DNA of 64,000 nucleotides. Origin: Candidatus Bipolaricaulia bacterium. GTDB taxonomy: Bacteria; Bipolaricaulota; Bipolaricaulia; JBHIAT01. Within the stretch, counting starts at the first letter, position 1, and the number at the start of each line of letters is the position of its first letter. The stretch covers positions 3,963 through 67,962 of the forward strand of contig JBHIAT010000001.1 of NCBI GenBank assembly GCA_046758705.1. The letters are read 5' to 3'. Shown piece after piece: positions 1 to 64,000 of the stretch. The notes beneath the pieces were generated by a model. That model made no database searches. It was not told the origin of the DNA and saw only the letters and a list, made by a program, of their open reading frames with translations. Made by a program: the position numbers and the translations under genes.

Positions 1-9933: not shown

Positions 9934-12900
9934 TTATCCCAATAGATTCAGAAGATTCTCAGATAACTGACCACATGGCACCTCATTCAAAACTTGATTA
10001 CCTGGATCAACCGCTGGTCTTGCGGGATCGGTATTGACAGCGATGATGCAGTGATTCCCCTGGTTATTGGTTGTGTTATTCATGAGACTGCTGGTGGTAA
10101 ATAGCGATATCTTTAAGGGCGTTTCAGGATCAATCACCTCTTTGAACCGATTATCACTGGCCCTCAATGTAGCGCCACTAAGCAGGGTATTCATTACGAA
10201 CCCTCCCACATCCACAATTCCCCCTCCGAGAGCATCCGATTGATTCCCGTCGAACCCCACATCGTCCATCGACCCGATTAATTGTGAAGCGATACTGCTA
10301 CTACCGAAACCGAGACGTGTCTGGTTACTGTTGAAAAGGGTGTTACCGTTTGGCAGACGCAGCGTGATCCGTGACCTTCTGGAAAAAGTAGCAGACGGTG
10401 CAGCAGCAAAATGCGTTTCGGTCGTGCCTGTCGTGACATCACTACCAACCCCAGCAGTGGCCAAGCCGCCAAGATTGAATATGAGCACGGCTCCAGCGAG
10501 GCGTTCCAAAGCTTCAGGCCCGGATAACTCGCTGTTGAACTGGCTATTCAGGATGGAGACGGGACCCAATGATATGATGCTGAGAGCTTGACCTGCAGGC
10601 TGATCTACAACGTTATCATGAACCCGAGCAGCCGGTCTGCCTTTGGCAACCGTGTCGCGCGCGCCCGTGATCAGATCGAAGATCGAGAGTGAGGAGACGA
10701 TCCTCAAAACCACACCTCCTCTGATACCTGACTCCAAATCGGCATTGATGCTTTCCACCAACGGACCGTTATCGACAATATGATTCAGGGTAATATCCAC
10801 ATGTTCTCCATAGGTGAGATAAACACCACAGACAGGATTGATATGGTTTGCACCGTTATTCTCGATGCGATTTCCACGGATGGAAAGATCCTCACACATG
10901 CCCAAGGAAATACCGCCAAGACCTGTCTCCCTCACTCTGGTTCTCATCTCTTCATCAAAAGGGTGCTGTAGGCAATTGAAAATATGATTCCGATGGATGT
11001 TGAGGTTAATCACCGGATTCCCAAGCAGCGCAAGAATAGGCGTCATCGCTAAGGCAGTCGTTGGGACAGCTGACGGATCTGGAGGAGTTACATGAGGAAC
11101 TCCTATTCCAGATAGACCCATATTTGAGATCTCATTTCGATCAATCTGGATCTCGTAAATGAAAGCCAGCAGATCACCTAAATCGATTTCTTCTTCACCC
11201 ACGTCGATTCGGAAGCGCACAAATTCCCCACTACCTTCCGTTGTAATGCTTTCAATTTTGTAGCCAGGGGTTGTGATCGACACATTATAGTCACCTGGGG
11301 CAGCGGCTATCAAAAAGAAACCGGTATTATCCGTTGTAGCCGTTAATGTAGCGCCATCACTTTCCTCAAATAGCAGTGCGACACCTCCAAGGCCCGTTCC
11401 CTCGAACACGACCCTACCCCAGAGTGATCCCCCTGTATGCTCGATCACATGTTCGGTCTCCTCAGCTCTTTCATCAGAATCAGATGGACCGGGAAGCAGA
11501 GCCCCACCCAAAGTAATGCCGTTTCCCGCGCCCCCGTTGATCTCGTTTTCCAGCACTTTAATTCTTTCCGAACCACCGACGATTTGAATCCCTCCCAGGG
11601 CTTTGAATGGAGCTGGGGGGGGCAAGGTGATTGTGAATCCCCAAATCCAATTTACATATGCGACAAAGAAGGGGATATTGATGTATACGCGCTCCGGATC
11701 TGCACAGGGATCGATTGGATCAGGGGTCTCGTCTCCCGGGATGTCAACAGGAGGAATACTTTCTGCGGGAACTACGCCAATGTCGTTGCGCTCGATCACG
11801 CTATCTTCCGCCATGATATGGATGGCAACGTCGGCCCCCTCCTTGTCTAACATACTGATTTTGTTATGGTGAATATGGATCCCGACTCCTCGCTTCACCG
11901 AGATTGCATTCGCGTAAGCAAGCATCCGGTTGTTGCGTATCTCAACCTGTTGCAATGCGCCCAATTCTGTACCTTCCAAAACGATGGCCGTTCCGCCCAA
12001 AGTGACCATATCCATATCTTCCAAGATTATACATTGAGAGTCGATCACATGGAAAATGGACGCCTCCCGATCGGCTTCCCTGGGGATGATTTTCGTCTTT
12101 TTATCGCATCCTTTGATCTTGATGTTGTATTTCCCTTCGATGCACACATCGGCCTCATGCAATCCCGGCAAGAGGCATATTTCCCCGCCTGAACTGGGAA
12201 GATGCCGCACCGCTTCCTCTATCGAGTCGAAATCTCCATGGCCTGATTCTCCATCCCCAACTGTGAAAGAACAACAAACGGTCTGATTGGTGAGCGGTCG
12301 AAAAATATCGCGACAATCCTCGATCTCTTCCGTCTCGAAGCTGATGTCTTGATCACTATCCCAGTTCAGGATGGCCAGTGGCACACGATGGTAGTGAATG
12401 CCCTCCGGCGGTTCTTCGTCTATCAAAACCTCAGGATTGCCGATCTCACCTGCCCGGACCGGGAAAGTCCAGTAGTCTCCAGGCATATAGTGAGCCTCGA
12501 TGGGTAGTGCGAATTCCAGTCGAATCCCATCACGCAATTCAGTCGGATCAGGTCCTATAGAAAATTCGCCGATTTCTCTTATGTCGTTCCAGAGACGGAA
12601 AAATACGGATTCGCCGGAAGCAGGAATGGAGCCGAACATCGGCGCAGCGGGAAGATCGAGTTCGTTGCCGCTATTGAGCGTGACCTTTGCCCCATAGGTG
12701 ACGTTCCAATGGCCCAGGTCCTGATCGGACTCAACGGCTTCAAGATAAAACTCATTCAATCCAGACGTGACGATCGCTTGCAGATTGGCCGTGATCTCGA
12801 CCTTATTCGAATCAGCATGAAAGATCCCTCGTCCGACGAGACCGCCATTGAACTGAGACCACTTGAACATGGCGGCACCGCTGTTGACTTGAGCGATCTC

Positions 12901-13599
12901 TATGCGATAAAGGTGATGTTCAAATCCGGTGTAGCCGCCACCCTCAACCACCGGACAGTCTCCATCGATGACTGTAGTTGGCTGCAATGAAACCGTCAGT
13001 TTCCCCTTTTGTGAAAAGCCATCTTTCAGCTTATCCCCGATGTTATCACAGGTATCTCCATCTTCCAATCTGAGCAATCGGAAGGCCATCGCCGTGTGGA
13101 CTCTCTCCGTGGTATCGGGTCCACCCAACGCAGGCTCGATTAACGTTTCAGGCATTTGGAAGCCATTGATCGCTTCCCGCCAGATTTCAAGAATGACTGC
13201 ATCACGAATATCGGGACCTATCGGGTCGGCGGGAGGATCCTGAATGGGCGGTTGAAGGTAGGTGGCGATGCGGCGAACATCCGCCGTCGGATCAGGCGCT
13301 TCACCCGGCAAACAGAGCAAGAGTCCATCGGCCCATAGCCTACCCGGTGTGATCGTGAGTTCCACCTCGTTGGATGCATCAAGCAAAGCCCTTTGCACTT
13401 TAAAACTATCAGGCTCACTGGCCGGGACCGCTGCGACTCCCGGACCGATAGCGTCTCGACCCGCTTGATCCTGCCAATCGTTGGTTATTCTAGTTCGGGC
13501 ATTCCAGTCGCTGTCGAGCAAGACCCTGCCCTGCTGGTGCAACACACCATTAAAGTTCTTTTTAGGATCAAAACTCCATTTGGAAAAATCGCCTTTCAT
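9934..13599 (-). CDS. tail-fibre/receptor-binding-like protein with parallel beta-helix repeats and carboxypeptidase-regulatory-like domain
   Basis: 1221 aa; repeated beta-helix-like segments (IRNNRMLAYANAISVKRGVGIHIHHNKIS), CarboxypepD_reg-like segment (TDNTGFFLIAAAPGDYNVSITTPGYK); occupies the gpH/Afp13 position after gpI-like gene. Confidence 0.5.
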   Translation of the reverse strand: MKGDFSKWSFDPKKNFNGVLHQQGRVLLDSDWNARTRITNDWQDQAGRDAIGPGVAAVPASEPDSFKVQRALLDASNEVELTITPGRLWADGLLLCLPGEAPDPTADVRRIATYLQPPIQDPPADPIGPDIRDAVILEIWREAINGFQMPETLIEPALGGPDTTERVHTAMAFRLLRLEDGDTCDNIGDKLKDGFSQKGKLTVSLQPTTVIDGDCPVVEGGGYTGFEHHLYRIEIAQVNSGAAMFKWSQFNGGLVGRGIFHADSNKVEITANLQAIVTSGLNEFYLEAVESDQDLGHWNVTYGAKVTLNSGNELDLPAAPMFGSIPASGESVFFRLWNDIREIGEFSIGPDPTELRDGIRLEFALPIEAHYMPGDYWTFPVRAGEIGNPEVLIDEEPPEGIHYHRVPLAILNWDSDQDISFETEEIEDCRDIFRPLTNQTVCCSFTVGDGESGHGDFDSIEEAVRHLPSSGGEICLLPGLHEADVCIEGKYNIKIKGCDKKTKIIPREADREASIFHVIDSQCIILEDMDMVTLGGTAIVLEGTELGALQQVEIRNNRMLAYANAISVKRGVGIHIHHNKISMLDKEGADVAIHIMAEDSVIERNDIGVVPAESIPPVDIPGDETPDPIDPCADPERVYINIPFFVAYVNWIWGFTITLPPPAPFKALGGIQIVGGSERIKVLENEINGGAGNGITLGGALLPGPSDSDERAEETEHVIEHTGGSLWGRVVFEGTGLGGVALLFEESDGATLTATTDNTGFFLIAAAPGDYNVSITTPGYKIESITTEGSGEFVRFRIDVGEEEIDLGDLLAFIYEIQIDRNEISNMGLSGIGVPHVTPPDPSAVPTTALAMTPILALLGNPVINLNIHRNHIFNCLQHPFDEEMRTRVRETGLGGISLGMCEDLSIRGNRIENNGANHINPVCGVYLTYGEHVDITLNHIVDNGPLVESINADLESGIRGGVVLRIVSSLSIFDLITGARDTVAKGRPAARVHDNVVDQPAGQALSIISLGPVSILNSQFNSELSGPEALERLAGAVLIFNLGGLATAGVGSDVTTGTTETHFAAAPSATFSRRSRITLRLPNGNTLFNSNQTRLGFGSSSIASQLIGSMDDVGFDGNQSDALGGGIVDVGGFVMNTLLSGATLRASDNRFKEVIDPETPLKISLFTTSSLMNNTTNNQGNHCIIAVNTDPARPAVDPGNQVLNEVPCGQLSENLLNLLG

Positions 13600-13609
13600 C
13601 TTATCCTCC

Positions 13610-15952
13610 TTAAGTTACCGGTATCAGCAGGGGTCTCACCCCTACGGGCATAAATTCGCGGTAGCGGATTTGAATGTTACGCCACTTGTGGGCTTCTAAC
13701 AGAAAACCGAAGGCGCCCATCGCATCGTCATTCGGCCCTCTCTCTCGAATGCGAAAATCGGTGGTGTGGGCAAGCTGGCCGTAAGCGGGTTGGCCGAAGA
13801 TCTCGCTGACAAACCGAAGTTGGGCCTCCGTTCCATTAACACACCCGTGGTTCTGCGGCAGACGGTCTCCATTTCCGGAAAAATAGCTAAATTTGATACA
13901 CCCCTTCTGGTTCTGAAGCACTTCCAGGGCGTGAATCCATATTCCACCTCTGCCATTGATGCTCTCCACCCGCATGCGGCCAAAGACCGTGATGCCGTTC
14001 ACTTGTGTTGGTGGACCCCAGTCATCACTAGCACCTGAAATGGCAAATGATGCGGTTGCTGGGTCATCATTCACGCCTTTTCCAGCATCTATAATCGAGT
14101 CAGCGAGAAAGAGATGGTAGCCAGTATCGATAAAGAGTGGTCCGGTAATCGTGCGCTGCAGAATGATTTCAGGAGTTTGGTTGAACGCTTCTTCCTCATT
14201 CGCATCTGCAAATCCATAGGGTTCCTTAAGCCCCATCGAAGGATGGATTAGCGCATGCGTGCCATCGAGCTTTCTGAAACCTCCTGGATCGAGCGTGCAG
14301 TTGAAAATCTCAAGGTTGTGCAATGCCGCTCTCGCCATCAGAGGTTCATCCGTGGGAAAGCTATCGCCTCGGGTGGGATACAACCCCTCAAGCCGGACCG
14401 TCAGATTCGACATAACTGCGTCGAATTGTCTTTGTTCCTCATCGTTCGCACCTTTGACATGGGTTGGCCGGAAACGTAACGGTTGCGCCAGCTTGATGAT
14501 CGGCCGCTGATTGTCGGCAGCACGGATAATGAGAGATCTGTTTAATCGCAGATTGGGACCGCCATCTTCATCGATCGTTCCCCCGATGGCACTAAGGTCC
14601 AGTTCGTGCGCCATGCTGTCATGGATTTCAATGACGATTGGGGAAGGTGAATCCTGAATATCATTGAGTGCATCCCGTAGTCCATTAGGGTTTTGGTGAA
14701 AGTTAACTTCCTTGACGACGACCGGCTCATCGTTCCACTCCTGCGGCGAGGAAGGGTGCGATATCGGATGCGCACCTACGGGTCCCCCTGCACCGTAGGT
14801 ATACGTAAGCAACAGATGATCAACTAAGGCATCTCCATCATCCTCAGTGTCAACACCGATAACGATTCTGCCGATGACGGGATCAATGGCGATTTCACGG
14901 TTTTTTAGGGGGGGCTGCAGACCGGTCTCCCAGGCACACAGATTCGCTCCCCGAATAGACCAGCCTTCCCCCGTAAGTACCGATGGCAGGTGCAGTTGAA
15001 GTCCAACAACGGATATATCCAGCGATGCCAGGGTGGGATCATTATGGTCATACGTCTCGACAGCAACGTATTGAGTTGGGTCGCCTGCAGGCGAATCTTC
15101 GTTCAGACGAGCGATGTGGATCGGACCAGGAGTCTCATCTATTTGGGATACGACGGGAGGATCTCTATCGGGATCGAATCGGTGCGTGTTGAAGAGTCTG
15201 ACCGGTTCGCCCATGGGATGGACATCAAAGCGGGCGATGAAAGCTGCGGCATCTGGGAATTCTGATAGATCAATCGATGCAGCCCTGGGGTGTGCCCCTC
15301 TCGATATCGGTTTTGACACGGCCACCTGGTAAGCTTTCAAACGCCAGAGGAAGATGGCCAGGTTTGGAAGGTTGTACCGGATGTTGCCAAACGCCGGAGG
15401 TTTCAGATCGGCGGTATGGGCAAAGGGGTCGAACGGCGTGCTGAGTAGGGTTAACGTTGCCGGGTCGCGAAGCGTGACGGTTCCACCCCGGATCGGTGTA
15501 AATCGGGTAACGGACGGAAGCGCATAAGGCGGCTGACCTCCCTCATCGGGTCGCTGATGATTGAGGTGTTGGTTCCAAATCAGATTTTCTCTTAACTCAA
15601 CGCAATGCACACCCCACTGCGTCAGGTTGTACGTCAGCAGTTCTATGGCACCCAACGTGCCTTTGCGCCGGCGAAGGGCTATTGTATCGGCGACATCGGC
15701 CCTCAGCGTCCAAGGGTCTCCGGTCAGATGACTTGTGCCAAGCAGGTCGCCGATGTAGGGAATGACCCAGTCGTCACAGGTTTCGATGAACAGGTCGTGA
15801 TAGAGAGACTCGATATTTTCATGGATCGCGCCCAAGACCTCTTCGACTAAGGCAAGGTAGCTCTTGAGCTGGCCGGGAGGTTGTTGTTCCTCGTCTCTAA
15901 TTTTATAAATCTCAGGAAGTCGATCATAAAGAGGGACACGCGGTTCACTCAT
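13610..15952 (-). CDS. baseplate protein, P2 gpI-like (Tail_P2_I family) with long C-terminal extension
   Basis: N-terminus LYDRLPEIY...CDDWVIPYIGDLLG...ALRRRKGTLGAIELL matches the gpI family consensus (C-P..LLPWLA ... R.KGT..gl). Confidence 0.65.
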   Translation of the reverse strand: MSEPRVPLYDRLPEIYKIRDEEQQPPGQLKSYLALVEEVLGAIHENIESLYHDLFIETCDDWVIPYIGDLLGTSHLTGDPWTLRADVADTIALRRRKGTLGAIELLTYNLTQWGVHCVELRENLIWNQHLNHQRPDEGGQPPYALPSVTRFTPIRGGTVTLRDPATLTLLSTPFDPFAHTADLKPPAFGNIRYNLPNLAIFLWRLKAYQVAVSKPISRGAHPRAASIDLSEFPDAAAFIARFDVHPMGEPVRLFNTHRFDPDRDPPVVSQIDETPGPIHIARLNEDSPAGDPTQYVAVETYDHNDPTLASLDISVVGLQLHLPSVLTGEGWSIRGANLCAWETGLQPPLKNREIAIDPVIGRIVIGVDTEDDGDALVDHLLLTYTYGAGGPVGAHPISHPSSPQEWNDEPVVVKEVNFHQNPNGLRDALNDIQDSPSPIVIEIHDSMAHELDLSAIGGTIDEDGGPNLRLNRSLIIRAADNQRPIIKLAQPLRFRPTHVKGANDEEQRQFDAVMSNLTVRLEGLYPTRGDSFPTDEPLMARAALHNLEIFNCTLDPGGFRKLDGTHALIHPSMGLKEPYGFADANEEEAFNQTPEIILQRTITGPLFIDTGYHLFLADSIIDAGKGVNDDPATASFAISGASDDWGPPTQVNGITVFGRMRVESINGRGGIWIHALEVLQNQKGCIKFSYFSGNGDRLPQNHGCVNGTEAQLRFVSEIFGQPAYGQLAHTTDFRIRERGPNDDAMGAFGFLLEAHKWRNIQIRYREFMPVGVRPLLIPVT

Positions 15953-15953
15953 C

Positions 15954-18569
15954 TCAACATACCTCCATGGACTCCACAGTAGCGACTTTTAGCTGAAGAT
16001 GTTCCTTGTATAAACTGAGGACATGGTCGTTATCGCAGGAGACGGCAGAGTTTAAGGGTTTAGGTTCGGAAGGAAGACTGAGCTCTGAGGGATCGTCTGC
16101 TTCACCGAGAGAACCTAGCGCGGTGACCTTGGCCCACACCACACCTTCCACATCTTGGATGATCCCTGCTATCTTTGTGGCGTACTCGTTTTGTACGAAC
16201 CGACGTTGACGAAGCCCAAACAAACCTGCCGAACCATCGATAGCGTTGCCCTCCTCGCCGGTAACGCCCAACGTCTCTTTGATCGCTTTTTTCACCCGTT
16301 CTTCTCGAAAGGCTGGATCGAGAGCAAAGACGGCATCGATGTAGACGTATAGCAGCTTGCCTTGATGGACGATGATGGGAAACCGCTGCGGGCCACGACA
16401 CTTGTTGTAACCGTTTAGGATTTCTTGAACTGCCTCGAACTCTTGATCTCGTCCTGTTTCCATTAAGACAGTCAGGACAACGGTCGGGACATTATTGACC
16501 AATTCCCAAGCTGCGGTTACTTTTGAAACGCCTGATATGGCAAGGGTTTCGCTTTCGAAATCCTTTAGGCTGACAAGACGGTCAAGACTTTGGATTTTTC
16601 CTGGAGCGGCCTCCCTGGCATTGTCACCGCTTTCGGGCTCTGAGCCCCCGGAAACGACACCGGGCAGTTGAATCTTATCGAGGCGGTCCAGCTTGTCTCC
16701 GGGTTGCACGGTGGTCCCTTCCTTCAGGGCACCGTAGGCTCCTGTCCCAGTTCGATATTTGGCAACTACATTCCTGACGCCCGAGGGAAGTCGTGCTCCT
16801 GTTTTCCCATCGCCGAACTGCACCCAGCTCTCACCATTGGCATCTTCGCGAACGATGTAGATCTCCTCTTTGGGTCCCCGGTCGAAAAAGGAAGGGACTC
16901 TGGTCCATAGACGATCATTCACGTAGATCTGCAACTCGGGCACTTCGGGTGGAGTCTCTCCAGCAGAATTGTGATACGTTAAAGGTGCCTTGGGGAGTTT
17001 GAAAGTCTGGAACATCTGCCGACTGTCGCCATTGCCAAGCACGGCTTCTTTCTCGGTCTTGCCTTGAGTTGCATCGACAAGATTCCCGTAAACGGTAACG
17101 ACTGGATCTTCGAGTAACGGGAAGTCTTCAATACTAAAATCCTCAGAGAACTCTGACAGGTACAGGGGATACAGTTTCTCGCTATCATCGTCATCGAAAG
17201 AGACACTTGATTCGTCTATATTGGCGACGATTGCTTCGTGCGCTCCATCCTCTTTGACGAACAACAGAGATCGTCCGTCAAGCTGTTTGTACACTGGTGA
17301 GGTTCCAAAATAGAAAAGGGTGGTCAGATCTGAGGAGGCCACTTCTTGATAAGCACCCTGCAACGAGAAACGTTCCCCGATCACTTCAAGAAACTCCACA
17401 CTTCGAATATCTGTGTAGATTAGATCTTCATAAGAGACTGTAGCATCGAGTTCAATGACGGTGGTCCCTCCTGAAACGGCACCCCACATAAGGGATGCTT
17501 TTGTAATCTGGTCTATTCTTCTCTCGAAGAAATGCTCAGCCCCCCCACCTGAGGTAAAGCTGCTAAGTTGCAATTCAACTAACATCGTGGATCCCACGGG
17601 TATATCATCAACTTCTGCATTGAGAGGCATTGATGTGAAGTGGGGTAACGGAACGTAGGATCCGACAATATAGGCAATCAGCGGCGCACCGGATACCCAA
17701 CCCACTTGGCGACTAAAATCTACTGGATCCGTAACAGCCTGTGTGCCCTCTACTTTTACGGTCTCTGATGGTCCGTTGTAGCCAAAATGTCTGAAGGATC
17801 TTCCCAGTTTATAGGCATGAATCTGGCTTCCTACGAACCCTTCTTGCCAACTTCCTTCAATGTAAATCTCGGTTTTATCAAAACGTTCCTGTATATCTTC
17901 AATGATGACGATCTGCCATTTGGTAAGAGGGTCAGAGGGATCGATCACCAACAGTAGCTGATCCCCTTTGTTCAACTCTATGTTTTTTTCCTCGAGTACA
18001 GCGGTATCGATTGAAAAGGATTTCGTTCCGGTCGTGATATTTGGAATGTAATAAGATCGATATAAGCTGAACTGACTCAGTTCCGGATAGGCCGTGACCT
18101 CTGCAATTGTCTCAAAATCAGCGGGCTGTTCCAATCCTTCTACCTGCGCTTTAATTGGAAATCCCGCCGGGATCATCACTGGCTTGTCGTTCTTTACCTC
18201 GAAGGCGAAGGTGGTTCGGCCGCCCAGTCCCGGCGAGAGGCGATAGCCCAGGAGCCGGACCAAGTCGGCGATGCTTTCCCTCCATTGAGCCGTTCTCAAA
18301 TAAGCTTCATTGGCATAGAGTTCCTGATAGAAAGTCAGAATATCGCCCAGGATCGACGCGCCTTCCAGCAAAGCAATACCCGGATCGTCTGCCTCCCGAT
18401 GTGTCCAGCCTGCGAGAACCGGATCTTGATTCAGTCTCCGTAGAAGCGCTTCTCGGAAATTGGAATAGGTGCCGATGCGATAGTCGATGTGAGACAGACC
18501 CGGTCGATTGTTTGGTCTTTTCGGAAAGAGAAGCGGTTCAACGCAATCATTGCGGCAATCCGGGCTCAT
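15954..18569 (-). CDS. baseplate J-like protein (second paralog, gp6/gp7-like)
   Basis: IDYRIGTYSNFREALLRRL...DDPGIALLEGASILGDILTFYQELYANEAYLRTAQWRESIADLVRLLGY = Baseplate_J N-terminal consensus; ATGA start/stop overlap with upstream gene. Confidence 0.65.
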   Translation of the reverse strand: MSPDCRNDCVEPLLFPKRPNNRPGLSHIDYRIGTYSNFREALLRRLNQDPVLAGWTHREADDPGIALLEGASILGDILTFYQELYANEAYLRTAQWRESIADLVRLLGYRLSPGLGGRTTFAFEVKNDKPVMIPAGFPIKAQVEGLEQPADFETIAEVTAYPELSQFSLYRSYYIPNITTGTKSFSIDTAVLEEKNIELNKGDQLLLVIDPSDPLTKWQIVIIEDIQERFDKTEIYIEGSWQEGFVGSQIHAYKLGRSFRHFGYNGPSETVKVEGTQAVTDPVDFSRQVGWVSGAPLIAYIVGSYVPLPHFTSMPLNAEVDDIPVGSTMLVELQLSSFTSGGGAEHFFERRIDQITKASLMWGAVSGGTTVIELDATVSYEDLIYTDIRSVEFLEVIGERFSLQGAYQEVASSDLTTLFYFGTSPVYKQLDGRSLLFVKEDGAHEAIVANIDESSVSFDDDDSEKLYPLYLSEFSEDFSIEDFPLLEDPVVTVYGNLVDATQGKTEKEAVLGNGDSRQMFQTFKLPKAPLTYHNSAGETPPEVPELQIYVNDRLWTRVPSFFDRGPKEEIYIVREDANGESWVQFGDGKTGARLPSGVRNVVAKYRTGTGAYGALKEGTTVQPGDKLDRLDKIQLPGVVSGGSEPESGDNAREAAPGKIQSLDRLVSLKDFESETLAISGVSKVTAAWELVNNVPTVVLTVLMETGRDQEFEAVQEILNGYNKCRGPQRFPIIVHQGKLLYVYIDAVFALDPAFREERVKKAIKETLGVTGEEGNAIDGSAGLFGLRQRRFVQNEYATKIAGIIQDVEGVVWAKVTALGSLGEADDPSELSLPSEPKPLNSAVSCDNDHVLSLYKEHLQLKVATVESMEVC

Positions 18570-20974
18570 TGACGGCCTCCTCTCACATCAAAAAAGATGA
18601 ATCCTTTCTCCATGTGATCCGGGTCGTTCTTGACCTGGATGATTTCGTTGACGCGTACTTCGATAATGTTCTCTGTCCCTGGCGTCACTTCGTTCCAACG
18701 CTTCATGGTCACGGCAATCACATGATCGACGCCCTCGACCAACTGCACTCGTCCGATGATTTGACTTGCCCTGAGCTCTTGTCCAAACGTCCATTGGTCG
18801 GGGTGAAAAAACACCATTCTGCCATCCGGCGTATACCCGTCTGAAAACTCCTGCTCGAGAATGAATTTGATATCCTCCGGCCAGTAATCAGGATGAATAC
18901 AGAGTGAGACGTGTATTTCTAAGGGAACAAATCGTGGCGGCCGGATCTCCAGATCTTCTCCGATGAGCCGGACGGCATCCAGATGGCGTGCGATTTCCTT
19001 CCGCAGTTCTTCCTTCAGTTCGGTTGTGCCAACAGGGTCGATGGCGATTTGAACCGTTCTCCAACTCCCGGTCCAGGCGTACCTGGCCGCAGCTCTCGAA
19101 ACCTCATCGAGTTCTTCAGTGCGATCGACGTAATCTTTAAGAGTGACAGCACGGAGTTGTCGAAAGCGATAGGCTTCTGGAACACGGCGAATGATTTCGG
19201 CCACGGGTTCTGGAAACCGGCCATTGGTCACATCGAAGGGATTCCAACACTCCTCTATTTCAGGAAAAGCTGTTCTGTCGAAATGAATCAGCTGATCTGC
19301 ACCGATGTTACCGTCGAGGCCCCTACCGATTTGGTAAGAGCTGTGAACCTCAGCCTCGCCCGGGAACTCCTTTTCGTTGATGCCATTCCCAAAGCGAATC
19401 AGGCTTCGTCCGTCTTCGTCGGTTTCTACAACAAAGTGATCATCGCTATCATCACTGTGAATCAGATTGATGACTTCATTCCATTGATCGCTGCCGCCTC
19501 CAGGCGTTTCGACGGTCACTTCAAGCGTTGACTCCGGTGGCACTTCGCCTCCCGGAGATGTGCTTTTATAAGCGAGCGGTCCTTCAGGCAGCTCGCAGAT
19601 TGTGCCCCACCTTTCGGTTCTCTCATAATGAAATTCATCGGGACCTGTGAGGGTCGTTCCCGGCTCTTTGAAAACAACGGTTTTAGGGCGACCGTGGTAG
19701 ACCCCCACCAGATTCCCGTGAAAGAGGGAGACATCTTCGACCTTCCCATCGGGGCAGTCTACTGTGAAACAGTAATCACTTCTCAGTTCGTCCTTTTCCT
19801 CCCATCGGACCCGCACGAACCAATCTCCAGTCAGAGGGTCTTGCATGGTTTCAGCACCCTCATTTCCAGCTAACAGTTTCAATAACTGCCTTTTGGCAGG
19901 ATCTCTGCCTGCCGCCTCGCCGGTTGATGGATTGAACCACTCCTGAATCGAAAGATGCGTAATCTTCCCATCACGAATTAAATCTCGAACTATATTTGCC
20001 GATGCTTCTCCACCTACGGTGAGCTTCAGATCAGCACTGGTGCTTCCGGCTGCCAGAGCCGGGAGCGAATCACTCCACGTATACAGTCTCATCTGGCTGA
20101 GCAAATGGTGCATATGCTGTTGTTTCTGGGTCATGAAGAGAACGGAAGATGGGTCGTTGATATCATTTTCGTTTCCTGCCCAAACCAAAAAACCTTTGGG
20201 TAAATCGAATTCTTCACCATCGGCCAATTCCACGGCCAGCCAGGTGCTTGCCTGATTGCCCTGGTGGATGTGGTAATCCATCAATCGCGCATGCCGGGCC
20301 AGTGAAACTCGCTTGCGTGACGTACCGAGATAGGCCTCATTCATCACCCTGTCCTGGTAGTCACTGAGCTCGTCCGCGGCAGCACTGAAGAGTTCCGACA
20401 GGATTAGGCCCAGATCAGCTTCGCTGATAGCCTCCCAGTTCGGCACCCGTTCCATCATCGCTGCGATCATGGTATGCCGGAATGAATCGTAATCTTTGGC
20501 GAGGTAATCGATCGCAGGGTCTTCCTTCGGTTCAGGGGCAGGTTCCCAATCGGGTGCGCAATCGATATTGAAGCATCCAGGTCGGAATTTGAATTGCATT
20601 TCACTGAAGATAGGATCGATGTTTTGAAAATCAATACTCAACGTATAAGTGGAGTAATCTCCAATCGGTGCTACAGTCAGCACTAGAGAGTTATCAGCTG
20701 GGCCTCCCGAAATCGATACGACTTTGACTTGGTCAGCGCCTGGACCGGCGGGAATTCGATGACCTCCCGAAATGGGAAAGATCAATTTAGGCTCTTGAGG
20801 ATCCGCCAGAATATTGGCAACCTCATTATTGTTGTGGAAGTGGACCTCAAGGTGCGCTTCGGTGAGATTTGGAGCCGGATGTAAGGTTACCAGAACCAGG
20901 TTGAAACCATTGAGGCCTTGCGCTTCTAGATCATTCGCTCGCTCATTTAAAGCTTCTTGATTTTTAATGGCCAT
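18566..20974 (-). CDS. baseplate J-like protein (gpJ/gp6 homolog)
   Basis: IDYLAKDYDSFRHTMIAAMMERVPNWEAISEADLGLILSELF...SDYQDRVMNEAYLGTSRKRVSLARHARLMDY = Baseplate_J; start set to MAIKNQ (20974) right after the stop of the gp25-like gene; ORF-track N-terminal extension overlaps that gene and is rejected. Confidence 0.7.
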   Translation of the reverse strand: MAIKNQEALNERANDLEAQGLNGFNLVLVTLHPAPNLTEAHLEVHFHNNNEVANILADPQEPKLIFPISGGHRIPAGPGADQVKVVSISGGPADNSLVLTVAPIGDYSTYTLSIDFQNIDPIFSEMQFKFRPGCFNIDCAPDWEPAPEPKEDPAIDYLAKDYDSFRHTMIAAMMERVPNWEAISEADLGLILSELFSAAADELSDYQDRVMNEAYLGTSRKRVSLARHARLMDYHIHQGNQASTWLAVELADGEEFDLPKGFLVWAGNENDINDPSSVLFMTQKQQHMHHLLSQMRLYTWSDSLPALAAGSTSADLKLTVGGEASANIVRDLIRDGKITHLSIQEWFNPSTGEAAGRDPAKRQLLKLLAGNEGAETMQDPLTGDWFVRVRWEEKDELRSDYCFTVDCPDGKVEDVSLFHGNLVGVYHGRPKTVVFKEPGTTLTGPDEFHYERTERWGTICELPEGPLAYKSTSPGGEVPPESTLEVTVETPGGGSDQWNEVINLIHSDDSDDHFVVETDEDGRSLIRFGNGINEKEFPGEAEVHSSYQIGRGLDGNIGADQLIHFDRTAFPEIEECWNPFDVTNGRFPEPVAEIIRRVPEAYRFRQLRAVTLKDYVDRTEELDEVSRAAARYAWTGSWRTVQIAIDPVGTTELKEELRKEIARHLDAVRLIGEDLEIRPPRFVPLEIHVSLCIHPDYWPEDIKFILEQEFSDGYTPDGRMVFFHPDQWTFGQELRASQIIGRVQLVEGVDHVIAVTMKRWNEVTPGTENIIEVRVNEIIQVKNDPDHMEKGFIFFDVRGGRQ

Positions 20975-20976
20975 CC

Positions 20977-21363
20977 CTATCCACCACTCCGTTGAAATCT
21001 CATGACCCGGATATCCTCGGTCCCTGCGATCCGGTATTTGATCTCCACTTCGATCGTCTCGGTTTCTACAGTCACGGTGAGATCCTCTATGGTGATGCGG
21101 TGTCCCAACCAGCGTGAAATCGCCTGAGTGAGCGTGGCTTTTGTCATTCCCTCGGTCGTTGGATCCGCATTCTCGAAGACGAGACGACGGACCCCGCCTC
21201 CGAATTCCGGCAGAAAAACCCGTTCGCCAAGATTGGTCAGGATCAATTGGATCAGCTCCTCTCGGACATGATCCTTCACAGAGGAGACCCGAACAGTTCG
21301 TCCATCTTTCCCGATGCGGAATGGAAAGGATAAATGTCTTCCATAATCCTCTGTCATTGCCAA
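20977..21363 (-). CDS. baseplate wedge protein gp25/gpW-like
   Basis: LSFPFRIGKDGRTV...EELIQLILTNLGERVFLPEFGGGVRRLVFE matches GPW_gp25 consensus. Confidence 0.8.
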   Translation of the reverse strand: MAMTEDYGRHLSFPFRIGKDGRTVRVSSVKDHVREELIQLILTNLGERVFLPEFGGGVRRLVFENADPTTEGMTKATLTQAISRWLGHRITIEDLTVTVETETIEVEIKYRIAGTEDIRVMRFQRSGG

Positions 21364-21433
21364 TCCTCAATCATTGTGTAGACACCTTAGTCCGACGGTG
21401 AGATGTGAAATGGATAATCCGTATAATCTAGCA

Positions 21434-21706
21434 TCACGGTTTAACACCAATTGTAGGGTGTCCATCATGAGTGTGTGTTCCGTCTTCCAAATGTATCTGG
21501 AATGCCTGCTCGTTGTTTTTGAGGTGATTGATCACTCCACGTGCAATGGCGATAAATAGCATTCGCCGATCCCGGTTACCCAGGGGAATTGGATCCATCC
21601 CCTCCTTGGCGCGCAGGTCATTCAGTGCTTTCTCAATCTCACCAGCCATGCTATTCTCGAATTGACCCTGTGGCTCATTTAGCGATCCACCATACAACTC
21701 TTCCAT
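21434..21706 (-). CDS. small hypothetical protein in the spike-tip (PAAR) position; not PAAR-like
   Basis: 90 aa, His-rich C-terminus (HLEDGTHTHDGHP); between gpV-like spike and gp25-like genes. Confidence 0.4.
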   Translation of the reverse strand: MEELYGGSLNEPQGQFENSMAGEIEKALNDLRAKEGMDPIPLGNRDRRMLFIAIARGVINHLKNNEQAFQIHLEDGTHTHDGHPTIGVKP

Positions 21707-21716
21707 GTGATTCCTC

Positions 21717-22439
21717 CTATCCAGACTTGACTTTCATCGAAAGCAAACTCGGCGTTGCCGGTGGGAAAGGCGGTACCGGTGTTGTTGGAGTAACAGGAAT
21801 AAACCCGGCAGCCAGTTCACCTGGATGAATATGGCTGTTGAACAAGTTTACGAGCAGGTTTAAATATTGCAAAAGGTTATCACCGAACACCACCGGGTGC
21901 ATGGCGTTCTCCACCAGTTCGATTTGCGGCGCCTCGACAACAGCTTTGACCGCACCCTGGATCGTGATCTGGCCCTGCTGTACTTTAATCGTTAACATAT
22001 TGCTACCCTTCTCGTCACTCAACGTGATCGTTTGGCTGCCGTCATCCAGCGTGACCATCAACCCTTTCTCACTGCGAATGATCTTGAGCGGTGGTGTGGC
22101 CGCCGTACCGCTGTTATCCTTGGGCAACTCCCCTCCACCCCACCAACAGCCACTCCAAATAGGACGAGAGACGTCCCCTGCCTCAAACTCGATCCACACG
22201 CCGGCACCGATAGGAGGGATCATGAACTGTCCCTCCCCGTCCCCGGAGTAGGGAATGGATGGCAGTGCCCAGGGAGAGTCTACTTCTTCTCCATAGACCT
22301 CGGGAACCTGGGCGATAATGCGACCCAGATTCTCTGGATCATCCACATCTCGAACAAGGCCTCGATACTTGCCGAAATAACGGGAATGCATGAATTCAGC
22401 CGCTTCGACAACTAACTTCTCCATCTCCAAATCAGGCAT
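21717..22439 (-). CDS. baseplate spike protein, gpV/gp5 OB-fold family
   Basis: GRIIAQVPEVYGEEVDSPWALPSIPYSGDGEGQFMIPPIGAGVWIEFEAGDVSRPIW = Phage_base_V consensus. Confidence 0.75.
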   Translation of the reverse strand: MPDLEMEKLVVEAAEFMHSRYFGKYRGLVRDVDDPENLGRIIAQVPEVYGEEVDSPWALPSIPYSGDGEGQFMIPPIGAGVWIEFEAGDVSRPIWSGCWWGGGELPKDNSGTAATPPLKIIRSEKGLMVTLDDGSQTITLSDEKGSNMLTIKVQQGQITIQGAVKAVVEAPQIELVENAMHPVVFGDNLLQYLNLLVNLFNSHIHPGELAAGFIPVTPTTPVPPFPPATPSLLSMKVKSG

Positions 22440-23584
22440 CAGAATATACCTCCCGCTAGATTCGTCAAGCTGCCGTTGGAACGCTCAATCTTAGATTGAG
22501 CATCCGTCTTCAAAGAAAAAGACTGAGAATAAATCGAGCGTGTTAAACCGTGGGTAACCTTGGTGATCAAATAATTTCCGCTTAACGGAGTCTCTCCCGC
22601 TTTGACGGTCACGAGGCGATAGGGTCGTAGCACACCCAGGTAACAACCCTCCAGAACACTTCCTGTCGCCTCAAAGGCGTAACTCGATTCATCGACCTTG
22701 GCTGATACGGCTTGATCCAGATCTACGGACTCACCCTGACGGGGAGGAAGGATCTGAACCGCTGGCTCTTCGCCTTCTTCTAATGTAGCTTTCTGTCCTA
22801 ACAGTTCACGATCCCGAAAGCTCGCCGTGCTGGAAACTACCCCCTTGTCTGTGATGCGAAGGGTGGAAGCCCTCACAACAGAAGGCTTCTGGGCATTTTT
22901 CTTGACGTTAAATGATTTAATATTTCGGTCCGATCCCAGTAAGATGAGTGGAGGAAGCTCATCTGTTTGTTGCGGAAGGTCTGATGGTTTTGGAAAAAAC
23001 TTGAAGTTGCCGACACTTTGCCCTGGACGGTCACCTGGAAAAACATAGGCATGCATTCCCTGACGTTTTGCCAACGACCTCAGTATTTGCATCGATGTGC
23101 CACGCTGAATGACTGGTGGAGGAGCACTGCCTGGTGGGGACGTATCGTCGATGTCAGTAGCGGCTATCTGTTCGAAGTCGTCGAATATTTGCTTGGCGAT
23201 TTCATGATCCAATCGACCTTCAAACCGTGAGACGTTGTCTTCCCGATTCAAAAAGACGCTATCATCCTGGACAATCAAGGTGATAGCACTTTGTCCCGGC
23301 TCTGAACTTTTCGGGCTGTCAGATTTGACGATCGGTCCGTCAATCAGGGGTACAAAAGGCGCTTTTCCGATTTTGATTTCCACCCTTATCCGTGAAAAAG
23401 GCTTCATAAAATCCTCGTCTTCTCCTGTCCATTTTCCCTTCTCATCAACACAAATAGGGATCTCAATACGGGCTTCCCACGCCATGTCCACTTCCTGCTC
23501 CACGGTGATCTCTTCGACTCTGTCCAACTGCTCTCGCGTAGCAGGTTTGTTGTTGAAAAACAGTCTGTATGCGATATCCGACAT
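22439..23584 (-). CDS. baseplate hub protein, phage late-control D (gpD/gp27-like)
   Basis: 381 aa; C-terminal GNYLITKVTHGLTRSIYSQSFSL matches gpD family C-terminus; ATGA coupling to flanking genes. Confidence 0.6.
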   Translation of the reverse strand: MSDIAYRLFFNNKPATREQLDRVEEITVEQEVDMAWEARIEIPICVDEKGKWTGEDEDFMKPFSRIRVEIKIGKAPFVPLIDGPIVKSDSPKSSEPGQSAITLIVQDDSVFLNREDNVSRFEGRLDHEIAKQIFDDFEQIAATDIDDTSPPGSAPPPVIQRGTSMQILRSLAKRQGMHAYVFPGDRPGQSVGNFKFFPKPSDLPQQTDELPPLILLGSDRNIKSFNVKKNAQKPSVVRASTLRITDKGVVSSTASFRDRELLGQKATLEEGEEPAVQILPPRQGESVDLDQAVSAKVDESSYAFEATGSVLEGCYLGVLRPYRLVTVKAGETPLSGNYLITKVTHGLTRSIYSQSFSLKTDAQSKIERSNGSLTNLAGGIF

Positions 23585-23856
23585 TATTGCTCCGGTACCT
23601 TTATGACACGACCTGTTTCCTTGACCAGATCATTGGCCTGTAACTCCGTGTTGGCATCGGCGATGTGCCAAAACATGGTCGGGTTGTTATACTGACGCTG
23701 GGCCATGATATCGAGCCGGTCGTTCCCGGTTACGACGGTCGGTGCGCCACTGACCACAGGCAGTCTTCTCAGTGTCACCGCCTTCACAGTTCGCCCATCT
23801 TTTGTGATCGCGTTCACAACCTCTTGGTTGAAATATCTTGACGACTCTAAAAACAT
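23584..23856 (-). CDS. tail protein X-like (LysM-type) small protein
   Basis: 90 aa; DRLDIMAQRQYNNPTMFWHIADAN resembles gpX/LysM segment. Confidence 0.45.
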   Translation of the reverse strand: MFLESSRYFNQEVVNAITKDGRTVKAVTLRRLPVVSGAPTVVTGNDRLDIMAQRQYNNPTMFWHIADANTELQANDLVKETGRVIKVPEQ

Positions 23857-23865
23857 CTCGCCCTC

Positions 23866-24540
23866 CTAAAATGGAATGAGATCAACCACTTGTTGAGCGG
23901 TGTTAGCAAGATTTGTGATGGCCTGAGCTTCTTTCGCGAGATTCGAATACTCAAGCGCACCTTTGGCGATCTTATCATCCGAACAGGGATCGATGGTGAT
24001 TATAGCCAGACCCAGAGAGACTTCAGCCTGGATCGGGTTCAGTAAGTGATCGTACTGCTGTTCGGTGATGCTCATGGATTCGATGATGACGGGCAGTACC
24101 CTCGTCAGGCCCCAGATGAAAAGAATTCGAGGGTAATTTTCTCTAGGGATAGGTTGCGTCGGACCCTCCTCATCACCACCGCCGAAGATGGCATCCCCGA
24201 TAGCGTCAATCGCTTCCCCGATCAAGCCGCTGATTTTTGCACTGGGATGGGCCATTTGTTCCAGCGCCGCCAACTGAGGACCAATACCGAATGTCCTTGC
24301 CAGGGGATTGTCTCTTTCCAATTGGTCAGCAGCGCTAAAGTGGGCAGTGAGGGTGATCTTTTCCACTGGAATTTCGCCCGCCTGAGTCGTCTCTCGACTT
24401 GCGGCTCCAGTGGGACGAGGAGGTATCTGAATGTTTCGCGTCAGGCTCTCAGGATTGAACTGAAAAATTACGACATTGGGAATGGGTCCGAGGAAATCGC
24501 TTCCGTATTCGATCAGGGCACCGCGCAATAAGTAGGGCAT
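23866..24540 (-). CDS. hypothetical eCIS protein, candidate tube-initiator/baseplate component
   Basis: 224 aa; conserved-looking VIFQFNPESLTRNIQ segment; position immediately upstream of LysM protein mirrors split Afp7/Pvc7 arrangement (inference only). Confidence 0.35.
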   Translation of the reverse strand: MPYLLRGALIEYGSDFLGPIPNVVIFQFNPESLTRNIQIPPRPTGAASRETTQAGEIPVEKITLTAHFSAADQLERDNPLARTFGIGPQLAALEQMAHPSAKISGLIGEAIDAIGDAIFGGGDEEGPTQPIPRENYPRILFIWGLTRVLPVIIESMSITEQQYDHLLNPIQAEVSLGLAIITIDPCSDDKIAKGALEYSNLAKEAQAITNLANTAQQVVDLIPF

Positions 24541-24543
24541 AAC

Positions 24544-24861
24544 TTAGCTTCCCCCTTGCGTATACGATTTGGTTTTTGATGTGATGGACTCGGAAATTCT
24601 GCCAGCGATCATCCTCCGCAAGTCGAAGGCGCTTGTGCCTGTTGAAGTTCGGAAAGCCCCCGAGTCAATTTTGCTGATGTTGATTGCGTGTTTTTTTCTC
24701 AAAAGACCGTGCTGCTTTGCAAGTTGCTTTAGCAATTCATGGCCCAGTCCCGCGACCGAGGAACGGGCCACCTGGGGTGATATATCTTTAAGGCGAATTT
24801 CTAATCGATCAATTTTTATGTTTGTCATCTTCATGCTCCATTTTTTCCACGATTTCGGCAT
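24544..24861 (-). CDS. small hypothetical protein
   Basis: 105-aa ORF; N-terminus overlaps the ATPase gene end so a later start (MKMTNIK, ~24834) is more likely. Confidence 0.3.
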   Translation of the reverse strand: MPKSWKKWSMKMTNIKIDRLEIRLKDISPQVARSSVAGLGHELLKQLAKQHGLLRKKHAINISKIDSGAFRTSTGTSAFDLRRMIAGRISESITSKTKSYTQGGS

Positions 24862-27004
24862 AAGATCCGAACTGTTCGAGGCTTACAGATCGATTCAATT
24901 TGTCGTATTCCCTTTTCACGGCGTTGATGATCTGCTCCATTGTCAACAGGTCTTTAAAGTCATCTAGGCGAACACTCAAACCACTGGCGCTTTGAAGACA
25001 TGCATTGAAGACAATCGAACGGATGTGTCCACCAGCGAGCTGAAATTGTTTCGCTAGAAAGTCAAAATCAATCTTCGAACGATCGACGGTTTTGGGAATG
25101 ACTTGGTGCCAGATCTTCCTTCTCTCCTCCGCGCTCGGAAGGGGAAAGTCGATGATGTGACGTAACCTCCTTAAAAAAGCCTCATCAAGATCCTTCTTAC
25201 GATTGGTAGCGAGGATCGCCAGGCCTTTGAACCGTTCCATTCGCTCCAGCAAATAGCTAATTTCGAGATTGGCATACCGGTCGTGTGCGTCTTTGACCTC
25301 AGTTCGACGTCCAAAAAGGGAATCGGCTTCATCGAAGAAGAGAATGGTGTCAGAAATATCTGCTGCATCGAATAGCCGCTTCAAGTTCTTTTCCGTCTCT
25401 CCTATATATTTGTTGACCACCTGGGATAGGTCGATCCGGTACATCGGTAGATCCAATTTAATGGCCAAAATCTCAGCGGCCATCGTCTTACCCGTGCCCG
25501 GAGGTCCGGCGAAGAGCACGGAAATACCGCTTTCGTTCCATACCCTGGCTGTTCCCCAGCCATAATGAACCTCCGTCAGCGACTTCATCGCCTTGAGGAT
25601 TTCCTGAAACTGCAGGTGCTGTTTGCGTGGCAGGAATAGTTCTTCGTCCTCAAATCGAGGAATCACCTTCTGAGCCAACTCGCCTATGTCTAGATCCAAT
25701 TCCACTCTGCACGCCCTAAAGAAATCTTTTTCCGAAATTGGCTCGGGTAATCCTTCGGAAATAGCATTGATGATCTCTTTTTCGTAACGGAAACGGCGTG
25801 AGCCTTCCGCAATGACGCTATCCAAACCCTTGGCTTTTGTTCCTAGCGCTTTTTCCCAGTGAGCGATGCGTTGGTGATAGGAAAACTTGGGAACACCAAC
25901 GATCGGCAGCAGAAGATGACCGGGAATGTGAGTCAGTTGACTTCGCTCAGTGATGCCCAGAAAAATGGTTATGGGTATCGATTGAAGAGGTAGTAAAGAA
26001 GTATCTGAATGTTGTCTATCGTCACCTAGAGCGGACACCAGGTCTTGACTGAGAAACATATCCACGCCTCTTAACCAGCAAAGAGTCGCAAATGAGTTCA
26101 GAGAGTGGCTATTTTCAAGAAAACCGGGATCCCCTTTGAATTCGACGACATCTCGATTTGCTAAGTTCGCTATTCCACGGACCATTTCGATGTGAGCAGA
26201 GCCTCTCGGCCCGCGGACCGGGACTACGCGGAGCGTATTTCCACGGTTAGAATTTAATCTGGATGCGACCAGACGGACGTCATCTGTCAGAGCAACATCC
26301 TCCCCATCGTCCACAGTGACCGGAACCAAAGCGTGGGGCAGGGGCAAGTTTGGGAAAAGCAACTGGTTCGCCACCAGCGAAGGCACCGCAATCGGACTCT
26401 CCCAATCAATCTCTGAATTGTGTTGTGAGGTTTGGCCGCTGTGTTGAAGCAATCTGTAGCGAAATAGTGGGTGAGCGGGGTCAGCCAGCATTAAGACCCG
26501 CTCAGGATGATCCCACAGTTTCTGGGCGAGGGCCAGATTCGGATGGGTCCGCACTGGATCGTTGAGGCAGGCAGCGATGACGCTTCCCACGGCATTATCA
26601 AAAGCCACCGTCAATCCCAAAGCCAGGGCGAACGAGGCAATATCGTCTAAGTTCAATTTGTGAACAACCCAGCCAAATGAGCCTTGGGCAAGATGTTTAT
26701 CTGCAGGAGGAGGATCAGCTTTAAGTTGCTCAGTTAGATATCGCGCGGTCGGATCGGTCTGAAAAAACTTGTTCTTTTCCTCCCAATAGCGGCTCATGTC
26801 GAGACTCGCTGATGCTTTATCGACGAAGGGTGGCAGGATCGCCGAGTCCGAATCGGGAAGCAGGCCGCGTTCGTGCCAGCACCAGCATACTTCCCGTCTC
26901 AATCTGACGGTAACCTGTCGCATCCAGTAGATTGCACAGGCATCATCCGCACGGAGACCGGGCGAAAATGTAATGGGCTCTCTTTTGTTCGTAAACGTGG
27001 TCAT
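24809..27004 (-). CDS. eCIS AAA+ ATPase (Afp15/Pvc15-like)
   Basis: 731 aa; Walker A GPPGTGKTMAAEILA, Walker B ILFFDEADSLF, long N-terminal domains; follows DUF4255 gene with 4-nt overlap. Confidence 0.8.
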   Translation of the reverse strand: MTTFTNKREPITFSPGLRADDACAIYWMRQVTVRLRREVCWCWHERGLLPDSDSAILPPFVDKASASLDMSRYWEEKNKFFQTDPTARYLTEQLKADPPPADKHLAQGSFGWVVHKLNLDDIASFALALGLTVAFDNAVGSVIAACLNDPVRTHPNLALAQKLWDHPERVLMLADPAHPLFRYRLLQHSGQTSQHNSEIDWESPIAVPSLVANQLLFPNLPLPHALVPVTVDDGEDVALTDDVRLVASRLNSNRGNTLRVVPVRGPRGSAHIEMVRGIANLANRDVVEFKGDPGFLENSHSLNSFATLCWLRGVDMFLSQDLVSALGDDRQHSDTSLLPLQSIPITIFLGITERSQLTHIPGHLLLPIVGVPKFSYHQRIAHWEKALGTKAKGLDSVIAEGSRRFRYEKEIINAISEGLPEPISEKDFFRACRVELDLDIGELAQKVIPRFEDEELFLPRKQHLQFQEILKAMKSLTEVHYGWGTARVWNESGISVLFAGPPGTGKTMAAEILAIKLDLPMYRIDLSQVVNKYIGETEKNLKRLFDAADISDTILFFDEADSLFGRRTEVKDAHDRYANLEISYLLERMERFKGLAILATNRKKDLDEAFLRRLRHIIDFPLPSAEERRKIWHQVIPKTVDRSKIDFDFLAKQFQLAGGHIRSIVFNACLQSASGLSVRLDDFKDLLTMEQIINAVKREYDKLNRSVSLEQFGSYAEIVEKMEHEDDKHKN

Positions 27005-28188
27005 GGGACAATCAGCTCCACCTCTGGGCTGTTCTTAGATTGCTGACCGTTTACTCGGAGGATCACCCGATATTTTCCAGGTGGTACGGCATCTTCCTGC
27101 TTTATTGCTAATGTCAGAGTATTTTGCGATGGGTCTGTTGTGAATTCGTCAAATACTTTCACGGTACTTCCGTCTCTATAGAGTGCTACAAAAATGTCAT
27201 CCTCCTCGGTTCCCAGAAGGACACCGGTCATATCAATGTTGCCAAATACGTCAGAATCTGGATCTGCTAGGTCATCATGTTGAAGTGAATTCGGAACTGC
27301 ATCAGTAAGAGTTGGCAAGAGATCTCCAATCAAAAGATTGCTCGACCTGCGTCGTCCGGTCAGCAAGGTCTGGACAACAGATATAGGGTGACTTCCTGCG
27401 GAAATCACACTACCATTTTCAATAGTTTCATCAACCAGGCATTCCAGCTTATCCGGTTGTTGAGCGGTAACAGCCAGCTCTGCCGGACCGAGGCAGACAG
27501 ACAAGCCGGATAAGTCCAGATCGCTCCCCAAAATGGTTAAGGTGGAATTCACTTCAAATTTTGAAGGGGAAATATGTGTTATCTTTGGTCCCATGGAAGG
27601 GATCACCGGAATTTGAACCCCTGCTTCGCCGATCACCTCGATAGGACTCTCTGTGTAATCAACACCCACAAGGAGAGAATAGGATGGCAGCTCGTCTGTC
27701 GCAATCATTACAGGCCTGACTTGAAAACTAATGGAAAACCGGTACTTCTCATCAGATCCCTGCATTAGTTTGGATAGAAGCTCGGAAGAGGCCTCATCGA
27801 AGGTAATCTTTAAAATCTCCGGATTGTCTTTGAGGGCATCAATCGTTGTATGCAATGGCAAATAGCTGAGCTTTTGGAGAGCACGAATTCCTTTACCGAG
27901 GTTTTCATGGGCTTTAACGGAGTCGCTGTCCCCAGCCTCGTCGAAGGCAGTCATTAAATACTTCAAAACTAACCATAGGGGGGCGGGTTGTCCCTCATCA
28001 AACGGTAGATTCTTCAAACTTGGATCAAACAGCGCTTCATACAGAAAAAGGTTGAGTCTTTCACCATCTGTTCCCGGGGCTGGTTCCGGCCGCCCCACCT
28101 TTATGCTAAGATTGGTCTCAGCGCTGAGATGCTCAATTAATAGATCTGAGACCTTCCCTATTGCCAGCTCTGTATCTGCAAGGGCCAT
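27001..28188 (-). CDS. eCIS tail terminator/cap protein, DUF4255 (Pvc16/Afp16-like)
   Basis: N-terminus LADTELAIGKVSDLLIEHL...LSIKVGRPEPAP...LNLFLYEALFDPSLKN matches Pvc16_N/DUF4255 pattern. Confidence 0.65.
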   Translation of the reverse strand: MALADTELAIGKVSDLLIEHLSAETNLSIKVGRPEPAPGTDGERLNLFLYEALFDPSLKNLPFDEGQPAPLWLVLKYLMTAFDEAGDSDSVKAHENLGKGIRALQKLSYLPLHTTIDALKDNPEILKITFDEASSELLSKLMQGSDEKYRFSISFQVRPVMIATDELPSYSLLVGVDYTESPIEVIGEAGVQIPVIPSMGPKITHISPSKFEVNSTLTILGSDLDLSGLSVCLGPAELAVTAQQPDKLECLVDETIENGSVISAGSHPISVVQTLLTGRRRSSNLLIGDLLPTLTDAVPNSLQHDDLADPDSDVFGNIDMTGVLLGTEEDDIFVALYRDGSTVKVFDEFTTDPSQNTLTLAIKQEDAVPPGKYRVILRVNGQQSKNSPEVELIVP

Positions 28189-28204
28189 CTTAGGGTTATC
28201 TCAC

Positions 28205-29086
28205 CTACCTTATGTAATACCGACTCAACCTTGAATGCTCACTTGCTACATTGGACTTTCTCTCTTTTGTGATCACTTGCGGAGGCTCTTTGCTTTGGCT
28301 TTGGGCTTCTTTCTGAGGCTCTTCTATAGTTAGACTAATGGTTCCAATTGACAGGTGAAAATCATGGATTTCAGGTTCCTTGCTTTGTTGCGACTCCATC
28401 AATTTTGGATGAGAATAAGAAGCTGCAGGCAGCTCCCTCTCACCACGGGTGACAGGTATCCTCTCTCCCATCTCCACCGTTTTACTTATATCCCTGTTCT
28501 TTATTTCTTCGTTGTCCACAATAGGTGTTTCGGCAACCCATTCCCTGACTTCCTTCAAATAAGCCTGCTGTATTTGCACCTGGCTGACTCGATCTTCTGA
28601 TTCCACTCCGGGTTTGAAAACAAGATCATCTTCGACCTCTTGACTGGCCGAGGAAGAGGGTTTATCCAAGTGTGGAACGGATTCTTTACCGACAGGATCG
28701 CTTTCAACCATCTCCTCTCTTTCCAACAATTCTCCAGCACTGATTTCACGCTTTTGGCCCTTCAATTTCACCCATTCTGATGTGCGACTTTGCGGTTCTT
28801 CCGAAATCTGTCTCTCGAACCTTTCTTCTATTGAATTCCGAATATTCTCGTCTTCGGGAATCGGAACCGAACTTTCAGAGTCTTCTCTGATACCCTCAGG
28901 AACCCCCTCAATTACCTGATCTGGTTGAGGCTCAATCAATTTTCTCTCTTCAACGTGAATCGGGGTTATCTCGTCACGTCCCTTCGACCTTATCGGAGAT
29001 AGCTCAAGGAAGCCCGGTCTGAAATCACCGCTGGGTCCGAATGTAATACCGGTTTGTTGTATTAGTCTAGAAAAATAACCTTTCAT
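28205..29086 (-). CDS. acidic low-complexity protein, possible tape-measure/length-determination analogue
   Basis: Glu/Ser-rich 293 aa (start MKGYFSRL at 29086 forms ATGA overlap with upstream stop); position after tube gene as in P2 (E/E'-T); assignment by synteny only. Confidence 0.3.
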   Translation of the reverse strand: MKGYFSRLIQQTGITFGPSGDFRPGFLELSPIRSKGRDEITPIHVEERKLIEPQPDQVIEGVPEGIREDSESSVPIPEDENIRNSIEERFERQISEEPQSRTSEWVKLKGQKREISAGELLEREEMVESDPVGKESVPHLDKPSSSASQEVEDDLVFKPGVESEDRVSQVQIQQAYLKEVREWVAETPIVDNEEIKNRDISKTVEMGERIPVTRGERELPAASYSHPKLMESQQSKEPEIHDFHLSIGTISLTIEEPQKEAQSQSKEPPQVITKERKSNVASEHSRLSRYYIR

Positions 29087-29949
29087 CGGTTTCCCTCTTT
29101 CTCGATCAGAGCTAGATAATAGGAACGTCGCCACGGAGGCAGGGAAAAAATCTGCTGTTCACTCCAGTGATAATGGAATGCTAAGTGGTGGACGGTCTGA
29201 AGGAGATTCAGTTGAGCTTCGTGCAGTTTGTGCAATGAGAGTTCTTCTAAATTGAACTCGTAATGGCCTTCCCTGCTACAGTACGGACAAGGGACCGAGA
29301 GACTGAAATTGACCAACGGGTCAAGTTCTTCCATGGTCTCATTGATGGTCTGAACCCATTCGTCGAGTATCGGGTATTCTTCATTGGATACGGCTTTCTC
29401 ATTATCAAGCACCAAAGTACGGATCATTGACTTTACCGCCGTATCTTCATCCATGAAGGAGCGCTTCAGCCATTCAAGTTGATCTCTCCCAGTCGGTCTT
29501 CGTATGAGAAGACTTTCGTCACCGATCTGGATCATAAAATGATCGGTGTCATCCGCTTGATGTTGTAAACTAGCGAGCTCGTCCATGGAAATCTCGATCT
29601 CCATCTGTTGCTGGCATGTTTCACTTGGACAACGGAGACGAACAGATAGTTTTGATGAGCTCCCTAAAGTTAAAGTGACGATGGTCAGCAAACATTCGAT
29701 CCGTTTGCCGATCGTAAGATCCCAAAAGAAGTTTAGATCGGGCGTCTCTCCATTTTTATTAATGGTATAACACTGTAGTATCTGAGTCACTAAGTGGGGA
29801 CGGACCTTCTGGTTGAAGTCGATTTCGAGATCATCTTCAAAGAATCCAAATAGTCGAAGTGATAAACCATTGTTTGAATATTTCGCTTTAATGCTGTTGG
29901 GTATTCTCGGGAATGGTGCCAGAAAGCCGTGTCTTTCGGATATCAGCAT
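29083..29949 (-). CDS. hypothetical protein with two Cys pairs (possible assembly chaperone)
   Basis: 288 aa; RCPSETC and CPYCSREG motifs; no family recognised. Confidence 0.3.
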   Translation of the reverse strand: MLISERHGFLAPFPRIPNSIKAKYSNNGLSLRLFGFFEDDLEIDFNQKVRPHLVTQILQCYTINKNGETPDLNFFWDLTIGKRIECLLTIVTLTLGSSSKLSVRLRCPSETCQQQMEIEISMDELASLQHQADDTDHFMIQIGDESLLIRRPTGRDQLEWLKRSFMDEDTAVKSMIRTLVLDNEKAVSNEEYPILDEWVQTINETMEELDPLVNFSLSVPCPYCSREGHYEFNLEELSLHKLHEAQLNLLQTVHHLAFHYHWSEQQIFSLPPWRRSYYLALIEKEGNR

Positions 29950-29988
29950 CTGAGATTAACCTCTATTCTCTATTATTATTTATTATTC

Positions 29989-30513
29989 TCAGCCGGGTGG
30001 CGGAACGTCGCTGGCTTCATCCGGCTCTTTGGTATCCACGTCGCGTTCCCAGCCTTCCAATTGAATCTGGATGGTTTCAATGGCAATAGCATTTGCGTTA
30101 GCATCGAGTTCCGGAACCGCCGTGAACTCACTGACCCAGCAATCATGGAGGAAATAACGCAGCGCAACGTGCCCCTTTTCGTTCATCACTTCGAGGGTCA
30201 ATTCCTTTTTGTAATTGACTAAGTCCATCCCAGTATCTCCGGCGTAGGGATGCACCATGTTCACCCACTTCTCAAATTCGGTATCGTGTGTTATCCCTCG
30301 TTCCATAGTGATTGCGTCGTAAGTAGTGCGCCCCGGAGACTTGTGATCGGTACTATTTTCACCGCCTTCCCGATGATTGACGACTTCTGTTGTCCTCTTC
30401 AGCGCACCGACTTTGCTGACACCCAGGACAGGTCTGCCGTCCATGATAACCCTGAACTTATAGTTCTTATACGGATCGATACGATGGGCATTCTTCACAA
30501 AACCGGTAGCCAT
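29989..30513 (-). CDS. contractile tail tube protein (gp19/Afp1-like)
   Basis: YKNYKFRVIMDGRPVLGVSKVGALKRTTEVVNHREGG...PGRTTYDAITMERG = eCIS/T4 gp19 tube consensus; AGGAGGAGG SD. Confidence 0.85.
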   Translation of the reverse strand: MATGFVKNAHRIDPYKNYKFRVIMDGRPVLGVSKVGALKRTTEVVNHREGGENSTDHKSPGRTTYDAITMERGITHDTEFEKWVNMVHPYAGDTGMDLVNYKKELTLEVMNEKGHVALRYFLHDCWVSEFTAVPELDANANAIAIETIQIQLEGWERDVDTKEPDEASDVPPPG

Positions 30514-30540
30514 TGCTGATCCTCCTCCTTAATTTAGAAT

Positions 30541-32916
30541 TTAGAGTTCACCTGCGATTTGCTGAATCTTGATGATGACAAACTCCGCTGGCTTGAGCGG
30601 AGCAAAGCCGACTTCAATGTTGACAATGCCAAGGTTCCGGTCGGCTTGCGTCGTTGTTTCGTCGTCACATTTGACATAGAACGCTTGATCCGGCGTGCTA
30701 CCCTGGAACGCCCCCTGACGGAAAAGCTGCATCATAAAGGCACCTACATTGAGCCGTATCTTGGCCCACAGGGGTTCATCATTGGGCTCAAAAACGACCC
30801 ACTGGGTGCCGCGGTAGAGAGATTCTTCAAGAAAAAGGGCCAGACGGCGGATGGGTATGTATTTCCACTCAGAGCCAATGTCGTCGGCACCATCCATGGT
30901 TCGCGAGCCCCAATTGACAATACCGCTTGGGAATTTACGCAGGCAATTAACCCCGAGTTTATTCAAAACGCCATTCTCCCTGTCGGTGAGATTGACCTCT
31001 AGGTCTAGAACACCCCTGAGGTCAGCTTCGGTTCCAGCAGGCGCTTTCCAAACTCCGCGGGTTGAATCTATGCGCGCCATCAATCCAGCAATCATCCCGG
31101 ACGGGCCGATTAATTTTTTGATGCCGGTGTCGCTATACTGAACCTTCGGATAAAAGACAGCGGAGTAGTCCTTCACGACGAGTGCACGAAGGTTATTGAC
31201 TTCTACACTGGTAGCCACTGGACGGTCAACGCTCGTCCAACTATCCGGCGCATCCATAAGAAGAAACGCGCGTCTTTGCTGACAGTAGGTACTGGCCGGC
31301 CCCCAGAGCTGCAGGTGAGTCGCCTCGTCAATGTCTCTGTCCCCTGACAAGACCATCAGGTTGAAAATATCGACGCTATCCAAGGCATGGAAGCCAGTCT
31401 GATCCGCCTCGCTTCCGACATAATCAGCAACATCAGGGGGATTCCCGTCATCGTCCTGACCGATCGTCCCGGCTCCATCCTGGAAGTTACTGGTGCCCGT
31501 CGCCCCCAGGGCGTACTGGCGTACGTTTGGCGTAAAAAGGTTCAGCCCTCCTGGTCCGATATCGGTCCCACCTCCCCCGCTGTTCCCCGTGTTAATCTGG
31601 ATGGTGTTGTTGATAGTACCCGTGGTGGGGATGAAAGCCAGGTGGTATCCCCAAACCTCGGCACGACAAGGCGAGTTCGGATCATCATTTACCGCTTTTG
31701 CAATGATTCTCGATTTTTCTCGGACGCCATCGTTGTGATCGTTGACATCTGGAGTCAGGTTGTCACGATACCATCGGTCTCCGGCAGCAGTTGTCTGCAA
31801 GTCGGTTCCCAAATCCACGGTAGTTCCAGACAAAGTAATCTGATTGAAGGCATCTTGTTGCAGCGCAACCAGACTGTTGATATCTCCTGTAAGTATGGTC
31901 GCCGTAGGAACCGGCCGGTGATTGCTGTAACGAGTCACCTCGATTCCGCCTTGGTCCAGTCCGAGCATCAGAGGCCCTGCAAGATCATTTGTTGGGCTTC
32001 TACGGATTCTGACGCTGGATTCGTTACCCGAGTCTGAGGTGATTCTGAGAACATAGATATCCCCATCAACTTGTTCCCATCCACATTCGATTGACAGTCC
32101 CGTGATGGCGGCTCCCAGTTGGGTGTTGATTTCAGCTTGTATAGCTGTTGCAGCTTCATCTCTAAAAACCCCTCCGGGAGAGTGGCTAATAGTCACTCCA
32201 GAAAGATCGATGGGGACAAATTGCTCTCCATTTACACTGATTTCAAAATGACCGGTTCCGGACAATAAATTATTAAGAGCAGTATGAAAAGTCCCACCAG
32301 GCGTTGTATCGAAGGGCCTGCGGCTTTCACTGTACCCAACAACAGGGTTTGATTCTATGTTAAATCCAGTAGCAAGATCAAGATCTATTATTTTAGAGCT
32401 CTGAGTGACAAATAATGGAGCGTAGCGTGGTGAGGTCGGATTCATAGACAGATTGGTGAAAGTCTCCGAGTTAATTACAGTTCCTCCCTCCTCATGGATG
32501 ACTGTCAAGTTGAAGGTCTCGTCAGGGTTTGGGGTGTTATAATCCACCTCAAGATGTATTCCATTCCCCCAATTGCCTGCATGTTTAGCCGTAGCTGTAA
32601 GAACATTGGTACCATTGAGGTTTTGTAAGGTTATATCCGCTTTTTCAGCGTTGTGTGCTAACCGAACTACATAACAATCCGTTCCCCCATTATTGAAGAA
32701 CTGCCTTACACTTTGTGTTAAGCCACTGGATGGATGGGCACCGCCAAATTCCCTGGTGAAATCAGATAGGCTCAAACATCTAACCGCTTTGTTAATAGGA
32801 CCTTTAGCTGTCCGCCCCAAAAAAGCTGCTATTGAAGTAGCAACACCGGTAATAGTATGTACACCACTTGGTACTTCCTCAATGTAGACGCCTGGATAGG
32901 TGGGTGTGACCGGCAT
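30541..32916 (-). CDS. contractile tail sheath protein (large, with inserted domains)
   Basis: N-terminus TYPGVYIEEVPSGVHTITGVATSIAAFLG and C-terminal sheath domain (VWKAPAGTEADLRGV...NCLRKFPSGIVNWGSRT); GGAGG SD 8 nt upstream. Confidence 0.9.
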   Translation of the reverse strand: MPVTPTYPGVYIEEVPSGVHTITGVATSIAAFLGRTAKGPINKAVRCLSLSDFTREFGGAHPSSGLTQSVRQFFNNGGTDCYVVRLAHNAEKADITLQNLNGTNVLTATAKHAGNWGNGIHLEVDYNTPNPDETFNLTVIHEEGGTVINSETFTNLSMNPTSPRYAPLFVTQSSKIIDLDLATGFNIESNPVVGYSESRRPFDTTPGGTFHTALNNLLSGTGHFEISVNGEQFVPIDLSGVTISHSPGGVFRDEAATAIQAEINTQLGAAITGLSIECGWEQVDGDIYVLRITSDSGNESSVRIRRSPTNDLAGPLMLGLDQGGIEVTRYSNHRPVPTATILTGDINSLVALQQDAFNQITLSGTTVDLGTDLQTTAAGDRWYRDNLTPDVNDHNDGVREKSRIIAKAVNDDPNSPCRAEVWGYHLAFIPTTGTINNTIQINTGNSGGGGTDIGPGGLNLFTPNVRQYALGATGTSNFQDGAGTIGQDDDGNPPDVADYVGSEADQTGFHALDSVDIFNLMVLSGDRDIDEATHLQLWGPASTYCQQRRAFLLMDAPDSWTSVDRPVATSVEVNNLRALVVKDYSAVFYPKVQYSDTGIKKLIGPSGMIAGLMARIDSTRGVWKAPAGTEADLRGVLDLEVNLTDRENGVLNKLGVNCLRKFPSGIVNWGSRTMDGADDIGSEWKYIPIRRLALFLEESLYRGTQWVVFEPNDEPLWAKIRLNVGAFMMQLFRQGAFQGSTPDQAFYVKCDDETTTQADRNLGIVNIEVGFAPLKPAEFVIIKIQQIAGEL

Positions 32917-33016
32917 AGTTTACCTCCTCTTGATAAACAATTCCTTCGTTCCGTATCCTTACCGGACCTAACAACTAAATGGCAACGTTGGTACCATTAA
33001 TTATAGGAACAGGCGA

Positions 33017-33034
33017 TGCGCAAACGCTGCGCAA
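33017..33034 (-). promoter_or_regulatory. direct heptamer repeats TTGCGCA-N4-TTGCGCA (11-bp period) about 100 bp upstream of sheath start; candidate SARP box
   Basis: Plus strand tgcgcaaacgctgcgcaa at 33017-33034; SARP regulators bind heptamer direct repeats with 11-bp periodicity near -35. Confidence 0.35.
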
Positions 33035-33087
33035 CCATCGAACTCCCGTCTCAACGGTTCTTGGAAAACATATAACCCGAATCTTCT

Positions 33088-33900
33088 CTAAATCCTCCGA
33101 CACAGGCTCTGGGTCTCTGAGGTTGGAGTTACCCCGAACTGCTCCTGGAGGACCCTATGAACCCGTTGGCACAGATAGAGGGCCTGCCCGCGATGACCCA
33201 GCTTCAGTTCTGCCTGAATTAACAAACGATAGGCCTCTTCATAGCACTCACTGATTTCCAGGATGCGATAGCAATGCGCCACAACCTGCTCGAACTGTCC
33301 TCGCCGATATTCGATCTCGGCCAGGGCCTCCAGGGCTTTGACGTACTGGTCCCGAAACCACTCCTGTTTCAGATCTACCCAGTCGTAATAGAAGCCCTGC
33401 AGATAATCCCCCCGGTAGAGGGTCACCGCCGCCTGATAGTGTTCCTGGGCGTCCTTGAGATCCCCCCGTTCGATCGCCAACCTCGCCCGTTCCAGGTGTG
33501 TCTCGAATTGAGCCACATCCAGCTGGAAAGCATGGGGAGGATGAAACTCGTAAAGACCTTTCCGATAGACGATGTAATCCTGATCCTGATGTTGCCCGTT
33601 ACAGATGCCGTTACCGTTAAGGGCCTGACGAACGTACCGAATCGTCGAGCACAGGTTGGCCCGACCTCGCTTGTAAGGGCAGTCGGGCCAGAAGGCGGTC
33701 ATCAGCCGCTCCCGGGAGGCCTGACCGTGGATGGTGAGAAACGCCAGAATCCCCTGGGTGTTTTGGGATCGCCACGCTCGGTCCGGAACCGCCGCTCCTT
33801 GTTTGAAGACCTGAAATGGGCCGAACAACCGAATCTGTAATTCCAACGCCCCTGATCCTTCCGACAGGGCCCCAGAAGAAATATAGACCGGCTTACCCAT
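33088..33900 (-). CDS. SARP-family transcriptional activator (OmpR-type winged helix + BTAD domain)
   Basis: LFGPFQVFKQGAAV...ILAFLTIHGQASRERLMTAFWP followed by BTAD-like helical repeats (YEEAYRLLIQAELKLGHRGQALYLCQRVHRVLQEQFGVTPTSET). Confidence 0.75.
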   Translation of the reverse strand: MGKPVYISSGALSEGSGALELQIRLFGPFQVFKQGAAVPDRAWRSQNTQGILAFLTIHGQASRERLMTAFWPDCPYKRGRANLCSTIRYVRQALNGNGICNGQHQDQDYIVYRKGLYEFHPPHAFQLDVAQFETHLERARLAIERGDLKDAQEHYQAAVTLYRGDYLQGFYYDWVDLKQEWFRDQYVKALEALAEIEYRRGQFEQVVAHCYRILEISECYEEAYRLLIQAELKLGHRGQALYLCQRVHRVLQEQFGVTPTSETQSLCRRI

Positions 33901-34027
33901 GGAGATACACCCCCCTATTTTTATCCGGTGTTAGGAACAACTACCGACAGATCCTCACCTCCTTGTTTTCTTGCTTAACTTCGGATTCACTATGACAGTA
34001 GGAAGTCTATCCCAGAGAGGTTGCAAA

Positions 34028-34070
34028 ATTGTTGATGCGCATTGTCAAAAATTGTCAAAACGATTGTTAA
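34028..34070. promoter_or_regulatory. four ATTGT(C/T)A direct repeats spaced 10-13 bp (two perfect tandem ATTGTCAAAA decamers) upstream of SARP gene
   Basis: aaattgttgatgcgcattgtcaaaaattgtcaaaacgattgttaa; on the coding strand of the SARP gene these read as tandem TTTTGACAAT units containing TTGACA -35-like hexamers. Confidence 0.35.
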
Positions 34071-34277
34071 TCGTGGAGATCCTATGGATCAGGGCCTCCT
34101 CAAATGCCCCCTCGCCTCCTTGGATGTTCATTTGACACAAATCATCATCCTCTTGTCAACCCAGTCACGGGAGGTGATCGGCGACGCGGTATCTGCGTGC
34201 CATTGGAGGCAAGGAGGGTAGTGCAGCAGATGAATTTTGCATGGCTTAGGCAAGATTCAGGGGATGGGACATCCGGC

Positions 34278-35786
34278 CTATCCTTCCTGCTCCTGCCTTC
34301 TCGTCTCAAGCCAGCGGCGGAACACGGGGTAGAAGAGCGAGGCCAACGAGATCAACAACAGGCTCAAGCTGATCGGTCTCTGCAAGAAGACGAGCCAGTC
34401 TCCCTGGTTCACAATCAGAGAGCGACGCAGGTTCTCTTCGAACAGGGGCCCCAGAATCAGCCCGAAGGCTACCGGCGCAATCGGGAAGTGCGCCTTGCGC
34501 ATCAGATATCCGATGACCCCGAAGACCAACATGACCCATACGTCGAAGATCGAGTTGTTCACCGAGAACGACCCGATAATGCACAGGACCATCACGGAGG
34601 TGAGCAGTATCGGTTTGGGAATCGAGAGGATGCGCGCGGACAGGCGGGCTCCTGCCAGCCCCAGGAGGGTGGTGACGACGATGGCAAAGATCAGGGCGAT
34701 GTAGACGGTGGCCACGAACGGCAGGTGATCGCGAAACAGGCCTGGGCCAGGGCGGAGACCATGGATGAGCAGACCACCCATCAACACCGCCGTCATCGTA
34801 TCCCCGGGGATGCCGAAGGTCATCATCGGGACCAGGGCGCCTCCAACGCAGGCGTTGTTGGAGGACTCCGGCGCCACGATCCCCTCGGGAATGCCGGTGC
34901 CAAAGCGTTCTGGACGGCGGGCCATGCGCTTCTCTTGGGCATACGCAATCACCACAGCGATGGCCGAGCCCGCGGCGGGAATCGCACCGATGATCACCCC
35001 GATGATCGACGATCGGATTCCAATGGGCACCAGTCGCCGCAGTTCCCGCCACTTGGGCAACACCTTATCCAATATCTTGCTGACCGGAGCGACCGCCTTG
35101 AGCTGTTTTACACCTCCCTCGAGGTTCACCAGCACTTCAGCGACCCCGAACATACCCACGGCCAGCGGGATGATCCCAATGCCCCCCATCATATCCGTGC
35201 TGCCGAAGCTGAACCGCGGGATCGAGGTCAACGTGTCTAATCCCACAGTGGCCAGCAACAGCCCGAAGATCCCACCGACCAACCCTTTAAACATCGAGCC
35301 GGGCGCGGCATACGCCAGCATGGTCAGGCCAAACAGGATCAGTGCGGTAAAATCCGGGCTCTGAAAGCTAGTGGCCACCTGCACGATGAGCGGGGCGAAC
35401 AGGACGAGGATCAGCCAGCCGAATACCCCGCCGAAGGCGGAAGCCAACGTGGCGTAGCCGATGGCCTGGCCGGCCTGCCCTTTGCGCGCCATGGGATACC
35501 CGTCGATCTGGGTCACGATTGCCCCGGGGGTCCCGGGAATGTTCACCAGGATCGCAGACAGCGAACCCCCGTAGACGCTGGCGGAGAAGACCGCGATCAG
35601 GAACGTGATCCCGGCTTCGGGATCCATGGTAAACGAGATGGGCAGGAGCACGGCCAGCGCCATGGTCGAGCTCAATCCCGGCAGCATACCGAAGATGATG
35701 CCAACGATCACCCCCAACACGGAGAGGCCGATCAGCATCGGATCGGACAGGAAGATTCCTGCCTGGGATAGAATCTGAGCGACCAC
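34278..35786 (-). CDS. tctA: tripartite tricarboxylate transporter large permease TctA
   Basis: 502 aa polytopic membrane protein with characteristic Gly-rich TctA repeats. Confidence 0.8.
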   Translation of the reverse strand: MVAQILSQAGIFLSDPMLIGLSVLGVIVGIIFGMLPGLSSTMALAVLLPISFTMDPEAGITFLIAVFSASVYGGSLSAILVNIPGTPGAIVTQIDGYPMARKGQAGQAIGYATLASAFGGVFGWLILVLFAPLIVQVATSFQSPDFTALILFGLTMLAYAAPGSMFKGLVGGIFGLLLATVGLDTLTSIPRFSFGSTDMMGGIGIIPLAVGMFGVAEVLVNLEGGVKQLKAVAPVSKILDKVLPKWRELRRLVPIGIRSSIIGVIIGAIPAAGSAIAVVIAYAQEKRMARRPERFGTGIPEGIVAPESSNNACVGGALVPMMTFGIPGDTMTAVLMGGLLIHGLRPGPGLFRDHLPFVATVYIALIFAIVVTTLLGLAGARLSARILSIPKPILLTSVMVLCIIGSFSVNNSIFDVWVMLVFGVIGYLMRKAHFPIAPVAFGLILGPLFEENLRRSLIVNQGDWLVFLQRPISLSLLLISLASLFYPVFRRWLETRRQEQEG

Positions 35787-35807
35787 TTGTCCCCCTCCAC
35801 CATGCGC

Positions 35808-36314
35808 TCAGGGCAGCGGGACCTTGATCAAAAACCGGAAGACACCGTAGAACAGACCCGCGATCGCCGCCGCCCCAAGCACAGCGCCCACCAAGCGTAT
35901 CCAGACCGGCCGGTCTTCGTCCCTCCAAGCGAAGAAGATCAACCAGAAGCCCAGAAATGCGAACGACGTATACAGGAAGCCCCACGCCGGCACCACCTTG
36001 ATGAATGCCGCCACCGTAGCGGCCATCATCGCAGGCAGGACCATCGGCTGCAGTGCGGCTTTAAGTCGATCCCAGCTCCAGGTCAAGCCGCTATCACTCT
36101 TCTCGCCGCCATTCCCTAGATAGCTGTGAGCGTAGCGCCAGACCCCAACGCCGACCAGGATCAGGCCACAGACACCCAGACCGTAAACGTACACGGTGGG
36201 AAGCAGCGCCGGCCCCACATCGCCGGTCATGCGAAAGTCCAAAATCTCATCCAGTTGGCTCCAGCCAATCAAGCTCAACGCCAAAATGGCAAGCCCGGAG
36301 AGCAAATCGGCCAA
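35808..36314 (-). CDS. tctB: tripartite tricarboxylate transporter small subunit TctB
   Basis: 168 aa, four hydrophobic segments, between tctC-like and tctA-like genes. Confidence 0.6.
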   Translation of the reverse strand: MADLLSGLAILALSLIGWSQLDEILDFRMTGDVGPALLPTVYVYGLGVCGLILVGVGVWRYAHSYLGNGGEKSDSGLTWSWDRLKAALQPMVLPAMMAATVAAFIKVVPAWGFLYTSFAFLGFWLIFFAWRDEDRPVWIRLVGAVLGAAAIAGLFYGVFRFLIKVPLP

Positions 36315-36409
36315 TTCGATCTCCTTCGCATCCCCATCGCGTCTATGCGCTGGGATGCGATACTCGGACTACACTCACCCGATGAAATTACACGGACATA
36401 GATACCTGC

Positions 36410-37393
36410 CTATTCTCTGGGGTTGTTCACCACCAGACCTAGTTCCTGCAAGATGGGGAGCAACACCGTATCGTCATTTAACCATCGATCGATGGTGTCC
36501 TGGGTCCCCAAAGGAGCGATCTGGAAGCCTGCTCTGTTGGCCGCTTCTACGAAGGCCGGATCGTTTAGTGTGGCCAAGAAGCCTTGCTCCAGGGTACGGA
36601 GACGATCCCACGGGATACCCCGGGGGCCAATGATGGAGCGCCACAGGCCTTGAACCAGATCGTAGCCTTGCTCCTGGAATGTGGGCACATCCAGCGCCTT
36701 GAAGTGACGCGATGTGTCCATGACACCCAAGATCCTGAACTTTCCTTCGTTATACAGATCGACGACGTCAGGCACGGGCACGGTGGTGCTGTCCACCTCC
36801 CGGGAGACCAGGGCCACCACGGACGGGGCAAACCCCTGGTAAGGGATCCTGTTAAGCTCGATACCCAGAGCTTGCTCCAGCATAGCTACAGCAATGAATG
36901 AGGCTCCGCCGGGCGGGTCGTTGGCGTTGAGAATCTGGCCCGGGCGACGCTCGGCGTCCCTGATGAAATCCTCCAACGTCTGCCATGGGGAATCGGAGCG
37001 CACCGTCAGGGCTGAGGACTCAGCGCCGACCAAGACGATCGGCTGCAACTGATCAATAGGGACACCGCCCTGTTGGATATACTGGCGAGCGAGGACGCCG
37101 CTGCCCACCATGCCGACGGTGTAACCATCAGGCTCTGCCAGAGACATGTTACGCGTTCCAATGCCAGCCGCTGCACCCGGCTGGTTCACCACCACCACCG
37201 GAACCCCGAAGTGACGTTCTGCATGCTGGGCGAGCAGCCGCATGATCGTATCACTGCCTCCACCTGCAGGCCACGGCACGATCAGCGTGATCTCCCGATC
37301 AGGGAAGTCACCTAGTGTCTGAACAGAAACGGCTCCCAACAACCAAACCACCGTCAAGACGACAATGAACAGCCAACTTATTTGACGCTTCAT
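36410..37393 (-). CDS. tctC: TctC/Bug-family periplasmic substrate-binding protein
   Basis: 327 aa with signal peptide; IVPWPAGGGSD... pattern typical of Bug/TctC. Confidence 0.75.
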   Translation of the reverse strand: MKRQISWLFIVVLTVVWLLGAVSVQTLGDFPDREITLIVPWPAGGGSDTIMRLLAQHAERHFGVPVVVVNQPGAAAGIGTRNMSLAEPDGYTVGMVGSGVLARQYIQQGGVPIDQLQPIVLVGAESSALTVRSDSPWQTLEDFIRDAERRPGQILNANDPPGGASFIAVAMLEQALGIELNRIPYQGFAPSVVALVSREVDSTTVPVPDVVDLYNEGKFRILGVMDTSRHFKALDVPTFQEQGYDLVQGLWRSIIGPRGIPWDRLRTLEQGFLATLNDPAFVEAANRAGFQIAPLGTQDTIDRWLNDDTVLLPILQELGLVVNNPRE

Positions 37394-37478
37394 GAGTTAT
37401 CCCTCCCTCCTTTTATGTGAAACACGTAGAAACGTCACTCATCTTTCCTGTCCTCAATCACCCCCTTTCAAAGGGACT

Positions 37479-38648
37479 TCAATCCCGAATCGGATAGATT
37501 CGCGTCGTATCCATAAAGTGTGTGAAGATCTCGTGTCCGGTCTCGGTGATCACCAACTGATCCTCGACGTGAAGGCCCACATCGTGCGGGACGTAGTGAA
37601 CCGGCTCGATGGCCATGACCATTCCTGGGGTCAGTGCCACGTCAGTATGAGCATCGATGAACGGCGCCTCGTGGACACTCAGACCTAGCCCATGGCCCAA
37701 GAAACGCAACGGCTGAAGTCCTTGGGATTGTGCGGCCCGATCGTACATTGCGTATAGGGTTCGGGTGCTTACGCCGGGCCGGATCTGTTCGAGAATTTTC
37801 TCATAGATCTCAACGATTCTCTGATACAGGCGAGCGTGTTCGGCGGCGGGCTCACCCACCACAGCTGTCCGAGCACAATCTGAAAAATACCCGTCGTGGG
37901 TGCCCAACAGGTCGATCTTGACGATGTCGCCGGGCTGAAGCACACGGTTCGTGGGGGGAGCGTTGGGATAGCTGCTTCGCTCTCCGGCTCCCACGATGAG
38001 CAATCGCATCTCATCCCCACCGCGACTGAGGAATTCCTGGGTAATCAGCATGCCCAGCTCCCGCTCCGTCATCCCCGCCGATGCCTGATCAAACGCAGCC
38101 TGAATCGCTTGTTCGGCGATGCTCGACGCCTGTCGCACCCGCTCGACCTCACGGGGGGTCTTTACCATGCGCAGCTGACGGTACAGAGGGGCGATATCCT
38201 GAAACTGGGCGCAGGGCAACCGCTCGCGCAACTCCTCATAGTCCTGTGCCGGCATGAAGTCCAACTCCAGGCCCAACCGTCCCCCGCCCAGGCCGCGCTC
38301 AGCCACCAGACGGCTCAGCACCTGCATCGCCGTCTCCGTATGCTCATCGTAGGGGCGGATCTCGATCTGATCGTCGTCTATATTCGCCTGCAGAAAACCT
38401 TGCTCCACAGTCACACACACGACCGCGGGCGCCCCCTCTTTCGGCACCAAGACCACCACACGCCGTTCTCGTATCAGCTTTTGCGAGGGCACCGTGACCC
38501 CCAACGTGTAGGTCACATTATCGATCGACATCGCTACGATCGCGTCCAGCCCGTCGCGTGCCATGGTCTCCTGCTGCTTGTCGATAATCGCGGGATCGAG
38601 CGTCGATGACACGGGTGGACCCCCTTTCCCACGTTTTCTGTTTGTCAA
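37479..38648 (-). CDS. M24 family metallopeptidase (Xaa-Pro dipeptidase/creatinase-like)
   Basis: HGLGLSVHEAP motif and pita-bread fold signature residues. Confidence 0.8.
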   Translation of the reverse strand: MTNRKRGKGGPPVSSTLDPAIIDKQQETMARDGLDAIVAMSIDNVTYTLGVTVPSQKLIRERRVVVLVPKEGAPAVVCVTVEQGFLQANIDDDQIEIRPYDEHTETAMQVLSRLVAERGLGGGRLGLELDFMPAQDYEELRERLPCAQFQDIAPLYRQLRMVKTPREVERVRQASSIAEQAIQAAFDQASAGMTERELGMLITQEFLSRGGDEMRLLIVGAGERSSYPNAPPTNRVLQPGDIVKIDLLGTHDGYFSDCARTAVVGEPAAEHARLYQRIVEIYEKILEQIRPGVSTRTLYAMYDRAAQSQGLQPLRFLGHGLGLSVHEAPFIDAHTDVALTPGMVMAIEPVHYVPHDVGLHVEDQLVITETGHEIFTHFMDTTRIYPIRD

Positions 38649-39760
38649 CTTCCTGCACGCCCTTCTTGCAGGTAGCGGTTGAGTTCATCACGAGACATCC
38701 CAGCCACGCCGAGCTTCTCCGCGTTCAGCCCCACTTCGAAGTAATCGGTGTCGTTGGCCAGGGATGCCAGTCGGATGAGGGCTTCCATCGTCGGGACCGA
38801 CACGCCGGCCAGCCGGGCCAGCGCACGCATCGGCACCAGACCGAATCCGATATCCTCTTCGATGTAACGTCCTTCCAGATGGGGAGGCGATTTAATGTAT
38901 CGGTTGGGGGTACTGTCCTTCAACGCTTCGTAGATCGATCCGGCCTGCCAGGCGCGGCGTGACGTGTAACCCACACGATAGAAGAAATCTAGAAACGCAG
39001 GCGTCTTAAAACCGAACGCTTCTGTGATCCGGCGCCGTTCTTCGTCGACCTTGTCGATCACCCGAGCTACGGCCGGGGTGGTCCCTTCATAGTAGTAGTA
39101 GAAATCGCCCCGTGTGTGCTCAATCCAGCCCGCATTCAGGATCATCCCCGGTGGGTGCAGCACCGCATTCAGATTGGTCAAGCTTGTGACCAGGACGTGA
39201 TCGACCGGTTCGGCAGCCGGATAGAACCGTCGAAAGCGTTCGAGGGTCAAAGATAACTGTTTCGCAGGCAATGCAGCCAGCATGAGGTGCTGAGCCGCAG
39301 CTGTAATGTTGACCCGGCTCGGCGAGGCCATCCGGCAGACATAGGTCAGTGTGTTCAATTCGGCGACCGTCACCGGGGGAGCTTGGTGCTCGGCCAAGAC
39401 AGAGGCAACGTGCAACGCTCCCCCGGTGCTTCCCGGGTTTAAAACGATCAACTGATCCGGCTTAACCGATGATGCTATCCGCTCAGCATAGAACCGATGA
39501 CCGGTGGCCGGCACGGTGATCAAGATAAGATCGGCTCCATGGATTGCCTCGGCTACATCTATAGTGATTCGCTCCACAGGTACGAACCCCTCACCCAGGC
39601 CCCCCTGGAATTCTACGCCCCCCCGGCGAACGAGTGGCTCCAGGCGCTCCCTCGATCTGTTACAGAGGGTGACGTTGAAGCCGCGCAGCGTCAGATCGGC
39701 AGCGGCGGCACAACCTCCGTTACCCGCTCCCAGTATCGCCACGTCAATCCGGCTCATCAC
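38645..39760 (-). CDS. NAD/NADP octopine/nopaline dehydrogenase family protein
   Basis: N-terminal Rossmann VAILGAGNGGCAAAADL and C-terminal opine-DH-like helical domain. Confidence 0.6.
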   Translation of the reverse strand: MMSRIDVAILGAGNGGCAAAADLTLRGFNVTLCNRSRERLEPLVRRGGVEFQGGLGEGFVPVERITIDVAEAIHGADLILITVPATGHRFYAERIASSVKPDQLIVLNPGSTGGALHVASVLAEHQAPPVTVAELNTLTYVCRMASPSRVNITAAAQHLMLAALPAKQLSLTLERFRRFYPAAEPVDHVLVTSLTNLNAVLHPPGMILNAGWIEHTRGDFYYYYEGTTPAVARVIDKVDEERRRITEAFGFKTPAFLDFFYRVGYTSRRAWQAGSIYEALKDSTPNRYIKSPPHLEGRYIEEDIGFGLVPMRALARLAGVSVPTMEALIRLASLANDTDYFEVGLNAEKLGVAGMSRDELNRYLQEGRAGS

Positions 39761-40923
39761 GCCTCCTGTTCCCGATACCGACCAAGCTTGTCTTCGTCCA
39801 CCTCAATCCCCAGACCCGGTCCGTCGGGCACTCGCAACATTCCATCCTGGTATGGGAATGGCTCGGTGATCAGATCATCGGTGTAAAAGCGACCGGCGAC
39901 CTCGGTCTGCTCCTGGCCACCTACGGTGGTGTTGGGGATAACACAGGGCACGGTGACTGCCGGACAGGCAGCGGCTAAGTGCAGGTTGGCCGCATTCCCG
40001 ATCCCAAACTCCGCAGAGCCCCCGACGTCACAGGCCAACCCTGCAGCCTGAGCTACGGTGGCGACCTGCCACGCTCGATACAACCCTCCGGCTTTGGCCA
40101 CGTACAGTGAGATAAATGGGATCATTCGGGCCTGTCTCAATCGCAGCACATCCTGCGGGGTCCACACGCTCTCGTCGGCCATCAAGGGAGTGCGAACCTG
40201 CCGCGCCACCTCCATCATCTCCTCGATGTCCTCGACCGGCTGTTCAGCGAACCAGATTCCGTAACGCTCCATCCGGTTGATCGTCTCCACCGCAACCGGA
40301 ACCGTGTAGCCCTGGTTGCCGTCGACCCGCAGACGCACCTCTGGTCCCACCGCGTCACGAACCTGTCTGACGACCTCGACATCGCGGGCAGGATCGGCTC
40401 CGACTTTGAGCTTGATGGTCGTGATCCCCTCGGCCACCACCTGTTTAGCCTCCTCAACTGCCGGGGCGACGTCCATCAGTCCGATGCTGTGACCAATAGG
40501 CACCCACTCTCGGTAGCGTCCACCCAGCAACTCGTAAACGGGCACGTTGAGCGCCCGGCCTTTGATGTCGTGGAGCGCCATGTCTATGGCCGCCTTGGCG
40601 TACGGATGGCCTTTGACCGCTTTGTCCATGCGACGATGTACCCGGTTGATCGCCAGAGGATCCTCGTCACACACGGCGGGGAAGAGAACCTCTTGGATGA
40701 TGTGGCGGACGGTTTCAGGCGTCTCGCCATAGTAGCGCATGTGGCCGCCTCCCCACTCGGGCAGGGCGGCCGCCTCTCCCCATCCGATCAGACCCTCGTC
40801 GGTGTGCAGGCGCACCACCACGTACCGCTGCCCCACGGCGCCGCGCAGGCCGGATGTGGCCCAAAGGTGAACGCGACGGCTCGGCAACGCCACCACCCAA
40901 CTGTCCACGTTGACGAGTTTCAT
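39757..40923 (-). CDS. mandelate racemase/muconate lactonizing enzyme family (enolase superfamily)
   Basis: KLKVGADPARDVEVVRQVR...RVDGNQGYT metal-ligand region. Confidence 0.75.
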   Translation of the reverse strand: MKLVNVDSWVVALPSRRVHLWATSGLRGAVGQRYVVVRLHTDEGLIGWGEAAALPEWGGGHMRYYGETPETVRHIIQEVLFPAVCDEDPLAINRVHRRMDKAVKGHPYAKAAIDMALHDIKGRALNVPVYELLGGRYREWVPIGHSIGLMDVAPAVEEAKQVVAEGITTIKLKVGADPARDVEVVRQVRDAVGPEVRLRVDGNQGYTVPVAVETINRMERYGIWFAEQPVEDIEEMMEVARQVRTPLMADESVWTPQDVLRLRQARMIPFISLYVAKAGGLYRAWQVATVAQAAGLACDVGGSAEFGIGNAANLHLAAACPAVTVPCVIPNTTVGGQEQTEVAGRFYTDDLITEPFPYQDGMLRVPDGPGLGIEVDEDKLGRYREQEA

Positions 40924-40963
40924 GGTGCCATATGATAAGTTATACTAATGTTGGATTGCCAAT

Positions 40964-41752
40964 ATGAACATGAATAACTCGGACGATCTTGCCGACAAAG
41001 TCATCCTGGTGACTGGATCGAGGCGCGGGATCGGTCGGGCGATCGCCGAGAGCTGCTGTGCCGCCGGTGCTCACGTCGTCGTCCACTCCAGAGATCTGGA
41101 AAAAGCCCAACAGGTGGCCGAACTCCTTCATCAACAGGGCGGAGCAGCGACTTCATTCGTCGCCGATCTCCGCCGACCCGATGAAATCCGCCAGTTGTTC
41201 GCCCACATCCGCACCGAGCTCGGCCGTCTCGATGGGCTCGTCAATAACGCCGGAATCGCCATTGTCAAGCCATCATCGCAGTTTAGCGAGGAGGATTGGG
41301 ATCAAGTCTTCGGTGTAAACGTCAAGGGAATGTTTCTCTGTTGCCAACAGGCCTTTACCCTGATGAAAGAGAAAAACACCGGAGGCCAAATCGTGAATAT
41401 TTCATCTGCCCACGCTGAGATGGCCGTTCCCAACAGGGCGGTCTATGCAACGAGCAAGGCGGCCGTTCACCATCTGACGCGCTGTCTCGCTGTGGAGTGG
41501 GCACCGTATGGCATCCGTGTCAACGCGGTCGCTCCAGGTTTTGTCAGAACCGAGCAAATCGCTCACCTGATTGAGCAGCACGAACCTCAATTGATCCGTC
41601 GCACGCCCCTCAGACGCTTGGCAGAGCCTCGGGACATCAGCGAGGCCGTGCTCTTCCTGCTCTCAGATCGAGCACGCCATATCACCGGTGAGGTGTTACG
41701 GGTGGATGGAGGCTGGGTGCCTTACGGTCATTGGGAACTGCCCAACGATTGA
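40964..41752 (+). CDS. SDR family NAD(P)-dependent oxidoreductase
   Basis: VTGSRRGIGRAIA Rossmann motif; YATSKAA catalytic Y-x3-K. Confidence 0.8.
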   Translation: MNMNNSDDLADKVILVTGSRRGIGRAIAESCCAAGAHVVVHSRDLEKAQQVAELLHQQGGAATSFVADLRRPDEIRQLFAHIRTELGRLDGLVNNAGIAIVKPSSQFSEEDWDQVFGVNVKGMFLCCQQAFTLMKEKNTGGQIVNISSAHAEMAVPNRAVYATSKAAVHHLTRCLAVEWAPYGIRVNAVAPGFVRTEQIAHLIEQHEPQLIRRTPLRRLAEPRDISEAVLFLLSDRARHITGEVLRVDGGWVPYGHWELPND

Positions 41753-41762
41753 GGAGGATCCC

Positions 41763-42749
41763 ATGAAGGTCGGTCTTGCCTTCGATGGAACGTTGTCCAC
41801 CCCGGAGATGGTGGAGATCGTGCGACTCGTAGAACAGACAGGACTGGATTCGATTTGGATGGCGGAGGATTTCTTTTATCGAGACTCCGTCAGCACGGCA
41901 TCTGCCTTCATGGCCCACACCCAACGGATCCAGGTCGTCCCGTTCTTCACCGCGTACACACGACATCCGGTCATTTCGGCGATGACGCTGGCCGCGCTAG
42001 ACGAAGGGGCCGGGAGAGAACGGCTCATGATGGCATTGGGCACGGGCAGTCCCCTGAGTTTGCGACAGATGGGAATCAACCGAGAACGTCCTCTAACCCG
42101 GATGCGCGAGTACGTGGAGATCGTTCGCGCCCTGCTGGACGGACAGCGACTGAGGTACGATGGGACGGGTTATCGGATAGACGGCGTGCAACTAGACTTC
42201 AAGCCTGCACGTCCGCGAATCCCCATCTACCTGGCAGCGATGCGACCCAGAATGATAGAGCTGGGCGGCCAGATCGCCGATGGTTTGTTGCTGTCGGCCG
42301 GGGCGTCGGCGCCCTATGTGCGGGCTGCAGCCGACCGTGCCCGTCGCAGCGCTCAAGCCGCAGGGAGATCCCAGGATGAGGTCGCGATGGCCAGCTTTCT
42401 GATCGCTTGCGTGACGACCACCGTTGATGACGATGTGTTAGAGGAGACCCGACTGACGATGGGCTACCTGCTGCGAAATCCCGGTTTTAAGGAGATCATC
42501 AAGCAGACCGGTGTATCGGTAGACCAACCGGCTTTTGAAACCGCTTATCAAGCCAGAGACCAGGAGCGCATCAAGCACATGGTGACATCGGAAATGCTCG
42601 ATGCCTTCGCGATTGTCGGCAGCTCGGAACACTATCACAAGCGTCTAGATGAGTTCCAGCAAGCTGGTTTGGATCATGCGGTGCTCCTCCCGGTGGGTGA
42701 TGCAAACGCCCACAAGGCCGTCGTCGAGGTGGCTGAGGCGTGGCGGTAG
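41763..42749 (+). CDS. LLM-class flavin-dependent oxidoreductase
   Basis: MKVGLAFDG...DSIWMAEDFF start typical of luciferase-like monooxygenases; ORF-track upstream extension overlaps SDR gene. Confidence 0.7.
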   Translation: MKVGLAFDGTLSTPEMVEIVRLVEQTGLDSIWMAEDFFYRDSVSTASAFMAHTQRIQVVPFFTAYTRHPVISAMTLAALDEGAGRERLMMALGTGSPLSLRQMGINRERPLTRMREYVEIVRALLDGQRLRYDGTGYRIDGVQLDFKPARPRIPIYLAAMRPRMIELGGQIADGLLLSAGASAPYVRAAADRARRSAQAAGRSQDEVAMASFLIACVTTTVDDDVLEETRLTMGYLLRNPGFKEIIKQTGVSVDQPAFETAYQARDQERIKHMVTSEMLDAFAIVGSSEHYHKRLDEFQQAGLDHAVLLPVGDANAHKAVVEVAEAWR

Positions 42750-42755
42750 CTTGGT

Positions 42756-43520
42756 ATGGAGCGATACGAGCGGCTGCGGGTGATTCAGGACGAGCTCAGG
42801 GATCCGGCGCACGGCGTCGCTCTCGATGAGGCAATCTCGGTGAGCGTCGCTACAGGAAAAATGTCGCCGACGGTCCGTCTGTGGCGCAATGAAACGACCC
42901 TGGTCGTCGGGCGGTTCGACCCCAAACGTCCCGGATTTGGGCGCGGGGTCGCCTATGCCCGTGAGCTCGGACTGACGGTGGTCCAGCGGATCAGCGGCGG
43001 CGGTGCGGTGCTCCACGAGCCGGGCTGCCTCAACTTCTCGGTCTCGATCCCCGAGCCCGAAGCGTTCATGGGTGTCAGGGAGGCGTTCGTGTCGCTCTGC
43101 GATGGGGTCATCCGCGGGTTGGAAACCCTGGGAATCTCTTGCGGCTTCGGCCGCGTCCCAGAGGCGTTCTGCGATGGATCACATAACCTGATCGTCAATG
43201 GGAAGAAGATCGCTGGCACCGCCCAGGCGCGCCGTAGAGGCTTTATCCTGGTCCACGGCACACTGTTCGTTGATGGTAACCTCGACCGGATGACCCGGAT
43301 CATCAACGGCTTCTACCGGTCGATCGACGAGGAACAAGCAGAAACACATGCCGACGCGGTGACCACCCTCTCCCGGGAGCTCGGTCGCCCAGTTTCCTTG
43401 GAAGAGGTCGCTGCGGCGCTGGCCGAAGGGTATCGAGCCATGGGAACGATCGAGTCGGGAACGGTCCTCAAGGGCGAGCTGGAGATGGCCAAGCTCCTGA
43501 AAGACGAGGTGCTCGTTTGA
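42756..43520 (+). CDS. lipoate-protein ligase A-like (BPL/LplA/LipB domain)
   Basis: RLWRNETTLVVGRFDP...RISGGGAVLHEPGCLNFS motifs. Confidence 0.65.
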   Translation: MERYERLRVIQDELRDPAHGVALDEAISVSVATGKMSPTVRLWRNETTLVVGRFDPKRPGFGRGVAYARELGLTVVQRISGGGAVLHEPGCLNFSVSIPEPEAFMGVREAFVSLCDGVIRGLETLGISCGFGRVPEAFCDGSHNLIVNGKKIAGTAQARRRGFILVHGTLFVDGNLDRMTRIINGFYRSIDEEQAETHADAVTTLSRELGRPVSLEEVAAALAEGYRAMGTIESGTVLKGELEMAKLLKDEVLV

Positions 43521-44434
43521 AAAAGCTTAATGAGCGATCGACGTCCGTCTTCTTGATCGTCAATCCGGTCGCTGGTCGGGGCCGGGCAAAGCGAGCGCTG
43601 ACCGAGATCGAGCGAGCGCTTGAAGCTCGAGGTATCCGATGTGAATCTGCGCTCACCAGGGCACCACAGGATGGCATCGTGCTCGCCCAAGACGCGTTGG
43701 CAACGGGGACCTCTCGAATCGTTGCTGTCGGCGGCGATGGCACCGTCAACGAGGTGGCGAACGGCATCGTCCGCTCCGGCGCCGGGGCTGAGGTCGCCTT
43801 AGGAATTATTCCTTTTGGGGTCGGCAACGACCTTGCCAGGGTGTTTGGCATTCCAAGAACGGTTCGCGGAGCGATCGAGGCCATCTGCCAAGACCGACGG
43901 ATCCGGATCGATGTAGGTCGAGTCAACGACCGATACTTTTTGAACCGGTTTGGGCTCGGAATCGACGCGGCCGTCGTGAACACCTACCGCCATATCCGCA
44001 TCGCCCGGGGATCGATCGTCCCGTACATCTACGCGGTCATCCGCGAGCTGCTTGCTTTCGAAGAAGGACCCGTAGAGATTCACACACCGGAGTGGCGCTA
44101 TCGGGGAGCTGCGTTTCTGGTCAACGCAGCCAACGCCCCGCACACCGGCAGATACTTTCGAATCACCCCCGACGCCCGGATGGACGACGGCCAGCTCGAT
44201 CTGCTCGTCATCGAGGAGCTCCCCCGCGCGGTGAGATTTCTCTATGTCCTCAAGGCCATGCGTGGCACACATCTCTCTCTCAAAAAGATCCATTTAAACC
44301 GCGTCCGCACCGTGGAGGTCAACGCTCCGACCCCCCTTCCTGCCCATATCGATGGGGATCTGATTGGGATTGCCGCCGGCCGTTTCACCGTGGAGGTCGA
44401 GCCGGGCGCGTTAACGGTGATCACCAACCGGTGA
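43517..44434 (+). CDS. diacylglycerol/lipid kinase family protein (YegS-like)
   Basis: LIVNPVAGRG and VAVGGDGTVNEVANG catalytic-domain motifs. Confidence 0.75.
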   Translation: MKKLNERSTSVFLIVNPVAGRGRAKRALTEIERALEARGIRCESALTRAPQDGIVLAQDALATGTSRIVAVGGDGTVNEVANGIVRSGAGAEVALGIIPFGVGNDLARVFGIPRTVRGAIEAICQDRRIRIDVGRVNDRYFLNRFGLGIDAAVVNTYRHIRIARGSIVPYIYAVIRELLAFEEGPVEIHTPEWRYRGAAFLVNAANAPHTGRYFRITPDARMDDGQLDLLVIEELPRAVRFLYVLKAMRGTHLSLKKIHLNRVRTVEVNAPTPLPAHIDGDLIGIAAGRFTVEVEPGALTVITNR

Positions 44435-44485
44435 TCCTGCGTTGCAGGGTCGCAGCCGATCGTGGTATGATGCGATAGGGAGCGC

Positions 44486-44983
44486 TCAGGAAGGTTTGGA
44501 CCGCCCTTCTTTCCCTTCCCCGTCTATATCCAGGATCTTCTCCAGTTCCCACTGGACCTCTCGCTTCTCTATCTCTTGGATCAGTTCTTCGATCTCCTGG
44601 TCGCGTCTGGAGATGGCCCGCGATACGATCGTGTAAAACTTCCTGATCTGGGCTTCGCTGAGGCCGGACCGCTTCAGGACCCCGTGGATCAGCTCGAACT
44701 CTAACGCCGCCCACGCCTTCATCGTCGTGGGCTCAGGCCATCCTTCGGCGATCCTGTTCTTCAACTCCTCCTGGAACATGCGCCAGAAACGCTCGTGCTC
44801 CTCCCAGTTGATCGCTATCAGCGCCTCCTGGATCGCCTCTCCGTCGCCGCCGAACCGGACGAAATCGGTGAAGTCCGCGAAGTTAAGGTCCATGGTCCCG
44901 TTCAATCCTGTTTGAGCTTGAAGATCTTCTCCAGCTTCCGGATGACCATGAACATAGTCCAGAAGCGCTTTTTTCGCTCCCAA
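44486..44983 (-). CDS. hypothetical protein
   Basis: 165-aa ORF, no recognisable motif. Confidence 0.3.
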   Translation of the reverse strand: MGAKKALLDYVHGHPEAGEDLQAQTGLNGTMDLNFADFTDFVRFGGDGEAIQEALIAINWEEHERFWRMFQEELKNRIAEGWPEPTTMKAWAALEFELIHGVLKRSGLSEAQIRKFYTIVSRAISRRDQEIEELIQEIEKREVQWELEKILDIDGEGKEGRSKPS

Positions 44984-45218
44984 TCGAGTTGGACATTCTC
45001 CAGTGCCGCTTCGATGAGATCGAGGTCAATGAAGCCCCATGGATACACAGTTGCCCCCCACAGATCGATGAGTCGAATCGCAACTTTACCGATTGAGACC
45101 TTAGACAGCCCCGTTGCCCGTTGACAACTCAGCAGCAGCTATTCTATACTCAGGAACAACCGGTGTAACATTACAAGTATTATATATCCAATAACGAGTT
45201 TTTGAAAGGGAGGTCCCC

Positions 45219-45362
45219 GTGGAGATCAAGCAGATCGAGGTCTATCGTATCTCCATCTCGCTCTCTTAACCGTTTGTCATCTCCCTCGGGGAGATCACCG
45301 CCAGCGAAGGAGTGATCGTCAAGATCAGCAACGATCGCGGTCAGATCGGCTGGGGGGAGCCC
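45219..45362 (+). pseudogene. N-terminal fragment of dipeptide-epimerase-like (enolase superfamily) gene with in-frame TAA
   Basis: GTG start with AAAGGGAGG SD; VEIKQIEVYRISISLS*PFVISLGEITASEGVIVKISNDRGQIGWGEP; TAA at 45267-45269 where paralogs have a residue; homology ends at ~45362. Confidence 0.6.
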
Positions 45363-45379
45363 GTCTGGCGTCTCCTCGG

Positions 45380-45730
45380 CGGGTATCACAGCGAACGACT
45401 CGAGACGGATTACACGGTCAACCACCCCACGGCTAAAGCCGGGAGCTTGCAGGAGAGATCTGCAAGCCTGGTTGACCAGGGAAAGCCGGGGAGCCTGGTA
45501 AGCGATGATCCGGCTACGTTAGGATGCAGGGTCACAGATCCACCAGCGGATGCTTCCTCAGTTCGCTGCTCTGGAAGGTCTGACTGTAGACAAGCGCAGG
45601 GGTACGCACGAAACAGGTCAAATCGGGGCGTAAGCCCACGCCCACCCAGCATCCAAACAGTCCCGAGGGGAGACTTCCGGGCCGCCAACTCGGAAGCGTC
45701 ACCCGCATCAGCGGAGCGGAGGTAACTCCA
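45380..45730 (+). ncRNA. candidate IscB omega-RNA scaffold (and IS left end)
   Basis: ~350 nt non-coding stretch immediately 5' of iscB with several stem-loops (e.g. gcttgcag-gagagat-ctgcaagc at ~45432-45456); position matches known omega-RNA location; boundaries not determinable. Confidence 0.35.
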
Positions 45731-47035
45731 ATGCAAAACCGGGTTTTTGTTCTGGACAAGCATAGCAGGCCCCTGATGCCAACGCATCCAGCCAGGGCAC
45801 GGCAGTTGCTCAAGCAAGGGCGGGCCGTGATTCACCAGCGTGTCCCGTTTACCATCCGGCTCAAGGATCGGGTAGACGGAGAGGGCCAACCGGTACGGCT
45901 CAAGATCGACCCCGGCAGCAAGACCACCGGCATAGCCATCGTGAGAGAGGACGGCGCCAGGGCCGAAGTTCTGCACTTGGCAGAGCTGTACCACAAGCAA
46001 GGTATCCGTAAAGCGATGGAGCAGCGGCGCAACTACCGCCGCCACCGGCGTTCGGCCAACTTGCGCTATCGGGCCCCGCGTTTCAACAACCGCGCCCGAC
46101 CCAAGGGCTGGCTGCCGCCGTCTTTGCAGGCGCGGGTAGATAACGTGTCGTCGTGGGTGAAGCGCTACCGCAGGCTTGTGCCGCTGACCGCCATCTCGGT
46201 CGAGATAGTGCGATTCGATACCCAGAAGCTCCAGAATCCGGAGATTTCCGGCGTCGAGTACCAGCACGGGGAGTTATTGAGTTATGAGGTGCGCGAGTAC
46301 CTTCTGGAGAAGTGGGACCGCAGATGCGCCTACTGCGGTGCAGAAGGCGTCCCGCTCCAGGTCGAGCATATTGTCCCATGCAGCCGGGGAGGCTCCGACC
46401 GGTTGTCTAACCTGACACTCTCCTGTGGCCCGTGCAACCAACGGAAGAACAACCAGACCGCAGTCGAATTCGGCCACCCAGAGGTTCAGGTGCAAGCGAG
46501 GCAGCCACTCAAGGACACCGCAGCCATTAACACGACCCGGTGGGCCGTCTACCGGGCGTTGGTGGCGAGCGACCTGCCGGTGGAGGTGGGAACAGGTGGG
46601 TGGACGAAGTACAACCGCACCCGCCTGGGATTACCCAAGAGCCATGCCCTGGACGCCCTGTGTGTAGGGGCGTCTACACCGGATAGGATTGCCGGGTTGG
46701 AAAAGGCAACAGTGCTGATCATCCAAGCCAGGGGGCGGGGGCAGTACCGGCGTACCAACGTGGACCGCTATGGCTTCCCCAGGGGGTATCTGGCCCGGCG
46801 GAAGGGGGTGGCGGGTTTTCAGACTGGTGACCTGGTGCAAGCCATCGTGCCAGGTGGGAAGTATGCCGGGACGCACGAGGGGACAGTGCAGGTGCGACAG
46901 TCAGGTTATTTTGACATCAGTCGAGACGGGAAGCGGATTGTGCAAGGGATTCATGCTCGCCACTTTCGATTGATACAGAGATTTGACGGTTATTCCTATA
47001 AGAGAGAAGGTCCGGTCCTTCCTCTCCATGCCTGA
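45731..47035 (+). CDS. iscB: IscB, IS200/IS605-family OMEGA RNA-guided nuclease (PLMP-RuvC-BH-HNH-RuvC)
   Basis: PLMP motif (HSRPLMPTHPARARQLLKQGRAV), RuvC-I IDPGSKTTGIAIV, Arg-rich bridge RRNYRRHRRSANLRYRAPRFNNR, HNH CAYCGAEGVPLQVEHIVPCSRGGSDRLSNLTLSCGPCNQRKNN, RuvC-III SHALDALCVGAS. Confidence 0.85.
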   Translation: MQNRVFVLDKHSRPLMPTHPARARQLLKQGRAVIHQRVPFTIRLKDRVDGEGQPVRLKIDPGSKTTGIAIVREDGARAEVLHLAELYHKQGIRKAMEQRRNYRRHRRSANLRYRAPRFNNRARPKGWLPPSLQARVDNVSSWVKRYRRLVPLTAISVEIVRFDTQKLQNPEISGVEYQHGELLSYEVREYLLEKWDRRCAYCGAEGVPLQVEHIVPCSRGGSDRLSNLTLSCGPCNQRKNNQTAVEFGHPEVQVQARQPLKDTAAINTTRWAVYRALVASDLPVEVGTGGWTKYNRTRLGLPKSHALDALCVGASTPDRIAGLEKATVLIIQARGRGQYRRTNVDRYGFPRGYLARRKGVAGFQTGDLVQAIVPGGKYAGTHEGTVQVRQSGYFDISRDGKRIVQGIHARHFRLIQRFDGYSYKREGPVLPLHA

Positions 47036-47519
47036 AGGTGTGAGCTTCCGGGCCGAGAATCTGGTGAGCCTGGGAGAGGTGGAGGCGATGGCCCGAGAGG
47101 CTCAGGATCTGGTCGAAGCGGGGTTCAAAGTCCTGAAGCTTAAGTTGGGCACGGATCCCAGAGTGGACGTCGACCGGGTCCGGGCGGTGCGTCACGCGGT
47201 CGGGGAGCGGATCCGATTGCGGCTCGACGCCAATCAGGGATGGACGCGTCAACAAGCGATTGCGGTTTTGAATCGGGCCGCCGATTATGACGTGGAGCTC
47301 GTTGAACAACCGGTCGCCGCCGTCCAGTTCGCCGCCGCGACCCGCAACGTCCGGTTCCGAGATCTCGATATGGGAACAGAGTTAGAGGAATCGTTGATCA
47401 GACGAGGCGGATCGGAGCTGGCCGACGGTCACCGGATCGTCCCTCAACCCCCCGGCCTGGGGATCGAGGCGGTCAACGAAGCGCTGCTCGGGGAACCGGC
47501 GGTGGTCTACCGAAGTTGA
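47036..47519 (+). pseudogene. C-terminal remnant of the same dipeptide-epimerase-like gene (internally deleted)
   Basis: EGVSFRAENLVSLGEVEAMAREAQDLVEAGFKVLKLKLGTDPRVDVDRVRAVRHAVGERIRLRLDANQGWT...PGLGIEAVNEALL; middle barrel segment missing. Confidence 0.55.
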
Positions 47520-47575
47520 CACACTCCCCCGTCCTCGACTTATAATGGGTTTATCTCGAAAGGAGGTAAGTAAAG

Positions 47576-49150
47576 ATGAAAAGCCGTTTCTCTAAATTGA
47601 TGTTGATTGGGTTGGGGTTGGTTTTTGCATTCCTGCTAATGCAGGGAACGCTGTTGGAGTCAGCCGCACAGGTTCCTAAGGACATTTTTATATTTGGCAC
47701 AACAAGCGAGACAAGGACGGTAGATCCCCAAGATAGCGTCGACAATATTTCTTGGAGGTCTATCTACTACAATTATGATAGGCTAGTGAGATATAAAGGC
47801 TCCACCACGGAAGTAGAGCCAATGCTAGCGGTGGGTTGGGACATCTCACCTGATGGAAAGACATATACTTTCCATCTGCGGGAGGGCGTAAAGTTTATCG
47901 ATGGGACTCCCTTTAACGCGGAAGCTGTGAAGTTCAGCTTTACTCGCCTTCTTGAGCTTGGCTTGGCGGCATCAGGTCTGCTTAAGGGTATAGTGGATCT
48001 AGAAGGTATCGAGGTTGTTGATGAATACACTTTCCGGTTTCACTTGAACTTTCCGTTCGCGCCCTTCCTCGGCAGCTTGGCGTCAGATCAGGCTAGCATA
48101 GTAAGCCCGGGAATCATGGAACACGAGGTCAATGACGATTACGCCCGGGCTTGGTTGGCTGAACATACAGCCGGTACAGGGCCATTTCATCTGACAGAAT
48201 GGCGCCGAGGGGATGTGATGATCCTGAAACGCAACGATGCTTATTGGGGACCGGCTCCTCATTTTAAAGAAGTGCACATCAAATTTGTTCCAGATCCTGC
48301 CGTTCTCAGGGATACGATTGAAGTAGGCGATATTGACATGGGAGAAACATTGACGGCCGATCAACTTGACGCATTAAGTACCACACCAGGGCTTAGGGTT
48401 ATCGAGGAACCCTCGTTCCTGGCGAGCTACTTATACATGAATAACCAGAGAGAGTTCCTTTCTAACCCTCTAGTTAGGGAGGCCATATCTTTCGCCATTG
48501 ATTATGAGGGGATCATCGAAGGTGTAACACTCGGGCGTGCTATTCAGATGAGAGGCCCTATCCCAAAGGGGATGGACGGGCATGATGAAACGGTGTTTCA
48601 GTATTCTAGGGATCTCGAACGGGCTCGACAACTGCTCGAGCTGGCAGGTCACCCCGATGGGTTCGAGATCGGGCTTTTAATTGATCCGGGCTTCCCTGAT
48701 TGGGTGGCTATCGCAAGCATTGTGAAGGCAAATCTAGCCGAGATCGGCATCAAGGTCAATATAGACGGCTTTGCCCGAGCGACTATGAGAGACATGCTGG
48801 ATAAGGGTGACTTTGATATGGCAACGGGTTTCTGGACCCCTGATTACCCCGATGCCGATATGTTTACATGGTTCTGGTTCCTCTCAGAAAACTGGGGGCT
48901 CGCTGGCAATAGGTCTTTCTACGACAATCGCTGGATGGATGAACTTGTGGTGGCCCAACGGGAAGAGACTGATCCTACAAAACGCCTCGAGATCTTCAAA
49001 AAGATCCAGACCATCGCTGTAGCTGACGCTGCGTACGTTTACCTCTATCAGGCAAATTATCGTTTAGCCATGAGGGATAACGTAAAAGGCTACGTTTACA
49101 ACCCGATGTTACTGAATATGCCGAATTTCGACACTATGCAAAAGGAATAA
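47576..49150 (+). CDS. ABC transporter substrate-binding protein, family 5 (peptide/nickel, DppA/OppA-like)
   Basis: 524 aa with signal peptide; SBP_bac_5 architecture. Confidence 0.8.
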   Translation: MKSRFSKLMLIGLGLVFAFLLMQGTLLESAAQVPKDIFIFGTTSETRTVDPQDSVDNISWRSIYYNYDRLVRYKGSTTEVEPMLAVGWDISPDGKTYTFHLREGVKFIDGTPFNAEAVKFSFTRLLELGLAASGLLKGIVDLEGIEVVDEYTFRFHLNFPFAPFLGSLASDQASIVSPGIMEHEVNDDYARAWLAEHTAGTGPFHLTEWRRGDVMILKRNDAYWGPAPHFKEVHIKFVPDPAVLRDTIEVGDIDMGETLTADQLDALSTTPGLRVIEEPSFLASYLYMNNQREFLSNPLVREAISFAIDYEGIIEGVTLGRAIQMRGPIPKGMDGHDETVFQYSRDLERARQLLELAGHPDGFEIGLLIDPGFPDWVAIASIVKANLAEIGIKVNIDGFARATMRDMLDKGDFDMATGFWTPDYPDADMFTWFWFLSENWGLAGNRSFYDNRWMDELVVAQREETDPTKRLEIFKKIQTIAVADAAYVYLYQANYRLAMRDNVKGYVYNPMLLNMPNFDTMQKE

Positions 49151-49220
49151 AAAGAGGAAACCGGAGAGATCAGTGAGGAGGGAGATCAACGATCAGCTGG
49201 CCTCCCTCCTCGCCATCCAT

Positions 49221-50234
49221 ATGGGTTTTCTAAACTATGTTATCAGACGTTTGGCACTTCAGGTACTGGTCCTGTTTGGTGTATTAGTCATCACATTTCT
49301 CATATCCCATCTTATTCCAGGCGATCCAGCCCAGCTGATTGCCGGCCCTCGGGCTACACAGGAGATAATAGATAAAATCAAGCATGAATCAGGTCTAGAT
49401 AAGCCACTCTATGTTCAATTTTCGGTTTACCTGAAGGGACTGTTTCATGGTAGCTTAGGGACTTCGATCCGCACACGTCGACCCGTTGTACAAGATATAA
49501 AGAGACATTTCCCCGCAACTTTTGAGCTGGTAACGGCGAGTTTCTTTATCATTTTAATTTTGAGTATTCCATTAGGAGTCCTTTCCGCAGTATACAAAGA
49601 TCGATTGTTTGACCATATCAGCAGATTATTTTCCATAGCGGGGATTTCCATGCCAGTTTTCTGGCTGGGTCTACTGCTTCTCCTCCTTTTCTATGTCAAG
49701 TTAGGATGGCTACCAGGAACGGGGCGCATAGACATCGGCATAGCTCCACCTTCCCATATTACTGGTCTACACACCATAGATGCATTGTTGGCTCACAACT
49801 GGGAAGCCCTGAGAAACAGCTTAACACATCTAATACTGCCAGCTCTCACATTGTCTTATGTTTCTTTAGCTAGGGTTGTTCGTATGCTACGTTCAAGCAT
49901 GCTAGAGGCTCTTGGACAGGACTATATCCAGACTGCAAGAGCGAAAGGTCTTGCAGAGAGATTCGTTTTGTACAAGCATGCCTTAAGGAACGCCTTCATC
50001 CCTGCGCTTACAGTTATTGGTCTATCATACGGCGAGCTGCTACAGGGGGCGGTGGTTACGGAAACCATCTTTGGCTGGCCAGGAATGGCATATTATGCAG
50101 TGGGGTCGATGATTTCTCTCGATTTTCCAGCCGTTATGGGTGTAACACTTATTAGTGCCATAATCTATACGACTATCAACCTAATGGTGGATCTATTCTA
50201 TGGCTTTATAGATCCAAGGATCAGATTTGATTAA
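49221..50234 (+). CDS. ABC transporter permease (DppB/OppB-like)
   Basis: MGFLNYVIRRLALQVLVLFGV start typical of DppB; EAA-like loop region; earlier ATG at 49173 possible. Confidence 0.75.
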   Translation: MGFLNYVIRRLALQVLVLFGVLVITFLISHLIPGDPAQLIAGPRATQEIIDKIKHESGLDKPLYVQFSVYLKGLFHGSLGTSIRTRRPVVQDIKRHFPATFELVTASFFIILILSIPLGVLSAVYKDRLFDHISRLFSIAGISMPVFWLGLLLLLLFYVKLGWLPGTGRIDIGIAPPSHITGLHTIDALLAHNWEALRNSLTHLILPALTLSYVSLARVVRMLRSSMLEALGQDYIQTARAKGLAERFVLYKHALRNAFIPALTVIGLSYGELLQGAVVTETIFGWPGMAYYAVGSMISLDFPAVMGVTLISAIIYTTINLMVDLFYGFIDPRIRFD

Positions 50235-51135
50235 AAATTGCAGCCTATCGCTTCGATCTCCGTTCAATATTGCCATAAAGCTTGGTAATCAGCTTCGAAT
50301 TATATTACATTGGCTCACTCAACGCCCCTTAACTCTTGGGGGTGTTGTGATTATATCGGTACTTGTCATTGTGGCTATTGCTGCACCAATCATCGCTCCC
50401 TATGATCCATTAAAAATCAATATTCCGGAAAGGTTGCAGCCAATAAGTCGAGCCCATTTATTTGGGACAGATAACCTTGGAAGAGATATCTTTAGCAGGA
50501 TCATTTACGGCACGCGAATCTCCCTGATGTTGGGAACAATGATTGCAGGAATAGGAGCCTTTACAGGTATCATTCTAGGTTTAATAGCAGGATTTTTCGG
50601 CGGCAAGGTTGATGAGATCACTATGCGAACCTGCGACATGTTTTTGGCTTTCCCAGCGCTTATATTAGCAATGGCTCTTGCCGCCTCACTCGGGCCGAGC
50701 CTTCGAAATGTGTTGCTGGCGTTGGCAGCGATCTGGTGGCCATGGTACGCACGTATTACACGAGGGCAAGTGTTAACCATCCGGGAGTATGAATATGTCA
50801 CGGCTGTGAAATCCCTGGGAGCCAGCAATGTTCGCATCATATTTCTGCATGTTCTTCCAAATGTCATATCTCCCATTATAATCCAGATGACGATGGACAT
50901 AGGAAATACGATTTTGATTGCTTCCTCACTTGGTTTCCTTGGCTTTGGAGCACAACCGCCAACCCCTGAATGGGGATTAATGGCCAGTGAGGGACGATCC
51001 TTTCTTCGAAATTATTGGTGGTATCCTACATTCCCAGGCTTAGCTATATTGATCACGGTTATGGGTTTCAACCTGCTGGGGGATGGGTTGAGGGACTTTC
51101 TGGATCCTCGATTAAGGAGGGCTCAAGTCAAGTAA
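50227..51135 (+). CDS. ABC transporter permease (DppC/OppC-like)
   Basis: six TM segments and conserved permease loop. Confidence 0.75.
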   Translation: MIKNCSLSLRSPFNIAIKLGNQLRIILHWLTQRPLTLGGVVIISVLVIVAIAAPIIAPYDPLKINIPERLQPISRAHLFGTDNLGRDIFSRIIYGTRISLMLGTMIAGIGAFTGIILGLIAGFFGGKVDEITMRTCDMFLAFPALILAMALAASLGPSLRNVLLALAAIWWPWYARITRGQVLTIREYEYVTAVKSLGASNVRIIFLHVLPNVISPIIIQMTMDIGNTILIASSLGFLGFGAQPPTPEWGLMASEGRSFLRNYWWYPTFPGLAILITVMGFNLLGDGLRDFLDPRLRRAQVK

Positions 51136-51192
51136 GGTAGAACGGCACCCAACAAGAACAAGCGGGTCAAGAGAGGTTGATTATAAAGAAAG

Positions 51193-52275
51193 ATGACGCG
51201 ACCCATACTTACTGGAGCTATAGGACCGCATGCTTGGTTCAATGGCAAGGAGATTCTCTACTTCGGAGGAAATAACTACCTTGGGATCGCTGGCCGTCCA
51301 GAGTTGGCGGCCGCGGCTGCCTCCGCGATTCGAAGGTATGGAGCAAGCGTTGGAGCTTCACGCGAAACGAGCGGCACTTCTGATCTTCACCTCCAGTTGG
51401 AGCAGCGCCTTGCAGCCTGGAAGGATACGGAGGACGTGTGCGTGTACGCCTCAGGCTACCTAGGCAACCTCATTCTGCTGAGAGCGCTGCTGAACCCAGA
51501 TGATACGGTTATTTGTGATAGGGGGGTACATCCAAGCGTTCTGGATGGCATTCCCCGATCGATCAAGGCCGTACACTTCTATGAACATCACGATATGGAT
51601 GACTTAAAGAGGGTTATCCAAAAGGTCAAGCAGGGGATTGTCATAGTCAATGGGGTGGAAACGGTCTCTGGGGAGATTGCGCCTTTAGATCGTATCCTGG
51701 AAATTGTCTTTGATCGGAGATTCCGAGTTGTCGTGGATGACGCGCATGCAACGGGCGTATTGGGTGAGAATGGCCGTGGTACACCGGAGCACTTTGGCAT
51801 AAACTCTCCACATGTTTATCAGACAGAGACGATGAGCAAAGCTCTCGGAAGTTTCGGAGGGTTCATTTCCTCGAATCGTCAACTCTGTGACCGCATCCGG
51901 CAGGTTTCAGCTTACATTGGCTCAACCACTTTGCCTCCTTCTGTGGTTGGAGCTTCCATAGCCAGCGTGGAGACCTTGATGAAGGAGCCCCAGTTGCGCG
52001 AGAGGTTAAAGGCAAATGCGCAATACATGGCCTCTCGGTTGAATGACCTTGGACTTACGGTGAGATGGCACGGTACACCTATCGTATCATTCGATGAGGC
52101 GTATGGAGATACGGGAGAGAAGATCCACAAAATATTATTAGAACATTCCATTCTCGTACCCCTCATCCGTTACCCTACGGCTGATAGCCCTGGACGCTTG
52201 CGGTTAACTGTATCGGCTGGACATTCTAAAGAGGATATCGATAGATTTTATGACATTGTAAAGAGATATGGGTGA
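51193..52275 (+). CDS. alpha-oxoamine synthase family PLP enzyme (8-amino-7-oxononanoate synthase/KBL/SPT-like)
   Basis: YFGGNNYLGIAGRPEL, DDAHATGVLGENGRGT, ETMSKALGSFGGFI (PLP lysine). Confidence 0.75.
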   Translation: MTRPILTGAIGPHAWFNGKEILYFGGNNYLGIAGRPELAAAAASAIRRYGASVGASRETSGTSDLHLQLEQRLAAWKDTEDVCVYASGYLGNLILLRALLNPDDTVICDRGVHPSVLDGIPRSIKAVHFYEHHDMDDLKRVIQKVKQGIVIVNGVETVSGEIAPLDRILEIVFDRRFRVVVDDAHATGVLGENGRGTPEHFGINSPHVYQTETMSKALGSFGGFISSNRQLCDRIRQVSAYIGSTTLPPSVVGASIASVETLMKEPQLRERLKANAQYMASRLNDLGLTVRWHGTPIVSFDEAYGDTGEKIHKILLEHSILVPLIRYPTADSPGRLRLTVSAGHSKEDIDRFYDIVKRYG

Positions 52276-52345
52276 GAAGGTGGGATAAGAACGACCGCTA
52301 TGCGGTCGAGTTGAGAGCGTGCTATCTGGAAGGTCGGCGGCTGGC

Positions 52346-52633
52346 TCAATAACGGACTCTGAACCTGCGAAACTCTCCACGGTAAGGCTCCCAGTCTATC
52401 TCGACATCGCGAACGCGCGCATGGGGCGAGCCGCGGTGGCACCAGCGGACTATCCCCTGGACCGCCTCGGTCTCCCCTTCGAAGACCGCCTCGACCCGGC
52501 CGTCAGCCAGGTTTCTCACCCAACCCACCACACCGAGCGACCGCGCTCGATCCCGCGTGTGGGCTCTGAAGAACACGCCTTGCACCCGGCCGGAGATCCA
52601 GACGTGCACCCGCTTGTTTGATCTCTCCTCCAT
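52346..52633 (-). CDS. acyP: acylphosphatase
   Basis: VHVWISGRVQGVFFRAHT...GWVRNLADGRVE signature. Confidence 0.8.
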   Translation of the reverse strand: MEERSNKRVHVWISGRVQGVFFRAHTRDRARSLGVVGWVRNLADGRVEAVFEGETEAVQGIVRWCHRGSPHARVRDVEIDWEPYRGEFRRFRVRY

Positions 52634-52732
52634 CTCTCCCCCACCCTCAGCCTAACGAAACCTCGGTGCCGTGTCAACGCTTGAACCCCCTCTCAGACTG
52701 CGCTATAGTGGGTACGATAGGGTGGAGATGTA

Positions 52733-53476
52733 ATGATCGTCGAGGTCGATGGTCAAAGAGTTCGGTTCGAGGTGAACGGGGTCGGAGAACCGCTGCTCCT
52801 GCTTCACGGCTGGGGCGGCCAGATCGAGAGCTTTTATCCGATCCTGACGCGGCTGTCTGAACACTTCAAGATCTACGTTCTGGACCTGCCGGGGTTTGGC
52901 GACAGCGACCTCCCGCCGGCACCCTGGGGGAGCGAGGACTATGCCCGGTTCGTCACCCGGTTCATGGCCGAACTCGGTGTGGACCGGGCGAACGTGGTCG
53001 GTCATTCGTTCGGTGGCCGGATCGCGATCCGACTGGCGGCCGATTTTCCCAAGTGGGTGGCGCAGCTGGTTCTCGTCGATAGCGCCGGGATCCGGCCGCG
53101 ACGGGGCCCGAACTATTACCTTCGCATCGCTCTCGCCAAGGTGGGACGGCGGCTGCTCGTTGGGAAGCTGAAGCAGGCCCTGTTCAATCGGCTCGGTTCC
53201 ACAGACTACCGGGAGGCCGGAGCGATGCAGGGGACGTTGGTGAAGACGGTCAATGAAGATCTGAGACCCCTGCTTGCCGGAATCGAAGCGCCGACGCTGC
53301 TCATCTGGGGTGAGCGGGACGAGATTCTGTCGATCCGCGACGCAGAGCTCATGGAACGGGAGATTTCTGATGCAACGCTGGTGATCCTTGAGGACGCCGG
53401 CCACTTCTCATACCTCGACCGCCCCCAGGCGTTCTACACCACTGTCTTAGAGTTCCTCGGGAGTGGCTCCCCATGA
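52733..53476 (+). CDS. alpha/beta hydrolase fold protein
   Basis: LLLLHGWGG and GHSFGG nucleophile elbow. Confidence 0.75.
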   Translation: MIVEVDGQRVRFEVNGVGEPLLLLHGWGGQIESFYPILTRLSEHFKIYVLDLPGFGDSDLPPAPWGSEDYARFVTRFMAELGVDRANVVGHSFGGRIAIRLAADFPKWVAQLVLVDSAGIRPRRGPNYYLRIALAKVGRRLLVGKLKQALFNRLGSTDYREAGAMQGTLVKTVNEDLRPLLAGIEAPTLLIWGERDEILSIRDAELMEREISDATLVILEDAGHFSYLDRPQAFYTTVLEFLGSGSP

Positions 53477-55143
53477 GCGCTCTTTGGATCCCAATCATCA
53501 TCATAGGCCTCATCTGGAGGATACGGTTCTTCCGAGAGATTGTCCGGTTCCTCCACATCCTTCAGCTCGAAGGTTACGACCATCACCGGCTGCAGAGTTG
53601 GATTCAAGCCGACCGGGGACGGCTCCCACCACGAGCGGAGCGCTATGCGATCGTTGGCCTTCTGCTCATCGGGGCGGCCCCTTACCTGATCAAAGTGGAG
53701 AACTTCGAGCCATTCTTTCTGACCCTCCCGGCCATAGCGTTGACGATCGAGCTGTACCTGCTCGTCCGCCCCCGACGGCCCAAACCCAAGAAGAGACTTG
53801 TTTACACCGCCCGAGCCATCCGACTGCTCGTTGTGACGTTCATCCTAGCGTTCATCTCTCTGGCAGCCGGGTTGCGAAACCTCCCGCTCAGTTCCGGCTC
53901 GATCGAGATATTCTACCTTCCGACCGCAAGGTTCATCGTACTGACACTCCTGTGGAACCAGCTGGCCCCTTTCGCTCTGGTCACAGCCAACCTCCTGCTT
54001 CGCCCCGTAGAGGAGACGATTCAGCGTGCCTACCTGCGATCGGCGCGTCGCAAGCTCCACAAACTCAGGCCGAAGGTAATCGGGATCACCGGCAGTTATG
54101 GAAAGACGAGCACCAAGTATATCCTGGAGTCGGTCCTCAGCGGGGCGTACCGGGTGCTGAAAACCCCGGAGAGTTACAACACCCCGATGGGGATCTGCAG
54201 AGCCATCCGTGAGTATCTGAGCCCGGAGCATGAGATCTTCATCGTGGAGATGGGAGCCTACGGGCGCGGGGAGGTCGCGGCGCTCTGTGACCTCGTCGGC
54301 CCGGAGATTGGGATCCTGACGGCGATCGGTTCGCAGCATCTGGAACGGTTCAAGGACCTGGAGACCATCACCGAAACGAAGTACGAGTTGATCGCATCCC
54401 TGCCCGAAGGCGGACTCGCCGTCTTCAACGCCGACGACCCCCGATGCGCCAAATCCGCCGATCGAACCGAGATCAAGGGAAGGCTCCGTGTGGTTCGCTA
54501 CGGGATCGAGCCGTCCGATGACCCGAATCATCTGACCCTGAGCGCCCGGGAGATCGAATTCGACGGGACCGGGACAACGTTCACCGTAGAGAGTCGGGAG
54601 ACCGGGGAGACGGCCCGGTTCCACACCCCGCTGCTTGGTCAAGCGAATGTTTCCAATATCCTGGCTGCAACGGCGGTGGCGGTGGCGTACGGAGTGGGGT
54701 TGGCGGAGGTCGGCCGGACGGTCGAAACGCTCCAACCGATCCCCCATCGGCTGCAACCGATCGCCGGAGCCGGCGGAGTCACGGTCATTGACGATGCCTA
54801 CAACGCGAATCCTGTCGGTGCCCGAATAGCGCTGGAGCTGCTTAGCCAATTTCCGGCTGGCCGGAAGGTGCTGGTGACCCCCGGCCTGATCGAACTCGGC
54901 CCGCTCGAAGCGGAGGAGAACCGGAGGCTGGGGGCCGAAGCCGCCCGGGTCTGCGACTATGTGATCCTGGTGGGGCCGGAGCGGACGTTCCCGATCTGGG
55001 AGGGACTTCAGGCCGCCGATTTCCCGACGGAGCGCACCATCGTCGTGCACGATCTGGATGAAGCGACTGAACAACTGAAGGAGATTTTAACGCCGGGCGA
55101 CGTGGTGTTGTTTGAAAACGACCTTCCCGACAACTATTTATAA
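53473..55143 (+). CDS. Mur ligase family protein (MurF-like) with ~190-aa N-terminal transmembrane domain
   Basis: IGITGSYGKTSTKYIL P-loop, Mur ligase middle/C domains; N-terminal hydrophobic helices; ATGA coupling with hydrolase. Confidence 0.65.
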   Translation: MSALWIPIIIIGLIWRIRFFREIVRFLHILQLEGYDHHRLQSWIQADRGRLPPRAERYAIVGLLLIGAAPYLIKVENFEPFFLTLPAIALTIELYLLVRPRRPKPKKRLVYTARAIRLLVVTFILAFISLAAGLRNLPLSSGSIEIFYLPTARFIVLTLLWNQLAPFALVTANLLLRPVEETIQRAYLRSARRKLHKLRPKVIGITGSYGKTSTKYILESVLSGAYRVLKTPESYNTPMGICRAIREYLSPEHEIFIVEMGAYGRGEVAALCDLVGPEIGILTAIGSQHLERFKDLETITETKYELIASLPEGGLAVFNADDPRCAKSADRTEIKGRLRVVRYGIEPSDDPNHLTLSAREIEFDGTGTTFTVESRETGETARFHTPLLGQANVSNILAATAVAVAYGVGLAEVGRTVETLQPIPHRLQPIAGAGGVTVIDDAYNANPVGARIALELLSQFPAGRKVLVTPGLIELGPLEAEENRRLGAEAARVCDYVILVGPERTFPIWEGLQAADFPTERTIVVHDLDEATEQLKEILTPGDVVLFENDLPDNYL

Positions 55144-55147
55144 GTGC

Positions 55148-57262
55148 CTAACCCTGAATGAGGGCACGGTAATCTATTTTCCCCTTGGGGTCTAAGACAG
55201 GCGGCGTGGGGCCTTCCAACAGGTCCAGGTGCTTAAGCATGGTGCCACAATTGAACAGCACCACGCGCTCATAAGGCTGGATCTGATCCGACCGAACCAA
55301 CTGATTCACGGCGGCCACCGTAGCCGCTCCCTCCGGGGAAGCCAACAGCCCTTCGGTTTGGCTGAGCCACGTCATCGCCTCCAAAATCGCCTCATCCGTG
55401 ACCGCCACTACCGTACCGTCACTGTCACGCACCGCCTTGAGAATCAACCGATCTGCCAGCGGATAGGGCACGCGCAGCCCCCCTGCAATGGTGGAAGCAC
55501 CTTCCCAGAACTCGGCTTCGTCGGCACCGGACTCAAACGCCCTGACCACGGGCGCACATCCAGCCGCTTGCACGCTGACCATGCGCGGACGCTTTGCGTC
55601 GATCCAACCCAGCGCCTCCAGCTCAGCGAAAGCCTTCCACATCCCCACCAGTCCCGTACCCCCACCGGTGGGGTAGACGATCACATCGGGCAAGGTCCAA
55701 CCCAGTTGCTCTGCCAGTTCTAAGCCCATCGTCTTCTTGCCCTCAACACGGTAGGGCTCGCGGAAGGTGGATAGATCGAACCAACCGCACGTGTCGCTGC
55801 CCTCGCGCACGATCCTCCCAGCGTCGCTGATGAGGCCGTCCACCAGATACAAGTGCGCTCCCGCGGCCTGACACACGCGCTGGTTAGCCAGCAGTGCGTC
55901 TTTGGGCATGAACACATAGCACTCCAGCCCGGCGCGTGCCGCATAGACGCTTAACGCTTCGGCGGCGTTCCCCGCAGAGGGCATGGCCACGCACGTGACA
56001 CCGAGCTCGACGGCCCTCGACACCCCCATTGCCAACCCTCGTGCCTTGAACGTACCCGTAGGCAGACGCGTTTCATCTTTGCCCCACAGCTGCTCTAAAC
56101 CCAATTGTGCTCCTAACCTGCGGGCGTGGACGAGGGGCGTCATGGTCTCACCCAAGCTCACGATCTTCTGCTCGTCTTGAACCGGGAGCAACTCGCGGTA
56201 GCGCCACATGGTGGGCTCTCGCCCCAAAAGATCCTCATGATGCCACGTTTCCGACAGCGCCTTCAGGTCGTAGCGGGACAAGAGCGGCTTGCCACAGTCA
56301 TCACATACGGTGTTCAATCGGTTGGGATCAAATCTCTTGCCGCACTGACTGCACTCCAGGTGGGTCAAATAGCTGATCATCCGCTTCTGACCCTCATATC
56401 CCTTGTCTTTCAGCATTGCGGCGATAGCAGTGCCCATGATGTCACGCTGAACAATTTCAACCGGCACAACGATTAAGCTCTCAGCCGTTTCGCCATAGGG
56501 ACCCTCTGCAAGAATATCTCCTTCAGGCCCAATAGCCAGAGAGCAACCGATGCACTTGCGCCCTTTCCATACGCCGGCATTGATCCAACCGACGTTGCTG
56601 ACTCCTACCACAGTGATATCGTAGCGTTTCGCAAGGGTTGCATACGATTTTTTCCACATATCACCATAAGGATCCTTGTTATTATCATGATCAGCATCCA
56701 CCGCCCATGCTGAAGGTGAAGGCAAAATTTGCGCACCCATGCGCACTAACGAATGCCCCAAGGACAAAGAATCAGGAAAATTATCAGCACAAATATTGAT
56801 ACCGATCGTCCCAAGAGGGGTTTGGGCAACCGATAAGGAATCTCCGATTGAGTATATATCCTGGGCAATCGTCAGGATGTTGATTTTCCGATGTTTCAAC
56901 AGGATTTCGCCATCTGGAGAGATCAGTACAGCCGCATTATAAATTCGATCTCCAGCTCTCTCCGTAAGTCCTGCAACGACATAGATACGCGCTTCGTGTG
57001 CGGCGTGGCATAATTCATCACTATACTTGCCTGGAATAGGTTGTGCCAATTCGCGTGCTCCTGGATAGGTCCATCCTACATCGAGGCATTCCGGAAGAAC
57101 AACCATGTTACAATCCTGTTCAATCGCGTTCTTGATCATGTTTGTGGCTCGTTTCAGGTTTTGACTGACTGCTCCTCCTTCAACGAGCATTTGTCCCATG
57201 GCCAATTTGAAACCGATCTTTTTCATGCTAAAACTTTTCTCCTCCTTCTGTGCAACGATCAT
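55148..57262 (-). CDS. fusion protein: carbon-nitrogen hydrolase (nitrilase superfamily) + zinc-ribbon + threonine synthase-like PLP domain
   Basis: CN-hydrolase triad context (VVLPECL, LLKHRKINIL, GINICADN) in first ~290 aa; CSQCG...CDDCG ribbon; TGTFKARGLAMGVSRAVELGV PLP-lysine motif of threonine synthase family. Confidence 0.65.
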   Translation of the reverse strand: MIVAQKEEKSFSMKKIGFKLAMGQMLVEGGAVSQNLKRATNMIKNAIEQDCNMVVLPECLDVGWTYPGARELAQPIPGKYSDELCHAAHEARIYVVAGLTERAGDRIYNAAVLISPDGEILLKHRKINILTIAQDIYSIGDSLSVAQTPLGTIGINICADNFPDSLSLGHSLVRMGAQILPSPSAWAVDADHDNNKDPYGDMWKKSYATLAKRYDITVVGVSNVGWINAGVWKGRKCIGCSLAIGPEGDILAEGPYGETAESLIVVPVEIVQRDIMGTAIAAMLKDKGYEGQKRMISYLTHLECSQCGKRFDPNRLNTVCDDCGKPLLSRYDLKALSETWHHEDLLGREPTMWRYRELLPVQDEQKIVSLGETMTPLVHARRLGAQLGLEQLWGKDETRLPTGTFKARGLAMGVSRAVELGVTCVAMPSAGNAAEALSVYAARAGLECYVFMPKDALLANQRVCQAAGAHLYLVDGLISDAGRIVREGSDTCGWFDLSTFREPYRVEGKKTMGLELAEQLGWTLPDVIVYPTGGGTGLVGMWKAFAELEALGWIDAKRPRMVSVQAAGCAPVVRAFESGADEAEFWEGASTIAGGLRVPYPLADRLILKAVRDSDGTVVAVTDEAILEAMTWLSQTEGLLASPEGAATVAAVNQLVRSDQIQPYERVVLFNCGTMLKHLDLLEGPTPPVLDPKGKIDYRALIQG

Positions 57263-58431
57263 GAAATGTCGGATATATAGCCCGGCCAGCGGTACTCTCT
57301 GGCGATCGCTTGTAGGATTTCCTCAATCAGTGGAGATCCGTTGTCCGAGCTCGTCATCACGATGGCTCCCAGGCCGCAATCGATGAAAGTGACCAACTTG
57401 CAACAGAAGCCGGCATTGGCACCGCTGTGCTCGAAATACGAGGACTCTCCCTTGCTTTCCAAGAAGAGGCCGAGTCCGATGGAATCCTTGAACTGGAAGA
57501 CACCAAGTCCGATGGAATCCTCGAACTGAGGAGTCAGCATCTGGTTCACCATGTCCCCGGAAAGGACGTTGTTCGACTGACCCACCTTGGACCGCTGTAG
57601 TTCGATGGTAAACCGGGCAAGATCGGAGGGAGTGGTCCAGAGACCCGCTGCCGCCATTTCTGGATAAACATGCCACTGACCGTCGACCGGTTCGCCGTCC
57701 CATCGATGTCCGGTGGCGGCAGAGCCCGATCGAGATTCAGGAAGCGGTTGCTCGTAGGTGCTATGCTCCATTCCCAACGGATCCAGGACCAATTCTTGCA
57801 TGATTTCGGGAAACGGCTTCCCGGTGACGTCTATGAGAAGCTGCTGAATGACACAGTAACCGCCTCCAGAGTAGCGAAACTGAGCGCCAGGGATCGCGCT
57901 GACTTCAACGGCCGGCGAATTCGCGGGTTCCTTGCCGTCCAAAATCTGAAACAGGGTGGGTAGCTCGTGAGCCCGGGGGTACCCGGAGAATCCATGAACG
58001 GTCAAGCCGGCCGTATGGCTAAGCAGATGCCGAAGTGTCACCCTCGATTGCCAGGACGCGTTGCCTGGAACCTTCCAAGAGACAAGGAACTTGTTGACAT
58101 CTTCATCGAGGTCGAGCTTACCCTCCTCTACCAACCGCAATGCCGCCATGGCGACGACGGGCTTGCTGATCGACGCCGCCTGGAACAGGGTTTCTAAGGT
58201 GATGAGATCCGGCCTTCCAGCCTCCAGGACACCATAGCCACGGGCCCACTCGATCCGATAGTTATGGATGACTGCCATGCTGACGCCCGGAACCTTATAG
58301 CTGTAATCCATGCGGTCGGTGAGTTTCAAACTTTCAACAACCTGACCCCAGAGCCCGGTCGCTGGAGTCAAGCCGTTCTCAATCCGGCGGATTCTCTCTG
58401 CGATATCATCAGGGGGCTGGGGGTTGGTCAT
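57259..58431 (-). CDS. serine hydrolase, beta-lactamase/DD-peptidase family
   Basis: SISK motif (FQAASISKPVVAMAAL), YSG-type downstream elements. Confidence 0.75.
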   Translation of the reverse strand: MTNPQPPDDIAERIRRIENGLTPATGLWGQVVESLKLTDRMDYSYKVPGVSMAVIHNYRIEWARGYGVLEAGRPDLITLETLFQAASISKPVVAMAALRLVEEGKLDLDEDVNKFLVSWKVPGNASWQSRVTLRHLLSHTAGLTVHGFSGYPRAHELPTLFQILDGKEPANSPAVEVSAIPGAQFRYSGGGYCVIQQLLIDVTGKPFPEIMQELVLDPLGMEHSTYEQPLPESRSGSAATGHRWDGEPVDGQWHVYPEMAAAGLWTTPSDLARFTIELQRSKVGQSNNVLSGDMVNQMLTPQFEDSIGLGVFQFKDSIGLGLFLESKGESSYFEHSGANAGFCCKLVTFIDCGLGAIVMTSSDNGSPLIEEILQAIAREYRWPGYISDIS

Positions 58432-58485
58432 CGTAATCTCCGCCGTTGAAGCTTACCGGGGACGACATGCGGCCGATCACTCTGC

Positions 58486-58514
58486 TTGCCTCATCCCGCA
58501 TCATCTGATACAAT
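58486..58514 (+). promoter_or_regulatory. sigma70-like promoter TTGCCT-N17-TACAAT upstream of ddl pair
   Basis: ttgcct catcccgcatcatctga tacaat; ~75 bp upstream of ddl start. Confidence 0.45.
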
Positions 58515-58589
58515 GGTGCAATTGGACAATGTTTCCTACACTATATCTGTGTCTGTCAGCCGATTGCAATTGATTGGAGACAGGTGGGG

Positions 58590-59669
58590 ATGAGCAAACT
58601 GCGTGTCGGGGTCATCTTCGGTGGGATGTCGGCCGAACGCGAGATCTCCCTAGCGACCGGACGCTACGTCTACTCTTTGCTCGATCCACAGCGGTACGAC
58701 GGGATTGCGCTGTTTATGGCCCCCGACAGCCGGGTCTGGGAGGTTCCAGACAAGCTGGTGATCCAGAACACGACCGCCGACGTCGTCGCCCGCCTTCAGA
58801 CGGATGCGGAGCCCATTCCACTAGAAGAGTTGCCGAAACGAGTCGATCTCGTCTTCAACGCCCTGTTGGGCAAATACGGGGAGGATGGCGCGTTCCAGGG
58901 AGTCTTGGAACTGCTCGACCTGCCATACACCGGATCGGGGGTGCTCGCCTCGACGGTGGGCATGGACAAACGGATCCACAAAGCCCTGCTCCGCAGCGAA
59001 GGCATCCCGGTCGCCGAGGACGTCGTGATCGAGCGTTCGGCCTGGACAACCGACCCGGAACGCTGGCTAACACAGGTGAAAGAGGCACTCAGGTACCCAG
59101 TCGTGGTGAAGCCGACGCGTGAAGGCTCGAGCATCGGGGTTTCCACCGCCGGAGATCGGGAGACGCTGACACGAGCAATCGAGGGTGCGTTCAGCTGGGA
59201 CCGCGAGATCTTGGTCGAGGAATACCTGGAAGGGATCGAGTTCATGTGCGTCGTCCTCGGCAACGACGCACCGGAGGCGATGCTCCCCACCGAGGTCAGC
59301 TTCGCGGGGGAACTCCACACCTACGAAAGCAAATATATGCCGGGGCGGGCCCAGTACCACACCCCGGCCCGCGTCCCAGAACCGGTGCTCCACAAGATCC
59401 AGGAGATGGCCGTTCGGGTTTACCAGCTCATTGGCTGCAAGGGCTATGGGCGAGTCGACGGATTCGTCGTCGGCGAAACGATCTACATCAGCGAGCCGCA
59501 CACCGGTACGATCATGGTTCCCTCCTCTTACGTCTTCCATCAGGCGGCCCGCCATAAGGTCCCGACTAAAGGAGGAGACGGAAGCAAGGGCCTGTCTCCA
59601 CGAGATCTGATCACCCAGATCATCGAGCTGGCGGCCGAAGCTCATCGGGGGAAGAAAGGAGCGCTGTGA
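58590..59669 (+). CDS. ddl: D-alanine--D-alanine ligase
   Basis: RVGVIFGGMSAEREISLATG, ATP-grasp; Lys-Tyr (SKYMPG) at DdlB K215-Y216-equivalent; GGAGA SD before ATG 58590. Confidence 0.8.
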   Translation: MSKLRVGVIFGGMSAEREISLATGRYVYSLLDPQRYDGIALFMAPDSRVWEVPDKLVIQNTTADVVARLQTDAEPIPLEELPKRVDLVFNALLGKYGEDGAFQGVLELLDLPYTGSGVLASTVGMDKRIHKALLRSEGIPVAEDVVIERSAWTTDPERWLTQVKEALRYPVVVKPTREGSSIGVSTAGDRETLTRAIEGAFSWDREILVEEYLEGIEFMCVVLGNDAPEAMLPTEVSFAGELHTYESKYMPGRAQYHTPARVPEPVLHKIQEMAVRVYQLIGCKGYGRVDGFVVGETIYISEPHTGTIMVPSSYVFHQAARHKVPTKGGDGSKGLSPRDLITQIIELAAEAHRGKKGAL

Positions 59670-60721
59670 CCCAGAAGCGGCTTCGCATCGGGATTCTGTT
59701 CGGCGGCCCTTCTTCGGAGTGCGAGATCTCGCTCGAATCCGGACGCCATATCTACAACAACCTGGACGAACGGAGCTGCGAACGGGTTCCAATCTTCGTC
59801 GACTTGGAACGTCGGTTTTGGGAGATCGACGAAGTACTCCTATGGATGAACACCACCGCCGATATCACCGAGGCGCTCGTCGAAAGCGAGGCAGTTCGCA
59901 TCCCGTATGAGGCGCTGCCCGATCGCATCGACTTTGCGTTCTTGGGGCTCCACGGGAAGTATGGGGAGGATGGTTGCTTGCAGGGCCTGCTCGAAATTCT
60001 CAACGTTCCGTACAACGGTTCCGGGATCCTGGGGTCGGCGATCGGTATGGACAAGCACTTCCAACGGAAGTTGCTGGTAGGGGCCGGGCTTCGAGTGCCC
60101 CAGCATCTTGGGATCATGATCGACGCGTGGCAGAAGGACCGCGAGGCGCTCGAACGGCGGATCGCATCAGAGATCGGCTTCCCGTGCATCGTGAAACCGT
60201 CGCGCGAGGGGTGCAGCCTGGCACTCGCCAAGGTGGGGACCCAAGAGACACTGAACCAGGCGATGACGGCAGCGTTCGAGTGGGACAACCTGATCCTGAT
60301 CGAGGAGTTCATCGATGCGATGGAGGTTACCTGCACGGTGCTGGGCAACGACAGACCGGAGGCGTTGATCCCAACTGAGACCCCGAAGCACGGTGACTTT
60401 CTGACGGTCGAGGAAAAATTCCTCCCTGGCAACGCCCCGATGATCACCCCGCCCCGGGCCTCCGCGACGGAGATCGAACGGATGCGAGCGCTGTTCGTCC
60501 GGGCATACCAGGCACTCAACCTGTCGGTTTACGCCCGGATCGATGCGTTCTGGCGTGATGGAGAGTTGATCATCCTGGAACCGAACACCCTCCCCGGAGT
60601 GACTCCGTCGACGATGGTCTTCCATCAGGCTGCTGAGGCCGGGATAACCCCCAGGGAGTTCTTCGACCAGGTGATTGAGCTTTCGCTTGAGGCATACCAC
60701 GACAAGATCGGGCCATTATAG
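59666..60721 (+). CDS. D-alanine--D-alanine ligase paralog (Phe at Tyr216-equivalent; possible depsipeptide ligase)
   Basis: RIGILFGGPSSECEISLESG; EEKFLPG gives Lys-Phe where paralog 1 and DdlB have Lys-Tyr; GTG start overlapping ddl stop. Confidence 0.7.
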   Translation: MTQKRLRIGILFGGPSSECEISLESGRHIYNNLDERSCERVPIFVDLERRFWEIDEVLLWMNTTADITEALVESEAVRIPYEALPDRIDFAFLGLHGKYGEDGCLQGLLEILNVPYNGSGILGSAIGMDKHFQRKLLVGAGLRVPQHLGIMIDAWQKDREALERRIASEIGFPCIVKPSREGCSLALAKVGTQETLNQAMTAAFEWDNLILIEEFIDAMEVTCTVLGNDRPEALIPTETPKHGDFLTVEEKFLPGNAPMITPPRASATEIERMRALFVRAYQALNLSVYARIDAFWRDGELIILEPNTLPGVTPSTMVFHQAAEAGITPREFFDQVIELSLEAYHDKIGPL

Positions 60722-60749
60722 CTGAGAACAGAGACAGAGGGGGAGAGGG

Positions 60750-61487
60750 TTGGCACGAATCAGGGTAAGGGTCGTTGTGATAGCCCTTTTGATCCTATCG
60801 ACTACGACAGTTCCCGGATTCGGTCGGTCATATTTTAGCACGAGGCTGAGGCTGGGGAGTGATATCGGGGTGCTGGTGGCCCGGGATGAATACTTTGTCG
60901 TCCTGCGCGCCGCCGATCGCTATCTGAAGAGCTATCCCAACTCATTGGAGATCCAGTGGTTGAAACTGACCCTGCTCCTCGATCATGTTCACAGGATCGA
61001 GGAGGTCACTGAGCTGATCGAAGCGCTGGCCCCCGCCTATGACTTCGATCCTCGATTCGTGGGTGCGATCGTAACTTATGAGTCGAGCTTTCGCACCGCT
61101 GTAGAGGGACCGGTCTACGAGAAGGGCCTGCTTCAGATTAGCCTGATCGCCTCGCAGGAGATCTACGCCCGTTGGGGGGTCGACGTCCGCGGTTTGGTTG
61201 CCTACGATCCGGTGACGAACTTGGAGGCAGCCATGCTGTACCTCAGCTGGCTCTCAGACCTGCTCGACGGCGACTTGGCGAAGGTCGTGACGGCTTACAA
61301 CACCGGGGTAAGCAGTGTGCTAGCGGGGGAAGTCTCACCGGCAACTCAGGCTTATACAAGCCGAATCCTCAACGCTTATGCCCGTGCTCAACAGGGTTTG
61401 TTCTTTGAAATCTGGGATTTCTATCGTGAGATTGCCGTGACGACGTTGCGATTGTTGAACCTTGTCGGCATCGGTGGCCGGAGCTAA
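60750..61487 (+). CDS. lytic transglycosylase domain (SLT) protein, secreted
   Basis: signal peptide; TYESSFRTAV...GLLQISLIASQ SLT core. Confidence 0.65.
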   Translation: MARIRVRVVVIALLILSTTTVPGFGRSYFSTRLRLGSDIGVLVARDEYFVVLRAADRYLKSYPNSLEIQWLKLTLLLDHVHRIEEVTELIEALAPAYDFDPRFVGAIVTYESSFRTAVEGPVYEKGLLQISLIASQEIYARWGVDVRGLVAYDPVTNLEAAMLYLSWLSDLLDGDLAKVVTAYNTGVSSVLAGEVSPATQAYTSRILNAYARAQQGLFFEIWDFYREIAVTTLRLLNLVGIGGRS

Positions 61488-61502
61488 GGTGAGTGATAAG
61501 CG

Positions 61503-62993
61503 ATGGTCGCAGGCTTGAGATCCTTGTTGATCGGGAGCCTGGCGATCCTGTGCCTGTGCCTGTGGAAAACTCCCCTGCCCCTGAGCGCCGGAGAGCACGC
61601 TACAGATGAAGCGGTCTCCCAGCTCTACCAGAGGAGCCTGGAGCTGCTCGGCCACCGCCTCGACGATCCCTCTCCGGTGACCCGAGTCAGGGCAGTCCAG
61701 GCACTGGGACGGATCGACGATCCGTCTGTGGTGTCCCAGCTTGAACGTGCACTGCTCGATGAGCATGCCTCGGTGCAGCTGGCTGCCATCGAAGCGCTGG
61801 GGGGACTTGGGGCACGCACCGCTATCTCAACTCTGATAACGGCCCTTGACGACCGCGACTTCAGGGTCCGAGGGGCGGCGGCCGCGATCTTGGGTGAGCT
61901 CAGGGTGATCTCGGCCGCTCCCAAACTGCGGGAGATCGCCCGCGACGAGCGCGAGCGGGAGCTGGTCCGGTTGATCGCGACTGTCGCCTTGGCTAAGGTC
62001 GATCCGACCCTGGAGAATCTGCGATTCGAAATGTTCTTCAGCTCGGAGGACGGCTTCGTCCGGTGGAACGCGATCCGGGCGTTAAGAGAATTGACCGTCC
62101 GCCCGTCGGCGGCTCAGCTGATTCAGTTCATCACCGATGACGAGGAGCTACAAGCGATTCAGACCGAAGCGGCGCGCGCCCTCTATCGAATGATCGCCGA
62201 CGGGGACGTCCTCCTGGATGGGCAGGCCGTCTCCCAGCTCCATGACGTCCTGAGGACGGAGAGTCGGGGGCTCATGTTTTGGGTCGCCCGGATCTTAGAG
62301 ACAATCACACGCGGATCCGCCATCACCGAACTCGAGCACGCCCTGCTCACTGGAGAAGAGACCGTCCGAGCGAACGCTGCCTGGGCCCTCGGCATACTCC
62401 GCTCCCACCGGTCGAGATTTCATCTGGAGATCGCCGTCAGCGATGAGGACGAGGCCGTGCGCTTCGAGGCGGCCGTTACGTTGGCGGGGCTCGAGATCGA
62501 AACAGGCGTTTCGATCCTGAAAACCGCGCTCAACCATGAGAATGGCGCCTATCGGTTGCGGGCGACCGAGGCCCTGGGAGCGCTCATGGGCCGGCAGGCG
62601 ATGGTCCCCTATATCATCGGACTCCTCCAGGATGGAAGTCCGGTCGTACGACTCGGGGCCATCAGACTCCTTGAGCAGTCGGGGGATGAGATCGCTCTGC
62701 CTGAGATCGAAAAGTTGCTCGACGATCCATCGCTCTCGATCCGGTTGGGGGCGATCGAAGCCCTGGGCCGGATCGGGGGGGCGGCCGCCGTCTCCCACCT
62801 CGGAAGGATCTTGAACGGGGACGAACCGGTGAAGTTGAAGGAGAAGGCGGCCCAGATGTTGAGTCGGATCGACGGCTCTCAAACACTTGATTCGCTCAGC
62901 CGAGCGCTCGAACATCCCGATCCGTTCACCCAGATCATCGCCGCCGGGACACTCGGCCACCTGCTCAACGATCGAGTATCAAGCGAGGAGTGA
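61503..62993 (+). CDS. HEAT/PBS-lyase repeat protein
   Basis: signal-like N-terminus; ~12 repeats of VRxxAxxALGxIGdxxAvxxL. Confidence 0.65.
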   Translation: MVAGLRSLLIGSLAILCLCLWKTPLPLSAGEHATDEAVSQLYQRSLELLGHRLDDPSPVTRVRAVQALGRIDDPSVVSQLERALLDEHASVQLAAIEALGGLGARTAISTLITALDDRDFRVRGAAAAILGELRVISAAPKLREIARDERERELVRLIATVALAKVDPTLENLRFEMFFSSEDGFVRWNAIRALRELTVRPSAAQLIQFITDDEELQAIQTEAARALYRMIADGDVLLDGQAVSQLHDVLRTESRGLMFWVARILETITRGSAITELEHALLTGEETVRANAAWALGILRSHRSRFHLEIAVSDEDEAVRFEAAVTLAGLEIETGVSILKTALNHENGAYRLRATEALGALMGRQAMVPYIIGLLQDGSPVVRLGAIRLLEQSGDEIALPEIEKLLDDPSLSIRLGAIEALGRIGGAAAVSHLGRILNGDEPVKLKEKAAQMLSRIDGSQTLDSLSRALEHPDPFTQIIAAGTLGHLLNDRVSSEE

Positions 62994-63015
62994 CAACGAC
63001 AACAAAGTGACGACC

Positions 63016-63600
63016 ATGGGAGAACTCGAACGGAGGATCGAGAAGGAAGCCCAGGTCCTGCCCGGGGATATCATCAAGGTCGACGCGTTCTTGACCCATC
63101 AGATCGATACCGACTTGATGCGAGAGATCGGGGAGAGGTTTGCCCATCGGTTCCGAGAGCAGAGGCCGACCAAAATCCTGACGGCAGAAGCCTCAGGAAT
63201 AGCCCCGGCGGTCGCCTGCGGGATGGCGCTCAGCATTCCGGCGATATACGCCCGAAAACATCGACCGATCACGGTGAGCCAAGATGCCTATACACGGGTG
63301 GTCCCGTCACCAACCAAGGGAGGAGAGACCGAGCTGATTGTGGCTCGAGAGCACCTGACGCCCGGGGATGCCGTCTTGATCGTCGACGATTTCATGGCTT
63401 CGGGAGAGACAGCCCTGGCACTCGCTGAGATCGTCACCGAGGCCAAAGCCAGGCTGGTCGGGGTCGGAGTGGTGATCGAGAAGGCGTTCCTTGGGGCGCG
63501 GGAACGGCTTGAGGCACGAGGAATCCCGATGGAGAGCTTGGCGATCGTCGAAAGTATCGAGGCCGGAACGATCCGGTTGAAAAACGCCCGATGCTCATAA
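63016..63600 (+). CDS. xpt: xanthine phosphoribosyltransferase
   Basis: ILTAEASGIAPAVACG and LIVDDFMASGETA PRTase motifs; ORF-track upstream extension rejected. Confidence 0.8.
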   Translation: MGELERRIEKEAQVLPGDIIKVDAFLTHQIDTDLMREIGERFAHRFREQRPTKILTAEASGIAPAVACGMALSIPAIYARKHRPITVSQDAYTRVVPSPTKGGETELIVAREHLTPGDAVLIVDDFMASGETALALAEIVTEAKARLVGVGVVIEKAFLGARERLEARGIPMESLAIVESIEAGTIRLKNARCS

Positions 63601-63697
63601 GCCACCACAACGGTCGCCGACATCGTGACCTGCGACGATCGCTTTACCGCCCATCACACGATGATCGCTGGAGAGCCGATCTACACCGGAACCGGGT

Positions 63698-63726
63698 TTG
63701 ACAACGATTGGGCATCATGGTATAAA
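63698..63726 (+). promoter_or_regulatory. sigma70-like promoter TTGACA-N17-TATAAA
   Basis: ttgaca acgattgggcatcatgg tataaa, ~30 bp upstream of the acyl-CoA synthetase start. Confidence 0.5.
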
Positions 63727-63753
63727 AGGAAATAAAGAGGTCTCCACACAAAG

Positions 63754-64000
63754 ATGGCATACCCGACGTTAAATTGGTTGTTTGAGGAAGCGGTCAACCA
63801 CCACAGAGAACGACCGGCGATCATAGAACTCCAGTACGATGGCCTCGAACAGCAATCCGTTACCTATCAAGAGCTGGGTGACCTAGTCGACGGCCTGGTC
63901 TATGCGCTCGATGAGATGGAGATAGGTCGGGATACTAAGGTAGCCGTACTCGCCAAGCCGAGGGTCGAATGGGCAGTCTCGTTCTTCGCGACGCTCAAAC
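63754..64000 (+). CDS. AMP-dependent synthetase/ligase (acyl-CoA synthetase family), 3' end outside window
   Basis: N-terminal LNWLFEEAVNHHRERPAIIE...VTYQELGDLVDGLVYAL typical of adenylate-forming enzymes. Confidence 0.55.
   Translation, partial: MAYPTLNWLFEEAVNHHRERPAIIELQYDGLEQQSVTYQELGDLVDGLVYALDEMEIGRDTKVAVLAKPRVEWAVSFFATLK

Follow-up and report, generated by a model that had tools for sequence, protein, structure and literature searches.

Two 11-bp direct repeats in the sheath promoter of a Candidatus Bipolaricaulia eCIS operon as the predicted operator of an adjacent small SARP regulator

A small SARP regulator is likely to activate the eCIS operon that lies next to it in a genome of Candidatus Bipolaricaulia, acting via two 11-bp direct repeats in the promoter of the sheath gene. 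The locus is part of a 64-kb stretch of contig JBHIAT010000001.1, which was analysed at its full length and is called the window in the following. The initial annotation of this DNA had proposed that control of the injection system by a SARP is mediated by repeats with an 11-bp spacing in the sheath promoter, and this proposal is supported by the sequence comparisons presented here. To our knowledge, the switching-on of eCIS operons is poorly understood. Most eCIS operons are silent in the laboratory, which limits their functional study as well as their use as programmable protein-delivery particles.

The predicted target operon is encoded on the minus strand and begins with the sheath gene (30541..32916; 791 aa; Pfam Phage_sheath_1, Phage_sheath_1C and domII). 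The remaining eCIS gene set, assigned using Pfam and NCBIfam, occupies 6173..30513 on the same strand and includes genes for the tube (29989-30513; T4 gp19 tube, TIGR02241, with weak CIS1/CIS5 matches), a Pvc16_N/TIG protein (27001-28188), an AAA ATPase (24809-27004), a spike OB domain (Phage_base_V; 21717-22439), a weakly matching Baseplate_J-like protein (18566-21370), a DUF6519/beta-helix fibre-like protein (9934-13599) and an eCIS_core (DUF4157) protein (6173-9004; E=3e-32). Sheath, tube, spike, baseplate, AAA, Pvc16_N and eCIS_core are thus all represented, so that by gene content the island corresponds to an Afp/PVC-like eCIS. The GC content of the eCIS island is 0.50 compared to 0.59-0.61 in the flanks, where an alpha-amylase (4283-6154) and TctA (34278-35786) are encoded. 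The whole 27-kb gene set might constitute one regulated unit.

The regulator gene (33088..33900, minus strand; 270 aa) ends upstream of the sheath gene, from which it is separated by a gap of 171 bp (32917-33087); distance and common strand agree with the initial annotation, which had also described a BTAD domain and an OmpR-type winged helix in the protein. NCBI annotates a shorter product of 252 aa that starts at L19 (TTG, 33846). Indeed, Pfam BTAD (PF03704) was found at residues 127-270 (E=1.5e-24; 87.5 bits at a cutoff of 22.1). Pfam Trans_reg_C (PF00486) gave no match in the regulator, even at E<=10, and this model fails on the regulator clade; the winged helix is supported by alignments and by structure prediction instead. 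Among solved structures, EmbR is the best sequence match to the full-length regulator (phmmer against 2fez, E=6.9e-8, query 20-269 aligned with 10-253), and phmmer also produced full-length alignments to AfsR (8hvr/8k60/8jke) that include the DNA-binding domains. The AF2 model (pLDDT 90.4, pTM 0.85) displays the order b-b-a1-b-a2-a3-hairpin at residues 21-127 with pLDDT >90, as in an OmpR-type wHTH, followed by an all-helical domain. In Foldseek comparisons, this model matched AfsR and EmbR across their entire SARP domains (254-264 columns, TM 0.74-0.80), and the best six matches belonged to AfsR (8k60, 8hvr) and EmbR (2fez, 2ff4). As modelled, the regulator is a complete small SARP, composed of a winged helix at residues ~20-126 and a BTA domain (residues 127-270) directly C-terminal to it. 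Since the protein carries no sensor domain, the system is probably controlled via the amount of the regulator. In its historical sense the term SARP refers to an actinobacterial host and a secondary-metabolite cluster, whereas the host here is Candidatus Bipolaricaulia and the neighbour is an eCIS; this mismatch concerns a historical and not a structural attribute, and therefore limits the name rather than the mechanism.

The gap between both genes contains the heptamer pair TTGCGCA-N4-TTGCGCA at plus-strand positions 33017-33034, exactly as initially reported, and the minus strand reads TTGCGCAgcgtTTGCGCA. These heptamers map to 33034->33028 and 33023->33017, and the repeat can be extended to 10 nt, TTGCGCA(G/T)CG, with 11-bp spacing and 90% identity. 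Comparison with relatives refined the conserved unit from TTGCGCA to TGCGCAG, a hexamer with a 3' G. On the basis of sequence and relatives, the predicted SARP box comprises 22 bp (33012..33033, minus strand), made up of a distal 11-bp repeat TGCGCAGCGTT (33033->33023) and a proximal 11-bp repeat TGCGCATCGCC (33022->33012). The hexamer TATAAT (33000..33005, minus strand) is located 11 nt 3' of the proximal TGCGCA and 8 bp from the end of the 10-nt repeat; its assignment as a -10 element presupposes sigma-70-type promoters in Bipolaricaulia. No -35-like hexamer was detected 16-18 bp upstream of TATAAT, and a promoter scan returned no two-hexamer sigma-70 match. The predicted box takes the position of the absent -35 element, as expected of a SARP box. 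SARP repeats are known to recur at a distance of 11 or 22 bp, the 3' repeat being separated from the -10 by 8 bp, and the -35 is overlapped by the afs box, which spans -40 to -19 (PMC10936776). The sheath promoter thus displays the SARP-type geometry in its sequence, and the reading of the 11-bp repeats as SARP-like holds with respect to both position and spacing.

According to the proposed mechanism, two SARP protomers would bind side by side and head to tail on the repeats TGCGCAGCGTT and TGCGCATCGCC (33033->33012) and cover the sheath promoter at the -35 and in the spacer. The bound protomers would then bring RNA polymerase to a promoter whose -10 is perfect (TATAAT, 33005->33000) and which has no -35, in the 'sigma adaptation' mode known from AfsR. 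This would result in activation of the eCIS operon from the sheath gene onwards, the proposed direct target. Judged from the -10, transcription of the sheath gene is predicted to start near 32992-32994, and the 5' leader of the sheath mRNA would lie within 32917..32999 (minus strand), with a GAGGAGG ribosome-binding site at 32923-32929 on the same strand.

The heptamer pair is the sole match in the 64-kb window at <=2 mismatches, and matches with three mismatches occur at chance expectation. When the sequence of the 171-bp gap was dinucleotide-shuffled 20,000 times, identical 7-mers 11 bp apart arose with P=0.008, and with P=0.048 once any spacing of 10-12 or 21-23 bp was accepted. Taken singly, the heptamer shows no enrichment across the window (8 observed, 7.5 expected). 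On window evidence alone (P about 0.008-0.05), the repeat is therefore only suggestive. The region upstream of the regulator (33901..34277), which extends to the stop codon of TctA, contains no SARP box, thus no autoregulatory box precedes the regulator of the window. No promoter of the regulator itself was identified in this region, where a tandem ATTGTCAAAA occurs twice at 34041-34060 (TTGACA twice on the minus strand).

The decisive evidence comes from the closest relatives of the regulator. A profile search delivered a clade (P0002 and P0015-P0018) with an overall identity to the regulator of 39-43% and a near-invariant recognition helix, ARANLCST[ILMV]RYVRxAL. Six boxes of the form [T/C]GCGCA-N5-[T/C]GCGCA-N11-(-10-like hexamer) were found at four loci of this clade (L001, L132, L135, L136), the hexamers being TAGAAT, TAGAAT, TAAAAT, TATGAT, GAGAAT and TACAAT. 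All six boxes are intergenic and on the strand of the regulator, located either immediately 5' of the regulator gene or 62-137 bp past its stop codon, before the next gene. Shuffled clade loci gave on average 0.03 matches to the box pattern. In an alignment of seven promoters (window plus six), GCGCAG...GCGCA as well as A2, A5 and T6 of the -10 are invariant. The occurrence of the same box before the relatives' own gene suggests positive autoregulation in these relatives. The downstream target at the other loci of the clade is a large secreted FG-GAP/Kre9_KNH protein and not an eCIS.

The situation is different in the closest eCIS relatives. Searching with the sheath protein retrieved two eCIS loci only (L003 and L004), and both lack a SARP as well as the heptamers; the box is therefore not conserved in the eCIS lineage of the window. 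Owing to this negative result, the conservation test was re-aimed at the relatives of the regulator. The initial annotation had asked for the same heptamer upstream of orthologous eCIS loci and for its conservation in related loci: the former was not found, and the latter stands beside the four closest regulator relatives and fails in the closest eCIS orthologues. Judging from these loci, the box travels with the regulator rather than with the eCIS. In L003, which belongs to Nitrospirota and carries a near-identical eCIS, a Sigma54_activat protein (E=3e-65) replaces the SARP and a TGGCAT-N5-TTGC promoter replaces the box, and homology to the window starts only at the sheath ATG. The SARP gene and the promoter with box and -10 might form a portable cassette, with the sheath start codon as its junction to an eCIS island that has moved between phyla; in the Nitrospirota genome, the place of the cassette in this island is taken by a sigma-54 activator with a sigma-54 promoter. 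We put the cassette reading forward tentatively, with slightly less than even confidence.

More distant BTAD genes and wider scans were also inspected. In L007, a BTAD gene with 26% identity to the regulator is located directly upstream of an eCIS operon, and downstream of its stop codon the four heptamers ATTTACC/ATTCACC/TTTTACC/ATTTACC recur with a spacing of exactly 11 bp; their score was reached by 0 of 5000 shuffles, and 11 was the best period. Four further BTAD proteins with 23-33% identity (P0003, P0004, P0005, P0008) are not encoded beside an eCIS, and no exact 11-bp-spaced heptamers were found with them. Scanning metagenomes for TGCGCA-N5-TGCGCA-N11-TANAAT gave at least 120 matches, and tblastn detected no BTAD or eCIS gene nearby among the matches listed. 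One recurrent family among the matches listed lies inside an ORF. The same pattern matched twice in viral contigs, both matches being unrelated, and searches of these contigs with the regulator, alignment A1 and P0006 revealed no relatives.

It might be argued that a SARP bound to the box represses the operon, or that the operon is transcribed mainly by read-through or from other promoters, which would make the box a minor or negative element. Indeed, proteins bound at the core promoter can block RNA polymerase, and the box overlaps this region. Furthermore, a terminator scan predicted none in the 171-bp gap before the sheath gene, so read-through transcription could contribute, and internal gaps of the operon (e.g., 21371-21716, 23585-23865, 24541-24808) could hold other promoters. 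However, the structure places the regulator in a family of activators that act from exactly such a position (PMC10936776), and the box before the relatives' own gene fits positive feedback. The absence of any -35 points to a sheath promoter that is activator-dependent by design. We therefore regard repression or read-through as improbable, and activation by the SARP as the preferred reading.

Slightly less probable still is that TGCGCA-N5-TGCGCA represents the palindromic operator of another symmetric dimeric factor, e.g., a repressor, with the SARP being a mere neighbour. Since the TGCGCA core is self-complementary, the site doubles as an inverted repeat whose two arms are able to pair and which another dimeric factor could use; the plus strand of the site matches the pattern as well, with 2 mismatches. 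Against this, the site and the SARP clade occur together in all five loci (5/5), and the site is always oriented with the regulator. In 13 of 14 cases, a G follows the hexamer on its 3' side, as fits a direct repeat, whereas the bases needed for an inverted repeat are kept in only three of the seven promoters. Activator sites typically show such a fixed distance (here 11 nt) to a -10 that has no -35, and the distant relative in L007 has heptamers of the same period that are not palindromic.

That the repeat works as an RNA hairpin, which would either terminate or attenuate transcription past the regulator gene or structure the sheath mRNA leader, appears very unlikely. The minimum free energy fold of the gap does pair the GCGCA arms in a 5-bp stem with a 5-nt loop, yet no U-tract follows this stem, the fold energy of the gap is no better than that of shuffles (z=-1.04) and the gap has no match to Rfam families. 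Moreover, the position of the element 5' of the -10 places it outside the sheath transcript, and in the relatives it precedes the regulator gene, a position in which a terminator would be pointless. A functionless chance occurrence, for which the modest window statistics, the lack of heptamer enrichment and the unrelated metagenome matches could be quoted, is effectively refuted by the conservation of the box in related loci, where six sites of identical geometry stand beside the four closest regulator relatives with invariant core and -10 positions.

The proposed control of the sheath promoter by the SARP turns the locus into a testable promoter model, consisting of a regulator, a 22-bp box and a -10 with exact coordinates, in support of which seven promoters from five loci can be named. 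The well-studied SARP mechanism would thereby reach an uncultured lineage outside the actinobacteria as well as a target other than antibiotic synthesis. The comparison with L003 further shows that near-identical eCIS structural operons can have entirely different regulatory front ends; if the cassette reading is general, eCIS islands would swap these front ends to suit the signalling of a new host. Owing to its unusually clear operator (TGCGCAG-N4, twice) and the autoregulatory layout in the relatives, this non-actinobacterial SARP clade could serve as a tractable switch and might be used to turn on silent eCIS operons.

The view of SARPs as a regulator class tied to antibiotic clusters, as expressed in the initial annotation, is out of date, since BTAD is a known regulatory 'shell' domain of eCIS loci, ~28-fold enriched and present in 5 phyla, with examples that include large actinobacterial BTAD proteins (PMC8213781, Geller et al., 2021). 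The window resembles these loci in that a BTAD gene adjoins an eCIS. As the association has already been published (Geller et al., 2021), our advance is incremental: that survey reported domain co-occurrence only, its searched text and supplements describe no binding site, promoter or mechanism for eCIS BTAD proteins (PMC8213781), and what is newly predicted here is an operator for a known kind of regulator-eCIS pairing. A literature search on Bipolaricaulota and contractile injection found nothing.

A close mechanistic parallel is the SARP domain of AfsR on the afs box of the afsS promoter in Streptomyces coelicolor (8HVR, 8K60, 8JKE), which shares with the window the two-domain fold and two 11-bp direct repeats over the -35/spacer just 5' of the -10, in a promoter without a usable -35. 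In contrast to AfsR, the window regulator is small, with neither NOD nor TPR extension and an identity of about 20-22%; its predicted repeat TGCGCAG differs and has a palindromic core, its host belongs to Bipolaricaulia instead of actinobacteria, and its target would be an eCIS operon. The small pathway-specific SARPs ActII-ORF4, RedD and DnrI, which bind heptameric direct repeats, are similar in size (about 250-280 aa), in their wHTH+BTA architecture and in the location of their genes next to the target operon, and their heptamers likewise show an 11-bp period, the 3' one being placed ~8 bp before the -10 (PMC10936776). However, they control antibiotic clusters of Streptomyces, whereas the window regulator fronts an operon for a phage-tail-like particle and the genes of its close relatives stand before that of a secreted FG-GAP protein. 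EmbR of Mycobacterium tuberculosis (2FEZ) has the wHTH+BTA core in common with the window regulator, but carries a C-terminal FHA domain, which the latter lacks, and is under the control of Ser/Thr kinase signalling. Other front-end regulators of eCIS, namely those of the GerE/LuxR and RfaH types and the sigma-54 activator of L003, are also encoded immediately upstream of the structural operon, yet their DNA-binding folds and mechanisms are unlike those of the SARP in the window.

The source of the window is a MAG carrying the NCBI name Candidatus Bipolaricaulia. The regulator ORF was called and translated as a 270-aa product of the minus strand (33088..33900) and shares 100% identity with the NCBI protein P0001. 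Pfam places a BTAD domain at residues 127-270 (E=1.5e-24), and the OmpR-type Trans_reg_C family was unmatched in the regulator and its close relatives even at E<=10. In phmmer searches of PDB sequences, EmbR (2fez) aligned with residues 20-269 (E=6.9e-8) and the SARP domain of AfsR (8hvr, 8k60, 8jke) with residues 13-270. The AlphaFold2 model, for which 14 sequences were aligned (mean pLDDT 90.4, pTM 0.85), has the strand/helix order of a winged helix in its N-terminal part, followed by an all-helical domain, and its best six PDB matches in Foldseek were AfsR and EmbR (254-264 columns, TM 0.74-0.80). Taken together, the BTAD match, the EmbR and AfsR alignments, the model and the Foldseek matches indicate that the regulator is a complete "small" SARP without a sensor domain. 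The winged helix and BTAD domain assigned in the initial annotation were both recovered, the latter by Pfam and the former by phmmer, AlphaFold2 and Foldseek, without Pfam Trans_reg_C.

The region upstream of the regulator contains two perfect ATTGTCAAAA copies in tandem (34041-34060; TTGACA twice on the minus strand), flanked by ATTGTTGAT and ATTGTTAAT (34025-34073). These repeats may represent the regulator's own promoter or operator. The 11-mer ATTGTTAATCG (34063-34073) recurs just past the BTAD gene of locus L008 (about 1529-1539). A further ORF (14-2278, plus strand), apparently cut off by the window edge, encodes a partial AAA_16 domain with many TPR repeats and is similar to the NOD-TPR portion of MalT or of large SARPs.

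The next ORF downstream of the regulator is the sheath gene (30541..32916, minus strand; 791 aa; Pfam Phage_sheath_1, Phage_sheath_1C and domII), and the gap between the two (32917-33087, minus strand) matches the initially described layout of a regulator 171 bp upstream on the same strand. In the coding direction the gap reads ...GATGG TTGCGCA GCGT TTGCGCA TCGCCTGTTCC TATAAT TAATGG..., with the heptamer pair at plus coordinates 33017-33034 as originally claimed; it is the sole such site in the 64-kb window at <=2 mismatches. The repeat reaches 10 nt at 90% identity (TTGCGCAGCG and TTGCGCATCG) and can be framed as a box of two 11-bp units (33033->33012, minus strand), and a perfect -10 hexamer, TATAAT (33005->33000, minus strand), lies 8 bp past the end of the 10-nt repeat. 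A consensus promoter scan gave no two-hexamer sigma-70 promoter at the box position, because a -35 element is missing there. SARP targets contain direct repeats spaced 11 or 22 bp, of which the 3' one lies 8 bp from the -10; on the 22-bp afs box (-40 to -19), which overlaps a poor -35 element, two protomers sit side by side (PMC10936776). The 11-bp spacing, initially taken as a SARP hallmark, fits this published rule, as do the 8 bp to the -10. The predicted sheath promoter has the layout of an activator-dependent promoter, at which a tandem SARP dimer on the box would quite probably substitute for the -35 contact.

An exact 7-mer repeat at 11 bp arose in 0.8% of dinucleotide shuffles of the 171-bp gap, and in 4.8% once spacings of 10-12 or 21-23 bp all counted; the single heptamer showed no enrichment in the window. 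Within the window, the evidence for a repeat above chance is moderate, and taken alone it leaves the observation just a lead. Among GTDB genomes, only two related loci were found via the sheath protein, L003 of the Nitrospirota MAG117 (JBFLZS010000013.1; sheath identity 82%, the closest eCIS relative) and L004 of a Roseomonas MAG (55%). Neither holds a SARP or the box, and the heptamer, for which a search at orthologous eCIS loci had been suggested, is absent from both, after which the comparison was shifted to relatives of the regulator.

The closest of these, P0002 (42% identity), has the box CTGCGCAgcctTTGCGCA, followed after 11 nt by TAGAAT, about 35 bp upstream of its gene. A profile search with the window protein and P0002 gave the remaining clade (P0015, P0016, P0017 and P0018), whose members share 39-43% identity with the window protein and 55-89% with one another. 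By region, identity to the window protein is 46-51% in the DNA-binding domain, 65-70% in the recognition-helix region and 34-38% in the BTA domain, and the recognition-helix core motif ARANLCST[ILMV]RYVRxAL is nearly invariant across the clade. The pattern [T/C]GCGCA-N5-[T/C]GCGCA occurs at six sites in the distinct loci L001, L132, L135 and L136 (the shorter contigs L133 and L134, with the same sequence as L132, were kept outside this count); shuffled clade loci (17 kb) gave a mean of 0.03 matches. Every one of the six sites lies between genes, on the coding strand of the regulator, with TAGAAT, TAGAAT, TAAAAT, TATGAT, GAGAAT or TACAAT exactly 11 nt past each. Four lie just upstream of the regulator gene, and two lie 62 and 137 bp past its stop codon, before the gene that follows; in L132 the gene preceded by the downstream box encodes a 1159-aa FG-GAP/Kre9_KNH protein, and L135 has a short ORF fragment instead. 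An alignment of seven promoters has GCGCAG...T..GCGCA invariant, together with -10 positions 2, 5 and 6 (A, A, T); these belong to the positions of greatest weight in sigma-70 recognition. Conservation of the heptamers in related loci held beside the regulator's relatives and failed in the eCIS relatives; to judge from these loci, the predicted box accompanies the regulator, not the eCIS. The box is absent upstream of the window regulator's own gene, and therefore autoregulation, as inferred for the relatives, is not expected here.

Tandem arrays of 7 bp lie directly upstream of both L132 boxes (1624-1660 and 2494-2545; CGTGATT x5.3, CAGACCT x2.4, CTGACCC x3.6), and L001 has GGTCAAT x3 (4575-4599); the window has no counterpart of these arrays.

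Since TGCGCA is palindromic, the repeat could in principle be read as direct or inverted. The base 3' of the hexamer is G in 13 of the 14 units of the seven sites, so that the repeated unit is TGCGCAG, and the flanking bases of an inverted repeat are complementary in just three of the seven. In locus L007, the BTAD gene of the more distant P0006 (26% identity) stands directly upstream of another eCIS operon (AAA ATPase, Pvc16_N, sheath, tube), and its stop codon is followed by the non-palindromic heptamers ATTTACC, ATTCACC, TTTTACC and ATTTACC at exact 11-bp spacing. This array scores 26/28, a value reached in 0 of 5000 shuffles, and period 11 scored highest among periods 8-14. Tandem repeats one helical turn apart are the theme common to both. 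A role of the gap repeat as terminator or RNA structure is excluded: no Rfam family matched over 32700-34400, the predicted fold of the gap does not surpass that of shuffles (z=-1.04), the gap contains no terminator-like site, and a terminator is ruled out by the position of the same element upstream of the regulator gene in relatives.

The stretch upstream of the BTAD gene in L007 (1-55) has 3-4 copies of AAAATCTTTAG, spaced by 11, 20 and 11 bp; this second 11-bp-periodic repeat differs in sequence from the downstream ATTTACC set. A conserved small ORF directly follows the BTAD regulator in L007 (1520-1747, 75 aa) and L008 (1621-1836, 71 aa); the two share an N-terminal HYxSFxVxVW (BLASTP E=1e-6) and have no Pfam match. 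The eCIS operon of L007 begins with this ORF, which has no counterpart in the window. A recurrent metagenome sequence, gaaagTTGCGCAtggtcTGCGCAtgagTTGCGCGTAGAAT, has three TGCGCA-like units at 11 bp and occurs, among the matches listed by the motif scan, in L033, L037, L042, L050, L053 and about 12 more loci; the L050 copy (6968-7001) falls within a 415-aa ORF of the opposite strand and has no BTAD gene nearby. This sequence is probably unrelated to the SARP box.

The eCIS genes extend from the sheath gene to the eCIS_core (DUF4157) protein (6173..9004), with an alpha-amylase gene on one side and the TctABC transporter operon on the other. GC content is 0.50 in the island (6173-33900), 0.566 in the regulator gene, 0.59-0.61 in the alpha-amylase and TctABC genes on either side and 0.38-0.44 in L003; the contrast suggests a recent transfer of the island between phyla. 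The window yielded no tRNA gene. Because the sheath ATG marks the exact start of nucleotide homology to L003 (window 32916 = L003 4659), and L003 has upstream of it (2845-4658) a sigma-54 enhancer-binding protein (Sigma54_activat, E=3e-65, plus HTH_8) and a TGGCAT-N5-TTGC motif (4111-4125), the regulatory front end appears to have been exchanged and the structural operon kept. The L003 front region also holds a 77-aa wHTH-like ORF. The 791-aa sheath protein is unusually long; only its residues 90-152 and 518-786 match Pfam sheath domains, and an insertion of ~360 aa is thereby implied; lengths are similar in L003 (793 aa), L004 (807 aa) and L007 (812 aa).

The regulator, gap and heptamer pair are thus confirmed, and SARP control of the injection system, as interpreted initially, is supported in silico. 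The searched text of Geller et al. (2021; PMC8213781) counts BTAD among the regulatory "shell" domains of eCIS (5 phyla, about 28-fold enriched) and presents a model in which adjacent GerE- or BTAD-domain genes regulate eCIS operons; the BTAD-eCIS pairing is repeated in the searched text of a 2026 review. Neither searched text describes a binding site or promoter for BTAD-eCIS, and no link between Bipolaricaulota and contractile injection systems was found in the literature searched. Both the BTAD-eCIS association and the SARP mechanism are already established; what is new is a predicted operator and promoter with coordinates, the conservation of this predicted operator across a non-actinobacterial SARP clade and the evidence for a swapped regulatory module. 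The regulator has the structural features by which small SARPs are defined, resembles them in structure and predicted target-site geometry, and differs only in host and cargo.

Follow-up and report, generated by a model that had tools for sequence, protein, structure and literature searches.

What kind of element interrupts a dipeptide-epimerase gene in a genome of Candidatus Bipolaricaulia, where a preliminary description of the DNA had proposed an IscB nuclease with its guide RNA, and in what state are the element and its host gene? We analyzed the locus in the context of the whole 64-kb stretch of DNA (hereafter the window). Positions 45417-47063 of the forward strand (1647 bp) are very probably a non-autonomous element of the IS200/IS605 type, the only cargo of which is an omega-RNA gene and iscB, and which sits in an epimerase gene that is dead independently of it. 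We are equally confident that it was inserted into this genome without target duplication and in the same orientation as the host gene. What is observed directly is that the protein and the RNA belong to their families, that the catalytic residues are intact, that the junction is clean and that the end architecture is common to multi-copy relatives. The element is thus a typical transposon of the IscB guide-RNA nuclease kind, apparently intact, and an ordinary member of a well-known family. The three findings named beforehand as decisive for its interpretation as an IscB element all agree with that interpretation: the RuvC and HNH residues are present, a HEARO RNA scores above the gathering threshold upstream, and the epimerase fragments belong to one gene. 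From the preliminary description the open reading frame, the structured RNA, the split epimerase and the absence of tnpA are retained, whereas the coordinates of the gene fragments and the attribution of missing codons to the insertion had to be revised.

IscB is a small ancestor of Cas9. The iscB coding sequence (45731-47035, forward strand) specifies 434 amino acids and is preceded, 8 nt before the ATG, by a ribosome-binding site GGAGG (45718-45722, forward strand), which was read from the sequence. The protein is not new: the NCBI entry for the exact sequence (P0001) is named 'RNA-guided endonuclease IscB [Candidatus Bipolaricaulia bacterium]'. It matches the NCBIfam equivalog NF040563 (guided_IscB) over profile positions 1-314 of 314 with 441.8 bits (cut-off 175), Pfam RRXRR with 242 bits (4.2e-72, cut-off 25) and, at residues 199-242, Pfam HNH (7e-12). 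Among solved structures the matches are TbaIscB (1.4e-53) and OgeuIscB (4e-33), and the solved IscBs cover residues 5-398. The hallmarks claimed in the preliminary description are borne out by these profile and structure matches, namely the PLMP motif (residues 14-17), the Arg-rich RRXRR region with the bridge helix RRNYRRHRRSANLRYRAPRFNNRARPKGW (residues 99-127, in a region alignable to the solved IscBs), the split RuvC and the HNH insert. Its statement that the catalytic residues are apparently intact also holds in the alignment to the solved proteins: the complete RuvC set of the D...E...H..D pattern (D60, E158, H305, D308) is present, as are the HNH residues H213 and N227/N236 of the insert that distinguishes IscB from IsrB, and D60, E158, H213, H305 and D308 align to D61, E193, H247, H340 and D343 of OgeuIscB. 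Four cysteines (C199, C202, C232, C235) form a Cys4 zinc site.

The covariance-model search proposed for the region upstream of iscB gave the sole Rfam match in the 64 kb, HEARO (RF02033) at 45417-45678, on the same strand as iscB and ending 52 nt before its ATG (96.1 bits against a gathering score of 83, E 2e-18, model positions 1-211). Rfam HEARO has, since the family was defined, been shown to represent the IscB omega-RNA. The score lies near the low end of the range of the relatives (84-159 bits); one hairpin (model positions about 136-172) matches poorly, and the alignment carries insertions in two hairpins. In an alignment of the omega-RNA with 12 relatives, compensatory changes were found in 29 of the 38 consensus pairs, a covariation that supports the structure, and the MFE z-score of the region is -2.6. 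The scaffold as we delimit it (45417-45725, forward strand) comprises the HEARO match and a probable 3' extension toward the ribosome-binding site of iscB. The structured non-coding DNA predicted upstream of iscB was thereby found, although its length is about 314 bp and not about 370 bp.

The transposon-encoded end motif consists of the first bases of the scaffold, GTCAA (TTGAC on the opposite strand), and the 16 nt directly 5' of them (CGAGACGGATTACACG, 45401-45416, forward strand) are the predicted guide-specifying flank, the guide length being taken from the IscB literature. Its placement follows from HEARO position 1 and agrees with the copies in relatives, in which identity begins at GTCA and the upstream flank is different in each. 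It is thus host sequence that would specify the predicted guide, as the preliminary description had it; in the window this sequence is unique and matches only its own flank. In IS200/IS605 nomenclature the omega-RNA side is the right end of the transposon (Meers et al. 2023, bioRxiv 10.1101/2023.03.14.532601). Outside the element, upstream of the epimerase pseudogene, a promoter-like site TTGACA-18-TATACT (45121-45150, forward strand) agrees with the consensus at 11 of 12 positions and may supply read-through transcripts that extend into the omega-RNA; promoter-like sites number three in this region against 0.8 expected.

Both ends of the element can be placed exactly, save that the boundary slides by -1 to +2 nt, G/GT being common to the two junctions. 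The start, 45417, coincides with HEARO position 1 and with the start of the repeat in the copies from Paracoccaceae, Desulfobacter, Malikia, Fischerella and Calothrix. The terminal sequence, ...GAGAATCTG, has homologous counterparts in three relatives (L092, L025, L093) and is adjoined by GTGAG of the host; the end sequences of the element are accordingly GTCAACCACCCC and GAGAATCTG. Joining 45416 to 47064 restores the host frame (...GACGGATTACACG/GTGAGCCTGGGAG..., the slash marking the junction), and the translation TDYTV/SLGEVEAMA aligns without gaps to TDYTVSVNSPEEMA of YkfB, so that the junction is clean and no bases are duplicated. We relied here on the protein alignment to YkfB because a search for a close, intact epimerase ortholog, which would have given the empty site at the DNA level, yielded nothing beyond fragments with 42-66% identity. 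No flanking direct repeat was found at the element. An 11-nt direct repeat, CTTCCGGGCCG (45674 and 47045), was dismissed, its occurrence being at about chance level in 2.7 kb.

A subterminal hairpin, CCCCACGGC-TAAA-GCCGGGAG (45425-45445, forward strand, read from the sequence), lies at the omega-RNA end and corresponds to the hairpin at the far end, TCCATGCC-TGAA-GGTGTGAG (47025-47044, forward strand), which has the iscB stop codon in its loop and is followed by CTTCC up to 47049. CTTCC on the opposite strand would be the DNA "guide" beside the hairpin foot. Equivalent pairs of hairpins are present at both ends of relatives, the end architecture of which consists of the hairpin, T or C, TTCC, 10-20 nt and the adjacent motif. 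In a Paracoccaceae MAG (at least 10 copies, 99% identical), Desulfobacter latus (16 copies), Malikia, Fischerella and Calothrix the repeat unit extends from GTCA at HEARO position 1 to just before or at ATGAN, with unrelated flanks. The ends are of the IS200/IS605 type: they are defined, they carry subterminal hairpins, and the insertion lies next to a short motif without target-site duplication.

The flanks of the element are two pieces of one gene of the enolase superfamily, a dipeptide epimerase, in the same frame and colinear with YkfB (PDB 1jpm, 1.5e-32). The preliminary description was right that the element splits an epimerase-like gene, but the left piece extends to 45416 rather than 45362 and the host resumes at 47064 rather than 47036, 47036-47063 being the end of the element and not host sequence. 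On the left we distinguish piece A (45219-45359, forward strand), which corresponds to about YkfB 1-47 and ends ...GWGE, and piece B, PVWRLLGGYHSERLETDYT (45360-45416, forward strand), which aligns with about 118-135 of 1jpm. On the right, pieces C and D (47064-47519, forward strand, stop codon 47517-47519) correspond to about YkfB 136-222 and to about 306 to the end, respectively; Pfam MR_MLE_C (2e-29) matches in two separate stretches. Two in-frame deletions separate these pieces, one of about 70 codons at 45359/45360 (about YkfB 48-117, capping domain) and one of about 83 codons near 47317-47322 (about YkfB 223-305, barrel). The earlier claim that some 100 barrel codons were lost at the insertion therefore fails, since the junction is clean and both deletions lie elsewhere. 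Piece C holds KxK and the first Asp and Glu of the metal site, while the second deletion takes out the stretch that in YkfB carries the third metal ligand along with the second catalytic Lys. Piece A also contains an in-frame TAA (45267-45269), an additional lesion absent from the preliminary description. With this stop codon and the two deletions the host epimerase is a pseudogene even without the insertion, and a complete enzyme is not encoded.

The predicted transposon/target-adjacent motif is GTGAG (47064-47068, forward strand), host sequence that comprises the Val-Ser codons of TDYTVS, its position following from the host frame; read on the opposite strand, as CTCAC, it directly adjoins the canonical left end. 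Most relatives carry ATGAN at the same place. The motif covaries with the base beside the end hairpin: hairpin-T-TTCC...ATGAN occurs in at least 11 families, while hairpin-C-TTCC...GTGAN occurs in the window element, in L083 (the closest relative, with a 72% identical IscB), in L059 and L060, and possibly in L074 (Fisher p about 0.001). Because GTGAG co-occurs with the matching T-to-C change, GTGA rather than the usual ATGA of the relatives is probably the cognate motif of this sublineage, an assignment that involves few lineages, not all of them independent, and one exception (L064). The adjacent motif is reported to pair and covary with the left-end DNA guide (Meers et al. 2023, bioRxiv 10.1101/2023.03.14.532601), and the covariation of C/T at the hairpin with G/A in the motif fits this published base-pairing. 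The idea that GTGAG is a degenerate or mutated ATGAA, and the element crippled, was dropped in view of the T-to-C change beside the hairpin and of the same C...GTGAG arrangement in L083, L059 and L060.

The mechanism published for this family (Altae-Tran 2021; Meers et al. 2023, bioRxiv 10.1101/2023.03.14.532601) suggests how such an element would be maintained. Transcription, probably as read-through from the host promoter near 45121-45150, would yield an RNA whose 5' approximately 16 nt (CGAGACGGAUUACACG) are host-derived and fused to the scaffold. If TnpA supplied in trans excised the element, it would leave the "donor joint" CGAGACGGATTACACG/GTGAG, which IscB with its omega-RNA would recognize and cut on both strands, HNH cleaving one and RuvC the other; the element would return through recombinational repair, with a sister chromosome that still carries it as the template. 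At the occupied site the guide match is followed by GTCAA, not GTGAG, so the element would be spared from self-cutting.

The supposition of TnpA acting in trans leads to the question of mobility. As the preliminary description had noted, there is no tnpA within the 64-kb window: tblastn with IS608 and IS200 TnpA sequences found nothing credible. The best hit, a TnpA-like match at 19592-19660 (23 aa, E 0.001), was rejected as a chance hit, lying out of frame in a 934-aa gene and having no ORF of its own. Absence of tnpA in cis is normal for iscB elements, a tnpA being found nearby in about 1.5% of iscB genes and missing near about 98% (Meers et al. 2023, bioRxiv 10.1101/2023.03.14.532601). With one HEARO and one iscB, the window contains no second copy of the element; a second 434-aa ORF (2919-4223, reverse strand) was ruled out as another IscB (BLASTP E 2.2). 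The contigs with the exact protein, three from Logan and the window itself, all represent one locus, identical in three metagenome samples. Among 5.8 billion proteins no relative closer than 74% identity was found, a scan of GTDB genomes revealed none above 60% identity, and an exact search of JGI metagenomes found neither the empty donor joint (GACGGATTACACGGTGAGCCTGGGAGA) nor the left end of the element.

These observations bear on the alternative that survives best, according to which a genuine IscB element has become stranded, immobile for want of a compatible TnpA and confined to a single copy, its intact ORF reflecting a recent arrival with decay still ahead. We consider this possible but on the unlikely side: the single copy, the lack of tnpA in the window, and the neutral drift evident from the stop codon and the two large deletions of the host gene speak for it, but the iscB ORF is full length with all catalytic and zinc residues kept, the omega-RNA exceeds the Rfam gathering cut-off, the end hairpin, the linker and the adjacent motif seem matched to one another, and the absence of tnpA is shared with the great majority of iscB genes. 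It is very doubtful that the locus represents a small sublineage in which the transposase DNA guide, motif and nuclease switched together from ATGA to GTGA and of which one intact copy persists here, the genome possibly having no TnpA; if it did, selection would be keeping the nuclease and its RNA for a purpose other than homing. Highly improbable as well is a domesticated nuclease, i.e. that the host keeps IscB and the RNA for a function of its own (defense or regulation with a fixed guide) and the pair is no longer selfish. An intact gene that is present once, in decayed surroundings, and does not differ among three metagenome samples would suit such a role, yet that identity comes from one study and is uninformative about long-term conservation, all the features of a transposon (ends, hairpins, adjacent motif) have survived as they have in mobile relatives, the window offers the guide no match other than its own flank, and the neighboring genes, a peptide ABC transporter and an aminotransferase, offer no host-function context.

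Two further readings have a negligible probability. A plain HNH or McrA-type restriction endonuclease with an incidental structure upstream, suggested by the HNH domain and by the name '5-methylcytosine-specific restriction endonuclease McrA' that JGI gives to many relatives, is refuted by the extent of HNH (only residues 199-247 of 434), the remainder being RRXRR/PLMP and split RuvC with matches to solved IscBs and to the equivalog, and by the upstream RNA, which is of the IscB-specific HEARO family. A miniature CRISPR-associated Cas9-like effector (type II-D or a CRISPR-associated IscB) has in its favor weak, partial matches to the Cas9d and Cas9 models in the HNH region only, but these fall far under the cut-offs (54.6 against 375 bits and 27.6 against 100 bits, respectively), the protein has only 434 aa, HEARO and transposon ends are found instead, and no CRISPR array was detected in the window (one trivial 9-bp tandem repeat, no Rfam CRISPR match).

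For the preferred reading of the locus as an ordinary IscB transposon, the consequences beyond annotation are small; reading of the sequence alone can spot IscB elements. The locus map is corrected with respect to the exact ends of the element, the predicted 16-nt guide and the predicted GTGAG motif, and the epimerase gene proves to be dead for three reasons besides the insertion. Collectors of small, motif-varied editors may be interested in an IscB that is this compact (434 aa) and whose motif is likely of the GTGA type. The covariation of C/T with G/A is one more natural example of the already published pairing between the TnpA DNA guide and the adjacent motif.

Comparison with known systems places the element among characterized IscB-omega-RNA elements such as those of GstIscB and OgeuIscB (PDB 7UTN, 7XHT). 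The order of domains is the same (PLMP, RuvC-I, bridge helix, RuvC-II, HNH, RuvC-III, C-terminal domain), no catalytic residue is missing, an RNA of the HEARO type lies directly upstream on the same strand with the boundary at the first base of the scaffold, the far side has an end hairpin and an NTGA-type motif, and target duplication and a tnpA in cis are lacking. The orientation likewise is that of the upstream gene, a preference that iscB elements are reported to show (Meers et al. 2023, bioRxiv 10.1101/2023.03.14.532601). It differs from them in being found as a single copy, and the predicted motif GTGAG compares with ATGAA for GstIscB (TTCAT on the other strand, Meers et al. 2023) and NWRRNA for OgeuIscB, which is longer (496 versus 434 aa) and about 30% identical. 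The best solved match, TbaIscB (PDB 9k30), aligns over residues 4-125 and 118-316, spanning PLMP, RuvC, HNH and RuvC-III, but comprises 1068 aa with a large N-terminal extension that the window protein does not have. The interrupted gene has pieces colinear with YkfB, an L-Ala-D/L-Glu epimerase, from which it differs by the premature TAA and by the deletion of about 70 and 83 codons. HEARO (RF02033), reportedly a family of Weinberg and Breaker, is matched over the full length of the model, and its 5' stem GUCAAC...GUUGAC and central pseudoknot-forming helices are conserved in the window RNA. With IsrB the protein shares the core of RuvC and bridge helix but, unlike IsrB, has kept HNH, and with type II Cas9 it shares both this core and the HNH insert but, unlike Cas9, lacks a REC lobe, a CRISPR array and a tracrRNA.

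The 434-aa ORF at 45731-47035 (+ strand), called in the window, is an IscB, as the preliminary description held. Profile searches matched it to Pfam RRXRR over the whole profile (4.2e-72) and to three HNH models, and it scored 441.8 bits against the NCBIfam equivalog for IscB, an RNA-guided endonuclease, whose cut-off is 175. Its best matches among solved structures are all IscBs (TbaIscB, 1.4e-53; HfmIscB, 3.4e-33; OgeuIscB, 4e-33), while IsrB and small Cas9s match much more weakly and rank after them. Alignment to an OgeuIscB chain places D60, E158, H213, H305 and D308 opposite D61, E193, H247, H340 and D343, respectively; residues 14-17 form the PLMP motif, and neither the Arg-rich helix nor any of the four zinc cysteines is missing. 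An identical protein is already public as [quoted passage not shown] (NCBI), and after exact matches the nearest proteins are 72-74% identical.

A structured omega-RNA had been expected 5' of iscB, and the Rfam scan of all 64 kb gave a single match above gathering score, HEARO (RF02033), at 45417-45678 (+), with 96.1 bits against a gathering score of 83 and covering model positions 1-211. HEARO was later shown to be the omega-RNA of IscB (Meers et al., bioRxiv 10.1101/2023.03.14.532601). In a joint alignment of the window's HEARO match with those from 12 relatives, compensatory double changes appeared in 29 of the 38 pairs of the consensus fold; on the strength of the match and of these changes we conclude that the expected RNA is real.

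The flanking pieces belong, as proposed, to one dipeptide-epimerase gene split by the element; the borders first drawn, at 45362 and 47036, were both misplaced. In the alignment to YkfB (L-Ala-D/L-Glu epimerase, PDB 1jpm), the host coding frame runs on through 45360-45416 as PVWRLLGGYHSERLETDYT, equivalent to YkfB 118-135, and resumes from 47064 as V-SLGEVEAMAREAQDLVEAGF, which aligns without gaps to V-SVNSPEEMAADAENYLKQGF of YkfB. Joining 45416 to 47064 restores a colinear host frame, which sets the whole element at 45417-47063 (+, 1647 bp), give or take a slide of -1 to +2 nt. The insertion itself is clean; the host gene is nevertheless dead for other reasons, namely a premature TAA in frame at 45267-45269 and two in-frame deletions identified from the same alignment, one at 45359/45360 (about YkfB 48-117) and one near 47317-47322 (about YkfB 223-305). 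In YkfB, the latter region contains the second catalytic lysine as well as the third metal ligand. Codons are thus missing, as had been stated, but they number about 150 rather than about 100, and none was lost at the element. The deletions span about 70 and about 83 codons; their lengths, like that of the element, are multiples of three, which is probably a coincidence.

Multi-copy relatives lend independent support to these boundaries. We compared copies from a Paracoccaceae MAG (at least 10, ~99% identical), Desulfobacter latus (16 aligned) and Malikia, Fischerella and Calothrix (pairs or triplets). In all these sets HEARO position 1, the first base of GTCA, is exactly where identity starts, with unrelated flanks upstream, and identity stops a few dozen bases past the iscB stop, at ...ATGA(N). 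Three related loci have ends homologous to the final bases of the window element, GAGAATCTG: L092 (GGAGAATCTG, followed by ATGAT), L025 (GCAATCTG, followed by ATGAA) and L093 (GAGATTCT, followed by ATGAA). A hairpin with the iscB stop codon in its loop (47025-47044, iscB sense) is followed by CTTCC, a 14-nt linker and host GTGAG. The element has the end architecture of IS200/IS605. The near-identical elements of Paracoccaceae MAG CAXXGT01 (L005-L013 and L053, at least 10) and D. latus AcRS2 (L015-L042, at least 16), about 1.62-1.65 kb long and differing in their flanks, form families with clear recent activity, from which element ends and motifs can usefully be defined.

Host GTGAG occupies the position at which most relatives carry ATGAN, the type also reported for GstIscB, where the opposite strand reads TTCAT (Meers et al., bioRxiv 10.1101/2023.03.14.532601). 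It was first read as a degraded motif, a reading dropped when C in place of T beside the hairpin was found together with GTGAN in the window and in relatives. In ATGAN relatives, from at least 11 independent families, T directly follows the hairpin (hairpin-T-TTCC), whereas C is combined with GTGAN in the window, in its closest relative having flanking DNA (L083, IscB 72% identical), in L059 and L060, and possibly in L074. The sole exception is L064 (Variovorax ginsengisoli, about 4380-4430), with C and ATGAT; the association has a Fisher p of about 0.001, the kinship of the relatives being ignored. A compensatory change of this kind would be expected if the base beside the hairpin pairs, on the strand acted on by TnpA, with the first base of the motif. 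From the matched C...GTGAN in the window, L083, L059 and L060 we infer that GTGA is probably the cognate motif of this IscB sublineage.

TnpA recognises its motif through base-pairing of the motif to a DNA guide next to the left-end hairpin, the motif is also the one read by IscB, and covariation of motif and DNA guide has been reported (Meers et al., bioRxiv 10.1101/2023.03.14.532601). Our working model for the window element is extrapolated from this published mechanism of the IscB family. The predicted guide-specifying flank, CGAGACGGATTACACG (45401-45416, iscB sense), lies directly before the scaffold, which begins at 45417, and is unique in the window. TnpA supplied in trans would excise the element, leaving the joint CGAGACGGATTACACG-GTGAG; the IscB-RNA complex would target this joint, and repair from the sister chromosome would then reinstate the element. 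The occupied site, in which the guide match is followed by GTCAA and not GTGAG, would be spared. The element shares its orientation with the epimerase pseudogene, upstream of which lies a near-consensus sigma-70-type promoter-like site (TTGACA-18-TATACT, 45121-45150, 11 of 12 matches); both fit the reported orientation bias and suggest read-through expression into the omega-RNA.

The earlier statement that tnpA is absent holds within the 64-kb window, where tblastn with approximate TnpA query sequences found none; nor did the Rfam scan and a repeat search find a CRISPR array there. No second copy of the element was found: each of the three Logan contigs with the protein matches this locus, pseudogene included, at 100% identity, and exact searches of JGI metagenomes returned neither the empty joint nor the element's left end.

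Several observations concern other loci. The very large genes at 6176-23584 (-) include Pfam eCIS_core (6176-9004, 3e-32), HHH_5, DUF6519 with a beta-helix (9937-13599) and Phage_base_V (21720-22439, 2e-22), together with three proteins of 780-934 aa without Pfam match; in this Bipolaricaulia genome, the run resembles a gene cluster for an extracellular contractile injection system or a phage-tail-like one. Position 44482 is an assembly or strain breakpoint: one Logan contig (L081) agrees with the window from there on but not before, its first 317 nt differing, and another (L082) begins exactly there. Adjoining it is a 165-aa ORF without Pfam match (44486-44983, -). Among relatives 70% identical in IscB, one on an ENA contig (ERZ24794671, L094, 1-550) has a gene bearing a CRISPR_Cas6 domain about 950 bp upstream of it, and a GTCAAC start 283 nt upstream of the iscB ATG; the HEARO scan of relatives left this contig out. 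Another (P0021) has the same context in six JGI, ENA and Logan assemblies (L086-L091), beside an SSB gene and small Pfam-less genes, possibly in a phage or plasmid; L086, the one of the six scanned, gave no HEARO match at gathering score.

Taken together, the reading as a solo IscB element in an epimerase gene is supported, with corrected coordinates and a corrected account of the missing codons. Neither TnpA in cis nor multiple copies were found, as is usual among iscB elements, of which about 1.5% have tnpA nearby (Meers et al., bioRxiv 10.1101/2023.03.14.532601). The GTGA motif proposed for the sublineage is not new in principle. The element displays every feature defining IscB and HEARO that can be tested from sequence, and it is of an already known kind, already recognised by the NCBI annotation.

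What the first reader, a model, noticed from the sequence alone, without database searches (positions are those of the whole stretch)
58590..60721. Tandem Ddl paralogs, the second with Phe at the DdlB Tyr216-equivalent position
Two translationally coupled D-Ala-D-Ala ligase genes sit behind a good sigma70 promoter. Paralog 1 has SKYMPG (Lys-Tyr) while paralog 2 has EEKFLPG (Lys-Phe). In E. coli DdlB the Y216F substitution confers D-Ala-D-lactate (depsipeptide) ligase activity, and natural Phe at this site occurs in intrinsically vancomycin-resistant lactic acid bacteria. The neighbourhood (TM-anchored MurF-like ligase, beta-lactamase-family serine hydrolase, SLT) suggests a cell-wall precursor-modification cluster. 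No VanH/VanX homologs are seen.
Basis: partly seen in the sequence, partly recalled or inferred. Interest (0 to 1): 0.5.

Follow-up and report, generated by a model that had tools for sequence, protein, structure and literature searches.

The report
Conserved two-part D-Ala-D-Ala ligase pair
The two adjacent cell-wall ligase genes are real and the second does carry the 'vancomycin-resistance-type' Phe, but the pair belongs to a widespread, largely undescribed two-part form of D-alanine ligase, found as one fused protein in other bacteria and reportedly in plants, and it looks like ordinary cell-wall machinery, not a resistance cluster.

Summary
**Observation: confirmed.**
- Two Ddl-family genes lie at 58590-59669 and 59666-60721. 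They are 41% identical and overlap by a 4-nt GTGA.
- Aligned to E. coli DdlB, paralog 1 has K215-Y216 and paralog 2 has K215-F216.

- Paralog 2 also has S150C and S281T. All 120 of its best homologues share C150, F216 and T281.
- Paralog 1 is unusual too: H63L, N272H and G276I.
- The two belong to separate clades, A (upstream, Y-type) and B (downstream, F-type).
- These clades occur as ordered A-then-B pairs in Patescibacteria, Chloroflexota, Syntrophales, NC10 and this Bipolaricaulia MAG.
- They occur as single A-B fusion proteins in Dependentiae, Bacteroidota and a Rickettsiales-labelled MAG.
- The literature describes plant DDL as a fusion of two DDLs. I could not check its residues.

**Context**
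- The pair sits in the dcw cluster in Dojkabacteria and next to MurF-alanine racemase fusions elsewhere.
- Both modules keep every ATP-grasp catalytic residue.
- The window's A subtype always co-occurs with an α/β-hydrolase coupled to a membrane-anchored MurF-like ligase. Both are present at 52733-55143.
- I found no VanH or VanX.

**Verdict:** most likely a housekeeping two-subunit ligase feeding MurF. D-Ala-D-Lac synthesis is possible but unsupported. New variant of a known kind; interest about 0.55.

The parts
58486..58514 (+). sigma70-like promoter candidate upstream of paralog 1 (TTGCCT-17-TACAAT, TG before the -10)
   Evidence: 9 of 12 matches, and 2 sites found in 2.6 kb against 0.7 expected from shuffles. 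Weak evidence only.
58590..59669 (+). Paralog 1, the 'A' subunit (subtype A1a). A Ddl-family ATP-grasp protein that keeps E15, S150, K215, Y216, R255, D257, E270 and S281. It has L63, H272, T275, I276 and Y282, plus an 11-residue insertion relative to paralog 2 after 'HQAA'. An alternative GTG start lies at 58584.
   Evidence: About 100 of its 120 best homologues share L63/H272/I276. Subtype A1a nests inside the A clade on the NJ tree.
59656..59669 (+). Coupling junction: AAGGAG Shine-Dalgarno-like motif, a 4-nt spacer, then GTGA (par2 start overlapping the par1 stop)
   Evidence: Gaps between A and B in other loci range from -56 to +953 nt, and A1a loci range from -26 to +26 nt.
59666..60721 (+). 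Paralog 2, the 'B' subunit. A Ddl-family ATP-grasp protein with all ATP, Mg and transition-state residues canonical (K97, K144, E180, E187, K215, R255, D257, E270, N272, G276). It has C150, F216, T281 and M282.
   Evidence: C150/F216/T281 occur in all 120 best homologues and in all 120 fusion C-halves. The B clade is monophyletic.
52733..53476 (+). Alpha/beta-hydrolase with an intact GHSxGG / D / GHF triad and no signal peptide or TM segment. Its stop overlaps the start of the MurF-like gene by 4 nt. It is a lineage-specific companion of the A1a-type pair.
   Evidence: It is present with the TM-MurF-like gene in all 7 A1a loci and in none of about 35 A1b loci. It reaches no NCBIfam equivalog cutoff.
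53473..55143 (+). MurF-like Mur ligase (M and C domains). It lacks the canonical N-terminal domain. In its place are a conserved [LF]Q[LS]E[GE]Y motif and about 4 TM helices before the P-loop.
   Evidence: (TIGR01143 murF 244.6 bits against a cutoff of 288.6, model positions 54-403 only). In Dojkabacteria it occupies the murF position directly before mraY.

Best explanation
**What it is**
- The two genes encode the A and B subunits of a conserved two-module D-alanine ligase.
- This is an old duplication of Ddl in which the two copies stayed together. They appear as an ordered, often translationally coupled A-then-B gene pair, or as a single A-B fusion protein.

**The two modules**
- Both remain catalytically equipped ATP-grasp enzymes, but they diverged asymmetrically.
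- A keeps the E15-S150-Y216 triad and remodels the metal/oxyanion/D-Ala2 loop. Most lineages have D270, S275 and F282. This window's subtype has L63, H272, T275, I276 and Y282.
- B keeps that loop and replaces the triad with E15-C150-F216, plus T281.

**How it most likely works (inferred)**
- Canonical Ddl works as a homodimer (established knowledge of the family). A and B therefore most likely assemble as a pseudo-symmetric heterodimer.
- The complex supplies the terminal D-alanyl dipeptide to MurF for peptidoglycan synthesis. D-Ala-D-Ala is the most likely product.
- The Phe is a hallmark of the whole B clade, not an acquired resistance trait.
- In this lineage the pair works alongside a membrane-anchored MurF-like ligase and a coupled alpha/beta-hydrolase of unknown role.

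**Shown versus inferred**
- Shown: the two clades, their signatures, the fixed gene order, the fusions and the genomic contexts.
- Inferred: physical association, the product, and the housekeeping role.
For: **Clades and signatures**
- All 120 best par2 homologues have C150, F216 and T281. About 100 of the 120 best par1 homologues have L63, H272 and I276.
- In every fetched locus that holds both genes, the Y-type is upstream and the F-type downstream.
- The NJ tree gives clean B, A and canonical clades.
- Clade-discriminating positions are almost all active-site positions, and P284F is shared by A and B.

**Fusions**
- Twelve fusion ORFs were found in species-representative genomes.
- The 120 best database hits to a fusion query are all fusions of 714-809 aa. 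Each has an N-half of A type and a C-half of B type, and both halves keep all catalytic residues.
- About 100 of the 148 best 50%-identity cluster representatives are A-B double modules.
- Named fusion hosts include Cytophagales, Bacteroidetes MED-G17 and a Rickettsiales-labelled MAG.

**Predicted packing**
- AlphaFold2 on a natural fusion gave pLDDT 91.1 and pTM 0.88.
- The window pair joined end to end gave pLDDT 90.6 and pTM 0.88. This implies confident relative placement of the halves.
- Each half superposes on solved Ddl chains with TM 0.8-0.92.

**Context**
- Dojkabacteria: mraZ-rsmH-ftsI...A-B-hydrolase-MurF*-mraY. A related arrangement is in L010.
- MurF-alanine racemase fusions lie next to A/B in L012 and L095.
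- A PASTA-domain protein lies directly downstream of the fusion in two Bacteroidota loci.

**Literature**
- Plant DDL is a fusion of two DDL enzymes, and the moss ddl knockout cannot dimerise D-Ala (PMC9954125).
Against: - There is no biochemistry for any A/B protein from bacteria.
- I could not obtain a plant DDL sequence. That the plant halves carry the A/B signatures is unverified, so the D-Ala-D-Ala product inference from moss is indirect.
- I could not scan whole genomes, so a third, canonical ddl in the same organisms is not excluded.
- Each Ddl active site lies within one subunit, so catalysis does not require a heterodimer.
- Gene fusion also occurs between consecutive pathway enzymes that are not a complex, such as MurF-Alr.
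- The pTM values come from alignments of natural fusions, so the window-pair model is not an independent test. The tool also returns no inter-domain error map or coordinates.
- In some Syntrophales, A and B are 0.4-0.95 kb apart or on different contigs.
- The Phe/Cys triad is exactly the kind of change that gives depsipeptide activity in DdlB and LmDdl2 (PMC7691350).
Confidence: 0.6

Rival explanations
1. First reader's reading. Paralog 1 is the normal D-Ala-D-Ala ligase. Paralog 2 is a D-Ala-D-lactate (or other D-2-hydroxyacid) depsipeptide ligase. Precursors therefore end partly or wholly in an ester, giving intrinsic insensitivity to glycopeptides.
For: - F sits at the Tyr216 position and C at the Ser150 position.
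- Ser150 and Tyr216 are conserved in Ddls that make only D-Ala-D-Ala. LmDdl2 has Ala/Phe there, and DdlB gains weak D-Ala-D-Lac activity with those changes (PMC7691350).
- F versus Y decides depsipeptide versus dipeptide in lactic acid bacteria (PMC5996685).
- The coupled alpha/beta-hydrolase could in principle act on an ester.
Against: - No VanH-type dehydrogenase or VanX/Aad-type dipeptidase was found in the ORFs scanned.
- Par2 scores far below the D-Ala-D-Lac models: NF000206 at 159.7 bits against a cutoff of 550, and the Van-type models at 117-134 bits against cutoffs of 700-775.
- The F/C/T signature is invariant across phyla and fused 1:1 to a Y-type module. That fits core machinery better than an adaptive trait.
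- Moss, whose DDL is described as a two-DDL fusion, makes an Ala-Ala terminus and shows macrochloroplasts on vancomycin (PMC9434261, PMC9954125). Signature identity with plant DDL is unverified.
- As I recall from Park & Walsh 1997 (not re-read here), LmDdl2 also makes D-Ala-D-Ala. Phe alone therefore does not fix the product.
Confidence: 0.2
2. One module is a non-catalytic or regulatory partner (a pseudoenzyme). In this window that would be paralog 1, whose Mg ligand Asn272 is His and whose oxyanion-loop Gly276 is Ile. It would only stabilise or regulate the catalytic B module.
For: - N272H, G276I, P275T and H63L are conserved in the A1a subtype.
- E270D and P275S occur throughout the rest of clade A.
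- The changes concentrate in the metal and transition-state loop.
Against: - K97, K144, E180, E187, K215, R255, D257, the E15-S150-Y216 triad and S281 are retained in essentially all A sequences. That is unusual for a dead enzyme.
- D-x-N can still bind Mg, and His can bind a metal.
- G276 acts through its backbone NH (established DdlB structural knowledge), so a side chain there is not necessarily disabling.
Confidence: 0.15
3. The two are independent enzymes with different amino-acid specificities. Examples would be D-Ala-D-Ala plus D-Ala-D-Ser, D-Ala-Gly, or a non-peptidoglycan dipeptide. They would be co-transcribed only because both act in envelope synthesis, with no complex.
For: - Both modules look catalytically competent, and their differences lie at substrate-contacting positions.
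- The pair is sometimes unlinked in Syntrophales.
- Fusions of consecutive but non-complexed enzymes exist, such as MurF-Alr.
Against: - The A-then-B order is strict, overlaps are frequent, and fusion is seen in at least three named bacterial groups.
- pTM is 0.88 for the two-module chain.
- Small Patescibacteria and Dependentiae genomes retain both modules.
Confidence: 0.15

Closest known systems
[quoted passage not shown]
   Same: - It has two complete Ddl modules in one functional unit.
- Genetics place it in peptidoglycan D-Ala-D-Ala supply (PMC9954125, PMC7432710).
- Moss Ddl is reported closest to FCB-group bacteria (PMC9434261). That is where I find A-B fusions of about 860-950 aa.
   Different: - Here the modules are two separate, translationally coupled genes.
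- The A module is the divergent A1a subtype (L63, H272, I276).
- I could not obtain a plant sequence, so whether plant halves carry S150/Y216 and C150/F216 is untested.
Bacterial A-B fused Ddl proteins of Dependentiae/TM6/Babeliales (about 705-810 aa), of Bacteroidota (about 860-950 aa, some up to about 1285 aa), and a class of about 780-844 aa that includes a Rickettsiales-labelled MAG. All are annotated only as 'D-alanine--D-alanine ligase' or 'ATP-grasp domain-containing protein'.
   Same: - They show the same two clades in the same order.
- The C-half has C150, F216 and T281, like par2.
- All are predicted to have the Ddl fold.
   Different: - They are a single polypeptide.
- Their A half is subtype A1b (H63, D270, N272, S275, G276, F282), not A1a.
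- They have no associated alpha/beta-hydrolase or TM-MurF.
LmDdl2 and other F-type Ddls of intrinsically vancomycin-resistant lactic acid bacteria (PDB 1EHI)
   Same: - Phe is at the DdlB Tyr216 position, and the Ser150 position is also replaced: Ala in LmDdl2 (PMC7691350), Cys here.
- The fold is the same, with TM 0.84 to 1ehi_A.
   Different: - In these bacteria the F-type enzyme is described as the ligase that sets the precursor terminus (PMC5996685), with no Y-type partner mentioned.
- Here the F-type always comes with a Y-type partner.
- Sequence similarity to 1EHI (E = 3e-34) is lower than to many ordinary Ddls.
- There is no evidence here for a D-lactate source or a D-Ala-D-Ala dipeptidase.
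VanA/VanB/VanD-type D-Ala-D-Lac ligases and VanC/VanG-type D-Ala-D-Ser ligases
   Same: They belong to the same ATP-grasp Ddl superfamily, and their second-substrate specificity is set by omega-loop and active-site residues.
   Different: - All NCBIfam Van models score 114-197 bits against cutoffs of 495-775.
- There are no vanH, vanX, vanR or vanS neighbours.
- The VanA omega loop aligns without K215/Y216 equivalents (using a VanA sequence recalled from memory and not verified).
Canonical homodimeric DdlB/DdlA (E. coli, S. aureus, T. thermophilus and others)
   Same: - The domain architecture is the same, as are the ATP-binding and catalytic residues.
- Best PDB sequence matches are at E = 1e-52 to 1e-53.
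   Different: - Canonical enzymes carry E15/H63/S150/Y216/E270/N272/P275/G276/S281/L282 in one protein and are encoded by a single gene in their locus (30 of 30 sampled).
- Neither window paralog has the full set.

Membership tests
Ddl family (ATP-grasp D-alanine-D-alanine ligase, EC 6.3.2.4) | Pfam Dala_Dala_lig_N plus Dala_Dala_lig_C architecture | tested here: met
   Par1 scores 80.8 and 163.2 bits. Par2 scores 87.8 and 152 bits. All are above the cutoffs.
Ddl family (ATP-grasp D-alanine-D-alanine ligase, EC 6.3.2.4) | Curated NCBIfam Ddl model cutoffs | tested here: inconclusive
   TIGR01205 is just met (249.8 and 246.6 bits against 245.65). NF002528 is just missed (260 and 255.3 against 262). 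NF002378 is met by par1 only. All equivalog models fall far below cutoff.
Ddl family (ATP-grasp D-alanine-D-alanine ligase, EC 6.3.2.4) | ATP-binding and phosphoryl-transfer residues K97, K144, E180, E187, K215, R255, D257 | tested here: met
   All are present in both paralogs.
Ddl family (ATP-grasp D-alanine-D-alanine ligase, EC 6.3.2.4) | Metal/oxyanion loop E270-x-N272-T-x-P275-G276 | tested here: not met
   Par2 has EPNTLPG, which meets the feature. Par1 has EPHTGTI (N272H, P275T, G276I), which does not.
Ddl family (ATP-grasp D-alanine-D-alanine ligase, EC 6.3.2.4) | E15-S150-Y216 hydrogen-bond triad, conserved in enzymes that make only D-Ala-D-Ala (PMC7691350) | tested here: not met
   Par1 has E/S/Y, which meets the feature. 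Par2 has E/C/F, which does not.
Two-module A/B Ddl (this report's grouping: unfused pairs plus Dependentiae and Bacteroidota fusions) | Downstream or C-terminal module with C150, F216 and T281 and a canonical E-x-N-T-L-P-G loop | tested here: met
   Par2 reads EHCKFRDENPGTM at the 13 key positions.
Two-module A/B Ddl (this report's grouping: unfused pairs plus Dependentiae and Bacteroidota fusions) | Upstream or N-terminal module with S150/Y216 retained and an altered 270-282 loop, falling in clade A | tested here: met
   Par1 is subtype A1a (E270/H272/T275/I276/Y282), nested within clade A on the NJ tree.
Two-module A/B Ddl (this report's grouping: unfused pairs plus Dependentiae and Bacteroidota fusions) | A-then-B order on the same strand, adjacent or fused | tested here: met
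   The window pair has a 4-nt overlap.
Two-module A/B Ddl (this report's grouping: unfused pairs plus Dependentiae and Bacteroidota fusions) | Physical A:B association | not testable with these tools
   Evidence is indirect only: the fusions, and pTM 0.88 for fused chains. No multimer prediction, error map or coordinates were available.
Plant-type DDL (two fused DDL enzymes) | The same A and B active-site signatures in the two plant halves | not tested
   No plant DDL sequence could be obtained. The supplement figure is an image, AFDB libraries were unavailable, and no plant entry was identified among the representatives.
VanA/B/D-type D-Ala-D-Lac ligase | Score above the NCBIfam D_ala_D_lac or Van model cutoffs | tested here: not met
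   Par2 scores 159.7 bits against 550 for NF000206. It scores 117-134 bits against 700-775 for the Van-type D-Ala-D-Lac models listed (VanA, B, D, F, I, M, O).
VanA/B/D-type D-Ala-D-Lac ligase | Operon partners VanH (D-lactate dehydrogenase) and VanX (D,D-dipeptidase) | tested here: not met
   Neither was found in the 40 of about 50 window ORF calls scanned.
LmDdl2-type intrinsic D-Ala-D-Lac ligase of lactic acid bacteria | Phe at the Tyr216 position and loss of Ser at the Ser150 position | tested here: met
   Par2 has F216 and C150. LmDdl2 has Phe/Ala according to PMC7691350.
LmDdl2-type intrinsic D-Ala-D-Lac ligase of lactic acid bacteria | Stands alone, with no Y-type partner, as the ligase that sets the precursor terminus | tested here: not met
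   The B type has a Y-type partner adjacent or fused in most loci. One Syntrophaceae assembly has the two on different contigs. The remaining B-only loci lack an A within the DNA held or are cut by contig ends.
LmDdl2-type intrinsic D-Ala-D-Lac ligase of lactic acid bacteria | D-Ala-D-Lac synthesis in vitro, or a depsipeptide-terminated precursor in vivo | not testable with these tools
   This needs enzymology or precursor mass spectrometry.

The most novel reading that the evidence does not exclude
Many bacterial lineages (Patescibacteria, Bipolaricaulota, Chloroflexota, Syntrophales, Dependentiae, part of Bacteroidota) and, by descent, plant plastids may make the peptidoglycan terminal dipeptide with an obligate asymmetric A:B hetero-ligase. 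Its two active sites would have divided the work, for example with one site specialised and the other regulatory or proofreading, or with each making a different terminus. In the A1a lineages, including this window, the whole last cytoplasmic step would be rewired. It would use a His/Ile-type A subunit, a MurF that has swapped its UDP-binding N-domain for a membrane anchor, and a dedicated serine hydrolase. This could act on a membrane-associated substrate or build a non-canonical terminus.
Probability: 0.2. Interest if true: 0.8.

Novelty: new variant of a known kind. Interest (0 to 1): 0.55.

Why it matters
- Ddl is a textbook homodimeric enzyme and an antibiotic target: D-cycloserine inhibits it directly, and vancomycin binds its product.
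- A large part of uncultured bacterial diversity, and apparently plants, may instead use a fixed pair or fusion of two differently wired modules. That would change how Tyr/Phe-based predictions of vancomycin susceptibility can be applied outside lactic acid bacteria.
- It would explain why plant DDL is a double enzyme.
- It would also offer a natural system for asking what the E15-S150-Y216 triad and the E-x-N loop each contribute.
- The lineage-specific link to a membrane-anchored MurF-like ligase and an alpha/beta-hydrolase is a testable lead into cell-wall synthesis in Patescibacteria and Bipolaricaulota. Little is known there experimentally.
- For annotation, a Phe at this position in this clade should not be read as a resistance determinant.

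Tried and rejected
**Rejected**
- Van-type ligase membership. The NCBIfam scores are far too low.
- A resistance cluster with VanH and VanX. Neither was found.

**Considered and set aside**
- The alpha/beta-hydrolase as BioH, because a BioF/Kbl-like gene lies upstream. BioH models score far below cutoff, and the hydrolase is conserved next to the MurF-like gene in Patescibacteria loci that have no bioF neighbour.
- The ~900-aa representatives as plant proteins. Two that I looked up are continuous bacterial genes with Bacteroidota-type neighbours. Named members are Bacteroidetes or Cytophagales.

**Attempts that failed**
- Getting a plant DDL sequence. The supplement figure is an image, Hirano 2016 is not held, and AFDB fold libraries were unavailable.
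- A residue-level alignment to LmDdl2 (1EHI). I relied on PMC7691350 for its Ala/Phe residues.

**Uninformative results**
- Literature searches for the pair, the fusion in Dependentiae, a heterodimeric Ddl, or a TM-anchored MurF in the Candidate Phyla Radiation found nothing relevant.
- PDB sequence matches for the hydrolase are generic esterases and hydrolases.
- The Foldseek PDB search only confirmed the Ddl fold for each half, and no solved chain spans both modules.


Full report
**1. Observation**

The window holds two adjacent same-strand ORFs at 58584/58590..59669 and 59666..60721. Both have the Pfam Dala_Dala_lig_N and Dala_Dala_lig_C architecture. They are 41% identical to each other, E = 4e-102.

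The par1 stop TGA overlaps the par2 GTG start, and an AAGGAG motif lies 4 nt upstream of that start. Homologues of 359 aa favour the ATG at 58590 as the par1 start.

The promoter candidate at 58486-58514 is TTGCCT-17-TACAAT. It matches 9 of 12 positions, and 2 such sites were found against 0.7 expected. That is modest evidence.

The exact proteins occur only in metagenome assemblies. One source names the host 'Candidatus Bipolaricaulia bacterium'.

**2. Position of the Phe**

I took E. coli K-12 DdlB from the annotated genome to get verified numbering. BLASTP aligns par2 'VEEKFLPG' and par1 'YESKYMPG' with DdlB 'YEAKYLSD'. It also aligns par2 'SREGCSL' with DdlB 'SREGSSV'. MAFFT and HMM alignments agree.

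**3.

- Par2 also has S150C and S281T. Its ATP, Mg and transition-state residues are otherwise fully canonical.
- Par1 keeps E15/S150/Y216 but has H63L, N272H, P275T, G276I and L282Y. Its motif reads 'EPHTGTIM' where DdlB has 'EANTSPGM'.
- These are family traits, not one-off changes. All 120 best par2 homologues have C150, F216 and T281. About 100 of the 120 best par1 homologues have L63, H272 and I276.

**4. A conserved pair**

The two hit lists share contigs. Look-ups showed a Y-type gene immediately upstream of an F-type gene in Dojkabacteria, NC10 and several unnamed metagenome contigs.

Classifying every Ddl-family ORF in the fetched loci gave the following.

| Class | Count | Key positions | Where found |
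|---|---|---|---|
| B modules | 47 | C150, F216, T281 | Downstream gene or C-terminal half |
| A modules | 50-51 | S150, Y216, altered 270-282 loop | Upstream gene or N-terminal half |
| Canonical Ddl | 30 | E H S K Y R D E N P G S L/M | Single gene in the locus; mostly Firmicutes, plus a few other MAGs |

On an NJ tree, B, A and canonical each form a clean clade.

Clade A has two subtypes.

- **A1b** has H63, D270, N272, S275, G276 and F282. It occurs in Syntrophales, Chloroflexota/Anaerolineae, NC10 and in the fusions.
- **A1a** has L63, E270, H272, T275, I276 and Y282. It occurs in this window, in Patescibacteria loci, and in one Melainabacteria-labelled MAG.

The positions that discriminate the clades are almost all active-site positions, and P284F is shared by A and B.

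**5. Fusions**

- Twelve loci carry one ORF of 735-819 aa made of an A1b module followed by a B module.
- A search with one such protein returned 120 full-length fusions of 714-809 aa as its best hits, mostly from Dependentiae, TM6 and Babeliales.
- In all 120, the N-half has S150 and Y216, with D270 in 118. The C-half has C150, F216 and T281. Both halves keep K97, K144, E187, K215, R255 and D257 without exception. Only E180 varies, with one Gln in each half.
- An exhaustive search of 50%-identity representatives with par2 gave 1993 hits at E <= 1e-30. About 100 of the best 148 clusters are A-B double modules, in three length classes.
- Named or context-identified members are Cytophagales, Bacteroidetes MED-G17, other Bacteroidota-like contigs with Por-secretion neighbours, and a Rickettsiales-labelled MAG.

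**6. Predicted structure**

- A natural fusion, modelled with 120 aligned fusions, gave pLDDT 91.1 and pTM 0.88 over 738 residues. Low confidence was confined to the two omega loops and the linker.
- The window's par1 and par2, joined end to end and aligned to natural fusions, gave pLDDT 90.6 and pTM 0.88.
- A pTM this high for a two-module chain implies a confidently placed A:B interface. The second model is not independent of the fusion alignment, and no error map or coordinates were available.
- Each half matches solved Ddl chains with target-normalised TM 0.8-0.92, and no PDB chain spans both halves.

**7. Genomic context**

- In two Dojkabacteria-type loci the order is mraZ-rsmH-(ftsL)-ftsI-...-A-B-alpha/beta-hydrolase-Mur ligase-mraY. 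The pair therefore sits in the division/cell-wall cluster just before the murF position.
- L010 has a related arrangement.
- L012 and L095 have a MurF-alanine racemase fusion adjacent to A/B. This links racemase, ligase and adding enzyme.
- Two Bacteroidota loci have a PASTA-domain protein directly downstream of the fusion.
- In the window, the beta-lactamase-family and SLT neighbours are not conserved with the pair elsewhere.
- No VanH- or VanX-like gene was found among the ORFs scanned.

**8. The A1a-specific companions**

- All seven A1a loci, including the window, have an alpha/beta-hydrolase and a MurF-like ligase within 6 kb. None of about 35 A1b loci does.
- The hydrolase has a GHSxGG/D/GHF triad. 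Its gene overlaps the MurF-like start in the window and in four other A1a loci (L004, L009, L010, L011).
- The ligase has only the M and C Mur domains. It matches the murF model from position 54 onward, at 244.6 bits against a cutoff of 288.6.
- It replaces the N-domain with a conserved [LF]Q[LS]E[GE]Y motif and TM helices.
- The window copies are at 52733-53476 and 53473-55143.
- The hydrolase matches no defined family, and its role is unknown.

**9. Literature**

- F versus Y at this site decides depsipeptide versus dipeptide synthesis in lactic acid bacteria (PMC5996685).
- Ser150 and Tyr216 are conserved in D-Ala-D-Ala-only Ddls. LmDdl2 has Ala/Phe there, and DdlB gains weak D-Ala-D-Lac activity with those substitutions (PMC7691350).
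[quoted passage not shown] The moss ddl knockout cannot dimerise D-Ala (PMC9954125, PMC7432710).
- I found no paper describing the A/B asymmetry, the unfused pairs, the bacterial fusions or the TM-MurF/hydrolase module.
- I could not obtain a plant sequence to test whether it has the A/B signatures.

**10. Interpretation**

- **Shown:** two clades, fixed order, coupling or fusion, retention of catalytic residues in both, and a cell-wall context.
- **Inferred:** A and B form a pseudo-symmetric heterodimer, by analogy with homodimeric Ddl. Together they provide the D-alanyl dipeptide for MurF. D-Ala-D-Ala is the most likely product, given the racemase and MurF context and the moss data.
- The Phe is a clade hallmark.
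- The D-Ala-D-Lac reading remains chemically plausible for the B site but lacks any supporting context. I rate it about 0.2.
- A pseudoenzyme role for the His/Ile-type A subunit, and fully independent enzymes with different specificities, are further rivals at about 0.15 each.

**11. Novelty and score**

- The gene family is known, and the double plant DDL is known.
- The systematic A/B asymmetry, its breadth in bacteria, the A1a subtype and its companion genes appear undescribed in the literature I could search.
- I classify it as a new variant of a known kind, with interest 0.55.
It is a more general and testable peculiarity of cell-wall precursor synthesis.

Noticed in passing
window 6173-32916 (- strand): A large extracellular contractile injection system (eCIS) or phage-tail-like island. 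It includes an eCIS_core protein, DUF6519, an AAA ATPase, Pvc16_N, a T4 gp19-type tube and a sheath. Its GC is about 0.50 against about 0.59 in the rest of the window, which suggests horizontal acquisition.
   Followed up: partly
window 45731-47519: An RRXRR plus HNH endonuclease gene (45731-47035) directly abuts a short ORF holding only part of an MR_MLE_C enolase-superfamily domain (46983-47519). This looks like a gene disrupted by a mobile endonuclease.
   Followed up: no
window 55148-57262 (- strand): A single 704-aa ORF fuses a carbon-nitrogen hydrolase (nitrilase-like) domain to a full threonine synthase, which scores 596 bits on NF006050. This is an unusual domain combination.
   Followed up: no
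window 53473-55143; L004 11825-13309; L009 13565-15058; L010 11091-12515; L011 11870-13297: The MurF-like ligases that accompany A1a-type pairs lack the canonical N-domain. These five share an N-terminal [LF]Q[LS]E[GE]Y motif followed by 1-4 TM helices. In L013 and L036 the motif was not detected. In Dojkabacteria this gene holds the murF position before mraY.
   Followed up: partly
window 34278-40923 (- strand): A cluster of the TctABC tricarboxylate transporter, an M24 peptidase (prolidase/creatinase-like), an opine dehydrogenase and an MR/MLE enolase-superfamily enzyme. Further downstream on the + strand (47576-51135) is a Dpp/Opp-type peptide ABC transporter. The combination may point to peptide or opine catabolism, or to dipeptide epimerisation.
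   Followed up: no
L093 10737-11897; L094 10756-11607: In two Bacteroidota-type contigs a PASTA-domain protein is encoded immediately downstream of the A-B fused Ddl.
   Followed up: no
L095 5478-10535; L012 5481-11065: A MurF-alanine racemase fusion gene lies directly next to the A-B Ddl, which is fused in L095 and unfused in L012. The racemase, ligase and adding-enzyme steps are therefore packed into two or three genes.
   Followed up: partly
L036 5998-7137; L006 1140-2210: Two intermediate signatures turned up. A Patescibacteria B module keeps S150 but has F216 and A276. An NC10 A module combines D270 with H272, C275 and A281. These may be useful for reconstructing the order of the substitutions.
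   Followed up: no
L011 4986-6167 and 13450-14397: Two DAO-family (FAD-dependent, D-amino-acid-oxidase-like) genes flank the A-B-hydrolase-MurF-like module in one metagenome contig.
   Followed up: no
L016, L023, L024, L026, L028-L030 (Syntrophales loci): In many Syntrophales the A and B genes are separated by a conserved gap of about 830-950 bp, not coupled. L012 has a 187-aa ORF with no Pfam hit between them. I did not examine what fills the Syntrophales gap.
   Followed up: no
window 51193-52275: A BioF/Kbl-family PLP-dependent acyltransferase scores well below every equivalog cutoff (bioF 279 bits against 426). It lies just upstream of an acylphosphatase and the hydrolase/MurF-like pair.
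   Followed up: no
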